Assembly: GCA_001643675.2 (NCBI GenBank)
Contig: LSRY02000027.1
Span: 1,178,001-1,242,000, forward strand
From: Monocercomonoides exilis PA203
Taxonomy: Eukaryota > Protista > Preaxostyla
Direction of reading: 5' to 3'
DNA: 64,000 nucleotides
In this document: in pieces, positions 1 to 64,000 of the stretch
Numbering within the stretch: the stretch's first letter is position 1
How the letters are laid out: every line of letters starts with the position of its first letter
Translations under genes and position numbers: made by a program
The notes under the pieces: model-generated
What the model saw: the letters and a program-made list of their open reading frames with translations, nothing else
Told to the model about the DNA's origin: nothing
Databases searched by the model: none

Positions 1-3000
1 CTACCTCCTTACGCACAACGCAGGAACTGCTGCTTTGCATATGTGCGCTCCTTCCTCTGATTCTGCGCATTCGATGTCTGCTTTGCTTCTGGCTTCTTCT
101 CAATCTGCACAGGCGTGTGCCTGCCTCTCTCCAGCAGCGACACGCAGCTTTGTGATAGTGCAGCCATTCTACCAGCCGGAGCTGTTGTGTATTCCGTACG
201 AGCAGTTCTTTTTAAAAAGTCACTAGCACAACATCACGTTTGACTTTGATGGGATGTGTAATGTTCTGTTCCAGCTTGCGGGGCATCTCATTGCGGAAGT
301 TGTGGGGTTTGTTGCGTGCGAGCGGTCGGAGGAGCTTGCAGCGCGGACAGCAGCGCGAGCGCTGGAGAAGGTGGCTGTGCAGATGTTGCACTGTGCGTTT
401 GTTTCTTCGCCGAGCTGGGAAGACAAGAAAAGAGATGGGAAAAGTGGGTGCATGGGGAGAATGGGGCAGTGGCAAGAGGGAAGGCGATGGAGAGGTAGAA
501 CTTTGTTGGAAATGGGCATGAGAAAAGCGCGCGAGAGAAAGGAGACTTGGCAAAAGCTGGTCTTAATGACCGGTCGCGCATTGACGATGCAGTTCCTCTG
601 AAAGATTCCATTTGTTCGATTTTCAAGTTTGCTTTATTTTCTATCTGTCAATCTTTCTTTCTTTCTTTCTTTTTCGATTCACTTACATATTATTTTGTAT
701 TTTTATTGATATTCTGTTTATGTTTTATTTTTCTGTTGAGATATTAATTAATGGAATTCAAATTATATTTTTTTATATGGCAAATTTTCAAAATAATTAG
801 AAATAGATGCAAATACATGGAGCATAAGCAGCTGAAATGAGCGAGGATGCCGTTGAACGTCAAAAGCGAAAAAGAAACAGTTGCATTGAAAGGCAGTGCG
901 CTCAATGGGTAATTGTGGAATGATAGCTTGCAGAAGAATAATTTTACGATTTCTTGAAGAAGTCAGTGCTTTGGATGGCTTTTGAAAGGATTGTATAAGC
1001 TGATTAAAAAACACAGAGCAATGTTGATCTGAGGAACCTAGAATCTGCGCAGCTGTGTGGAAAGGAAAGAAAAAGGGAATATTGCAGTTATTCATCAATG
1101 CTGGGGACAAATTGGCAATGTGCTATGATATTTAATGGTTCGGATGACGTTTTGTCGTTTTTTTTCATTGAAGCATCAGGGTTGATGTGCCAATCATTTT
1201 TAAGTTCATACAGCTGAATTTCTTTGATCTTGTGCAAAGTTGAGGGAATTTTTCTGGAGACTGCTGCTAGATATTTGGCATGTTGCATGAGGACAGACAT
1301 TGGAGAGGAAGGCATAAGTGATGAAAATACAGTTGGGGTGCATAAAGGTTGATCTTTGCTGCATTGTGATGGATTTGGACATCCAGCAGAAGTTCAGTTT
1401 GGAGTTTGACAAGTCTGATAAGTGGCAAAGAAAAGCAGAAAAAGCGTTTTTGATTCATAACAGTCAAGCTGGGCGTGAGATGGCGCGTTCAGTTGAAGTG
1501 TGAATTCGCATTTACAAATGATTTATTTGTTATTTTTATTTTTATTTTCATTTATATTTATTGTGGAATATTCCATCATCTTCTTTTTCAACGAAAGACA
1601 TTCTTGAAGCAGGCCATGATATTCTTTTGAAGTGCCGAATTCGATGAAGAACTAGTTTCTTTGAAGCAAGCGCAAACGAACAACAAATTCGTTGATTCTG
1701 TTTTGAAGAATATGTACCACAAGCTGAAAAGGGAAAGCTCATCGAGAAATTATTCAAGAAGTTTCAGCTAAAGATGCGCATGTGTTTGCATATTGAATTT
1801 TCCAGTGAATAAGGCTGACAGATCTCCAATAAAGCATGCAGCAGAAATTTTGCATTTGAACAGATTTTTAAAGTCAAATGTGAACAATCAATAATAAACG
1901 CTACAAATTTATTCAATTGATCGTATGAGGGAGAGGAAAATGGGGAAACAATGGGGGAGGTTGGAGGACTGATCGAAGAGAAGAAAAGATGATAATGGAG
2001 AGGGTGATTACATGAGAACAAGGAATGAAAAGGAGGAGGAAGAAGAAAAAAGGTGGAATGGAATGAATTGAAGATGTTATTTCAGGAAGGATACGGATGT
2101 TGGAGCAGCTGATACGATTTGGCAGAAAGGCAAAGAAGAGGAAAAGAGGAATGAGGAAAGAGGAATGAGGAATGAAGCCAAAGCTGGATCAGCAATCAAC
2201 AGGGATCTTTGTTTGTAACAAAGAGAGCGGAGTGAGGAGCAGAGGAAAGCTCTGTTTCAACAGGAGCATCATTCAGAAATCCATCTTGTCTTCCCTCCCT
2301 TCCTCTGCTTCATTTCAGCTGCTTTCTTGTTGTTTTCTTTTTTTCTGAAGAAGCTGCTTTTGCAGAATCAAACTTGGGGGATAAGCTCCTTCTTTTAAAT
2401 AAAAAATAAAAAGGAATTGTTTTGTTTTTCATGTTTTTATTCTTGTTCATCGGCACAAATTCCTGTGCCCCAAACAAAGTGAGCTGCAAAACAAAGCATC
2501 CAAATCATTTCACTTTGATTGATGCAACAGTCAAATATATGAAAAATGAAAAATGAAAAAAAAAAGGGCAAATATATCCAATTCAGCAGAGGGAGGTCTT
2601 TGCAGCTTTCCTGCTGAATGGAAGGCGCTTTCGTCTGAACACCTCAAAAGCGAAAAGCGAAAATCAAAAAACAACTGAACAAAAATTAAAATAAAAAAAT
2701 AAATAAATAAGTAAGTAAAACAAATATCAATTACGATAAAACTCAGTTATAACTTCAAAAATAAAAAACAATTGTTAAAGTCGAGTTAAACCTTCCATCA
2801 AAATGGACAAATCAAAACATTATAAAAACATCTAATAATCTTTCAACCATTTTAAATATCCAAAGCCTTTCTCTCTCTCTCCATCCTCTCCTCCACCTTC
2901 AAGCTCTTCCCAAGGCTTTTCTGAAAATAGTGAATGACAAATGAAAAGAATAGTGTTCACATACAAACATAAATACATATATTCATATTCATATGAATTT

Positions 3001-3106
3001 CCTTTCACCAAATGCAACAATATAGTGAACAGCAAATTATGCAAAATGAAAAACTGCAAAATGCAAAAAAGGCTGTCGAATGATTAAAAGTGCAAAATCA
3101 ATTGTT

Positions 3107-3195
3107 AATTCGCAATACAACAAATCAACGAACGTATGGAGCAGGTTTGCTCCTCAATAATGAGTTTTGATCTTAAATTATGCGTAGTGTAAGAT
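3107..3195. repeat. Left ITR of DIRS element
   Basis: Left end gagcaggtttgctcctcaataatgag...ttaaattatgcgtagtgtaag aligns with the reverse complement of the right end, gacaggtttgctccgaaataatgag...ttaaatcatgggtggtttaag. It contains the small hairpin ggagca-ggtt-tgctcc. Confidence 0.8.
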
Positions 3196-3247
3196 TAAAC
3201 TTCGCAAACAATTTTATTTCTATTTCATACCTTTGTCCGCAGTGTAG

Positions 3248-5228
3248 ATGACACATGATACTGTAAGAATGCCAAATAGCGAAGGCGAGGGCAGAGGATT
3301 TGATCATATTCACAGGCTTTCAAGGGCAGAAAACATGATCGAAGAATTCACCAGAAGCCAAGTGTGGCCAAGGCAGTCCGGAGCTACGGGGATGCTGTCA
3401 ATGAAAAAAGATAAGAGGGAACGACTTAGGAGAAGAAGCAGATCGAGATCGAGCGAGTTGGAGTCGGATGCAGAGTTTGGCGATCTGATCGCGAAGCGGA
3501 AACAATGAAAGCGTGAGAGATGGCGGCGTTCAGTTAGCCGCACGAGGAGACGGGAATATGAAGAGGATAGAGAATGGGATTGCTGCAAGAGAAAGAAGGA
3601 ACAGAAGACTTCACAAGAATTTTTCCCAGGGAGTGGTTGACACCCCGGAGACAAGCGAGCGAGTTGAGGAAATTCATTGAGTTCTGTAAGGCGGGATCCT
3701 TACGAATGAATGAGGATAGATTAAATTCATTTATTCCGGAGGGCGAGAAGGAATTTTTCACGGGACACACGGATATAAGCTGGAACGCGCTAGCCAGAAC
3801 ATCCATCATAGCAAATGGGAGAAGAGATTCACTAGAAGCTAGCCGAGTGATTGAACTCCTCCAGCCTGCCCTAGAATCGGGCTTTGAAGCTGCAAAAGCG
3901 ATTGCATCACTAACGGTGAAGGAATAGGAGAAAGCGCACCTCATGGAAGAGGAGAAAGAGCGGCTGAGGGGTCTTTTCTGCTCATACGCCCTGACAGCAG
4001 ACTGTATCAGCCGGATCAATCTATTAAAAGTCAGACCCCAGTCAAGCTGGGAGAACGTAAAGGGTTTCCTTGAAGGGGGAACGTCCAATAACGTCACAGA
4101 GAGCCTGAGGAGGCTTGTGGAGAGCACCAGCTCTTTTTCGTCCAGAGGTGGATATTCCAATGTTCGGATCATCCCCCGTTTCCCCCACAACATTCGGCCT
4201 TATCTCAACCAGGAGTGGGTGCGCAAGAAGTTACAGCACGGGTAGGAATGCTCAGGTTTTCGCTTTCAGACAGCTCCAAAAGCATGGCTTCGATGGGAGC
4301 TTCACGAATTTCAAAGAAAGAAGGAGGTCAATACAAGTCCTTCCACAGCATGCCCCAGCACCAGCTGGGAGAGTGGCATCGATCACAGTTCCCATTCCCC
4401 AAGCTCCACCGAGGATACAGGGAGGATCAGCAACTGGAACAGCTACGTGATCGAGCCAACGGGCTTAGAAGAAGCAGAGAGAGAAGAGAGAGAAGCACTT
4501 TGCTGCAAGACGGAGATGGACAGAATGCTGTCGAATACCGAGAAAGTGACAATGCCAAGGTGTGTCCTATTCAATCGACAGATAGTTACAAGAACGGAAC
4601 CCGCAGAAGTTTGCGAGAACATCGAAGATGTACTGAGCCCGTTCGATTGAGAAAAGAGAATAAATCAAGGAATCTCGAGAGACTACGAGATGGGAACATG
4701 GAGAGAGAACACAGAAGGAGACTCCGTATATTCCAGCAGGACAAGACAGAAGAACGATCGGAAATCCGGGAAGGAGGAAGAGAAAAAAGTATTGAGAGCT
4801 TCTCGGACTGTCTTCGAGTCCCCAATTGGGAGTTTTCAGGAACAAAACTTGTGGAGAGCTATTGTAGATATTCTCGAAGAAGAAGAGAATACACAGACGC
4901 AACTTGGCCACAAGACGCCAGGAGTGAGGGAGAGTATAGTGATTGGACCGTTGAAGGAGCCTCTTCCTGGGAGACTAGTGAACAGGCTGAGCGAGTGGAA
5001 GAAGATTGGGGGAGACAAACTAGTGAGCCGTGGTATAAGAGCTCGATGGAAAAGTCCCCAATCCCCAATCTCATTCAAGGAGAGAAAACACAGACAAGAT
5101 TTTCGTGGGACGACGGAAATGATGAACAATTATTTATCCCTCTTGGAGGAGGAATTGAAGGAAGGAGTGGTGAAGCCCATACTGGAGTCGGAGGTGAAGT
5201 GGTTCAACACAACATTCATGGTGATTAA
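3248..5228 (+). pseudogene. DIRS ORF1 (gag-like), broken by stops and frameshifts
   Basis: Consecutive + strand ORFs 3248-3508, 3574-3927, 3943-4245 and 4215-5228 lie upstream of, and overlap, the RT frame, as in DIRS. Assignment is by position only. Confidence 0.55.
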
Positions 5229-6792
5229 GAAGAACGGAAAGTGGAGGAAGATTCTGGATTGCAGTGTGTTGAACGAGGAAGAACTGGGAAAATAGTTAAA
5301 GATGGATTCCCGGGAAACAGCGGTGGAACTCCTGGAGGAGAACGACTGGATGACTACTCTCGACATATCGAGTGCTTATCAACATGTCAAAGTGGACGAG
5401 CAATTCAGTCCCTATCTGTGCTTCAGCTTTCAAAGTCAATGCTACGCTAACGTAGGGATGTCCTTTGAAGCAAAGGATGCGCCCAGAGTATTCACGAAGA
5501 TAATGAGAAAAGCGGCGTCATATATCAGAGAAAAGTGGAGAGTGAAGCGAGTAATATGTATGGACGACACACTCCTCATGCACCCAGACAAGGAAGTTTT
5601 GAGATTGATCTCACAGGAGATAGCCCAGTTCCTGAGAGATCTGGGCTGGAATCTGTCGGAAGAGAAACTGAAATTGGAACCCACAAGGAGCGTGGAGTTT
5701 TTGGGATGGTTGTGGAACTCAGAGAAGATGGAAGTGACACTCCAAGAAAGGAAGAGAGTGCTGCTCCTGGAGGATGTGCGTACCTGGATAGCACTGGCAA
5801 AGAAGAGGAGTGGACTGAACACGAGAGACTTAGCAGCACTACTCGGGAGGCTGAACTTCGTGAGACTGCAACACCCACCAGCGAGTTTGTGGATGAAGCG
5901 CATGCAATACGTGCTGAGGCAGGCAATAGCCCGCGGAGGCTGGAATGGAGCGGTGATACCCAACCCAATGTTGTTGGGAGAGTTTACACATTGGAGGAGA
6001 ACACTGCTCGAGAACAGACCAAGGAGTCTGAAGAGAAGGAACAGACCAACAGAATTAGCAACGGATGAGTCAGAGCTGGGATGGGGTGCAGTGTTAACAG
6101 TTCCGATTCTGAGCAGAGAGGAGAAGATATATGCCCATGGAAGATGGACCCTCCAGGAGAGTGCGTTAGCGATGAACGAAAAAAAGTCCAGAGCAGTGTT
6201 GAGGACTATAGGAAGGAAAGGAGCATGGCTGCAACAACAGAAGATAGATCATATTCGTCTGAAGACAGACAATATGTCCACGAGATGGACGATACAGCAG
6301 AAGAGGGGAGTGCCATCGCTCATTCCAACACTGAGAGCATTAGAGAAGAAATTGAACAACCTGGACATTACGATACAAACAAAACACCTTCCGGGAGGAC
6401 AGAATACAGAAGCAGATGCACTCAGCCGGATGGCGAAAAAGCCGGACTATGCACTGAGGGGGAAGAAAGTCGCAGAGATATTGCAAATAGTCTCAGCGAG
6501 AACACTTGATTCAATTTCAAAACTGATTGCTCAGGTTCCCTGCGGAAGTACTTGGAGACTATCCTCTCAGAGAAGGAAGAGAGAGATAGAAACGCAAGAA
6601 AACGAGATAGTGACAGTCCACCCGTTCCTGAGAAATATTGGACGGAACCTGAAAGAGAAGATGAACGAATCTCAGAGGGAACTAACGATTCTGATTCTGC
6701 CAGCCTGGCGGGGGCAGACCTGGACCCCGCTTCTGCAGCCTGGGCATTTGATAAAGACGCTGGGGACCTTTCAGGAGTGCATGACACAGTGA
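4690..6792 (+). pseudogene. DIRS reverse transcriptase / RNase H / methyltransferase-like ORF
   Basis: RT motifs: FMVIKKNGKWRKILDCSVLN, LDISSAYQHV, MSFEAKDAPRVF, ICMDDTLL (degenerate YxDD), VEFLGWLW. RNase H: TDESELGWGA, TDNMST, HLPGGQNTEADALSR. C-terminal HPF...ILILPAWRGQTW is typical of the DIRS MT-like domain. In-frame TAG at 5293-5295. Confidence 0.9.
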
Positions 6793-6799
6793 GCGAAGA

Positions 6800-7830
6800 T
6801 GAGAAGGGAAGGCTGGAAATAACCCCCCGGAGAGGAAATAAGCGTAATTCTGGAGAGGAAAATATCCCAGGAATGGACATCTTCCTAACATTGTGAGAAC
6901 ACGTTTGAGCAAAGGACATAGCAGCAGCAATATTGAGAAATCAGAGGAGAGAAAAAGATACGTGGAGAGAGCTGCGAAGATTCAAGCAATTCCTTGATAG
7001 AGAGAGCATGGATGATACGGACACTCTCACAAACAAAGGTGCAAAATGGATTATGGCAGAGTTCACTGAAACACTTTCGAATACGAACTTCTCAAGTGGA
7101 GTGATTCATCAGACAGTTCACAAAGTTCTGGATTCTATTTCCCTTTTCAGAGAGACTAAGATGTATGTAAAAGATATTGATTCATTTCCTAAAAATTTAT
7201 GTTAGAGATAAGCCGAGGTGGGGCAAACAATATAAATCAACGCAGGAATTTACCATAAAAACAAAAGGGGGAAGACACCACATATAACTCAACAGACACA
7301 CAAGCACCACAGAGGAGAGCCTCTATCCTCACAGAAATTTTGTTACGTTTGAGCCAGCTGAGCTGGAGAGATTGAGAGGGGAGACAACGATGCTTAAAGA
7401 TAACTTTGTCCAGACACAAGTATGAGCCAAGATGTCGGGAGGGGTGAAGGTTAAGGTTATCATAAACAGACATCCAAACACACGTATTGATTCTGTTTTA
7501 GCGCTCCAACGTTGGATGGATTATACAAAGACAACTTTAAAAGACGAACATGTGTGGTTCGATATTAGTGAGAATCAACCTGCAAATTTGCAGAGAATCA
7601 AAGAAGAGTTAACAGCGATTCTGAGAGAGAACGGAATACCCGACTCATTCACCGCGTGCTCGATTTGACATGAAGTGATAACACACTTTGCAAGACAACA
7701 AGATGCAGATTGGAAGGCGATCAATGCTTATGCGAGATTGGCACCAAGTTCGAGAGTGGTGCAGGAATATAATACAGTTTTCCGATGCAAGACACAAAAT
7801 GGATCCTGGAGACAATCAGCGGCCCAGCAC
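6800..7830 (+). pseudogene. DIRS tyrosine recombinase (degenerate)
   Basis: FTACSI*HEVITHFARQQDADWKAINAYARLAPSSRVVQEY matches the YR box II layout (xSxR...GRW...Y), with the catalytic Arg mutated to TGA at 7666-7668. The ORF is split over 6933-7205, 7432-7668 and 7675 onward. Confidence 0.75.
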
Positions 7831-8365
7831 CTCGGATTGGAGAAGAAAACAAGCCTGATAAGAGTGGAGAAGCGAAGGAGGGAAGGCTCAAGATTGCAGA
7901 TAAAGATTGGAAAGATCGCACCGAGGAATTACAAAAAGCGGGATTTGAAGAAGGGAAGAAGCTTACGAGAAAGCGATCAAGAGGAAGAAAGAAGCTGCCG
8001 AATGGAGAAGTGAGAAGAGGTGAAATGGCTCAGTCACGAAGCTCAACACCCCGACAACCGAGTCGCCAGAAGATACCCTCCATTATACCCAGAAACATCA
8101 GTGAGCTGACTGGAGAGAAGGATCCAACTCCACTGAAGAAGAGAGGAAAAGATCGGAAGAGGCGTAGTGGAAGAAGAATTGGACAGATAGGTAATGACAC
8201 GGAAAATGCAGGGGCCAGGCCTCTGTCGCTTCAGAAATACACCAAGAGATGCAGGGTGAAGAGCAGGAGTGCAGCACCATCACACGTACGCTCTCAACTC
8301 ATCCGCCGCACTAGAGCGTGCTAGGAAGGGGGTTTTTGATCACACATACGGAAAGAAAAGGGATT

Positions 8366-8470
8366 TCGAGACTCATTATTGAGGAGCAAACCTGCTCCTT
8401 GCGTTTGTAGATTCTCTCCATTGCGAATTGATAAAAACGCAGCGAGACAAGTTTGCTCCGAGATAATACA
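8366..8470. repeat. DIRS internal complementary region (ICR)
   Basis: 8371-8398 is the exact reverse complement of ggagcaggtttgctcctcaataatgagt at the left end, and the match extends imperfectly to aattcgcaa at 3107. The second half (to ~8467) is the reverse complement of attatttcggagcaaacctgtctctctgcgtttataatt at the right end (~9083-9121). Confidence 0.9.
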
Positions 8471-9049
8471 AATGGAGATGGAGAGACTCAAAGAGGCTGG
8501 GTGCGTAAGAGAGAAACATATTAGGAAGAATATGAAGAGGAAAAGGGGGAGATAGCAGAGGAGATAGAAAAAGAATAACCGAACAGAAAGATCCAGCACG
8601 CCTAAACCTGTGTTGAGAAACAGGGAATGAATAAAAAGTATTTAGAAGGATCCTACTCCTTTTTTTGGTGTCGAACAAATGCAAGGAGAAGAATCAGACT
8701 GACCCACACAATGCGTGGTGGGTGGATTAGCTCTGCTGGATTAGCAGAAGAGCGGGAGGCCGAGCACATCACATGCAGTTTTCTTTTCCACGCCTCGTTA
8801 AAGCAAGAGTGGTTTTTCTTTCTGCTCCGTTTTGAGCATTCGCCTCTCCGAATCCCTGTACAGCCTGCAGGAGACAGCTCCGAGTGTCAACGTCCCCTAC
8901 CCTCTGGTCTTCAAGAACATGGAAAAAGGCGAAGTCTGTTGTGAAGTGAAGCGGACAATGCATTATTTTATTTCACAATTTTTTATGTTATTGTTTTGTT
9001 TTTATCTCGCCCCTTTTTTTCCACTTCATATTTGGGAGGGCGAAGTTCT

Positions 9050-9121
9050 CACTTAAACCACCCATGATTTAAATTATTGCTCATTATTTCGGAGCAAACC
9101 TGTCTCTCTGCGTTTATAATT
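9050..9121. repeat. Right ITR of DIRS element
   Basis: Inverted similarity to 3107-3195 and complementarity to the 3' half of the ICR. Confidence 0.8.
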
Positions 9122-10322
9122 AAATTTGTTTTCACAATAGAAATATTCAATAAAATGAATGAAATGATTGCAGAAAAGAAACTTTCGATGGAAAATGCAT
9201 TATTCTTGCTGAAACATATTGGGTATTTCATCGCATTGAAAAATATACTGATCGAAGGCTTTGAATATTCTTTGCTGAAAGCAAGATTTGAGAAGATAAT
9301 ATTTGAGGAATATGAAAAAGGAGATGGAATGGATGAAAATCGGCTGGTTGATCTTTTCGAATGTTTTTTGATATTATGTTTTAACTGTATTTTTGATGAG
9401 TCACTTTTAATCTGTGTGCCTTGTCTGCTGAATGTTGCGTTGAAGAAAGAAAAAGACGAGGAGACTCAAAAAGAAGTGGAAATGGCTCTTTTGGTGCTGA
9501 GTTGTCATGATGAATTTTATGTTTGAGCACTTTTTTTCTTTTTTGACGTTTCTGATTTTTATTTCAATTTTTTATTTGAAACAGCCAGAAGAAATGTATA
9601 TGAATGAAACAAAAGAAATCATTCAGTATCATCAAGAACATCACAATTTGACGCAACTTGCATATCAATCTGCTTGGAGGATTTTGATTATTCTATCGCT
9701 CAGCACAAATTACATTGTAGACGTTATTGCGGATGAGATGAATTTTGTGAGAGAGGCAAGAAGAGAACTGGAAGAATTGGCAAAGTGTGTTGATTGGAAG
9801 AGAGAAAAAGAAGAGAAAATAAAAGGAAAAGGGAGGAAAGAAGAACTTGTTTTGTTGAGATGGCTTTCTTCGATTTTCAGTTTGTTTCAAACGAATATAT
9901 CGACGAATGAAGAATTTGCTGGACTTATCAGCAGTCTTGTTCAGGTATTTAGGTCTGCGAAGGATGAATGCAGAGAAGCAAGCAACTGGTGCATTTATTT
10001 ATTTGAAGAAGTTGCAAAAAATAGATCTGTGGTGGTTGAAAACTTGCTGAAAGACAAGGCAACTGATGCTGTTTTGGAGGAGATTCAGCGGCCAACGTTG
10101 AACGAAAGAGTGGTATTTGAATGCTTGGAATTCTTCATCCATATTTCAAAGGAATTGAAAGAAAAAGAAGAAAAAGAAGAAGAAGAAGAAGCGAAAAGAA
10201 AGGCAATGATACTGGAGTTGTTTGAAAGACTGGAAGAAGAAGGATACGAAGATATCATCATAAGCATTCAAAAAAATATTAGTTACATTTTTAAAGATGA
10301 TGACGTATTTATTTATCTTTGA
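9122..10322 (+). pseudogene. Helical (ARM/HEAT-like?) multicopy family, copy 1, 5'-truncated at the DIRS end; exons 9122-9520 and 9585-10322
   Basis: Family motifs LLKHIGY, CVPCLL, QKEVEMALL.LS, HHNLTQLAYQSAW and LEEEGYEDII are shared with the copies at 40.7, 55.7 and 59.5 kb. GT-AG intron 9521-9584 is at the conserved position. Exon 1 and the first part of exon 2 are absent. Confidence 0.85.
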
Positions 10323-10545
10323 ATATTTTTGTTTATTTTGTGAATGCTTAAGGAAATGAAGTGCTGTGAATATCGTTGAACCGAAATTCAATTCTTATTT
10401 CTTTTTGTTTCATTTCATATGATGAAGTTTATTCTTTTGAGCGGTTTGTTTTCCTTTTTTGATGAAACAAAAAAAAATAAATACAATGATTTAAGCCAAC
10501 AGTTTTTTTTAGAAATAATATTTCAATTTTTTTACACTCAAATAA

Positions 10546-10547
<2 letters not shown>

Positions 10548-10599
<52 letters not shown>
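10548..10599 (+). repeat. Poly(A) run of 52 nt
   Basis: Uninterrupted A tract immediately after aataaat. Confidence 0.95.
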
Positions 10600-10601
<2 letters not shown>

Positions 10602-10999
10602 GAAAAGGTTTTCTTTTTTTGTGTTCAATTTCTCTTTATCCTCTAGAAAAGAAAATCCAAAGATAAAACACAAATCCAACTACAAAGAAAAACTTTAGAA
10701 GTGTTTTATTCTTCAAGTGCAAGTGCTGTCTGTGATTACCTTTTTTGTTTATTCACATTAATTTTTAATGACTTTCCATTTGAAAATGAATCAATAATTC
10801 AAAAACAGACGGCATAATGGAATTATATCGAAGTACTCAAAACTTTTATTTTTCTATTGAGACATATTTATTTGTGTATTCTTACAATCTTTATGTTATT
10901 TAAAATGCAAGAATATGGCAAGCATTTTTTTTAATGAAAAAATAAAAATTTGGGTGAAACTAACGATTTATTGGTTAGATCAAAAAAAATTCTGTGAAA

Positions 11000-11489
11000 A
11001 TGGCGTATCCTGAAGATAAAAAAGATCATAATTTTGAACTTTTGAAAACATTTACTGATGAAGAAAAGGCTTGGAAATTGTTTAATAGATTTGTTTTACA
11101 AGACAAACATCCTGAGTGTGCTATTCACCATAAGAGTTTGGCTTTATTGAATGAAAAAGGAACTTAAAGATATTGGATGTGCTTCAAATGTGACAAAAAA
11201 CGGACAGTTTTCAAAAATACGAGATTAGAAAACAACAAAATTGGCCTGGGCAAATTCTTGTTTATAGTTTTATTTTTATGGCAAGGTCTAATGCAAACTC
11301 AAATAAGCTCTATTATGGAAGTTGATCCAAAAATTGTGGGATATTGGAGTAGTGTTTTACGTTTTGAGTACATGAATATCATTAATCGAAACACTATCAT
11401 GATTGGTGGCGTTGGAAAAACAGTTGAAATCGACGAATGTATTTGGAGAAGAAGAAAGTATAAGAGAGGCTGAAGAAAAAAGCAGATAT
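11000..11489 (+). pseudogene. Merlin/IS1595 (ISXO2-like) transposase, 5' half
   Basis: N-terminal Cys cluster (CAIH...WMCFKC) followed by IGGVGKTVEIDECIWRRRKYKRG, the ISXO2 first-Asp motif. Frameshifts and a stop are present. Confidence 0.88.
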
Positions 11490-12172
11490 GGCACAATCTT
11501 TTTGAAAAGTCGGAAAACTTTAATGTCGAACCCACAAAAGATCACAAATTCGAAAGCTCAATTTATAGGGAAATTTTTATCTCCAATCATTCACAACATT
11601 TTCACAACATTATTCTCAAATGATTTTATGCATTAAAACAAATCACAAACATTTTCCATATTTAAATTTTGTAATGTTTCAGTGATCAATATGAACAATA
11701 ATCTTAAAAAGATTTGATAATAGAACAGAAACACTTCATTAATATTGAGAATGGATAAAGAAATTAGTTTTTCGTTAAGCTGTATGTATTAATATCTCAT
11801 TTAAATTCTTTGCAACCAGCCAAATTTTAAAGTTTGACAAAGCGATGAATGTTGTTTATTTAACAAACCAATCACGAAAATTTTTAATTGAATAATGTAA
11901 CATTCCTTTTCTTGTTGTTTTCAATTCATTTTTGGCTTTATTTGTTTTGAAATCAATATGCATTGTTATTATTAAGCGAAAACTGTGATTTGATGAATTT
12001 AATATGAAATAACGAAATGAAAAAGGAAAGAAAAATAAGAATTACAAATTTGGAAATACCTGTGGAATATTTCTACGCTCAAACAATTGTACCAATCATG
12101 GAAATTGCTTTTCTATTTGTGTGCGAATTTGTGTTCATTGTTTTATTGGAACCTCCAATCCACAGAAAATTT

Positions 12173-15100
12173 TTAATAAACAAGTAATCGAAAAGCATTC
12201 ATTTTCATCTTCTTCCTATTCCACTTTCTTTTCCTTTCCTCTTCCAATACACTTTCTGCAAACGAACCCACTGATGATACGAAACCAATGAACGTTAGCG
12301 TTACCGAAACATTCCTTAATAAACACGACCTTGATGACGATGAGCCTGCAAAAAATGATGATGGAGAAGTGCTAGTGAGGGAAAGCCTCAAATACTCACT
12401 CAATTTGCTTCACAAATTGTTCTTTTCCTCTATTTTTCTTTTTCTTTTTCTTTTTCTTTCTTTCACTACACCTTCGCTGCCCTCCACTTCACCACCGATG
12501 GTTGCCTCAATTTCTCCACCTTGCCACTCTCATCTTTCAATCCTCAAACTTCAACCTCTCTTCTTCTTTTGCTTCGCCTTCGCCTTCGCCTTCTCCTTCT
12601 CTTTTTCATTCATCATCATCATCTTCTTCTTCTTCATTGTCAGCTTCTTCTGATAATTCATCTCTCTTGTCTATATGCATTTGCGACAAATCCTATTCAC
12701 ACAAGGGACTTTCCAACAGGTAAAACGGTAGAATACTTTTCTCTTCTTTTGCAGTGAAAAATTGGAATCTTTATCCATTAGGCTACTTGTCTGCGATAAA
12801 TCATCACATATCAACAATCGTTGGTATCATCTTCAGCACAAAGCAGCAATCCAGCAGTTCAGATAGCCAACATCGACAGCCGCTCAGGTTCTCAAGGTCT
12901 TACACTGCGAACTGTTGCATATGACTCCACAGGCCATATACATATTGACTCTTCCACTTCCACCAACTTGGAAGAGCAGCAGCATCCGCAGTCGCTCCAA
13001 ACTTCACAAGACAACGGTGCATCTTTTGCAATCCAGGAGCAGAATGAATCATTTCATTCTGAAGTTTCTTACCAAAATCAGATGGCGTGCGCGCATCAGT
13101 CTGCTCCTCCTCTGCTATCAATTCCACTGTCAAATGAGTGATGAAATGAATTGGGGAAAGAATACTTTTGTGGAAGCGGAAGCGTATGTGGCGTTGGTGG
13201 CGACGAAGATCAAAGAGATGAAGCAGGCATTGTGGCTTTAAGAACACCGACTCTCATTCATTTGTATACGGAATCGCCGAATTAGCAGGCACATCCTGAA
13301 CAGGGAGAATGTTTGTGGAGGAAGGGAAAGCAGCAGCTGGAAGATGGGGGGAAGTGAAACCAAAGAGACTTCAGAAAGGCAGAGAGAAGTGATTGAATGG
13401 CTGGTTGAGATGATGGTTTGAGTTTGTTTGGAGAGGAAAAGAGTCAGATGATTTTGGGAGTGTTGAAGAAGAAGAGGAAGAAGAGGAAGAAGAGGAAGAA
13501 GAGGAAGAAGAAAAAATAGAAGGCTGAACAATAAAATACCCATGATGTGCGGAGGGATCAACAAGCGCATTCACATAGCGGTAGCCTTGTTTGTGCTGAT
13601 AAGTGTTCTCATGAAATTCAAACGGTGTAAATACAACAAGAGAATCGGAAAGAGGAGTAAAAGAAAGCTGAGGCTGTATCACAATGTCATTAATAGCAAC
13701 GCCAGCTCCACCTCCAGAAGAAGCAGCAGCAATATCCACATCTTCCATTGCTTCTTCGCTTCTTAACTGATTTGCAGGATTTTTGGCTTTTCGGCAGAGT
13801 GTGTGCTTTTATATTCATTCCCATTGTAATCTTCTCTGTAAGATTTATTGGATTTGTGGGTATTGGAGGGCGTGACATTTGATGGACCACGCGATGGATT
13901 CTGCACAACCACAAAACGAAGAGGATAGAGTGGGGTAAATGAGGAGTTGGCATCTGATAGAGGTTCTTTAGAAGAAGAAGAAGAGAAAGAGGAAAAAGCA
14001 GAAAAAGCAGAAGCAGAAAAGGCAGACAATGCAAACGGATGTTCTGAAGTCGAATGACTCAAGCGAATCGAATCTGAGAGAGGCACTTTCGAGCCACTCT
14101 ACTGATGCTGCAGTGCAAAATGCTCGTTTTCTTCGTCGTTCACTCTCTGTCTCCTGTGCTTCTTTAGCGTTCTCTGCCTTCTTAGCACACTTTGCTCTTC
14201 TTCTTCTGCCTCTCATCCGACTTCATTTCCCAAGTTGAGGATTATCTCGCTGTCATACAGAATTCCCATCTCATTCACTTCTCTCTCTACAAACACCAGC
14301 CCCGCTTTCTTCAACAGCCTCACTTGCTCATACTGCAGCTCCTCCTTCTCTCTTTCTTCTCTCCCTTCGCTCCTCTCTCTTCCCACTGTTCCTCCTCTTC
14401 CTCCTCCTCCGTTACCATCTCCTCCTTTGCTGATTCCTCTATCACTTCCTCCTTATCCATCTCCTCTCCTTCTCCCTCTGGTTTTGCATCAGGTTTCTCT
14501 CGCTCATCATCGTCGTGAACCCGCCGTCCGCACAAACAACCAGAATGTCCTCTTCTTTCCTCCTCCTCTTCTTCCTATCCTTCTCTGACGCTTCTGCATC
14601 TGCCTTTGTCTCTGCGTTGCCTTTCTTGTCGCTCCAATTTTCAACATCATGCAAACAGAATCCTCCTCTCTCGTCGTCTGCTTCCCCATCAACCTCTTCT
14701 TCTTCTTATTCCTCATTTACCTCGTCTTCTTCGTTGTATCTATCACAGGAGCTTGTCTCTTCCTCTGCTCTTAGCTTCATCAGCCTAAGAGACTCAATGC
14801 TTCCATTCAACAAACATTTTTCTGCTTTTTCAGCTTCATCAGCTCGTGAAAGCACCGCGACCTTCGTCTTTCTAACTCTTTGACCCTGGACGAAAAAGAG
14901 GAGAAGGTGAGTGGAGGTGACGTTGGTGTAGAAGACGATGCAGTGGGGATCAGGAGATGGATTGAAGGTGTGTTGAGGAGTGGGGAGAGGAGAAGCGAAA
15001 GGAGCAAGATGATGTGAACACATTATGTGGAAGCCGGTATCTGTGTGTTGCGGAGACAGAACCTGGACAGATGAGTTAGAAGGGGTGACATTTGGAGATT

Positions 15101-15909
15101 GGGAGCGAAATGGATTGGATGACGGTGGCGGTGGTGATGATGATGAGGATGAGAAGAAGAAGAAGAAGAAGTGGAAGAAGAATGAAAAAAATGAAAAAAA
15201 GAATTATTAGCAGATAAAATAGAAGAAGATAAAAGAGAAGATGATGAAGAAGATATCATTGATAAGAATGAAGCAGAAGGAGAAGAAATATGACTGGAGA
15301 AGGAAGAAGAAGAAAAAGAGGAGGTAGATGAAGAAGAAGAAAGCAAATGAAACTTCCTCGTCACCTTTTTTGACATTCTGCATTGTTTCCATAGACACTG
15401 CAATGATATATTCATCCAAATGCAAGACACAACTTGTAATTAACCAGTAACCTCCAATATACCACTCACGCAATTTAAATAATTTCATTACTAATTCCGC
15501 TCCATTCAGAGCGATAGCAGCGCCTTCTTCAAAGCAAAGCCTGGGTAAGCCTGTGGAATATCCAATGGAGTATTTTTTTCTCTACCGAATGATGGCGGAG
15601 ATATGCTGTTTGAGCTTTTCACATTTGAAGATGATGAGAATGTGCAGTGTTGCTTGAAATTCAACGAAGGAGCGAAAGATTGCTGTAGGAAAAGAATTCC
15701 AAGGAATTCTAGCTAATCACAGCGAGCGATACGCTAACCAAAGCCGTGGCGAAGAAAAGAAGGACACTAACAAAAATTTTCTGATTCAAACAAATCTTCT
15801 GAGTTCTACAGCTCTGCAAGCTCAGCGCACAGTGGCAGATGAGCCTCTTCTCATCTTCTTTTCCGTGCAATATCACATTCAACTTTTCCATATCCGAATA
15901 GATTGCCAT
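12173..15909 (-). pseudogene. Degraded multi-exon host-like gene, possibly a membrane protein with hydrophobic segments near both ends
   Basis: A series of - strand ORF pieces: IFVSVLLFFATALVSVSLAVI near the N-end, WYIGGYWLITSCVLHLDEYIIAV, FTPFEFHENTYQHKQGYRYVNALVDP, and VTLTFIGFVSSVGSFA near the C-end. These are interleaved with Ser/Glu tracts, stops and frameshifts. Confidence 0.45.
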
Positions 15910-16374
15910 CTTCTATTTATTATGTGTTTCATAAAGAAACATTGACAACGAGTTTCTTTGTTTAGAATAAAACCTTCTTTTATGCGTCCAGCCTTCAAAC
16001 TGTTTTTTTTTTTTTGTCAATCGAGTAGAAACAAAGAATAATGAATGTGTAATAACCATTTGTCCTTAAATTATTGTTGTTTATAAAAAAAACTGCAAAA
16101 AAAAATGCAACTAACATATCTGAACTTGAATCAAAGGATTGGTTTTTGCAAATATGAAAAATGTTTGTTGGTTAAAATTTTTCAACAAATATAATGAAAT
16201 AAGTGTTCACTGCGACAGAAAACATTCAAACAGAAACATAATGCATTTTAAAATATGCGTAATTTATGTATCCATAAGAAATTAACAAAATAAACCATTG
16301 TTGCATTGTGGATAAGAGAAAATCGGAAAAGTTCATTCAAAATATTTCATTTTGGTGTTTATTTTCATGAATGC

Positions 16375-16530
16375 AATTTTGGTTCTTCGAAAACTTATGA
16401 AAAGTGAAATTAATGTTGATATTGTAATTTGCACTTCAATGGAACATAGTTGTTAAATGTTATATTATTTATTATTTGAAAAAAAGCAAATGTCAGACGA
16501 TCTCTGATTTTTCAAAAAGAATTTCTGACC
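16375..16530. repeat. Internal copy of the right end of the 9.6-kb element
   Basis: gatctctgatttttcaaaaaga at 16499-16520 is identical to 21095-21116. Weaker similarity continues upstream (tatattatt..., gc[a/t]attttggtt). Confidence 0.7.
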
Positions 16531-17074
16531 CGTTTCTTTTATTCTGTATGCATGATGCCCATCTTGAGAATCATTCTTACACACGGTTTGCTTTTGGAAT
16601 TATGACAATTCTGAAAAAAAGCTTTCAAAAGTATTGTTATTTATCCAAGATCAATTTTTAATTGTTTCTGTAGGGACTAGACGAATGGGAAATAACAAGA
16701 TAATCTAACAATAATGTGGCGTTCATGTGCAAATTTGATTATCCATGAACGAGTTTCAAAAATGATTTGTTTTGATAAACTTTTTCCTATCCGCAGAGAG
16801 ATTAATGACGGAATGAAGAGTATTTTATATATTTCAAGTTACTCACTCTGAATATAAAAGAAATGCTCTCGTTTTTCTAGGATTGTGCCTTCAGCAACAT
16901 GTTTCACTTTTCTAATTCTTTATTTGTATTTCTATTCTTTTTATTGAAAAAAAAATATTATCATAGTTGGAAACAGGAAAACTCTTTTGAAAATGGAAGG
17001 TGATTAAAGAAAAGAAATGCGGAACTACTAGCTGTACATGCGCCTGCCAAAGTATTCACTGTTCAAATCGGATC

Positions 17075-18486
17075 CTATTTTGAATCAATTATTATGAATG
17101 TGTTCCCAACATGTTCAATAAATTCATTCCGACTATACTTAGGGAATCCCTCATTTTCTTCTTCTTTCTCACATTCTTCTTTCACAGAATCTACTGTTAT
17201 TTCTCTGGAAAAGTCGCAGGCTTCCGAGTGCTCGGATTCAAAGCTTTCACCTGAGTGACATCGAAACCACAAACAGGCTGAATATCTAAGGAGACAACAC
17301 ATTGGGATGAAATCGAGCACGGAGCAATGGAGCATAAAATCCAGCGGAACAGATGTGGCTTGTGCGACACCAGGCCAACTTTTTGATATGATGAAACAAA
17401 AAAACATTTTCGTGTGGAAGAACCCAGGTTGGGGCAGTTCGAATACAAGAAATACTTTCAAAGGAGAAGAAAGTTTCGATCGAGGGATAAAGGAGAAGCC
17501 ATAATGCTTAGGGTTTGTTTGCAATTGATGAGATTGACAGGATACTGAACTTTGGATTCGTTCCAAACGTGGAGATGCTAATTTAATTCGCCTTTCGATT
17601 GGTTCGGGATGCTTCTAGATGTGGCAATAAAGACGGAGAAAGTGAGGATTGATCAGTACAGAGCGTATTTTTGGTGTTCAGTTCCAAAGCAAAGCTTATC
17701 TTCACATACTCACCAGCCGTCGCGATTTCAAATAAGCTTTTGGACTTCTTTTTCTTTATTATTACATGGCTCAACGACCACGTCCATCAACCTTTCCTCG
17801 GCGAGTTTGAACCTTCAGTCATTTTGTTCTTTGTCATACTGCTGTTGTATGTCAACCACATGCGACGCAATTTCTATCTCTGAAGCCCAATTCTGTTTAT
17901 GATGATCATGTTGGTTCATATATGTTTGCGATTTCATCTGGTGTGAAGTGCAGTGTTATGGCAACCTCGTGTGAGGAGTTCGGTGGAATTATTGGAGAGT
18001 GTTCAAGGACTTTTGAGAAATCTCCAAATTGTTCGTCATCTTTTCTGACAAGAAGGCCTAGGCTAACGTTCTTTGTGTGTGCAGTTGAAGTCTTTCCGCT
18101 GTCATTAATCGCATGGCTATATCACCAAGGCTGATGGGGAACAGACACTGAAGTCGTTATAAATGTGTTCCATTAAGGTATTTTTACTACCGATTTTTAC
18201 AACGTAATACATTGATTATCCGCATATAGAACCGATTATTGATATGTTTGCCCTGACGAAAACAGAGACTAACGTTTATTGTTCTGGAAGAACATATTGA
18301 TGCATACGAGGACGTATATGCGTTGCATTGCATTTCAAAACATAAGAGTTCTCCCTGAGATGATAGAAAGGAAGAGCTGATTTCGTTACGATCACGTTTC
18401 AGCCACTTCAGTAGTGCAGATGATATGAGCAGTTTGAAATGATGGTTCAGAACAGATTGTGGCTGTTTCATGTTAACTGATTTCAT
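17075..18486 (-). pseudogene. Degraded host-like gene fragment of unknown function
   Basis: Higher-GC, codon-like block with broken - strand ORFs (17075-17566, 17583-17774, 18187-18486). No recognisable motif. Confidence 0.3.
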
Positions 18487-19869
18487 TCTTCATATATGTT
18501 GCTTGTCTGCAAGCAAAAAACTTGAGGAAGAAGAAACAGATGATTTAAACAGAGCTGAATGAAGGAGAGAAGTTTTGTGAGGAAGAAGATGATGAGGATT
18601 CAAAAGACGAAAAAAAAGAAGAGGAAGGAGGAAAATTATTGAAAAAGAAGCTGAAAGAGGAAGAAAGAAACATAAAGAGAAAAAGGAAAGAAAATATGAT
18701 GAAGAAGCAGTTATTTACGGAATAAAGTTAAAAGAATGGTTGGAGAAGAAAGTTTGGAAGAATGTGTTGATTATGTTGCTTCAAACAAAATCACAAAAAA
18801 TTGGAAACAAAAAGAAACTCAAAACGTTTGCGTTTATCACATGTGCCATTGAGATAAAGACTTTGTTCTTTGTAGTGAATGAGCACATTCGTTCAGTGAG
18901 TCAAAGCTTCATATCACTGCTTCCATCACAGCAAGGCAGAAGAAACTTTTACGGATCTTGTTATTTGGGTATGCATTGTTCAGCGTTCGTGCTTTCGTAA
19001 AGTAAAATTCAATGGACACATTTGTTGAGAATCTGACATGTTCAGCGTTTTATTTCCAACAACTGTTACAGAGCAACCGAAGGTTGTCGCCAGAGAAGTG
19101 GTCTCTGTTGTGAACAGAGAACGAAACAGAAATGAAGGAAGCATTGGAAGAGGCAAAGAAAGAAGCATTAGAAAAGGACGGAGCTTTGGAAGTCGAAGTG
19201 AATGCAGGAGAAGAAAAAGAGGTGGACGAGAAGGAAGAAGTTTTGATTTTGGATGTGGAAACGGAGGATGTGTATCGAATGGAGGCTTTAACGAAAGAAA
19301 GAGTGGAGAGTGCGGATGAAAATGAAATAAAATATATCTAATTTTTTTGAAAATGATTCTGTGTCATTTTGATTTAGCACTTTATCAACTTGATCATGCA
19401 TATTTTGCATTAATCATATATTTTCAATTTCACCAATATTAAAAAACATATTTTTTCGAAGTTTACAATAATAACAAGAATTAGCTTTATTAAAAAATAG
19501 AGGCTTTGTTTAAAAAAAAAACATAGACATAAACATAATTATGTATTGCTCAAAAAAATTGGACATTCTTTGCTAAAAATAAAATATAGTAAGTTCCGCG
19601 CAACATACGAACTCTTTAAACTCGATATCTGATAAAAGATGAAATGCGAAAAAATTCAGAACCAAACTGTGTTGAGAGAAACTCTCTCGAAAAAATAAAT
19701 GAAAATATTGAGGTAGATTTGAAAACAAAAATACTTTCTTAACAAAGAACAATTATCACCAGCATTCAATCCACTTTTCACACTTTGAACTTCCATTGAT
19801 GAACGAAGTTTCCAAAGTTAGGCTTTGCTTGTCATTCTGTGTTTTTTCCTTTAGGTATATTGAATCCTA

Positions 19870-20580
19870 TATCTTCACTATCTCTGCTCTTTCCCAAAAA
19901 TGTCCAAAAAACAAATGCTGCAGCTCGCTCAGCATCAACCACTCTCACGCTTCTGACGGTGTGTGCGCTTCAACAGACACAAATTTTGTCATTATCCCAA
20001 CTGCACAAGATTGGCCTCTCCTGATTCACAATCTTCTGCCCAGCCACAACTGCCTCATATTCTTTAATGGGATCTGGAGCGTCAGGCACTCCCACAGCAT
20101 CATCCAAATTGAGAATGCCCCCTTCTCCTTTGTCGCTCCCATATTCTTGTTCTCCATCAACTCTGGCGCCTTCCACCGCAAACACTCAAACTGATTGTCT
20201 GCATCCTCAAATGCCGATGAAGGCAACTTTGCGTCTCTCCACCTCTTGTTGATCGATGAGCAATCAGAGGAAGATGTGACAATGGTGCAGGTGGACGATG
20301 CAGATGAGGTATCTGAGTCTGATGAGAAGTCCGAGTGGAGGGCAATGCAGATCACCATGTGCTCTGAAAACAGCACAATGTGCGGACAAAGAGATGATTG
20401 ATTGGAGTTTGCTTTCCATTTCGCAAAATCAATGAAGCGCGAGATTGTAAACCTTGAACAGGATCAGGGAAGCTGTTTGTTCTATTTTCCGCAAAGCGCC
20501 AATCTCCATCTCCTTCTTCTCATTCCTTTTATAAATCAGCATGAATAGCATAACTATTTGATCCAAAACATACATTTTCC
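19870..20580 (-). pseudogene. Fragment of the receptor-pseudokinase family (C-terminal domain only)
   Basis: LFSEHMVICIALHSD...CLRWKAPELM...FSIWMMLWECLTLQIP and YEAVVAGQKIVNQERP are closely similar to the C-terminus of the 27598-35350 protein. Frameshifted and 5'-truncated. Confidence 0.9.
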
Positions 20581-21123
20581 TATGTTGGAAATTGTGTGTA
20601 ACTTTTCAAAAGATTATAAAAAAGACATAAAAGAATGATTAATTTGTTATTTTCATTTGTTAAAAAATGAATGTAAAAAAATAAATAACTTAAAATAATA
20701 ATGATAAATAATAGAACATACACGACAAATATAATTTATACACAATCGATTACTCATTTCTGATTCACGCTCCATTTTCAATCAAGTCAATAATTATTCA
20801 AATTGTTGTTCATTATTAACGAATAATGAATAGCATTAATCACCAATAAAAGTGTTGTGAATAGATGCTTGTTAAATACACAATGAAAAAAACAAATTCT
20901 TCTCATATCAATGAAAATATGAATTGTTTTTGAATTAACAATTTCCCTTTAAAATTTATTTTGCTAAAAGCTATTTTGGTTTGTGGAAAAAAACAAAAAA
21001 CGATAAATGTATTTTGCTTATGTTGAATATAAAATTAGTGCATTGTCGTTTTTGGATATATTATTATAATTTTCATTAAAAACAATAACGGGAAGATCTC
21101 TGATTTTTCAAAAAGATTATGCC

Positions 21124-21680
21124 ATATGGATATTTGGGGGAATTGAAAGAAATGAAGATAAGAAAAATACAAAAAGAAGATTTGTTTTCATTGTTCCAAA
21201 CAGAAGTTCCGAAACACTTGTTCCTCTTTTAAAATTTCATATCCATCCAGGAACAACGATAATGAGATATGAATGGTGTGAATCCAGCAGATTGAAGGAT
21301 CATGGCTTCATTCATCAAACAGTGAATCATTCAAAAAATTTTGTGGATCCAATTACACATGGATGTGCAAATGCCGTTGAAAAAACGTGATCGCATCTGA
21401 GATATTTTTTCAAAGACATGGCATTAGAGAGAAATATATTGGAGACTATCTTTCTTTTTGAATGGTTAAAAAAACTTTGAAAGTAACTTTTATTGATATT
21501 GTGGGATATATTGTCCATGGAAGAGAAAATGAGAGAGAAATTATTGAAGAAGAAGAAGAAATCGAAAATGATGTTCCTGATATAGATGATATAGATGATA
21601 TTTCTGTTCCAGATGATGACAATACTTCAAGTGATGAGATTTCTGATGGTGCTAATGCATCAAATTGGAGCGACGATTAA
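21124..21680 (+). pseudogene. Merlin/IS1595 (ISXO2-like) transposase, 3' half
   Basis: My translation gives WIFGGIER...VPNRSSETLVPLLKFHIHPGTTIMRYEW...HGFIHQTVNHSKNFVDPITHGCANAVEKT*, the ISXO2 core, followed by an acidic tail ending at 21680. Confidence 0.9.
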
Positions 21681-22450
21681 TTGATTTTTAATTCATTTTA
21701 ATCATGACCCAAAAGAAAATTTTTTTATAAAATTATTATTTTTCTATTTTTTTCAAATCATCAATTTTATATTCATTAAACATGAAAATAATGAAATAAC
21801 ATGTGTATTAAATAGTTTGACAACATCAAAAATGAAAAAAATTCACTTTTATGTAATCACATCTTTCCACACACACATATTGGTATTGAGTTATTCAAAT
21901 CACTTTTTTCTGACAAAAAAAGATCATATCAATTTGATGTAAAATTTGTACAGAATGGCTCTATGACAAACAAAACACAAAATATCTTTATCAAAAAAAA
22001 CAACGAAACTTTTTTTTCTCTATTTCTGAAAATGCTTTGGTGATTGTTTTTGAGATCATTTATTTTTTCTGTGTTTATTTCAGTTCCAAGTTTTATTAGT
22101 TTGAGAAGAAAATTTTGATTAATTTGTCAAATGAACTGCAATGGTTTCCGAAAAAAAATCAGAGAAAATGAAAAGACAGAAAAATACATTTGTGTCGTCA
22201 TTGTAAACTTTGAATTCATCTCTAACATTTTTTTTTTTATGTCAGGATCAAAATTTTTTAAAATGAAAACATCCAACTCCAAAAAGAATCACCAACTCAA
22301 TTCATTTTTTCATTGTTGTTAAATAACTCATATTATTGTGAGCAAATACATGTGGAATTAAAAAATCCACCTTATTCATTTTCACAGAAAAAATTAAGCA
22401 CTTTTGATTAATTGTTTTCGGTGAGTTATTTATCATATCCCCTTTTTTTT

Positions 22451-23351
22451 ATCGGGACCTAAAATTTCTGGCTCTCCAGAGCACTTTGAGAAAAAAATAA
22501 ATAATAGAAAATTATTAATATATTATTATAAGCTATTCCTGAAAATATTTTTTCATATTTTTATTTTAGTGAAAAGATCTGGTATTTTTTGTTTTATTTT
22601 TCTGATCAAAGACTTGCTCATATTTTCACGAGCTTTTTGTTTTGAGTGTTTTGAGTTATATCATTGTCTATGAACATAACTCCTTTATGTTTTTGGCTAT
22701 TTTTCATTGTTAAACACTTCGTTCTTTTATTATTTTTTCCATTTCACTATATTTTGACAAATGGAAGATTTTGTGGTGATAATTGAGTTGCTTTGTTTTT
22801 TTATATTGAAAAATAGTTGAAAAAATGATTTAAATGATCACCACAAAGATTTTGAAATGAAAGAATGAAATTTGAAGCAAAAAACGCAAAAATACACAAA
22901 AACAAGATTTTTAGTAATAAAATCAAGATCACAAAAAAGTTTAAATTTTCTTCTTTTTGAACACCTTTATGTGTTAATAGTTTTTATATTTAAACTTGAA
23001 AAATAATGAAATATTTTGTTTCAATATATGAATTCTTTATTTTGTCAAAATATAGTGAAATGGAAAAAATAATAAAAGAACGAAGTGTTTAACAATGAAA
23101 AATAGCCAAAAACATAAAGGAGTTATGTTCATAGACAATGATATAACTCAAAACACTCAAAACAAAAAGCTCGTGAAAATATGAGCAAGTCTTTGATCAG
23201 AAAAATAAAACAAAAAATACCAGATCTTTTCACTAAAATAAAAATATGAAAAAATATTTTCAGGAATAGCTTATAATAATATATTAATAATTTTCTATTA
23301 TTTATTTTTTTCTCAAAGTGCTCTGGAGAGCCAGAAATTTTAGGTCCCGAT
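22451..23351. repeat. Long perfect inverted repeat (311-bp arms 22451-22761 and 23041-23351; 279-bp spacer), foldback/MITE-like
   Basis: The arms are reverse complements with no mismatch seen by eye (atcgggacctaaaatttctgg... / ...ccagaaattttaggtcccgat). Confidence 0.93.
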
Positions 23352-26300
23352 TAATTTTTTGGGTCCCTATAAATTTCTGACCCTATTATTAAAAAAACAC
23401 ACAAAAAAATGAGTTCATTTATTGACAGATGTGTGATGTCTCAAAACTTGTTGAAAACCAAAAATGAATGTTTCCTGATAAAAAAATCCAATTTAATTTG
23501 AATCTGATTTGGTTTTTAAACCGTTGATGGTGAAAGAAAGATTGAATGAATTGTGTATTAAAAAAAGCTTGAAAGAACTTGTTTTCCCGAATGAATCTAA
23601 AGACTTTATAGTGGAAAATTTTCCATTATGTTTTGGATGCTTGATATGAAACAATAACAAACAATCGTAATTTTTTAAATATTAATGACATTCGAAAACA
23701 AAAAAACCTTTTATGGGAATTTTTTTCCCGCATGGAGAATTTTTTGTGTGCTTGATGTATTACAGTTGACTTCACTCATCATTTCATAGAAAATAACAAT
23801 CTGATGAATCAAAAGGAGGAAGAAATGTTTTCAGTTTGTTTATTAGGTTATTTTTCTAAAATTTTGAGTCTTCTTTTTTTTTCGAGTTATTGCATCAATT
23901 CAAGAAATTGTTTAGCCAAGATATTCTGTTGTTCAATGATGAATTTAAATATTATCTTTCCCAAAGAAATTGTGATAATCAACTTCTTTGTTATTTTGCA
24001 TTGTCCATTATTGTGTGAATATCGTAAAGAAAAAAATGCATACGAAAAAGAAATGTTTTCGTTTCATGAAACATCAAAAAATTAAAATATGATTCTTGTT
24101 TTCAATGATAATTCTTGAAACGTTTTGAACAAAAAGATGGAGGAAATATCGACAAGTGATTGATCAAAAAAATGAAACAAATAATTCAATATTCCATTTC
24201 AAGAGCAAGACATGAACAATTCTGTGTTTATTTGAATAATTGCTGACATCACACGGGATGAAGATATAATGTCAACTTTTTTTTCACTGAAATGAAAGAT
24301 TTTATTGATTTGTCAAATGATTTCAAATTCACATTGATCTTGCATGTAAAATAAAAACCAATTTTCTCAAAAAAGAAATAAATTATCATTTAAAGTTTAT
24401 ATTTTCCTGAATTCTATTCATAATTTCAAAAACATACAAACAGAAATGAAAAATAAAATTAGTATTTATTCTTTATGGATCATTCAGAATAGCAGCTCTT
24501 GAAATGTCAATCATCCAATTTTGATTTAAAAAAAAGAATTTTCAAAACGATTTCATTATTTAGAAATATTTCTTTTTCTCTTGATTTCCTATCTTTACAA
24601 AAAAACGATTCAGTCACAGATTTTGGAAAAATCCTTTGTTTTTTCATCAGTCAATTTTAGAGATGACAGTTAAAAAATTGTTATTATTGTTCTTATATTT
24701 CATTTTTTGATAAAATCTAACATCCATAGAACTGCTTTTAAAAAGAATATAAAAACAAAACTAATTTGTTTACAACAAACTGATAAGCAGAAAAATTGCA
24801 ACTGTTCAAATATTATGATTTTTTATCACATTATCCAGCAAAAAAGCACTTTTATTCAAAGTTTTCGTTCCTTTTTCCACATAAGTATCATTTATCTATT
24901 CTCTTTAAATTTTTAACATTTCAAAAATATTATCTATTTTATTTATTAAAATAAGATGTGTTTTTTTTGTGTATTGTGGACTTCAAACTGTGATTGAATG
25001 GAGTTTTTTTCATTAAGGAAAATGAAGAATGAAATATTGAGAATGAACGGTTTTTTCAAAAAAAGGCAACAATGTTTATAGATATCTTTTATTTCATAAA
25101 AAAAAAATGAGCCAGAATGAATTCAGGAGAAATGATAATATGCAACACAAATGCGCATTCTATTCAACTTTGTTGAAATTCAATTTCATTATAATTTGTT
25201 ATGTGACAATTTTAATTTGAAAAACCATAATAGATGTTTTGATCCCTGAAAAATCCAAACAAAAACCTATTTCTGGAGCAGCATCAAAAAAGATAAAATA
25301 AAAACAATTTTGCTCTTTCTTTTGCGATGGAGGTGCATCAGCAAAAGGATTTGAATGAGCTGTTTTTCAACGGAAGGAGCATCGTTATATTCGCGTTCAG
25401 CCAGAGCTGTTCAACAACCCAAGCAAACAAAATTCGGAAGAGTTGCAAAGCACTAAAGCAGAGTTTAATGACATTACCCCTTTGAGCAGTCAGAGCAAAA
25501 TTGCTGTCAACAGTGGAGCAGATGCAGATTTTTATTTTTACAAAACACAACAAACACCGTGTACCGCGACCGAGGACCCCCTTGAGAGCTCTACCATTTT
25601 TTTTTTTCGATGTTATCTTTAATAGCCCATGAATCTTTTATGCTTGCAAGTGAAGTCGAAAAGATTTCTGAACGTTCAACAGTTTTCCAAGTCAATATCC
25701 AATTCAATGTCCAATTCAATTCAATCCTTCGTTCTTCGTTGAGCGTTCTCCCATTTTAATTGTAGTTTTATTGGATTTGCTGAAAATGCATTGATTGCTT
25801 ATTATTGAAAGGAACAATGATTGGAACAGCAATTGGCATCAACCACACAGCATTCGTTGTGAGGTTTGAATTATTTATTCTTTCATTCTGTGCCATTCGC
25901 TTTCGCATTATCTTTCCCTTTTTAGGCATTTTTGAATGAGGGCTTTTTGAAGATATGCCAGATTTTATCAAAGACGCATGATTTGTCGGAAAACCTCTGG
26001 TATTTTTGTGGTTCCATATTGGAAGAAATTGCATGGGAAGAAAAGGCAACATTATTTGAGCAATTGAAAATGAATTATGCGAATGAAGAATTCAAAGAAT
26101 ACAAAGAAGAAGAAGAAGGAAAAGAGAGTGAAAGGATTGGGGTTGATGGGAGGGAGAAGGAAAGTGATGGAGGCAGAACGAATGAAGGAAGGAAAGCGAG
26201 GAGAAAGAGATTGTGAAGGCAGAAGAGGCAGATAGGTGTGATTGTTGGAATTTCGCAATGAAAATGCTGAGTTGGTGAAGAAGGACAAATTGTGTGCTTG

Positions 26301-27597
26301 TTTGTTTGCAAATGAAATTGATTTTTTTTTCTTTTTTTTGAATGATAAAAAATTTGAAGAAATGTTTGAAAAAGCAAAAAGATAGAATTATTATTATTAT
26401 TATTATTATTTCCTTTTCTCTTTTGAAAAATGTATTTTTATGAGTTCCAATAACAATTTATAAAATGTATTTATGTATTTGTTTGCAATCTTTTCATTAT
26501 TTCTAATTTTTCTCAAAGAATCTGTTCAGAAAAAGTTCAAATTTCATGTGCTTTTTAATCAGAACAAAGGATTTCTGAAAAACATCTTTTGTCGATGAGA
26601 AGAGCAGATGAGTATATTTGAATGACAAACATTGGCTGATGGCACAAAATGAATGGGAAAAATAAAAATTAATAAAAAAAAGAAAGAAAAGAAAAATTGA
26701 GAAAGAGAAAGAAAGAGGAGGACGAACAAAAGAGAAGAGCTTATTTGGATGTTTGTGGGAAAGAATAAAGACGAAGACGAGAGAAAAGGCAAAAGAGAAT
26801 GAGAATATGAAGGGTGGAATGGAGAAGAGAGGAAGAGAAGAGGAAAAAGGAGAAGAAGAAAGGAGAAAAAAAAAGATAAGAGAGAAGAGGAAGAGAAAGA
26901 AAGAGGGAGAAGAAGAGAAAAAAAAAAAGAAGAAGAAATATTATTGTCTCATATTTACCAGCGAAGAGATGAGAAAATGATGAAAAAAGACTTGCCAATC
27001 AAATTGCATCGAGAGAGGAGACATTTTATGGTTCGAAAGAACACTTTTTCAAGAGCAATTATTGTGGGTGTGTGTTTTGATGTGGCCTTTATTGTCTTTT
27101 GTTCCTTTATTGGATAGATATTTCTGTTTGATGAGTTTCTTTTTTTATTTTCAATATGTTCAATGCTTCAAACTTGAAGAATCCGACTTTTTCTGAAAAA
27201 ACCAAATTTTATCTGATAATATTTTTTTTCAATTTCTGTTCAAGTGATTCTTGAAAGATTCTTGTTTTTTTGAAGCATTCATTTGAGCATACACATCTCT
27301 TGATTTTCACCTTCTTATTTTTTGTTTATTTTTATTTTATTTTATTTTATTTTATTTTTTTTTTTTTTGTGAAAAATAATCACATGCAGCATCAAATGCC
27401 GATTCATACCCCGAAAGAACCGAAGAAATTGCGTGCTATGAAAGTGTCTTTGATGTTTTCCAAATGCTCTCAAAATGATTGTTGCAAGAAGGATTTTTAT
27501 CTTTTTCAAATTGTTTTTCAAAAACAATTATTAAGGGTCATTTTGATCATCCGGAAAACATTAAAAATTTTCACATCAAAATTTATTATCATTCCGC

Positions 27598-30500
27598 ATG
27601 AGAATGCATTTGTGCATTTTGGTATGTTTGATTCTTGGGAAGACGTTTGAAGCGCAGCATGTCTCTGGAGCTGCCACATTGGAGAACAAAGGTTTTCTTT
27701 CGAATAAATATTTTTTTCATTAATCGTGTTTATTTTTGTCAAGGAAACTCAAATGATGCACAATATCTATCAGAGACCGATAGCAATTATTTATTTGAAC
27801 AGAATTCATTGTCAGGAGTGAAAACACCGCAGTCAGGTCTTTCTACAGTGAAAAACACACTTTTGGGATTTCGCAATTCTACAGTTGAACTGAAAAATTT
27901 GGCACTTGGACATTCTTCCTCGCCATTAATGCTAATAACAGATAAATCGAGTGTTGTGTTGGATTCCTGCATTTCCCACCAAAAATCAACATCTCCGTTT
28001 AATTTGAATATCGGATCAATCTACCTCACAAACATGACTTTGATCCCCCCAAAGAACCTGAACCCTTCCAGCCTCATATTTTCATCTGATGATTCAAATT
28101 CTGTTATTTTGAGAAACTCCATCATGGCAGATCTGTTTGTGTCATCCTCAGACTATTTCCTATTGTCTGGAAAGAGCCAAAGTGAACAGATTAATAACTG
28201 TGCATTCAAGAACATTTCTGTGAAATATGCCTCGAATTGCGATCATTTTGTGGAACATTCATGTTTCCGAAGTTCAATGGAGAATTGCCTCATTTATTCG
28301 TGTGTGAATGCCTTTGAAGGAGGGATCTCGAGTGGATCCTATTCTTCATACGAATTTATCTGCAGAAACACAACTATTCACAAAGGGAATAGAGAAATGA
28401 ATGCTCTTGAGAAAAAAGGTCAGATGAATTTGACAGATAGCCAATCATTTTCGTTGTGCGAATGGGAAGATTGCACAGCACCACAAGGAGGGGCTCTTTA
28501 TGTTCATGATAATGATAATGCTATTCTTTCTGTGAAGAATTCTTCTTTTGTTAGATGCAATGCATCATCTACAAAAGGTGGTGGAATATATGCTTTGAAT
28601 ATCGCAGAATGCATTGTTATTCATTCTTCATTCGTCCAATGTTCTGCTGCAGCAACAACAAATGCTGGAGGAGGAGGAATTATGGAAGAGAACATCTATG
28701 TTCAAACAATTGTCGATGATTGCTCTTTTAAAAACTGTTCTTCGGGAAACGATGGAGGGGCAATTAACCTAAATCCGACAATGACAAAAAACCAGAAAGA
28801 ATGCATAACAAATTCAATATTTGTATTTTGTTTAGCCAATAGCTCTGGAGATGGAAGCAGCGGAGCGATTGAGCATTGGAATCCAAAGGACAAAGTCATT
28901 GTTACTAATTGTCTCTTTTGCCATTGTCACTCGATGTGTGGAGGAGGTGCAATCTGTCAATTAATAAATACGAAAAATAATGGGATTTTGTTTTATTACT
29001 GCTTTTTCCACAATAATTCTTGCGAACAAGGCGGACACGACATTGCTCTTCAAGGCTCATCAAAAAACAACATTGATTCCACCTGTTATTCTACCAGACA
29101 AACATCAAACAGAGTCAGTTCAGATTATTCAAAAATAGTTGATCACAGTGAATGGCTGCGAAATGATTTTGGAAGAATAAGATATATCTCCTCGGTGCAA
29201 ACAGAACCAAATTCCATTGACACATATGCATGCGGGTTGGATGAAAGCCATCCTTGCAACACAATCAGCCATTGCCTTACTCAGCTGATTCCAGAATTTG
29301 TCACAGATATTGAGATACTCACAGGAACAATTACAGAATCCAAGAACGTGGATTGTGGAATTAACACTTTCACAATATATGGCCAATGTGATTCGACAAC
29401 AACTGTGCAGACAGAATTTGAAACATCAGGGTTATCTCTTTTTTCAGTCTCCACAGGCACATTGACTGTTAGTGACCTTATTCTTGTGCATGACTCGGCT
29501 CATCCGAATAACCGTGGGTCAAGGCTATTTGAGATCACTGGAGCAGGAGAGATGAGGACCAGCAGACTGAACATATCTTTTGGGAGCGGACAATCAACAG
29601 AAACAGCTTTTTCGACAGAGCTGATTAATGTGCAGAATGGGATGTTTCAGATGGAACATGTGAGCTGGGCAAAGACGATCCTCACAACTTCACTGTTTTC
29701 TCTTTCTTCGACAAATGAAATTTCGTTGACACTTTCAGAGTGCATCTTTGATGGAATTGAGAGAACAACAAGCGGAGCAGCTGTGATGTCGTTTTCGAAT
29801 GATAAGGTGAACATTGATCTGAATTTGAGCACTTTTGAAAGAAGTGGAAGCACAACATCTGATAATGGAGGATCGATGATGCTATGTGTTGGGAATGAAA
29901 ATGAAGTGAAAGTGAAAGGTGGCAATTTTGATGGGTGCTTTTGCTCAACATCCAATGGTCTTGGGGGTGGAATCCTCCTTCGATTATCGAATGAAAATCC
30001 CAATTTCCTGATATCCTCTTCATTCGGAACAAACGCAGCCAAATGGGGAAAAGATATTTTTGTCATTTCACCCAATTTGGAAGTGATCGCAAAGTCACAA
30101 AAAATCACAAGCGTGATAGCCTCTTTGGATTCTTTTGATAAGGTGCAAGGATATGACAATGGAAACACCAGTGTGGTCATTCCTCTGTGCATCTATCTCC
30201 TTCCTATACCAGAAGAAGTATATGTGAGCAATTCCGAGGCATCTGATCATTCTCATTGTGGAATTGTCCAATTCCCTTGTTTGACAATGAAACACTCCAT
30301 TAAACGTCAAACAGAAGAAAAGAAAGTTGTTGTGAGTGGAATGATTTCGATGGGCGATGAATTGGCCTTAGCTGATCAGAAACATGAAATAAGAGGAAAT
30401 GATGATAAAAGTGGTTGGACAGTATTTGATGAAAGTGAAACATCAAACTCGGCAATGATAACAGCAAGAATTGAAACAGTCTTGTCAAAACTCATCTTTT

Positions 30501-33500
30501 CTCTTCCTCCTTCTCTTTCATCACACTCCATTTTCATTTCATCTTCTTCTTCTCAAGTGAATCTGTCTCAATGTTCTCTTTCTCTTCAAAATCCATCATC
30601 AGAATTGACATTTCTGTTCTTGTCTGTTGAGTCAGGGATCCTGATAATCGACAAATTCTCAGCTTCATCGATTGATTTGAGGAGAAATCCATTGATATCG
30701 CTTTCTGGAAGTGGAACAAATACCGAGTTGATGAGCACTCTGTGGTTGAACATGACAAAAAGCAATTACACAAAAATAGAAAGAGAAGGTGGAAGTGGAG
30801 GCTGTGTGAGCATTGACAACAGCGATGATGAAAATACGAACACACAAATAAATATTGAAGAATGTGATTTTGATGGATGCTCTGTGCTGGCTGATGAAGG
30901 CAGAGGAGGGGCTATCAATGCAAAGTTGAAAGGGAACATTCAAATGAATATTGTTTCGTGCACATTCACAGGATGCACAGCACCAGCTGGAGAAAAGAAG
31001 ATTGGCTTTGGTGGAGGGATGGCACTGAAGCTGATTGATGAATATTCTTCATTTGTGATATCGTCCCCCGTTTTTGACTCAGAAAAATCAAATATTGCAA
31101 AATACGGAAATGATCTATTTGTTGAGTCATTCAACTTAACAAACAGCATTACAAATGACTCACTTCCATTTGTATCTGAGCATTTAAATGATATTTCGTT
31201 GGATTCAATGAGAGGCTTTGATGGAAATGATACAACGAATGCCATTCCACTGGTTTATTTCTGGATCTCACTTGACTTAGAGATATTTGTTGGAGGTGAA
31301 GGAAAAGATATGGGTGCCTGTGGATTCTCAGATTATCCTTGTCTGTCAATTGATTATTCATTGGATCGGTTGGCCGAAGGAAATGAAAGGATTATCAGCA
31401 TCATTGGGAAAGGAATACTCCAAAAATGTGTTGATATCAGCGGAGTTTCAATAAAATCAAATGATGAAGAAATGTGTTCATTTGAATATCGCTCATCACT
31501 TGAAGGAACAGAGGAAGAAGCAATGAAGATTTCTGGAATTACCAATTTCGAACAGATGAACTTTGTGATTCCTTCTTCATTCACAAGTGGAGTGAATGTC
31601 CTGATGCATGTTGGCGCAAGCGATGGGCTGTTGATTCTGAAAGACTGCTCATTCACAAAAATGGAAGAAAGTGGAGAAGACATGATCAACTTTGGGCTGA
31701 TCAGAGCAGATGGAGGAACTGTTCAATTGGAATTTGTGATAATCCAATCATTTTGCTTTTCAAAAGATATTATTTCTTTGCTATCATCAACGATTTTGAG
31801 TATCAAAAACATAACGATGAAGAATGTTGATCTGGAGGGAGCAAGTGGATTGGCCATATCAAAGAGTTCAAGAAGAGAGAGAAATGAAGACAAACAAGAT
31901 GTTGTTGTTGAGTGGAGTCTATTCGAAGAAGTGACTCAAAACACAACAGAAAACATCTCGATCATTCGAAATGAAAATGATAATCCATTGAAAATAGTGA
32001 TTCGAAACACAACGATGAAGAAATGTGGAGGGTTGAAGTGCGGAAAGGGGGGAGGGATGCTTTGTGTGTTGAATGAGGGAGGAAGCTTCGACTGCTCGTT
32101 TTGCACGATTTCTGAGTGCTTCTGCTCCACCACAGGAAGAGGTGGTTGGCTGTTTCTGGAATGCACATCTGTATCTGAGAAACCTCTGAATTTTGTTCTG
32201 TCGAACATCACATTCAGAGACAATTCAGCGTTCAGAGGGAGAGATGTGTATGTGAGATGCCATTCGATTGAAACACAAATTGTTGAAGAGCAATTCTTGC
32301 TGGATTTCAGATTGCCATTTGTGAAGGATCTGGCAATGTGGGGATGCACAACAGACTCCTTTGTGGGAGAAGAAGATCTTCTTCTGAGAGTCGTTAGATA
32401 CCAGAGCGAGACGATATTTGTGTCTTCTGCAGATGAAAACTCGGAAGACAGCAAGCAATGTGGAGAGTTTCATTTTCCTTGTGAGTCATTGGATGTTGGA
32501 GTGCAACACATCATCCCTTCACGCTATTCGCAGCTGTTGATATCAGAGCAAACAATCATCAACGGAGAATGCAGTGTGCATGATGTGATCATCCGCTCAC
32601 TTGAATCTCCCTCAACTGCTTTTGTGCATCTGAACTCAACAATTAATATCAATGAGGGAAATCTTATCACAACTTCCGAGAAAGTTCGGATTGAGAGTGT
32701 GAAATTCAATATTGGCCATTCATTTTCCTATTCAGGCAGTTCTCTTATCCATGAAGCAAAAGGCCAGCTGTCTCTTTCATTTGTTGATTTTTCTTCGACA
32801 TTTGCATCAGAAAACATTGAAGCTGTTGTTATCAACTCATCATTGCTGAGCGTCGAAAATGGAACCGTGCATGTTGACAACTGCTCAGTGTCATTCCTTT
32901 CATTCAAGAAGCCTTCGTTCCTGTTCAGTGGCAAAGAGATATCATTGATGAATGTGAAACTGGAACAGATTGAAGCAACAACAAATGTATTTGAGATTGG
33001 ACAATGCAAAGAAGTTGTATTAAATAGAATTGATACAAATGGAGTGAATCTGTCTGAAGGTTGCATCATTGTGATAAACGATTTGCCATCAGGAACAGTT
33101 TCTATTGGAATCTCCTCATTCAACAACTGTTCAAGACATTCAGAAAGCGCTTCAATTCTCTCAGCTTCATCAACGTCTGCTCATTTGGAGTTTTCAAACT
33201 GTTCTTGCACAAATTGCAATTCCTTGTCTGACAAAGGAAGTGTTGTTGAGGTTTATGATATGAAGGATGTTTCGATGCACATGTGTGAGTTTGAAGGAGT
33301 GCAAATAAAAGAAATTGAAAAAGAGAGAAATAATAATAATGAAGAAATATGTGAATGGAATGGATCACTTGTCCATTCAGCAAATTCTTCGTTGGTAATG
33401 AAGGATGTGATTATTTTGAATTCTTCATCAGGCGGATTATCCATATCTTCTGGAGATGTGACAATGGAGAAAGGAGAGTTTATGAACAACAATCCTCACA

Positions 33501-35350
33501 TTGAAAAATACCCTTCTCTTCGTCGAAACATCATTTGCTCGGGTCCTTCCTCACTGACCATTTCAAGCTTGAAAGGAGGAGATGGGGTTAAAGATAATTC
33601 TTCTCTTTGGATTTTGAATGATGGATGCACACTTGGAGGGATAGCAGGAGAAAGGTCATCTCCTTTCTTTATTCCAAAATTGGAAGATGTTTCAGTGAAT
33701 GAAAATGGCAGAGATATTGTTTTGAAATTCAAGGGATCTCTTTTTGTTCCATGTGACTTGTCATTTAGACTTGTGTATAAAACAGGAGACGTGGAGTTGG
33801 TTGAGACATATCAGTTTGAGGAAGACAGTTTCATATCAGAAACTGAGGTGATTGGAAGAGTTCCATCAGAAAATATTTCAACGATTGGGGATGAGACGGA
33901 GGTATCTGTGATGATTTTGTTTGGAAAGCAATTGGCTTCGACTTCTCCACAGATTCTGAAGAATGCAAGTGAAGCAAAGACAAATGGAGATGAAAGGGTT
34001 GTTGAAGGAGGAAAAGAAGGGAAATCTTATTGGATATTGATAGTGATAATTATGGCAGTTATTCTTTTGATTGTTCTCATTGCACTTGTGATATTCGTAT
34101 CCAGATGGAGATATTCAAAAGAAGAAGCTAAAAAATACAAGGAGATTGTTAATGATAATATCAGAAAAGATCCAAAGGCGTTTGAGATGGTGACAATGGA
34201 GATGTCGCCTGAGGAGCAGTGGAGGAAGGCAGAGAGAGAGGCAGAGAAGAAGAACGATGAGAGGATGAAGAAGAGAATATTTGACACGAATATGGAACAC
34301 TCGGATTCTTCAGAGCATCTGCTGTCTGAGAGTGGCTCCACTGAATACATTCTGGGGAGAGACTCAGACAACATTCCCGATTGGGCGTTGGAGAAAGTTG
34401 AGGAAGAGGAAATAAGAAAGCAGACTCCATCGCCTTCTATTTCATCCACTTCAACCACAGATACTTCAGACACAGAATCCACTTTTGTTCGAGGGGAGGA
34501 TCTGTGCCCAACAACCTCATCCATGTCAAACTTGGTGGATGCAATGGCCTGCTCATCTCCTCATGAGAAACTGATTGTGGATCTGAGGGATTCGCTGTTC
34601 ATGTTGTTGCATGGAAGGAATGAAAAGAAGGAAATGCAGATTGGCACATTGAAAGAAAGAGAACATACAGCTGCCCAGATCCTGTTTTGGGTGGCAAATC
34701 TCGCTCTCCATTCGTTTGATGAAATGGAAAACCCTCTTCAATCTCTTTCCAATCTGAGTCCGCACATTGTGTTGTTCTCAGAACACATGGTTATCTGCAT
34801 TGTCATGCACTCAGACCTTTTATCAGATGATTCAGACTCGTCTTCCATCTCTTCATCAACTGTTGTGACATCTGCCAGCGATGATGACGATGATGAAGAC
34901 TCTCTGCCTTCATCTGCATTTGAAGACGATGATTATTACAAAAAAGAGTGCATGAGGTGGAAGGCACCAGAACTGTTGATCAACAAGAAGATGAGAGCAA
35001 CAAAGGAGTCAGTTGCATTCTCGATCGGGATGATGCTGTGGGAGTGCTTGACGCTCCAGATCCCGTTTGGCGATTATGAGGCAGAGGTGGCAGGACAGAA
35101 GATTGTGAATGGAGAAAGACCGAACATGGAGATAATCAGTGTATCTCGAATGAAGGGAATGGTTGAAAAAGCGATGAGCATGAACGCAGAGCATCGCCAC
35201 TCGTTGGCACAGATCAAGCGGGAGTTTGTGGAATTGTTTCCGCAAAGTGCAATGGTATTCACAATGACAGATGCGATCTGTTTGGTGGAAAGAAGTGAGA
35301 GAATTGAATCTGCAAACGAAAGAGAATCTGGAGATGTATTTAATTTGTGA
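27598..35350 (+). CDS. Large type-I membrane receptor-like protein: beta-helix/Pmp-like ectodomain, TM, degenerate tyrosine-kinase-like C-lobe; join(27598..27691,27744..35350), ~2566 aa
   Basis: Exon 1 MRMHLCILVCLILGKTFEA is signal-peptide-like, and a 52-nt GT-AG intron joins it in frame to the long ORF. There are GGA(I/L) repeats, four CG-x4/5-PC-led modules, a TM YWILIVIIMAVILLIVLIALVIFV (~34028-34099), and RWKAPELL, FSIGMMLWECLTLQIPF and GERP motifs. Confidence 0.9.
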
Positions 35351-36689
35351 TGATATTTGTTGGCTTTGAATTGTTTGGTTTTGAAGTGATGTTGTTTGAT
35401 CAAAATTGTTTTCCTGTCTATCTTTGACTGTTATTCTTCTGTTATTCTCTGTTTGTTCATGATCAAATATGGACTTTGGAATATGTATTTTTTGGAAAAG
35501 AAATAAAAAATAGAATAATTGTGTGGTTTTATGTTTTCATGTGGAGTTTTCAGTTATTTGTTTTTGTTGAAATTGTGTGAAACACTTCTTTTTGAGAGAG
35601 TTGAAGAATTGATTTATTTATTCGCTTGTGCATTCCCTGATGAGAATCTCAGGCCTCTGCACGTCATTCAGTATTCGCAAATTATTTTTCAATGTTTTTG
35701 TGAAAAATCTGACTTTTATTTCTTCATTTGTGTTTTTTCGTAATTTTCAGAATGTTGGAAGTTGAAAGAGATTTTTCATTGTTAAACAACCAACCGCAAT
35801 AGAAATATTGCTTCAAAAATTTCACTATTTGCATTTGCTCTGTTCTGTTTTGTTGCAATTCTGATCAAAGATTAGCATTTGAAATTATTTTTTCCAGATT
35901 TTAAAAAACCTCTTAATTTTTTGGTTAACCTTTTTTCGTTGCTTGTTGTTCATCACAAATTTGTATATTCATGAAACTCTTTCACATTTGTAACTCAATT
36001 GTTTATATTTCAAATTCATCTCATGTTTTCATTCACCCAATTTGTTTTTTTGGTTAAATTAATTTCACAATTCAAACAAATGATAAAATCTTGTTTCAAA
36101 GAAAGTTGAAAAACAAACTTTGTCAGCAAGCAAACAGATTCCAATTGCCTTTTTGAGATCCAGGAGATGAGTGATTATCAAGTGCCAAGCTTCAATCTGT
36201 CCAAAAACAATCTTTCCAATAACTCAATCGCAACACAACATCCAATTCAACCTTTGAATGACGAGCCAGAGATTTTGTTCGTATCCAACGAAATACACTC
36301 TGATATTGTTTGATTTTTCTTTTTTTTAAAAAAAAAAAAGATTCAAATCGAACGATATAATTTTGTTGATTTTTTCTTTTTTCTCATTTAAAAAAAATCA
36401 AAAATTATAAAATAGAATCAAAGTCAAAAAAATTACGAATAAGGATTAAAAGAAAGAATTGCTTCACAACTTCTTTTGAAACAATATTTATTAAACCAAT
36501 AATATATTGATTGCTTAAATTAATTTATGGTTTTAAAAAATAAGCAAGCAAAACGTTTTCTTTTGTTCATTCCTCTCAAAAAGTAACGCCAAATCACCAT
36601 TCCAGCGTTGAGACTCAGCTCCAACAGCAAATGGAGCACAGAATTGTAGAACAGAAAATGCAACCAAGAACAACAACTGTCTCAATTAT

Positions 36690-37260
36690 TCTCCATGTTC
36701 CAAAAGAACTTGTATGGAATCTTCTGCGAATACACTTCGTTCTTCTTTAGTTTCATCGTTGATATGTTATTCTTCCTTAATATCATCTTCCTCCTCCACC
36801 TCCCCTGCCCTCTCCCTCTCTCTCACCAACTGCACCATGACCAACATCAACTCAGAACAGTTCAGCCAACAGACTGCCACCGATGGCGAGTGCATCTCAT
36901 TCACCTCATCTTCGCCTGCCAACACATTTTCTGTGAGGAATTCGACCTTCTCCACCTGCTCAGTGAGTGAGGATACAAGTTCTGGAGGAAGAGGCGGTGC
37001 TCTCATGATCGAGTACAACCATGGCTCACAAGTGTCGTCAACAACCTTTTCCATCACCAATATCGTGTTTTCAGCCAACAAGGCCTGTGTCGGAAGGGAT
37101 ATGCATTTTGTGTGTGAATCATTTGTCGCTTCTGTGAAGGAACCCTTGTTCGCCTTCATGACAAGCATCACTCAGAAAGACAATTCGGTTGTTGAACATG
37201 ACAGAACAGAAGCATTCGGTAATTGGAACGTCGATTAATAAATCTTTATCAACGGGCATA
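36690..37260 (+). pseudogene. Fragment of a beta-helix ectodomain gene
   Basis: NSTFSTCSV...GGRGGALMI...FSANKACVGRDMHFVC resembles the module ends of the 27.6-kb protein (GRGGWLFL...NSAFRGRDVYVRC). No intact start or end. Confidence 0.7.
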
Positions 37261-38699
37261 CAGCTGACAATGAATATGCTAATTGTCATCTTGGTATCAA
37301 AGCAATGTATTTCTGCCTATCAAAGATGTTCTGCAAGAGGACACAAAATGCGACGGGGCTTCTGAAGAAGGTGCAGATCATAAGGCAGAAATCATTTCAT
37401 CAGCTGACTTGTGGGTGAAAATATGTGCAAATGAAGGCAAAGTAAGATATTTGAAGAGAAGGCACACAAAATTGAAGAATACGTCTAATATGTGTATTTG
37501 ATGAAATCAACATTGCTTGTCGGGCATTTATTCTCTTCTTTCATAGAATTTTCCATTAAATATGCCTTTTCAAATAAATAAGTTTCCCTCATCGTTTCAT
37601 CTTCCGCGACATATTGAAGGCGTGTGACGTTGTGTAACCTGCCGAACGCTATTTTTGAGCTCATTCATTTCATTAAAGAATTGCTCAAATGCTCTTTCTT
37701 TTCCATCTGTGCCTCTTTCAATCTCAAAATGAAAAAGGCAAAATCGTCCTCCTTTTCTGATTGCATGCCTTTTGATCTGCTATTCTGAGCTCAAAATTAC
37801 TCGTTTCATTGACACATAACTTTTGCTGAATTTTTGCGAGTGAACGAATATTTCTTTTTCGATTCTAAATGGAAATGATAGATGAGGCCTGAAGTTGAAT
37901 TTGGGAGGAAGTTGAATGAAATGAAAAAAACATCATTATTTTTGTTGATCATCGAAGAAGACGTTGAAGAAGAAGAAGAAGAAGATTGCAATGAAATGAA
38001 TTCGCCAAAAGGATATTTCATCTTCAGAATTGTGAATGAAAAGTTTCAAGAAGGCTCATTCATCCATTTATCAGAAGAGTCGAAGAAAAGCGAATAAAGC
38101 AAGTTTTTGATCTATTTGTTTAAGCCTCTCATTGAATGGCAAAAGCACATCAGAATCAAAGCGTTTCAACTTATGCTGAATAAAATGAAATAACAAATAT
38201 TGAAGTCGAAGGAGAACATTCAAGCAGAGCAAAGAATAACGAAATCATGCTTTAAATACGATGTATTTGTTTCACTTTTCATAATTTTGAAGATTACGAG
38301 GAATGAGACGAAGAAGAAGAAGATAATGATGATGCGTTAACTAATGAAATGGTAGCGAAAGGATGAGAAGAAGAAGAAGAAGAAGAAGAAGAATAGAATT
38401 TTTTAAGAGGGATACGATGTGCAACTTTATTGACAGTGTTGTTTTTATTGAATTAAGAATTGCCAATGAAGACGAGAAATCACAAGAAATTGATAGAAAT
38501 TGAAGATATAAGCTAAAGCTATGAAGAAAATGACGAAGGGGGAAAAGATGAATTAACAGAAGAAGAAGAGGAAGAAGAGGAAGAAGTGGAAGAAGAGGAA
38601 GAAGAGGAAGAAGGGAGAATTGAAGGTAACGAAGGAAGAATAAGTTGTAGAGAAGATAAAAATAAGAATGAGAAAAGGAAAAGAGCGAAGATTCCATCA

Positions 38700-41600
38700 T
38701 CATCTTTCACGAAAGGTTGGATTTTCTTATCGAAGAAAAGGATGATGAAGTTGTCACTAACGCAGATGTTGATGATGATTATGATTTATCATTTTCTTCA
38801 TTTTCTTCATTTTCTTCTTCTTCTCCTTCTTCTCCTTCTTTCCCTTCTTTCCCTTTCTTCCCTTTCTTCCCTTTCTTCCCCTTCGTCTTTCTCTTCTCCC
38901 TCTTCCTCTTTCTTTTCCTTCGCATCTGTCAGCAAACTCTCCTCACTGAAGAAGCCTTTCCATTCAGTTTGATGTCCCTTTTCTTCATCCAGAAGCTTTT
39001 CAACATCAATGGAATATCATCCAGTGCTATTCAAGCGATTAAACCGCGCTGGTTGAAGGAAAGGTGGAAAGACCCTTTCAAAGGCAGATGATGCTAAAAA
39101 CACAGGAAGACAAGCACAACGAAGACGAGCGCATTATCAAGCGACTGCATTTTCCTTGGATGGACTTGGTGATAATCTACAGAAAGAACTAGTTTTGAGT
39201 GAAAAATTTTAAAAATTTGCAAAAGAAATCAGAAAATAAAAAAGAAAAAGAAAGAAAAAGAAAAAGAAAAATAAGAAATTCATCGATACAATGCAATTCT
39301 AAAATGAGACAATGCCTTTTTATAAGAAAACTCGTCTTCTCGCCTCTCTGTTTGAAGAAGTCTGTCTTTTAACATATCTTCTCAGTCGTTTCTTTTAATT
39401 GACTGAAGTCAAAAGAGCAACAATTCAACACAAAATGAAAAAACGAAAAAGAAAACATGAAATTATCATTGCAAAAAAAGGAAGATTTATTTCAATTTTT
39501 TGAAATTTCCTTCTTTCTTATTTAAATAAAAATTGAATAAATGTTACATAAATTTGATAATACACCTTAATATTATCAAACATTTCTACCGTAGTCTGTT
39601 CTGTTTTGTCAGACTCATTCATGCATAACACGTATTGTTTCTGTGTTTGTTATGAAATCAAGGCTGATATTGGAGAATCAATTATAACCATCAAAACAAC
39701 CAAAAATAATGAATTTCAACAAAATGCAACAAGCGTCTTTTCAGATAAATACACATTAAGTGGAAATCACCATCAAACGATAAATGTGTTGAAATTAACT
39801 TAAAATTTCACAGGTGCTTGGTTTCACATACTTCATTAATCTTCCTTCTTTTCGAACTTTTTTATCTTCGCTCAACCCCAAAGCTTTTTGGAATATGGTC
39901 TCTTTCAATGCTCGATTAACAATGATTTCCATTGATGCCTGATGCAGTCCTAAAGCATCCGACTAGCATACGCTCGAATATCAAATATTCGTGGATTGAT
40001 GAAAGAATGATTCCCTTCATCAATCCTCCTTCATCCTGAACAGCCCACTCAAAAAAGGAACTAATGACAAAAGTATCCTTATAGCTTGTAGCTTCACTCA
40101 ACATATTAATTTTGAAGCAACCACAGAAGCCAGTAAACGCTTTGATATAACATAAAAAATCATTTCGATGAAACAAAGCCTCAACATAACTCTAAATGTT
40201 AGCACAAAAATAAAGCATCAACGTTTGTTCTTTTTGTTTGAAGGAGCATTGAAATATATGCACGATTAATGAACAAACTGTTGCTTTTTTGTTCCTTCTT
40301 CGAAATGTTCTTTTCAAAGTCTTTTCGTTTCTTCTTCATGTGGTCAATAATATTAATATAGAAAAATAATGATATTTGATGTCAACTATATGTGGCAAAT
40401 ATCCCAACATGTTCAAAGTTTTCAATCGAAATTCCATCTATTTCAATGAAATGAATTATTGTTGGCTCGATCAGCTCGAAATTTAATTCTTTCGTATTCG
40501 ACTTAATATAGCCTGTATCGTTGGCTTCTTTGTGATTTCTTTTTTAACATAGATTTTTTTTCTACTGGTCAAAGGAATTGAGTTTGGACTTTATCTTTGT
40601 TTTGTCGATTTTCAACAATATTGTTTTTGTTTTTCTGTTTTTAATTTGAAATTTTGCAGCAAATTGATCTTTGCTAATAGTAGGCAGGATGGAAATGTGC
40701 AATGAAGATAAATCCAATGATGGTGCTCAGAAACAATCACTTGCAGACAAGTTTTTAAGTTTGTTCAAATTTTCTATTTTTTGAGAGCTCAGCGTGTTCC
40801 GTCAAAATAAATTTCTTTTTAGATTTGCTTTCCGAGCTTGAAAATTGCAACGAGGAAGAACAGAAACAGATTATTGAAAAAATGAAAGGACAAATTGATG
40901 GAATAAATAAAAATGAATTCATATCCTTTAAAGCTGCAGATCTTTTCGACTATCTAAATAAAATGATTGAAGAAGAGAAACTGGCGATGGGAAATGCACT
41001 CTTGCTGTTGAAGCACATGGGATATTGCAAAGCGTTGAAAGGTGTATGGAGTGATGACTTTAAGTATTCTTTGCTGAAAGCTAGATTTGAGGAGATGATT
41101 GCTAAAGAAGATGAGAAAAAAGAAGAAAAGGATGAAAAGCTAATTGCTGATCTTGGTGAATGCAATTTATTTTTTGGGAGCTCATCATCATTGGAATTGA
41201 ATTCTATTTGCGTGCCTTGTCTGCTGAAAGTTGCGTTGAATAAGGAGGAAAACGAGGAAGCTCAAAAAGAAGTGGAAATGGCACTTCTGGCATTGAGTTG
41301 CATTTTCTCGCATTATGTTTGAACATTTCTATTTTATTTTTGAAATTTTTTCTAATTTTTCTAATTTTTGAACAGAACATTGAAAGAGATCTTTATCTGA
41401 ACGAGATGAAAGAAATCATCCAATATCATGAAAAGCATCACAATTTGACAAGGCTTGCCTATCAGTCTGCTTGGTGGTTTTTGATTATTCTATCATTCAA
41501 CGACCAAAAAACAATAGAAGTTATTGTGGATGAGCTGCATTTTGAAAGAGAGGCAGCAAGAGAATTGGATGAGCTGATGCAAAGCGTGGATTGGAAGAAG

Positions 41601-42150
41601 AAAGAAGAAGAGGAAGTTAAAGAAAAAGGGAAGAATGAAGAACTTGTTTTTAAAAGATGGCTGCAAATGTTTGAGCATTTCTTTATCACATGCAGAAAAT
41701 GGAATGAAGAATGCCCAGGGCTTATTGAAAGCATTGTTCGGGTGCTTCAAGCAGCGAAGGACTATCGCAGAGAGATCTGCAAAACATGCATTTATTTGTT
41801 AAGATCATCAGCAGAAAATAGAGCAGTGAAAGTTGATGCCTTGCTGAAAAGTGGTGCCATTGATGCTGTCTTAGAGGAAATTCAGCAACCAACGCTAGAT
41901 GAAGAAATGACATTTGAATGTAAGAAATTTTTTCAATTGATTTCAGTGTGTTTGAAAATAAAAGAGATTGATGAAAAGGAAGAAGCGAAAAAAAAGGTGA
42001 TCAAAATGGAGATATTTGACAAGTTGGAAGAAGAAGGATACGAAGATATCATCATAAGCATTCAAAAAAATATTAGTTGCATTTTTAAAGATGATGACGT
42101 ATTTATTTATCTTTGAAAAATTCACACTTTCTCTTAAAGGCTTGAGGAAA
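38700..42150 (+). repeat. Arm A of an inverted segmental duplication (partner ~55620-58900)
   Basis: Reverse-complement similarity from cgcatctgtcagca (38921 vs ~58730-58743), through 39450-39520 vs 58290-58360 and 40380-40760 vs 57000-57390, into the family gene. Confidence 0.85.
40689..42116 (+). CDS. Helical multicopy family, copy 2; join(40689..40758,40823..41316,41376..42116)
   Basis: ATG at 40689 (MEMCNEDKSNDG). GT-AG introns of 64 and 59 nt give a continuous frame with all family motifs. Confidence 0.88.
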
Positions 42151-45100
42151 CGAAAAGCTTTGCATTTTGTAACTCAAAAGTTTCATTTTTCTTTTTTCAT
42201 CATTTCACATTGTTGAGAGCAAACAGTCGTTTGAATCTTTAATAAAAGAATTTTTTTTCCAAAGCTTCGAAATGTAATTAAGCAATAAAAAATAATTAAG
42301 TAAAAAGGAATAATAATAATAATAATAATAACGTCGTGGGTGATAAATTTTTTTGGATAGGCCACAGCTCAACAGGCAATTACAACCAGATTTTTCAAGA
42401 ATTTGTATGGGGAAGAAATGTATCTTCTTTGATAATTTTCTTTTTCTTTCTTCTTCTTCTTCTTTTCCATTTCACTTTCCCTTTCCAGGCAAACCGTTGT
42501 GTTTTTTCATTATCTTCCGCCTTTTCCCAATCACTCAAAGACAACAAACAATCAATGATTGCCTGTCTTTCTAATCAGAATGAGGATGTATTTTGTGTTG
42601 CTGACAAAGCTTCCTTCTGATGCAAATGCTCTCTCAAAAGGCACTTTGTTGCATAAGTAGCTCTTCAGTCTTCAATTAAACATGCATCTTCTCACTGTTC
42701 TTCTCACTTTTCACAAAGAAAAGAAAAGAAAAAAAGAACAGTTGAAGAATCGGAGTCAGATGAGCAGTCTTGTAACCCTTTTATTGAAATAGCTTTTTCC
42801 TGGTGCATCGACTTCGGTTGTATGGAGCAACATCGAAAGACACATGTGATATTGCTCTGTCTAATGCACCAATTCGTCTTTGGTTCTTCTGACTTTCATG
42901 TTGCCAGCTTCACACAATAACTTCACTGAAGCAAAGAAGGCTGGACAAAGCTGAGCTGAGCTGTCTTCTGATACAAATCCATAGCTGATTGTGGCAGTTC
43001 AGTTATTGTTCTCAATTAACTTTGCTTTCATTGCGATGGAAAGGACAAAATAAAAGATTCATCAAAACGTTATGGAATGTGCTAAAATTTGTGATTATGA
43101 CAATGATATTCATCCACAATTTGTCTGATCCTCAAGAGATGACGAAGGCAATTGCACGTAGTTGTATTTGGCTGTTCACAGTTTGATGCAGAAAATGATG
43201 AAGCTCGATGAAGTGACTATGAAAATTTTGATGAAGGATTTTTCTCCAAATTAGAATCAGTTTGCTCTTTTGAAGAAGATGAAGATGAGGAAGAAGAAAT
43301 TGAATAAGAAGTTAACGATGATAATTTTGCAGAAAAAGAAAAAGAAGAAATAATGTTATTTATTGAAGAAGGAGTGAAATGTGCTGAATATAGCTGTAGG
43401 AAAAATGGAATCTTGCGTTTTCATTTCTCCGAATGAGAATGTTCTAATAAGCTTATTTTGGAATTTATGGGAAGATGATGACAGATTAGAACTAACAAAA
43501 CAGCATACAAAAAGAAAAGAAAGAAAGAAAGAAGGAGAGGAAGAGGAGGAAGAAGAAGGAAAATGTGCAAAGCTGGCAGCATTTGCCGACAGACCCAAGA
43601 AGCACGCTCAACTCAGCTGAAAGGGCAGACAAACGAGGCAAAAGCAAATAAAAATGAAGGAGAATGTTTTCAGTTGAAGAAACAGCGTCTGCCTTCAGAG
43701 AAGATGAGGAGAAGGAGTGAATGGAATGGAGTGGGAGTTATTTCTTCTTTCGAGTGAAGATGGAGGCTGATGATGATTTGTGTGGCAAAGAAGGCGAAAG
43801 AGGGGAGTGTGTCACTGCTGGTGCATGATGTGGGAATATCGAATGGGACAAGGGAAGAAGAAGAAGATGATGATGATGATGAATAAAAAGAAGGAAGAGA
43901 AGGAGAGCAAGGTTGAGGAAGTTGAGGATGAATGAATGAATTTGGCTGAGAGGAGGAGGAAGAAGAAGAAAATAACATGATTTGATATTAATTATCTCAG
44001 AAGAAGTTGAAAAGGAAGAAGAATTGAAAAAGCAGCTGAAGGAATCCATTATGTTTTTGTGTCTGACAGAAGAATTTGAATTAATCAAAAACAAGAGCAG
44101 CTCGAATGTCTGTGAAAAGCATGTTCTTCAGAGAGCACATCAGCTGTCGGAGTGCAATGAGTGAGTGGCAGCACTCTCAGCGAAGATGAAGATGAAGACG
44201 AAGATGCAGAAGACAAAGCATTTGGAGAGTTGCAGCAAACATTCATGAAACAAGCATTCCTTTTGAAAGTGCTATTCAAAAGAGAAAATGGAATGATTGC
44301 AATGACTTTTGAATGAATTCTCGATAGCATTAAATGCATTTGCAATCAGCTTGTAATTCCGAAAATTTTGGAAATGCTTCAGGATTGCAAAAGGAAGACT
44401 GTACAGGCTCAAAAAAATCCTAACAATATATATCGGAACGCCTTTGATCCGCATCTTCGTTCTTTTTGAGTAGCAAATTCAAATGTGATTGTAACATTGT
44501 TTTCAGAAACAAAAAAATAAAAAAAGGCTATTCAGGCATGTTTCCTGCACAAATTTCAGAAGAAAGGGTATCTTTACTGTATTCCTCATGAACTTCACCT
44601 TTCAACTGAAATCGTCATCGGATGAAGGCATCTTGAGTATTCTATAATTCGTAAAAAAGCAACCAAATATCTTTTGGCGCTTGAGCTTTTGTATGCATGC
44701 TGCATTCTGACTTTCCGTTGCAGCTTGTCTTTTGATTTTTCTCCAAATAATCCATTTCCAAATTCAAAATTCCATTTAAGTGATGAAGCATTCATCCTTG
44801 ATCCTCTATCATTCAGCTTGCTTTTGCTCTTGCTCTATTGTTAACATAGGCTGATTCCATTGTCCAGACTATTCATTTTGGTTTTCAGAAATTCATTTCT
44901 TTTGATCGTTAACAGTCCAATGTGTCTTTTGAAACAAATGAAAACTTCAGTAATTCACAGAATGCTCCAAGCAGATGAGCAATGGTTGTTCACTTTTTCA
45001 TCCTTATTTTTCCTCAACGGAATTCAAATCTTTTCTCTTCAAGAATTTGGCATTTCCTGTTCTCTGATTCTCTCTAGCAAAATTCAATTTCAATGTAGAA

Positions 45101-45503
45101 ATAAATTCAATTCAAAATCCAGGAGAAAACATCTCAGGAAGAGCTCTTTCACTCAGTTAAAATAATTGTTTGAAAACAATTTTTTGTTGGTTTGATCAAT
45201 AAATCCCACTTTTTTTTTGTTGTTGTTGTTGTTGTTTGTGACCGACAAATGATTTTAAAACTTGATTTATCACAGAGGTGTAAAATATTCATTTTTCATT
45301 TGTTTGATTAGCTGTGGACCTTTTCATAAAAGTTGTTCTGAAGAATAAGCTATTTGCAGATACAATTTTTTTGTGTTTGATTATCACTTGAAAGTTTTGT
45401 AATTATTTCGTCCATTTCAAAACCGTTTTAACAAAAACATGCATCGACTTCATTCATTAATTGTACGAAAAATGAGAATCAAAAAAAATTTGTAAATAAT
45501 ATA

Positions 45504-45908
45504 TAGTTAGTGTTAATAATGGTGGACACTTTCAATAACTGTGGACAGTGGCTTTATCTCAACCACCATTGACAGTAGCTTTTTAATAATTAACCCAATT
45601 ATTCCCTCAATGAATATGAATTTATAAGTCAAACAAAAATGAAACAACTTGCTCTGCAGAATTTTGAAAAAAACATTTTTAATTTTCGGAGAAACCCAAA
45701 GAAATTAAATTCTCATAGTTTCTCCGAAAATTAAAAATGTTTTTTTCAAAATTCTGCAGAGCAAGTTGTTTCATTTTTGTTTGACTTATAAATTCATATT
45801 CATTGAGGGAATAATTGGGTTAATTATTAAAAAGCTACTGTCAATGGTGGTTGAGATAAAGCCACTGTCCACAGTTATTGAAAGTGTCCACAATTTTAAC
45901 ACTAACGA
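45504..45908. mobile_element. Foldback MITE, probably Tc1/mariner type
   Basis: Perfect arms 45522-45695 and 45718-45891 with a 22-bp loop. The outer gttagtgttaa / ttaacactaac also pair. TA is present on both sides (45502-45503 and 45909-45910). Confidence 0.85.
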
Positions 45909-45969
45909 TAAAACAAAATTATTTTAAATAAAATAAAATGAAATGAAAAATAAAAAATAAAAACTTTAA

Positions 45970-46937
45970 CTTCGCGATCAAAGAAAAGAAATTAATAAAA
46001 TTACTCGTTATTGAATATATCTGTCAATTCAGCAAAAAAAAATCAAAAACAAACCATTTGCAATAAAAACTGCTGGTCAGAAACAAACTTGGAAGATCAC
46101 TTTTTTTCACGCTAGCTTTACTGAGAAAAAAAGAATCAAAATCAATGCAAATTCGAAGAGCCAGAGATCGAACCGATTATCTTTGCGTGAATTACAGCAA
46201 CTGGACTGCTCATCGATTATTGCACTTTATAAATAGAAAATATACAAAGAGAAAAATCAAGCGTTTCATATAAATAATTGCATATTTGAAGAGAAATAAA
46301 TATACAAAAAACCATAAAACGGATGATGAATTATGAAAGCTGATTATTTTCGCTGATGAAAAAAGATCAATTTATTTGGGACCAGATTATACAAGAATGG
46401 AATGGATTGAAAATGATTATGAAGAAATACTCGATTATCAAAGTCAGAATAAACATGAAAAAAAAAAGATATTGGCCACAGTGTGTTATGTTTTCGAATC
46501 GCCAATCGTTTTTGTCAGCGAAACAATGAATTCTGAGGAATATTGTCGAATAATTAAGTTTTCATTGATTTATAATGAACGCAAGTGGTTCAAAAATAAT
46601 TGGAGTTTTATCTTCGAAAATTAACCTATTAATCGATCTTTCAAAAGTGCAAAATGTTGTTAGAGATTTTTCAATTACCAACGTTGAATAGCCCCTTTAT
46701 TCTCCAGATTTTAATATTATCGAAAATGTGTGGAGCATTTTATCTGGGAAAGTTTTCAATGATGGAAAACCAAATAAAGACGCGAATGAGCTAAAAAAAT
46801 CAATTATTGCTGCCTGGAATGAAATTGAATTGGATATTATTAATAAACTTGTTCATTCGATGTCCAAACGCCTAAAATCAGTTATTATGAATGAAGGAGG
46901 ATCAATCAAAAATTGTAATATAATTATTATGTTATAA
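45970..46937 (+). pseudogene. Tc1/Tc3-like DDE transposase relic
   Basis: IIFADEK...GPD, MNSEEYCRII, *PLYSPDFNIIENVWSIL and LKKSIIAAWNEI...LVHSMSKRLKSVIMNEGG match the Tc1 family (FSDE...WPxxSPDLNPIENxW...SMxxR). Many frameshifts. Confidence 0.88.
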
Positions 46938-47634
46938 GTTTTTAAATTTGGAAATTTCCTTTTATTTGGATATTCAGATCACATATTTTTAACAAATAAT
47001 TTTATCAATCAACAGGAAAATTGTTCTTATTTTTGTTTTTGAAAAAAAAAATAATTTCAATTACAAAGCATGAACATGTTTGATAATAACAACAACTGAA
47101 TGTGATTTTTCTCTTTCTAAACTGTTGGTTCATATTTTCGATTTTTTAAGAAGTGAATCTTTTATTGTTGATGTTCAGTGTAACGAAATATGAGATCATT
47201 TTTTTTCGAAAAATTGAGCATTAAATGAAATAATATCTATTCAATATACAATTTTCAATATTTAAAGAAAATTCTTAAACAGAAATTTTTGTTTAAGAAA
47301 ATTTTGATTCACTTATTATTACACACAGACACTCTGTTTATAAAGTTCAATTGTTAAAAAATACATTTCAATTAATATTTGTTTGTTTCTGTTTAAAGCA
47401 ATATTTGATTACAAATTCGGATCTTATAGAAAACTGATTTCAAATAAAAATCTTTTTCTGATTTTTAAATGATTGACAAATTGAAATGTTATTTTTGAAA
47501 ATTTAAAATTTGTTCACAAGTTTCACGAAAGGATCCGCATTGATTGGATGTGCACACACAACCAAATATTTTTATTCAGAAATTCCAATTTTGACACGAA
47601 AATGATAGTTTGAGAAAAGAATAATAATAAATTA

Positions 47635-49663
47635 GTGTGGTTTTTTTATCCGGACATTTTTTTATCTGGACAAAAAATTTTATAATGAATTATTTCTTCC
47701 AATTTTTGGATATTTTATCATATTTTTGATATATTAGAAAAAGTCAGAAATAAGAATTTCAGATTAAATTACTATACCTAATCTCTGATGAGGGGGAGAT
47801 GGGAAAGTCAGCTCCTCCATCTCTGATAAGTGCATCCCCTGAAGAGATTAGGTTATAGCAACGGGGCTTATTAAGTTTGAAATTAATCGAAAAAAAATTT
47901 TTTTAATTTTTTTTTCATTTCAAAAAAAAATTTTTTAAAAAAATAAAAATTAGATCATTACCAAAAATTTTTTTGTCATGAGTGTTATCAAAAACAAAAC
48001 AGAACAAGGGTTGTAAAACATTAGAAATCAAATGATGTCACTTGTTTATAAACAAATAAAAATTCGTTTGGAACGAATTGCAACTATTGTTTTGGATGAA
48101 AAGGAAAGGATAGTTGACGCAGCTAATCTGCACAAGTTCAGCTATTCAGCCATTAACAGAGCGATTGCAGCTTTGGAAAATAAAAGAAAAGTCGGTAAAA
48201 TTGATCACCCAGAGTTTCTAACAAAAGAAGAAAAGAAAACAGAAAAGGATGTTATTCGTTGCAAAAGTTCAAGTAGTGTGAGCATTTCTGTTTCTCAAAT
48301 GAAACAATTGGTTAGCCTCATCATTTATAAACAAATCAAAATCAATTATTATTTTATTTCAGATGGAATCTGTCATTTCTGATTAACAAAAAAACCTATT
48401 CGAAGAAGAAAAAGAAGAAGTCAAAATTTCGAAGTCATCCCACTTCTCATTCGTTAAAAGGAATCCACACATCAAAGAATCTATTCCAAGAAACGTTGAT
48501 ATTCAACGATTAGCTGTATCGAACAAACAAACTCTCCAGCCTTTCAATGAACTTCAACATCATAATACAAACGAATATTCTTCTTCTTTGATATATAATA
48601 CCGACGAGTCTTCACTTCGCCTCTCAGATACCACCAAAAAGCTTGTTGTACATCCTTCAGATTCGCCAGCTGGATTTAACAAAACACCCACAAACATGCA
48701 AAACACCACGCTGTGCGTCGCAGCTGCTGCAGACGGTTATTCTTTGAAAAGCATCGTTTTTTGGCCTTCAAAGAAGATTCCAGCTGAACTGCGTGTGATG
48801 CTCAGATCTTCAATAAATACCTTAGAAGACAACGATGGCTGGATGACCGAAGCAATATTTTGAAAGATAAACAGAAGATGTTCTTTTTCCAGGAATCGTG
48901 GAAAGACGAACTCTTTTGAACAAAGATGAAGAAAGATACCTTCTACTATTGGACTCTCATCCATAAAGAGCTCAGTCCGACATTTGACAAAAAATTCGCT
49001 GATGCCTCCATCGACGTGGTGATTTTCATTCCTCACAGCACACATCTCACTCAGACTCTCGATTGTGGAGTATTAACCGTCTTCAAAAAATGTTTTAACA
49101 CTAAATGTGTCGTTCCTTCTTCTTCATCTGTCTCTCTTCGAAGAAAAGCAATTGAAGATGCCATTCATCAGGCTCTGCAAACAGCATTATTGCCTGAAAC
49201 AATTGTTTCTTCGTTTGTCAAAAGTGGAATGTTATCAAATCAATGTAATGCTGTTCTTTCAACGTTGTTTGATGAGCCTTCTGTCACACTGAAGAAAAAG
49301 AACCACAGATTTGATTTTCATGGAAAAATAATTACCGACAAAGATTTTTTGGATGAATGGAGAAATCAAAAGAAAATGAAAGAATAGAAGATAAGGAATG
49401 ATGATAATGAAAAAACTGTGGAAAAAAAATTGTTTGAGGATAAAAAACCAAAGAAAAGGAAAATTCCTCGAAAAAAAGTTTTTTTTGAAAATAATTCTGG
49501 AGATGAAAGCAAACAAGAAAATTCCAGAAAAATAATCAAAAGAGAGTTAATTGACTATATTTATTTCAAGAATTCTTTTTTAAAAGAATCAAACATGCTT
49601 TCGTGAAGTTGAAAAATTTTTTTTATTCCCATATAAAAAAATATCCTGATAAAAAAACAACCC
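47635..49663 (+). mobile_element. pogo/Tigger-like DNA transposon (degenerate)
   Basis: TIRs gtgtggtttttttatccggacatttttttatctgg versus reverse complement gggttgtttttttatcaggatatttttttatatgg. TA at 47633-47634. Encloses a DDE_1-type transposase relic. Confidence 0.8.
47978..49606 (+). pseudogene. pogo-like (DDE_1) transposase
   Basis: IYNTDESSL, TLCVAAAADG, DGWMTEAIF, LLLLDSH and IPHSTHLTQTLDCGV are canonical pogo/DDE_1 motifs. Frameshifted. Confidence 0.88.
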
Positions 49664-49974
49664 AAGAATTGGAATATGATAGCAAACATTGATAAGTAAT
49701 ATTAAATTTTTTTTTCCAAATTAATCAACAAATTAAAAGCACATATTTAAATATAAATATTAAAAAAAAATAAAAGATAAGTAATTTAGGGTTATGTCTT
49801 CCATTTTGAAAGTAACCAATTCACGATTTGAATAAAATTTATCTACTATACTGATAATTTTTTATTAACATTAAAAAAAAGGTTAATCGTTGATGCTATT
49901 TTCACAGTATTTTTTGAGAATTTCTAATTTAACTTTGAACAAACATGAAATCTGTTGGAATTTTCTTTTTCAAA

Positions 49975-52900
49975 ATGAAGGAATTAAAAAGCGAAATGGA
50001 AATGCCTTTGTCAACATCCCAAACTGCAGGATCAAATTTGTTGGACATTCATGTGGTATGTGCTTGTTTTGTCTTTTCTTTTTTAGCGAAAGCACTAACT
50101 ACGTTTTATCAAAGGCAATTCCGCAAAATCAACAAATTCAAAAAATAACTACTTTTGAAAAGCATCAATTTGAAAAACGCTCTGACGCAACAGAGAAAGG
50201 ATTTGTGGAACCTAATTTAGTTCATATGACAACTTCCTTTGACAAAACGAAAGAGATCGATTGTTGTTCATCTAACAATCCATGCCAGAGACTTGGATTA
50301 AATAGCAAGGGAGCAAGGATTTCAGCCTTTTCAGAGCATCTCTTGAGAGTTACAACAGAGTCCAAAGAATCTTCTGAGAGTCTGAAATCAAGCCCATCTG
50401 TAACAACAATTCTGAAGAAAAAAGTATCTGCCTCACCTACGCAATTAGCATCTCAGCAACCAAAACGCTCCAAATTCGATTTTGCATCGCAATCTCCACC
50501 AGCACAAAGAAACCCGCCGACGTCGCTTCTTTCATTTCCCCGTTCTTCTTCGTCGTCTTCATCTTTTTCTGTCTCTTCATATACATCAAAAGCAATCACT
50601 TCCAACAAGCACTTGCTGAATGAGAGGTTCTCTCGCAATTCTCGTTCCATTTCTCGAACATCATTACCATCATCATCATCGCTATCTTCTTCTTCTTCTT
50701 CTTCTTCTTCTCTTCCTCGTTCAAATTCTTCTTCTTCCCCTTCTCCCCTTCGCTCTGTCAATTCGGAGCAGCTGAAGAAGCTTGTGAACAAGCCGTTTTG
50801 TGTGGGCGGGCAGACGTATGTTGTGGAGCTTGCTGAGACAGACAAAGAAGACAAAGAAGCGAAAGGAGGAAGAAGAGAAAACAAACAAATGAGCAGCTCA
50901 AGGAAAATGGTTTGTGGGTTTTTATTTGTGTGTGTACGCGATTCGAAAGAAATTTTGAGTTTGTTATTATTATTTATTATTATTATTATTATTATTGATT
51001 ATTTATTAATAATAATTTATGATTTTTTGATTTATGCTTTTCATTTTCGTTTTCATTTTTCTTTCCATTTGAACGTGAATTTTTAATGAACATAAACATC
51101 TTTTTTTATTCTGTTTGTTTGTTTGAATCATTTTCACAATTTTTGCATATATCTTTTCTTTTTCTTCTTCCTCTTTGTCCTCTTTTTCCTTTTCCTTTTC
51201 TTCTTCCTCTTCTTCCATGTTATTCAGACTCCATCAAATCGCACAGGAACTTTCAATTATCCTCGCTTACTGCGCCGTTCTCTATCAACTTCTTCTTCTC
51301 CTTCATCATCTCCTCATCTTCCTCTTCCTTCTTCCAAAGCTCGCTCTTCTTCTTGTTCCCCCTCCTCCTCTTCCTCCTCTTCAAATAAAAATCATATTTC
51401 TTCTTCTTCCTCTTCACCTTATTCTTCACCTTCTTCTTCTTCTTCCTCTTCTTCCTCTTCATTTGCTCGTTCTCTTCCTGAAAGTGAGCTTCGAAGGCAG
51501 CTAAAAACAGCCAAAAGATTTGCCCTTCCTTTTCATTCAGACAGAAACACGAATTTTCAAAGAGAAAGTGAAAAAACAGGGAAAATTAGCAAAAATAACA
51601 TAAATAACATAAATGGAAGGAGAGAAAGAGAAGAAGACAAAGAAGAAGAAAGAAATTCAGTGAAAAATGCTACACTCACTCCAAAAGTGCGTCTTCGAAG
51701 AGTTATTCGTCCTTCTTCTTCTTCTTCTTCTTCTTCTGGTTGTATTTTCAAAAGCAACACTCAAAACTCTTTTCGACAGAGCAAACCATTCAAAGTGCCA
51801 AGAGCTCCATCAACTTTTGGTCCTTTTATTCGTTTGGCTGAAGAAGAAGAAGAAGAAGAAGAAGAAGAAGAAGAAAGAGAAAGAGAAGAAGGAAAAGAAG
51901 GAAGAGGAAGAGAAGGAATAAAAGGAAGAGGAGGAGAAAGAGGAGGAAAGAGACGAAAAGAAGAAGAAGAAGAAGAAGAAGAGATTGAAATGAGAGGGTC
52001 GTTTTATGAGGGAAGGGATTCTGTGAACGAAGCGATGGGAAAAAGCAGAGAAAGAGAAGAAGAAAGAAGAGAAGAAGGAGAAGAAGGAGGGGAAGAAAAA
52101 GAAGGAGGAGAAAGAGAAAGAGAAGTAAAGAAATCTTCTTCTTCTTCTGATAAACAAATTGTGTTTGAGAGGCAAAATGAGCCTTCAGAACACGAACTCA
52201 GTTTCCACAACTTCCAAATATACAGAAAATTTGCTGCTTCAAATGAGAAAGAGAAAGAGAAAGAGAAGAAGGTGAAGGAGGAGAAGGAGAAGAACGTATT
52301 GAAAAGACCAAAATCAGCTGCTGTTTTGCTTTCTTCTTTTTCTTCTCCTCGTTTTCATTCTCTTTCTCATTCTCTTTCTCGTCCAACATCTTCCCCTTCG
52401 TCCAACAGAATGTCAAACAAACCATTCGATTCGACCAAACAATCTCAAATTAAACCTCGTCATTCTCTTCCTCACAAAACTCTTCCTCTTCGTTCTTCTT
52501 CTTCTTCCTCTTCCTCTTCTTCTCATTCTCCTTCTTCTTCCTCTTCTTCTCGTTCTTCCTCCTCTTCCTCTTCTTCTTCTCCTCTTCCTCCCTTCTCCTC
52601 TCCTCCTTCTCTCTCCACTCAGCCACATCGCTTGAAACTCAACTTGAAAGTTGGAAATTCTTCTTCTTCTTGTTGGGTCGATACTTCTTCTTTGGCTGCC
52701 TCTAAAAACGCTCATAAAGTTGCTTCTTCTTCTTCTTCTCTTTCTTCTCCTTCTTCTTCTCCTTTCAGAAATGGAAGAAGAAATTCATTTGATTCTCCAA
52801 AGTATAATTCTCCTCCTTCTCTTTCTTCTTCTTCTTCTTCATTTTCTTCTTCTCGTTTTCCTTTGAATCTCCGAAGCAGAAGTGCTTCTCCTTCTTCTTC

Positions 52901-54836
52901 TCCTCTTTCTCGTTCATTTTCTTCTCCTCTTTCTTCTTCTCTTTCTCTTTCTCTTTCTCCCTCTTCTTCTTCTTCTTCCTTTGCCTTTCATACCCCTCTT
53001 AACACATCTCGCTCTTCTTCTTCTTCTTCTTCTTCTTCTTCTTCTTTCTTTTCTTCTCGTTCTTCTCGTTCTTGTTCTCCACTTGCCACTCCTCTTGCCA
53101 CTTCTCGTTCTCTCAACACAACAATAACATCATCATCATCTTCTTCTCTTTCTTCCTCTTCCTCTTCTTTCTCTTCTCCATCTTCTTCTCTTTCTTCTCT
53201 TTCTCCTTCTTCTTCTTCTCCTTTCCTCTCCCCTCCTTCCTTCTCTCAGCCAGGCACTCGTCTTCTGAATGAAGTGCAGACACTCCAAGCCATCAAAATC
53301 TACCGCGATTCGCTTTGTCGCAGCCAAATTGAGGCAAAATCGCCGTTGCGAATGAAAATAGAGAGGGAAATCGGAGAAAGAGTGGAGAGGGCGAGGAGCG
53401 AGGGGGTGAGGATTGTGTTTAGGAGGAAAGTGGAGAAGGAGAAGGAGAAGGAGAAGGAGAAGGAGAAGGGAGGGAAAGAGAGAAAGGAGAAGAATATGAA
53501 AGATTCTTCATTCAGAACTAAAAAAGTATTAACAGATTGTCCTGTGTTTGTTGTGGCTGAGCCTGTTTTGCCAGAAAAGCGTTCAAACAAAATGAGAAGA
53601 AACATTTCGAATGGAATGAAAGAGGAGGAGAAGAAGGAAAAGGAAAAGGAGAAGAAGAATAAGAATTTGAATGAAAATAAAACAAACAAAGGAGAATATG
53701 TGAATAAAAGAGCAATTCCATTGAAATCCAATACAAAAATGAAAAATTCATCATCATCATCATCATCATCATCTTCTTCTTCTTCTTCTTTTCTATCAAA
53801 TTCTTCAGAAATTGCAGAAAAAGATGCTTGTTTTGTGACTGAGAAGGAGCCTGCTATTCCGATGGAAGAGAAATCTCCGCTTTTGAAGAGAAATCCGTTT
53901 GTGAAGATTGAAGAAGAAGAAGAAGATGATGATGATGATGAAGAGGAGGAGGAGGAAGAAGAAGAAGAAAAGGAAGAAGAAGAAAGAAAAGGAGAAAAGA
54001 AAGAAAAAGAAGATAACACAAGCAAAACAGGAAATGAAGAAAACGAAGAAAAAACTGAAAATGTTGAATTTAACAGACATTTTGAGTCAAACACGCAAAA
54101 ACAGCAGATTTCAAAGGGAAAATCTGAAACAGCAACAAAATTGAGTGATATTTCGATTTCAACTTCTGAAGAGAGGCAAAGATTGAAGGAGAAAGAGAAA
54201 GAGAAAGAGAAAGAGAAAGAGAAAGAGAAGGCAAAAGTTCAGAAGAAACGAGAAATGCCTCTCCATTTCTATCGCAATGCTCCAACACGCCCTCTTTCTC
54301 ATTCTTTTGCTTCTTCTCCTCTTTCTTCTCCTCCTTCTTCACGTTCTCTTTCTCTTTCTTCTTCTTCTCTTTCTTCTCCTCCTTCTCTTTCTCCTTCTCT
54401 TTCCCAGTCAAACAGCTCCCGTCAGCTATCTGCCCGCACACCACAAGCAGCCTCTTCTTCCTCTTCTCTTCCACCTTATGCCACTCCTCTTAGCAATTCA
54501 AGGAATCTTAGTAATCTTAGCAATAAAAGCATTAAAAGCAGTAAAAGCAGTCCAATCAATAAAAGCATTCAAAATCCTTTGAGCTATTCAATAAAATCGA
54601 ATAAATTAAGTCAGTCAATCAATTCAATCAATTCAATCAAATTAAACAAGACGAATAAAACGAATAAACAAAGCCAAACATGCAATTTGAGCAAGTCTTC
54701 GTCTGCAATGGAGAGCAGGCTCAGATTAGCTGCAGCGTCTGGAGCTCCTCTTTTTGACAGGAAAACGGAGTGTTTGATAGAAGCACAGAAGATGAAGGTG
54801 GATGTGGTTACAACAACAGAAAGAAGGAGAAAGTGA
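49975..54836 (+). CDS. Large low-complexity Ser/Glu/Lys-rich, probably disordered protein; join(49975..50055,50115..50909,51228..54836), ~1494 aa
   Basis: Phase-0 GT-AG introns 50056-50114 (gtatgt donor, cactaac branch point) and 50910-51227 join ORFs 49945, 49890 and 51123 in frame. The 3.6-kb last exon has no stops. Confidence 0.7.
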
Positions 54837-55619
54837 AATGTTTGCTTGTTTGCTTGGTTGTTTGGTTGTTTGGCTGTTTGTCTGTTTGTCTTTCTTTTCT
54901 TTTATTTTCCTATCTATTTTATCTTTCTGTTAATCTAGCTATTTATTTATTTACAAAATTTTCTTTCTTTCTTTCTTTCTCTATTTCTTTGTTTCTTATT
55001 CTTCTGCTTTTTTCCCCTTCATATTTTTTTGTGTCTATGTATTAAATTATCTATTCACTCGCTTGCCTGCAAAGAATTATTTTTACGTTAAGAAAATAAT
55101 ATCTTCTATTTTTTTTTTATTTTTCCAAAAAATTTTTCCAAAAAATATTATTTTTCTTCTTCTTCTTCTGATTTTATTGTCTTTCATTTGCGTTTCTCAT
55201 CTCAAACGGAAAGCGCTTCGTACATACCCTTTTACAAAGTTGATTGCAAGTTGTTGGGTTAGTTATTTATTGGCACATTTAATTTTTTTTTTAAATAATA
55301 AAATCGAAAAACGAACAATTAGGAAAATATTAATTAAATAACAAAATAATATTCCACACAGCATTTTTAAATCTGAATCGTTAATCAATAAAATTTTTCT
55401 GAATTATTTAACACAAAACGTTTAACTTGTGAAGATAAGAAAGCAGAAGAAGTTTGGAACAAATCGTGGGTTTTGTTCAAAAAATGAAATTATTTTTCTC
55501 CATTAAAACAAAAATTTCTCCATGTTTGTTCGTTTTGTTAAATTGGAAAAAAAATTGAAAAATGATGAAAAAAAAGAAAAATAATACATTTGAGTTCAAA
55601 TATTTATTGAGCTTCATTT

Positions 55620-58600
55620 TCTCAAGCATTTACAAAATAAACTGAAATATTCAAAGATTAATAAATACGTTATGATTTGCAAAAATGTACCTAAACTTTT
55701 CATAAAAGCTAATAATGATATCTTCGAATCCCTCTTCTTCCATCTTTTTAAATATTTTCCTTTTCAACTCTTTTCTTTCCTCCTCCGTAGTTTTCACTTC
55801 TCCCTTTCCTTTGAAACGCATTGAAATCAAATGAAAAAATCTCAAGATTTCAGATGTCATTCTTTCATTCAACGTTGATTTTGGAATCTCCTCCAAAGCA
55901 GCATCAATGGCACCACTTTTCAGCAAGGCATCAAGTTTCACTGCTCTATTTTCGGCTGCTGCTTCAAATGATTGAATGCATTCCTCACCTATTTCACTGT
56001 GATTATCTCTTGATGCTCGAAGCACATCAACAATGCGGCTGATAAGTCCAACATATTCTTCATTCCACAAATGACATGATTTTAAGTAATAATAAATTGA
56101 GCGGATCCATCTCGAAATAATGTCCATTGCTTTCCTTTCTGTTTCCCCCATCTCTTCCTTTTTCTTCTTCCAATCCACGCTCTTCGACAACTCTTCCAGT
56201 TCTTTTGTTGCATCTCTTATAAAATGCAGCTCATTCACAATTACGATTTCAGATGAGAAACCCTTGCAATATCTGAACACCAAAAATGACCAAGCAGACT
56301 GATAGGCAAGTCGCGAGAGATTCCGATGTCCTTGATGATGTTGGATGATTTCTTTGATTTCATTCAGATATAGATCTTTTTCAATTTTCTGTTCAAAAAA
56401 TAAGAAAAAATATCAATAACTTAAAAAATACAAAAGCGATGTTCAAACATAATGCGAGAAAATGCAACTCAATGCCAAAAGAGCCATTTCCACTTCTTTT
56501 TGAGCTTCCTCGTTTTCATCTTTCTTCAACGCAGCTTTCAGAAGACATGGCACGCAAACAGATATCAATTGTGATGAAGCCCCAATGTTTAACAAAAGAT
56601 AGCATTCACAAAGTTCAGTAAGAAGCTTTTCATTTCTTTTCTCTTTTTTCTTCTCTTCATCGTCAATCATCTCCCTAAATCTTCTCTTCAACGAAGAATA
56701 CAAAAAACCGAAGTATTTTATGTTTAATAGCGCGTTGCAATATCCCATGTGCTTCAACAGCAAGATTGCATTTCCCATCGTCAGTTTATCTTCTTCAATC
56801 ATTTGATCGATTTTATTGAACAGTTCTTTTGTGAAAACATATCTGAATTCTTCGTTATTCATTTCATCAATTAATTTGTTCAGTTCAAGAATTTTCTGTT
56901 TTTGCCCTTCCTCAGTGCATTCCTCCAGTTCAGAAAACAACTCTTAAAAAAAATTAATTAATGAGGGAAAGCGCTGAACATTCAAAAAATAGAAAATATG
57001 AACAAACTTAAAAACTTATCTGCAAGTGATTGCTCCTGAACATCATCATTGGATTTTTCCTCATCATACATTTCCATCCTGTCTATTATTAGCAAAGATC
57101 AATTTGCTGCAAAATTTCAAATTAAAAACAGTAAAACAAAAACAATATTGTCGAAAATTGACAAAACAAAGATAAAGTCCAAACTCAATTCCTTTGACCA
57201 GTTGAAAAAATATCTATGTTAAAAAAGAAATCACAAAGAAGCCAACGATACAGGCTATATTAAGTCGAATACGAAAGAATTTAATTTTGCACTGATCGAG
57301 CCAACAATAATTCATTTCATTGAAATGGATGGCATTTCGATTGAAAACTTTGACATGTTGGGATATTTGCCACATATAGTTGACATCAAATACCAATTTT
57401 TTTCTATTTTAACATTATTGACCACATGAAGAACAAACGAAAAGACTTTGAAAAGAACATTTCGAAGAAGAGACAAAAAAGCAACCGTTTGATGATTAAT
57501 CGTGCATATACTTCATTCAACTCAAAATTAAAAGAACAAACGTTGATGTTTTAATTTATGTGCTAACATTTAGAGTTATGTTGAGGCTTTATTTCATCGA
57601 AATGATTTTTTCTATTGTATCAAAGCGTTTACTGGCTTTTGTGGTGGCTTCAAAATTAATATGTTGAGTGAAGCTACAGATTATAAGGATAATTTTGTAA
57701 TTTGTTCGTTTCTAGAGTTGGCCATCCAGCCTGAAGGAAGATTGATGGAAGGGAATCAAGCTTTCAACAATTCGCAGTTTTTTGATGATTGGGCGCATGA
57801 TAATTGAACGCATAAGAGAATTTTTCAAGGCAACAAAGGACATCATTGCTAAATGAGCATTGAAAGAGATTCTATTCCAAAAGGCTTTGAAGCTATATAA
57901 AGATGAACAAAACTCGAGATGGGGAAGGAAGATTTATGCAACATGCAGAATCAAACACATGCTGGATTTTGAATTCATTTCAACGCATTACTCGCTTAAT
58001 GGTGTTATCGTTTAATGTGTATTTATCTGTAAAGACGCTTGTTGCGTTTTATAGAAAACCATCTTTTTGGATTATTTTGCTGATTTTCATTATTTAGCCT
58101 TTCATTGTGTATTTCGGTGCAAGTCATGAAATAATTCGAGCGATGCAGAAATGAATCTGACAAAACAGACCAAACTGCGGTTGATGTGTTTGATCAGATT
58201 AAGGTGTGTTATCCTTATAGAGTTGTATTTTTGCTTTTTTTTATTTTTATTTTTATTTTTTTTTTTTTTTTTGAAAAATAATTAAAAATGAAAGAAAGAA
58301 AGAAATCGTACAAAATTGAAATAAATTATCCTTTTTTGCAATGATAATTTCATGTTTTATCTTTCCTATTCTCTTTCTCTCTTTTTTCATTCTTTCACAA
58401 TTCATTGATATATTTTTTATATCAAGCTTCTTTGAAACTTCCCTCAAAAATCGATTTTGTATTCAGATTCTCTTCATAACAATCGAATGCATCGTTCAGT
58501 CGCCTGTTGAGCCACTCACACTCATCGTGCTTTTTTGCCTGAACTTCTGTCAGCATCTGCCTTTTGAAAGTGTTTGTCTTGTTTCCTTCGACAAGCACCG

Positions 58601-58900
58601 CTCAGCCACTCAGATGCACATTGGATGGCGTGCCATCATCGCTGAACAGCATCTGAATGGAGAGAAGTGACACCAAACAGAATGGAGATTGTGCTTCAGC
58701 CAGTCGAATCTGCTGAGTCTGCTGAGTCTGCTGACAGATGCGAAGAGAAAGAAGAAGGAGAAGAAGGAAGGAGAAAGAGAGAAAGAGAAAAGTTGAGTGA
58801 TGATGATGAAAGCAATTGTGAAAAGAAGACTGAAGATTCAATCAATGCGATTTCTTCATCTTCAACTTCATCTTCTCCATTTTCTGTCCAATCTCCTTTC
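55620..58900 (-). repeat. Arm B of the inverted segmental duplication (partner ~38700-42150)
   Basis: See arm A. Confidence 0.85.
55651..57077 (-). CDS. Helical multicopy family, copy 3; complement(join(55651..56388,56449..56942,57008..57077))
   Basis: Same exon structure and phases as copy 2 (introns of 65 and 60 nt). The frame is open and the family motifs are present. Confidence 0.88.
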
Positions 58901-59519
58901 ATTTCAACTTTGCAATCTGCTTCTTCTTCTGCTCCTGCCACTTCTTCATCCTCTTTTAAATCGCCTTTCATATCGGACAAACAATCTGAATCTTCTTTTT
59001 GCTCTTTTTTCTTCTCCTTTTCTCTGTGCACTTCAAATATTTTTTTTATGCATTTTTATTTTCATCAATTAAAACAAAATTGCTTTATTTTCTGTGAAAT
59101 TCATTGAATCAAAAAACGAAAAAATGACATTCTTTCAACAATAGTCAGTTAGATAGCTTTCCTATCATTTTATTGAACACTCTGTTTTTGTTCAGAAATA
59201 ATTGCAACAATTAAAATATAAAATTACAATCCAAAACTTACAAAATAAATAATCATAATAATAATTTTAGTATGGTCGCTGATATCAATATTAAGGTTCA
59301 TCAAACAAAAAGTTGTTTGGAAAATTTCTTTTCTGGCTTTTTGTGAAGCCGTGTTCCTTTGTTTTTTTGTGGTTTATTTATTTAGCATATATAAATATCA
59401 TTGAAGTTTGCGTGATGTTACTTCAATTATTTTGACAAGGATTAAAATCAATAATTTTTCTGATGTAATTTGTAAACTGGGAACACCAAAAACTGATTGT
59501 TGCATTTTTGCTTATCAGA

Positions 59520-60974
59520 ATGGGTCCAGTTGTTAGCAAGTTTATTAATGAATTATCAAAGAAGCCCCGCATCGAAAGGTTTTCAAGTTTGTGACAATTT
59601 TTCTTTTCTTTTTTAAGGACTGATTGATGAAATTAAACGTTTTGAAGAATTGATTTCGGGCTTACGTAACTTCAATAAAACAGATCAGAAGGAAATTATC
59701 AAAGAATTAGAATCGGTGATGAAAGCAATGGATAAAAATGAACTTAAAGGTGCTTTAACTGTTGGCGTGTTTGAAGAAATTAAAAGAATGATCGAAGATA
59801 GAAAATTAGGTTCTGATAATGACTACCTGTTGATGAAATGCATTGGATATTGGAAAGCAATGAAAAACATAGTGATTTGTAATTTTGGTAAATCTTCCTT
59901 ATGCAAAAGATTTGAGCTGATGATATTCGAAGAAATGAACAAAAAGGAGGGGAAAAATGAAAAGCGTCTGATCGGACTTTACGAAAGCTATTATTTGCTT
60001 TCTGACGACAGTATTCACGAAAATTTAGCCCCAATAATCACGTCTTGCCTTCTTAAAGTTGCATCAGACAAAGAGGAAAGCCCGGAAACAGAAAAGGAAG
60101 TGGAGATGGCATTGCTGGCTCTGAGTGAAGGCAGTAGAGGAATAGTTTGTCTATATATTTAAATAAGTATTTTGTTTGTTAATACTTTTTTATTTCTGAA
60201 CAGTTGGTAAAAGGAGCACAACATCTTCAAGAGATAACACGTATCATATTCCATCACAACGATCATCGCAATCTAACTCAATTGGCATTTCAATGTGCAT
60301 GGCGATTTATGATAAACAACTGGAACAGCAATTCAAACTCGCAAATTGTTGTTGTGAAATACATGAATTTTTTAACGGTGGTGAAAAGAGAACTGGAAGA
60401 ACTGGCAAAATGCGTTGACTGGAAGAGAGAAGACGAGGAAAAAGAGAATAGTCTAGCAGAACCGAAAGCAACACAAATAATAGTTCGATGGTTGGATGTT
60501 CTTGGATATTTTTTCATTATGTGCAACAAGTGGGATGACGATTTTTACGAACTGGTGCGTTTCATTGTTGAACTGTTCAGAACAGCACGAGATAATGAAC
60601 AAGAAATATCGGAAATGTGTGCTCATGCTTTGAAAATGCTTGCACACAACGAAAATTCAAGTGTTGATGCATTTGAAAAATGTGGGGTTTTAGATGTTAT
60701 TTCAGAGGAGCTTCAGCAGTTGAAACTGGAAAACAGGTTAGCCAGCGATTGCTTGTCGATCTATTTGCAGATTGTTAGAAGATTGAGCAATAATAGTGGA
60801 GATGAAACTGATGAAGAGAAAAGAAAAGAGTTGAAAAGGAAAATGTTTGAAAAGTTGGAGGAAGAAGGGTTGGAAGATGTCATCACAAGCTTTCATGAGA
60901 CTTTAGAGTATAATCAAAGTTATTATGATCATTCTTTATCGTTGAATATTTTTGATTATTTTGTAAATGTTTGA
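59520..60974 (+). CDS. Helical multicopy family, copy 4 (more divergent); join(59520..59586,59648..60144,60204..60974)
   Basis: ATG at 59520, GT-AG introns at homologous positions, and motifs EKEVEMALLALS, HRNLTQLAFQCAW and LEEEGLEDVI. Confidence 0.87.
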
Positions 60975-61669
60975 GGAAATGAAGTGCTTTGAAAATTGTA
61001 ACTCAAAATTTTTATGATTTTCATCACTTTTAATTTTTTTTTTTTTTCATATCGCAATTTGATGAACATTTGAGGGTTTTTGAGCAATTTTTGCGAGGGC
61101 TATTTTTCATTTCTGGAATATTAAAAGATAACAAAATTGAAATATCAACAAATGTGTGTTATTCAGGAGTTTTCAATAATCACCAAATTTCATTTGTCAC
61201 TAACATTGTTGAGTAAAGTTTATGTTCATTTGTTTTTTAATCGAATAGATCGATCTTTTCACCTTTGGAACATCTTCTTTATTTAATAAAACATTAATGC
61301 TAAAAATACTTTCAGATGAAAGAAGTCGACAGAGGATGAGATCCAGACTCAAATTATTAACAGAAATGAGAAGAAGTGGAAATTTTCATTTTTCAAATAA
61401 CAGAAACAGAGAAAACTGAAAATTAATGACAACTTTGAAAAGGGTTCTATTTGAATGTTGTTGAAAGAATCATTTTTGGCAAAATGACTTGATTCGTTTT
61501 GTTGAACATTTTTGTAAACACTGTTATTTTTTTCATTCCTATCGAATCCTTTTTTAATCTCACGTTAAATTTGTATATTTTGAACTTTAATCATTTTTGA
61601 AGAAATATAAGCATTTATTAAATCATTATATAACATGTTAATATAATATTGTCCTTTTTTTATTTAAAG

Positions 61670-64000
61670 TTAGAAGAACCCTCATTCTCAAAAACAATCT
61701 ATCAACGACACCTCTCTTTTATGGAAGTGAGAGCGGCTCATTAAGGGCTCTGCCGTTCACAAAATTTGAAACATGTCCACATTGTTGGAAGGACCTGTGT
61801 CGGGGCTGAGCAGGATATTCCCGCAAAGCGGACCAACAGGCAGTATGGGCATACCAATCCCCATCACTATTCCAACTTCCGCAGCTGCCAAATTAGCATT
61901 TCCTCCATCGTCTGCACCTCAACTTGCTGACTATGTTGCAATGACTCCAGACTCTGCTCCCAAGCGCCACTTGGATGAAGCCTGCAAGATACTGTTCGGA
62001 GATCAAATTTCAAATTCAGTTTTCAATTTTTCAATCAACTCCAGTGATCTTGATCAATCAACAGCAGAGTTCGAGTTTCTCGCTGCACCTCCTTTTATTC
62101 CATCCAGAGCCCACTCGCACTCCCGATCCAAAAGCTGGTTTTCCGACGCACTTGACGAGGGAGCCTGGAAAGTGGAGTACCATTTACTCCAAGTGCTAAA
62201 GGCAATTGTGTTGGTAACACAGAATGCGAACCGGAGGAAAATCCAAGCTTTAGCGACGGAATAATCTTCTTAATAACAGCGCTTCAAGATACAAGACATA
62301 TGAGGATAATTGCAAAATTTGGTTTTGCCGCAGCTAAGTTATTACTGAAAGAGAAAGAAGACCCATTACTCAGCAGGGAACAACTTGAGAGGATTGCACC
62401 ATTGATGCAAAAGAAACGAGAAGCAATAACACACTCTACGTATGCAGCTAGCAGGCAGAGCGCGCGTGCCTCGAGAGCTATTAACTCCAAAAGACCTTTC
62501 ATCCCTCCAAAGACCCGTTTTTTTCAGAGAAAGTTGGAGGCCGTACCCAGGTCTTCGCTCGAGAGTGGGAGAAGATTGTAGTGGAAGAAGTGATTACGGA
62601 GCTCATTCGACCGATTTGGAAAGGAAAAAGCGTAAGGGAACTCATAAAGAAGGAGAATGGACGATACAGAAGGTTTATCGGAGGGAAGAAAGAAGAACAA
62701 GCGAGTGCGGAGTGGATCCAAGAGTGGTCGAGGATAGAAGTGCTGAACTTGCTGAACGCAGACCAGGTTTATTGCCTAAACAACATTTTCTTTATTCCGA
62801 AAAAGAACAGTAAATTCATTCAAATTCAAGACTGCAGACATTTGAACACTGATTTGAAGTACATGCACTTCAAGATGGACGATCATCGAACCGTGGAGAA
62901 ACTGCTGCATAAGAAAGACTGTGCGACTTCATTTGACCTTTCTCAGGAGTATTTCCTCATGCCAGTACACAGAGAGTTTTCACCTTTCTTGGCTTTCCAG
63001 TTCAAAGGAGATTTCTTCGGTTTCAGGTGAATGCCGTTTGGATACAAGGACGCACCCAGCGTCTTTATTAAAGTGATGCGCAAAGTAATGATGCAGGCTA
63101 GGAAACTGTGGAGTGTGAGATGTGTAACTTATTTTGACGATATTCTTCTTCTTCATCAGGACGGGAATTATCAAAGAGCAGCAACGAAGGAGATTGAAGA
63201 ATGGTTGGTGCAGCTAGGCTTGTTGGTAAATATGGAGAAAAGCGAACTTCAACCAAAAAGACACTTCGATTGCCTTGGATGGCGATGGGACAGCGAACAG
63301 ATGACAGTGAGACGAGAGGATCAACGACGCAGGGAGCTGAGGCAACAATGTGGGAAATGGATGAAGTGGGTGAAGCGCAACTGGACTGAAAAGGTGTGGG
63401 GTTTAGCATCCTTCATAGGGCCACGCGCTTCGTGTTCAGAGACGCAAGCTTGTTCATGAACCGATTTTATGCGGTTCTCAACAAAGGCGTGAGAAAATCG
63501 GGTTGGAATGTGGAGGTGCGCCTCAACAATGGATTGAAGAGGCAACTGGAGCTATGGTTACAGAGACTGAATACGAGTTTCAGCAGGAAGCTGGTGGACT
63601 TTGCCAGCCCGGAGGCTGTTCTTACAACGGACACATCTCCGTTTGCAGTGGGAGCAACCTTGAATATTGCGGGGAACGTCCAACATTTCCACAAACTTCT
63701 CAGCCCAACATTCAGGAACAAACATCTAATTCCAGAGAGCTTTTGGCTGTTCTCCTTGCACTCAACAATTTTTCTTCTAGCCTGGAGCGCAACAAAATCC
63801 ACAACCTGCTCCTCCGTTCGGACAATGCCTCAGTAGTTTTCAATATCAACAGGTGATGAACAGGACCGAACCTAATTTCTCTGCTGAGATTGATTCGATC
63901 GGTATGTCAATCGATGGCTCTGGCAGTGAAGGCAACTCACATTCTGGGAGAAAAGAACGCGATTGCAAACTCGCTGTCAAGACTCGCAATCACACAAGAC
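61670..64000 (+). mobile_element. Second DIRS-like retrotransposon (different family), degenerate, continuing beyond the window
   Basis: Gag-position ORFs at 61773-62581, followed by RT and RNase H in DIRS style. The left boundary is estimated from the composition shift only. Confidence 0.75.
62581..64000 (+). pseudogene. RT/RNase H of the second DIRS-like element
   Basis: FFIPKKNSKFIQIQDCRHLN, HFKMDD, FDLSQEY, MPFGYKDAPSVF, YFDDILL, CLGWRWD; RNase H TTDTSPFAVGA, NSRELLAV, SDNASVV, HILGEKNAIANSLSR. Stops and frameshifts present. Confidence 0.9.

Follow-up and report, generated by a model that had tools for sequence, protein, structure and literature searches.

A probable Pack-type Sola2 element carrying host-gene fragments in the metamonad Monocercomonoides exilis

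Capture of gene fragments by Pack-type elements is well known in superfamilies of terminal inverted repeat (TIR) transposons other than Sola2 (PMC8277862). Plant Pack-MULEs and animal Pack-TIRs are non-autonomous TIR elements flanked by the target site duplication (TSD) typical of their superfamily, their interiors consist of fragments from one or several unlinked host genes, and they have been amplified by transposition, with fragments that are mostly decayed or chimeric (PMC8277862). These elements belong to Mutator, CACTA, hAT or Tc/Mariner, and the word "Sola" is absent from the text of that paper (PMC8277862). Sola2 transposons with passengers have been described in dictyostelids as the chimeric Sola2-Fanzor families DFa-1/2/3 and PPa-1/4/5, which have 4-bp AT-rich AWWT TSDs and TIRs of 12-22 bp, share one end region while the rest of the members is completely different, include transposase-deleted derivatives and are normally 10-13 kb in size (Bao and Jurka 2013, PMC3627910). 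A 4-bp TSD of the form AWWT is a stated hallmark of Sola1 and Sola2 (PMC3627910, PMC3845634), and the Sola1 MITEs of insects, which are short and without gene content, have AWWT or AWDT TSDs (PMC3845634). In the genome of Monocercomonoides exilis, approximately 35% of the sequence is counted as "unclassified repeat", and a large share of this overlaps with genes for tyrosine kinases (PMC8767320).

The DNA analysed here, referred to as the window, is a 64,000-nucleotide stretch of the M. exilis genome, and positions 11490-21123 of it form a 9.6-kb TIR element. This segment is very probably a non-autonomous Sola2 cut-and-paste element with a mosaic cargo that was built stepwise. Judged from its sequence, it is of the Pack type: it encodes no transposase, carries host-gene fragments and has transposed since their capture. 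It is like Pack-MULEs, Pack-TIRs and the dictyostelid Sola2 families in the features listed above. Unlike the former, it belongs to Sola2 and resides in a metamonad protist, its fragments are also borne by transposase-encoding relatives, and it bears a large cargo of at least 5.2 kb that was apparently assembled in steps. The dictyostelid passengers are Fanzor (TnpB-like) genes, whereas those in M. exilis are host gene fragments, and the TIRs in M. exilis are longer (31-35 bp, with conserved ends of about 55-90 bp). What is new is therefore Pack-type carriage of gene fragments in the Sola2 superfamily and in a metamonad; the behaviour itself is known from other transposon groups. A preliminary description of this locus had known of no account of such a system, which is too broad in view of the Fanzor chimeras (PMC3627910) and of Pack-type elements in other TIR superfamilies (PMC8277862), and it is the carriage of host fragments by Sola2 that extends them.

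The inverted arms at 11486-11520 and 21093-21127 are 35 nt long and 86% complementary. Within them, inverted-repeat comparison places the 31-nt TIRs proper, with mismatches at 5 of the 31 positions, at 11490-11520 on the plus strand (GGCACAATCTTTTTGAAAAGTCGG...) and at 21093-21123 on the minus strand (reverse complement GGCATAATCTTTTTGAAAAATCAG...). A 19-mer TIR core occurs once in each TIR and at no other site within the window. The 4-bp TSD copies, both ATAT, lie at 11486-11489 and 21124-21127, as established from the reading of the flanks and from empty sites. At the left TIR the outermost ~55-59 bp are common to every subfamily of the element's family, and on the right side a subterminal region (20936-21092, plus strand) is kept family-wide in the alignment of copies. 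Alignment with the right end also reveals a degenerate second right end inside the element (16380-16530, plus strand), comprising a 22-nt core, GATCTCTGATTTTTCAAAAAGA, and about 100 bp resembling the right subterminal region. This internal end is without the terminal ..TTATGCC, and it is kept at an equal relative position across all subfamilies.

The insertion interrupts a Merlin (IS1595-like) transposase gene, which lies outside the element and is its target. The left half of this gene (11177-11485, plus strand) was recognised by sequence reading, and the right half (21128-21389, plus strand) by a domain search in which the flank 21124-21389 matched DDE_Tnp_IS1595 (3.6e-9). The flanks translate as ..RRKYKRG*RKKQI on the left and WIFGGIER on the right; the gene was an already decayed target, an old Merlin copy. 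Excision in silico of the element with one ATAT restores CAG ATA TGG ATA TTT, and at least eight uninterrupted Merlin paralogues (on C11, C15, C17, C40, C62, C1, C27 and C30) are exact empty sites. In these eight, the left-flank and right-flank matches overlap by exactly 4 bp, which fixes the length of the TSD at 4 bp. Merlin was also considered as the mobilising superfamily, given ends that begin with GGCA and a Merlin gene as target. It was rejected on the length of the TSD, which is 8 bp (or 8-9 bp) in Merlin elements and 4 bp here; the IS1595-like sequence is an interrupted target only and confers no Merlin membership. The preliminary description had reported 31-bp TIRs with five mismatches and a duplicated target, and had held that the element moved as one unit, splitting the transposase between RKYKRG..KQI and WIFGGIER; both claims are borne out, the latter by the uninterrupted Merlin copies for which it had proposed a search.

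The ends recur genome-wide, a point on which the preliminary description had made its reading depend. At least 17 copies with paired ends were found, the element included, ranging from 7.4 to 21.3 kb; the long copies read end to end were C17 and C20. Perfect 4-bp TSDs flank 13 of the 15 pairs checked (ATAT nine times, and AAAT, AAGT, AGCT and AGGT), giving the family form A-N-N-T in which ATAT predominates. Seven copies constitute subfamily A and at least ten others lie beyond it, and fragments of the cargo are found among these copies, which occupy different loci and are each flanked by a TSD of their own. The stretch 11545-12437 is specific to the seven subfamily-A copies, and a genome search found no homologue of it outside this subfamily. 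The window copy is 88-93% identical to its closest relatives, which together with its TIR mismatches marks it as an old copy, and its sequence bears no sign of present mobility. Sola2 elements of this genome frequently adjoin one another at ATAT, head-to-tail neighbours being common. MITEs of about 240 bp with related ends also occur in this genome and behave like the Sola1 MITEs of insects.

Several copies that share the ends of the window element (C34, C66, C17, C20, C24, C1 and C35) contain a transposase gene about 320 bp inside the left TIR, with 45-53% identity to an intact 854/887-aa ORF at C32 that lies about 350 bp inside a related TIR and is flanked by ATAT. The 19-mer core and the left and right end types are common to the window element and to the transposase-encoding copies C17, C20, C34 and C66. 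The C32/C34-type transposase (854-887 aa) contains no Pfam domain at all, and thus no USP domain; Sola transposases have no Pfam model. A first search for protein homologues returned two unnamed matches, and an exhaustive search found PPL_04538 of Heterostelium album (library E 3.7e-19; pairwise 5e-27), whose residues (P0087) are identical word for word to "Sola2_PPa-1" in Additional file 3 of PMC3627910. Residues D113, D197 and D240 and an HGK motif are invariant across 20 homologues. Since the transposase family of the same-ended relatives includes Sola2_PPa-1, the superfamily is assigned to Sola2 by sequence comparison with this single published reference. The published PPa-4 end strings were not found in the Heterostelium locus of the PPL_04538 homologue, and inverted-repeat detection there was swamped by AT-rich repeats. 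The family TIR (GG..N5..TCTTTTTGAAAAGTCGG) also resembles, as judged by eye, the TIR of the insect Sola1 MITEs (GGACCGTTTATTTTGAAAGTGG...; PMC3845634), although the transposase evidence in M. exilis points to Sola2.

Candidate autonomous relatives, which the preliminary description had suggested looking for, are accordingly present in the form of genes predicted to encode a Sola2 DDD transposase, with same-ended partners that are imperfect. C34, a best candidate for an autonomous partner, has two open frames of 385 and 496 aa separated by about 75 bp that are AT-rich and contain stops, a gap that could be an intron or a lesion, and the transposase copies of C17 and C20 are broken. In public records, these Sola2 transposons are annotated merely as uncharacterized or hypothetical proteins.

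Approximately 54% of the interior (5.2 of 9.6 kb) was mapped to intact host genes, with at least four unlinked parents, and approximately 46% is without an identified parent. The first fragment, F1 (12438-13240, plus strand), is a decayed piece or pieces of a large Ser-rich host ORF with 71-77% nucleotide and 50% amino acid identity and stops. Its parent (C69:842300-846700) is of low complexity and open for at least 1466 aa, and F1, which is confined to subfamily A, joins two segments that stand 2.6 kb apart in it. F2 (13270-15194, minus strand) is a decayed piece of about 1.9 kb, antisense in the element and 72-74% identical in nucleotides to a large, low-complexity Q/S/E-rich host ORF (C36:1411200-1415990) open for at least 1597 aa; it occurs in subfamily A, is shortened in the C20 copy and is missing from the C17 copy. 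F3 (17028-18916, plus strand) is a decayed piece, corresponding to aa 42-698, of an 855-aa DEAD/Helicase_C/GUCT RNA helicase (C1:1783300-1785865, minus strand), with 67% nucleotide and about 46% amino acid identity and at least 13 in-frame stops as well as frameshifts. It occurs in every subfamily and is largely deleted in six copies of 7.5 kb. F4 (20013-20605, minus strand), also found in every subfamily, derives from the kinase C-lobe of the receptor tyrosine-kinase family and is 71.6% identical in nucleotides to the C-terminus of a 2571-aa ORF in the window (27635-35350). Both F3 and F4 are also present in the transposase-bearing relatives. The host-like nature of the cargo had been recognised from the sequence earlier, and mapping it to parents, as had been advised, led to C69, C36, C1 and members of the kinase family (e.g. 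C12). The kinase-like end of the receptor family seen at 19.9-20.6 kb is F4, and the "unknown fragments" at 17-19.3 kb are fragments indeed, now named as a piece of a decayed DEAD-box helicase gene. The supposed "membrane-protein-like gene" at 12.2-15.9 kb has to be replaced by two oppositely oriented pieces of two different low-complexity ORFs.

As F3 and F4 are found in all subfamilies and F1 and F2 in sublineages only, capture appears to have been stepwise and old, in the lineage before the window copy. No young pair of parent and fragment and no capture by the window copy itself was found; the fragments retain 67-77% identity with their parents and recur in other copies. The earlier view of a gene-capturing Pack-type element thus holds for the transposase-less mosaic of host pieces but not for capture by this copy, the interior being common to at least 16 others. 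In the proposed sequence of events, the helicase and kinase pieces would have entered first, ahead of the subfamily split, followed by the piece of the C36 ORF and last by that of the C69 ORF. The likeliest route of entry would be template switching during repair of an excision gap, a gap-filling or FoSTeST type of model as proposed for Pack-TIRs, at breakpoints now too diverged to reveal any microhomology. Modules would then have been swapped among family copies through recombination or conversion. Insertion of the window copy is attributed to a Sola2 DDD transposase supplied in trans, which would recognise the GGCA...TCTTTTTGAAAA(G/A)TC ends and make a 4-bp staggered cut at A-N-N-T, with preference for ATAT, here in the old Merlin copy.

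For the right module, it is possible, if rather unlikely, that helicase and kinase pieces came in by end bypass or composite formation, in which the right end of an ancestral element decayed into the internal end, a second right end farther downstream was used and flanking DNA was thereby carried along with no template switching. End bypass is a recognised model (PMC8277862), head-to-tail neighbours joined at ATAT are common, and the internal right end with its ~100 bp of subterminal likeness lies just upstream of these pieces in every subfamily. However, in the module, pieces from two unlinked genes lie oppositely oriented, in place of one contiguous host region, and no left end adjoins the internal right end. 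This alternative touches the origin of one module only and is compatible with a stepwise-built Sola2 element.

A transposase inside the element was sought in several ways. The intact family transposase as tblastn query gave no match inside it, and a profile HMM of 20 homologues, run with --max against the six-frame ORFs of at least 20 aa, gave none even at E<=10, whereas the broken copies C17 and C20, as positive controls, scored 1e-36 to 1e-59. A Pfam search of 10 interior ORFs found no domain; it is uninformative, given the decay of the fragments and the lack of a Pfam model for Sola transposases. Comparison of the element's ORFs with divergent copies by tblastn gave similarity in all frames, which reflects likeness at the DNA level and is useless for locating coding regions. 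Elsewhere in the window, a 1237-aa ORF (51123-54836) was examined as a transposase candidate but proved to be a Ser-rich low-complexity protein. It is very improbable that the element is a decayed autonomous transposon, its transposase eroded past recognition and its apparent cargo old element sequence. Such a reading could draw on the relatives that encode a transposase near the left end and on the 46% of the interior without identified origin, but the profile that detects broken copies is silent here, and pieces with 71-77% identity to two intact host ORFs fill the region expected to hold the transposase. The preliminary description had likewise found no transposase inside, and no remnant of one has come to light.

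That the segment represents two separate elements or a 9.6-kb segmental duplication, never transposed as a whole, is hardly credible. The degenerate internal right end and the frequent abutting of Sola2 elements at ATAT could be taken in its favour, but eight Merlin paralogues are uninterrupted at precisely this site, where the flank matches overlap by 4 bp, and both ends recur with a collinear interior at no fewer than 16 other loci, which differ in their flanks and have perfect TSDs of their own. Moreover, the internal end is without the terminal GCC and keeps a constant relative place in all subfamilies, and among the copies read none ends there with its own TSD; both TIRs belong to one element. 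Equally far-fetched is the reverse direction, exaptation of transposon segments by the host ORFs, for although similarity by itself carries no direction and unclassified repeats overlap with the kinase family throughout the genome (PMC8767320), each host ORF is a long open frame present in a single copy (the 855-aa DEAD/Helicase_C/GUCT helicase and the ORFs of at least 1466 and 1597 aa), the versions in the element are partial, rearranged and stop-ridden, and the origin of a conserved housekeeping-type helicase core from a transposon pseudogene is implausible.

One stretch of the Sola2 element's cargo, and only one, is comparatively young. Within F4, a 376-bp tract (20013-20387, minus strand) has 90.4% identity with an intact kinase gene of the host on C12 (L059) and 88.8% with a paralogue on C25 (L063), while the sequence on either side of the tract matches the C20 element copy at 92-94% identity. 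This pattern points to later conversion or re-capture, by which the tract would have been overwritten from a host kinase gene. A much more speculative and doubtful extension is that element-borne kinase pieces and functional receptor tyrosine-kinase genes exchange sequence through ectopic gene conversion, with the passengers of Sola2 (and Merlin) forming a mobile archive of pseudogene segments, scattered over the genome, that would help to diversify the largest receptor family of this protist, in a logic comparable to the pseudogene archives of antigenic-variation systems. The exchange that bears on this is a single tract, in the direction from host to element.

For the expanded gene families of M. 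exilis, which the preliminary description had hoped to help explain, the contribution of such elements would be a small part at most, with about 20 element-borne kinase pieces against about 960 kinase-like loci on a first look. The element represents one concrete source of the unclassified repeats, namely Sola2 transposons, by which fragments of kinase, helicase and other genes are carried and multiplied. The family allows successive acquisitions to be placed in order, and it gives a first indication that passenger fragments and live genes exchange sequence. Among the gene models annotated in M. exilis as "kinase-like" or "helicase-like", many are likely to be transposon passengers.

The element at window positions 11490-21123 lies inside a Merlin transposase gene and is bounded by the arms of a terminal inverted repeat (TIR) at 11486-11520 and 21093-21127 (35 nt, 86% complementary). 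The 31-bp TIRs with 5 mismatches and the duplicated target reported in the preliminary description are real: the two arms mismatch at 5 of the 31 nt of the TIR proper, and ATAT stands beside each end. The left end is GGCACAATCTTTTTGAAAAGTCGG.. and the right end, as reverse complement, GGCATAATCTTTTTGAAAAATCAG..; the ends of the family take the form GGCA..TCTTTTTGAAAA. Excising the element with one ATAT in silico restores the open Merlin frame, joining ..KQI to WIFGGIER, and the right flank matches DDE_Tnp_IS1595 (3.6e-9). When 300 bp from each flank were searched against the whole genome, eight paralogous Merlin copies (94-85% identical) were found in which left- and right-flank matches overlap by exactly 4 bases, which sets the duplication length at 4 bp. 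These uninterrupted paralogues are the empty sites of the element, which transposed as a unit with a 4-bp duplication, as had been claimed for it. Another Merlin copy of the same family (C69:1142203-1167485; C-numbers denote contigs) has flank matches about 25 kb apart, the right one beginning 33 bp late, as if a second, very large insertion had gone in at this site or close to it. Upstream of the Merlin gene, the ORF at window 5302-6789, whose domains are reverse transcriptase and RNase H, is part of an LTR-type retroelement.

The TIRs were checked against the M. exilis PA203 ONT assembly (82,301,135 bases, 101 contigs; PMC8767320), in which the window is C22:1178001-1242000 and each end matches about 20 further places. 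There are 30 perfect matches to a 19-mer core, and they form at least 17 pairs spaced 7.4-21.3 kb apart. Perfect 4-bp duplications flank 13 of the 15 pairs with readable flanks (ATAT nine times; AAAT, AAGT, AGCT and AGGT), and every one of them is A-N-N-T. Left ends define at least three subfamilies, and all right ends are related to one another. Six copies of 7.4-8.0 kb (subfamily A) match window 11490-16952 at 80-92% identity, a copy on C91 matches window 16462-18819 at about 74%, and over the right 2 kb every copy matches at 70-73%. Two long copies, on C17 and C20, were read whole; the right 7.3 kb of the 21,274-bp C20 copy is collinear with window 13970-21123 at 88-93%. The copies are mosaics of modules, probably exchanged between them.

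The core pattern with up to 2 mismatches has 473 genomic matches, against about 20 for a reversed control. Many are MITE-like pairs of about 240 bp with ends GGGTYATTCTTTTTGAAAAGTC.., and where elements are alike over no more than the terminal ~90 bp, their interiors are unrelated. Sola2-type elements from different families also abut end to end, sharing one ATAT between ..GCC and GGG.. ends, at fetched loci L046:490-505 (C91), L013:1555-1570 (C24), L018:1555-1570 (C2) and L039:1685-1700 (C17). Insertion seems to regenerate a preferred target, CC-ATAT-GG, giving ATAT-jointed arrays.

The cargo, described earlier as host-like, could be mapped to parental genes. Four decayed pieces of host origin (F1-F4), common to multiple copies, make up 5.2 of the 9.6 kb; parents are assigned for these and not for the remaining ~46% of the interior. 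The parent of F1 (12438-13240, plus strand) is a C69 ORF at least 1466 aa long, to which F1 is 71-77% identical in nucleotides and, with stops, 50% in amino acids; two segments 2.6 kb apart in that ORF adjoin in the element. The parent of F2 (13270-15194, minus strand) is a C36 ORF at least 1597 aa long (72-74% nt). F3 (17028-18916, plus strand) spans aa 42-698 of an 855-aa open helicase gene on C1 (DEAD, Helicase_C, GUCT), at 67% nt and ~46% aa with at least 13 stops. In the searches, the parents of F1, F2 and F3 were single loci. F4 (20013-20605, minus strand) is the C-lobe of a kinase of the receptor tyrosine-kinase family; it is 71.6% identical in nucleotides to the end of a 2571-aa ORF in the window and 73-75% to many paralogues. 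F1 is found in subfamily A only, and F2 in subfamily A and the window element, truncated in C20 and absent from C17; F3 and F4 are in all subfamilies. From this distribution, F3 and F4 were probably acquired before the subfamilies split, followed by F2 and then F1. Within F3, ~130 bp (18579-18710) have about 20 dispersed genomic matches at 72-77%; this stretch may be a short repeat or else a region of conserved helicase motifs. The 2571-aa open frame (27635-35350), in which Pfam recognises nothing but a kinase C-lobe (aa 2436-2530), is of the giant receptor-kinase type that supplies passenger pieces. Two adjoining ORFs at 49890-54836 (398 and 1237 aa), extremely Ser/Glu/Lys-rich and with no Pfam match, are of the same low-complexity type as the F1 and F2 parents.

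Part of F4 appears younger. An intact kinase gene on C12 matches window 20013-20387 at 90.4% identity, and a paralogue on C25 at 88.8%. The window copy and the C20 element are 92-94% identical on either side of this tract and only 48-84% within it, and the C12 gene is 70% identical to the C20 element, no closer than other kinases. Because the likeness to C20 drops only inside the tract and the C12 gene is not especially close to C20, the source of the tract was probably a C12-like host gene, from which the window lineage received it by conversion or re-capture. An open receptor-kinase ORF of the C12/C25 subfamily (at least 657 aa; C25:515300-517273, locus L064) lies 1.5 kb left of a subfamily-A copy carrying a kinase piece (C25:518774-526352).

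No transposase was found inside the element, in agreement with the preliminary description. Searched by tblastn with the transposase of its relatives, neither it nor the eight other copies first read whole gave a match. An unfiltered profile HMM (20-sequence alignment; six-frame ORFs of at least 20 aa) found nothing in the window element, not even with the cutoff relaxed to E<=10; the same profile scored 1e-36 to 1e-59 on the broken C17 and C20 copies. There are candidates for an autonomous copy with the same TIRs: relatives with the same ends encode a Sola2 transposase, but the C17 gene has stops, that of C20 is split and that of C34 lies in two frames. The catalytic region is still open in C34 and C66, in frames of 496 aa; in C34 it follows a 385-aa N-terminal ORF and about 75 bp of AT-rich sequence with stops, which may be an intron or a lesion. 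In the 21.3-kb C20 copy (C20:1279946-1301219) the transposase gene is split by a 9.3-kb insertion at element positions 3116-12414, which holds a further kinase piece and a further helicase piece, the latter better preserved (55-64% aa).

In subfamily C (C34, C66, C17, C20, C24) the transposase ORF begins about 320 bp inside the left TIR. Other TIR families share its N-terminal domain, and through that domain an intact 854-aa ORF (887 aa stop to stop) was reached on C32; it lies about 350 bp inside a TIR GGGTATTTTTTTTTGAAAAGTCAC.. that has ATAT in front of it. This ORF has no Pfam match, as expected since Sola transposases have no Pfam model. An exhaustive HMMER search returned 723 homologues, among them PPL_04538 of Heterostelium album (Polysphondylium pallidum; pairwise E 5e-27, 30% identity over the core), three strings of which recur unchanged within the entry 'Sola2_PPa-1' in Additional file 3 of Bao & Jurka 2013 (PMC3627910). 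D113, D197, D240 and an HGK motif are invariant in a 20-homologue alignment, and AT-rich AWWT 4-bp duplications are a hallmark of Sola1 and Sola2 (PMC3627910, PMC3845634). Homology to Sola2_PPa-1, the invariant residues and the AWWT-type duplications therefore point to Sola2 as the superfamily of the window element, in a comparison whose one reference transposase was from Sola2, not Sola1 or Sola3. Candidate loci for Sola2-type transposases number more than 400 in the genome, about 100 of them scored, most with uninterrupted frames of 1000-1400 aa and 37-40% identity to the C32 protein (e.g. C41:687625-688476, C23:276276-277127, C46:653642-654496). Homologues such as M. exilis MONOS_18616 and Blattamonas BLNAU_8195 carry the label uncharacterized or hypothetical in public records.

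Elements of the Mutator, CACTA, hAT and Tc/Mariner groups are known as Pack-type carriers, and the animal Pack-TIR survey makes no mention of Sola (PMC8277862). Sola2 elements with Fanzor genes have had their interiors swapped for those genes (PMC3627910), whereas the window element holds pieces of host genes. The M. exilis genome paper notes unclassified repeats overlapping kinases and nothing further on this (PMC8767320), and no paper was found on such gene-piece-carrying transposons in Monocercomonoides.

A degenerate right end inside the element (16380-16530; a 22-nt core plus ~100 bp that resemble the subterminal region, the terminal ..TTATGCC replaced) bears on how the cargo was acquired. 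It is an old family feature, as it occupies the same relative place in all subfamilies, always with F3 behind it, and it hints at an origin of the right module in either end bypass or aberrant gap repair, the latter copying the end twice. Template switching is ranked first as the capture route and end bypass second: a second right end in every subfamily favours bypass, but it has no left end next to it, and the module holds pieces from two genes that are unlinked, these pieces being oppositely oriented. On the template-switching route, host pieces would be captured during double-strand-break repair, following published models (PMC8277862). The window element was probably mobilised in trans, and modules probably passed between copies of the family.
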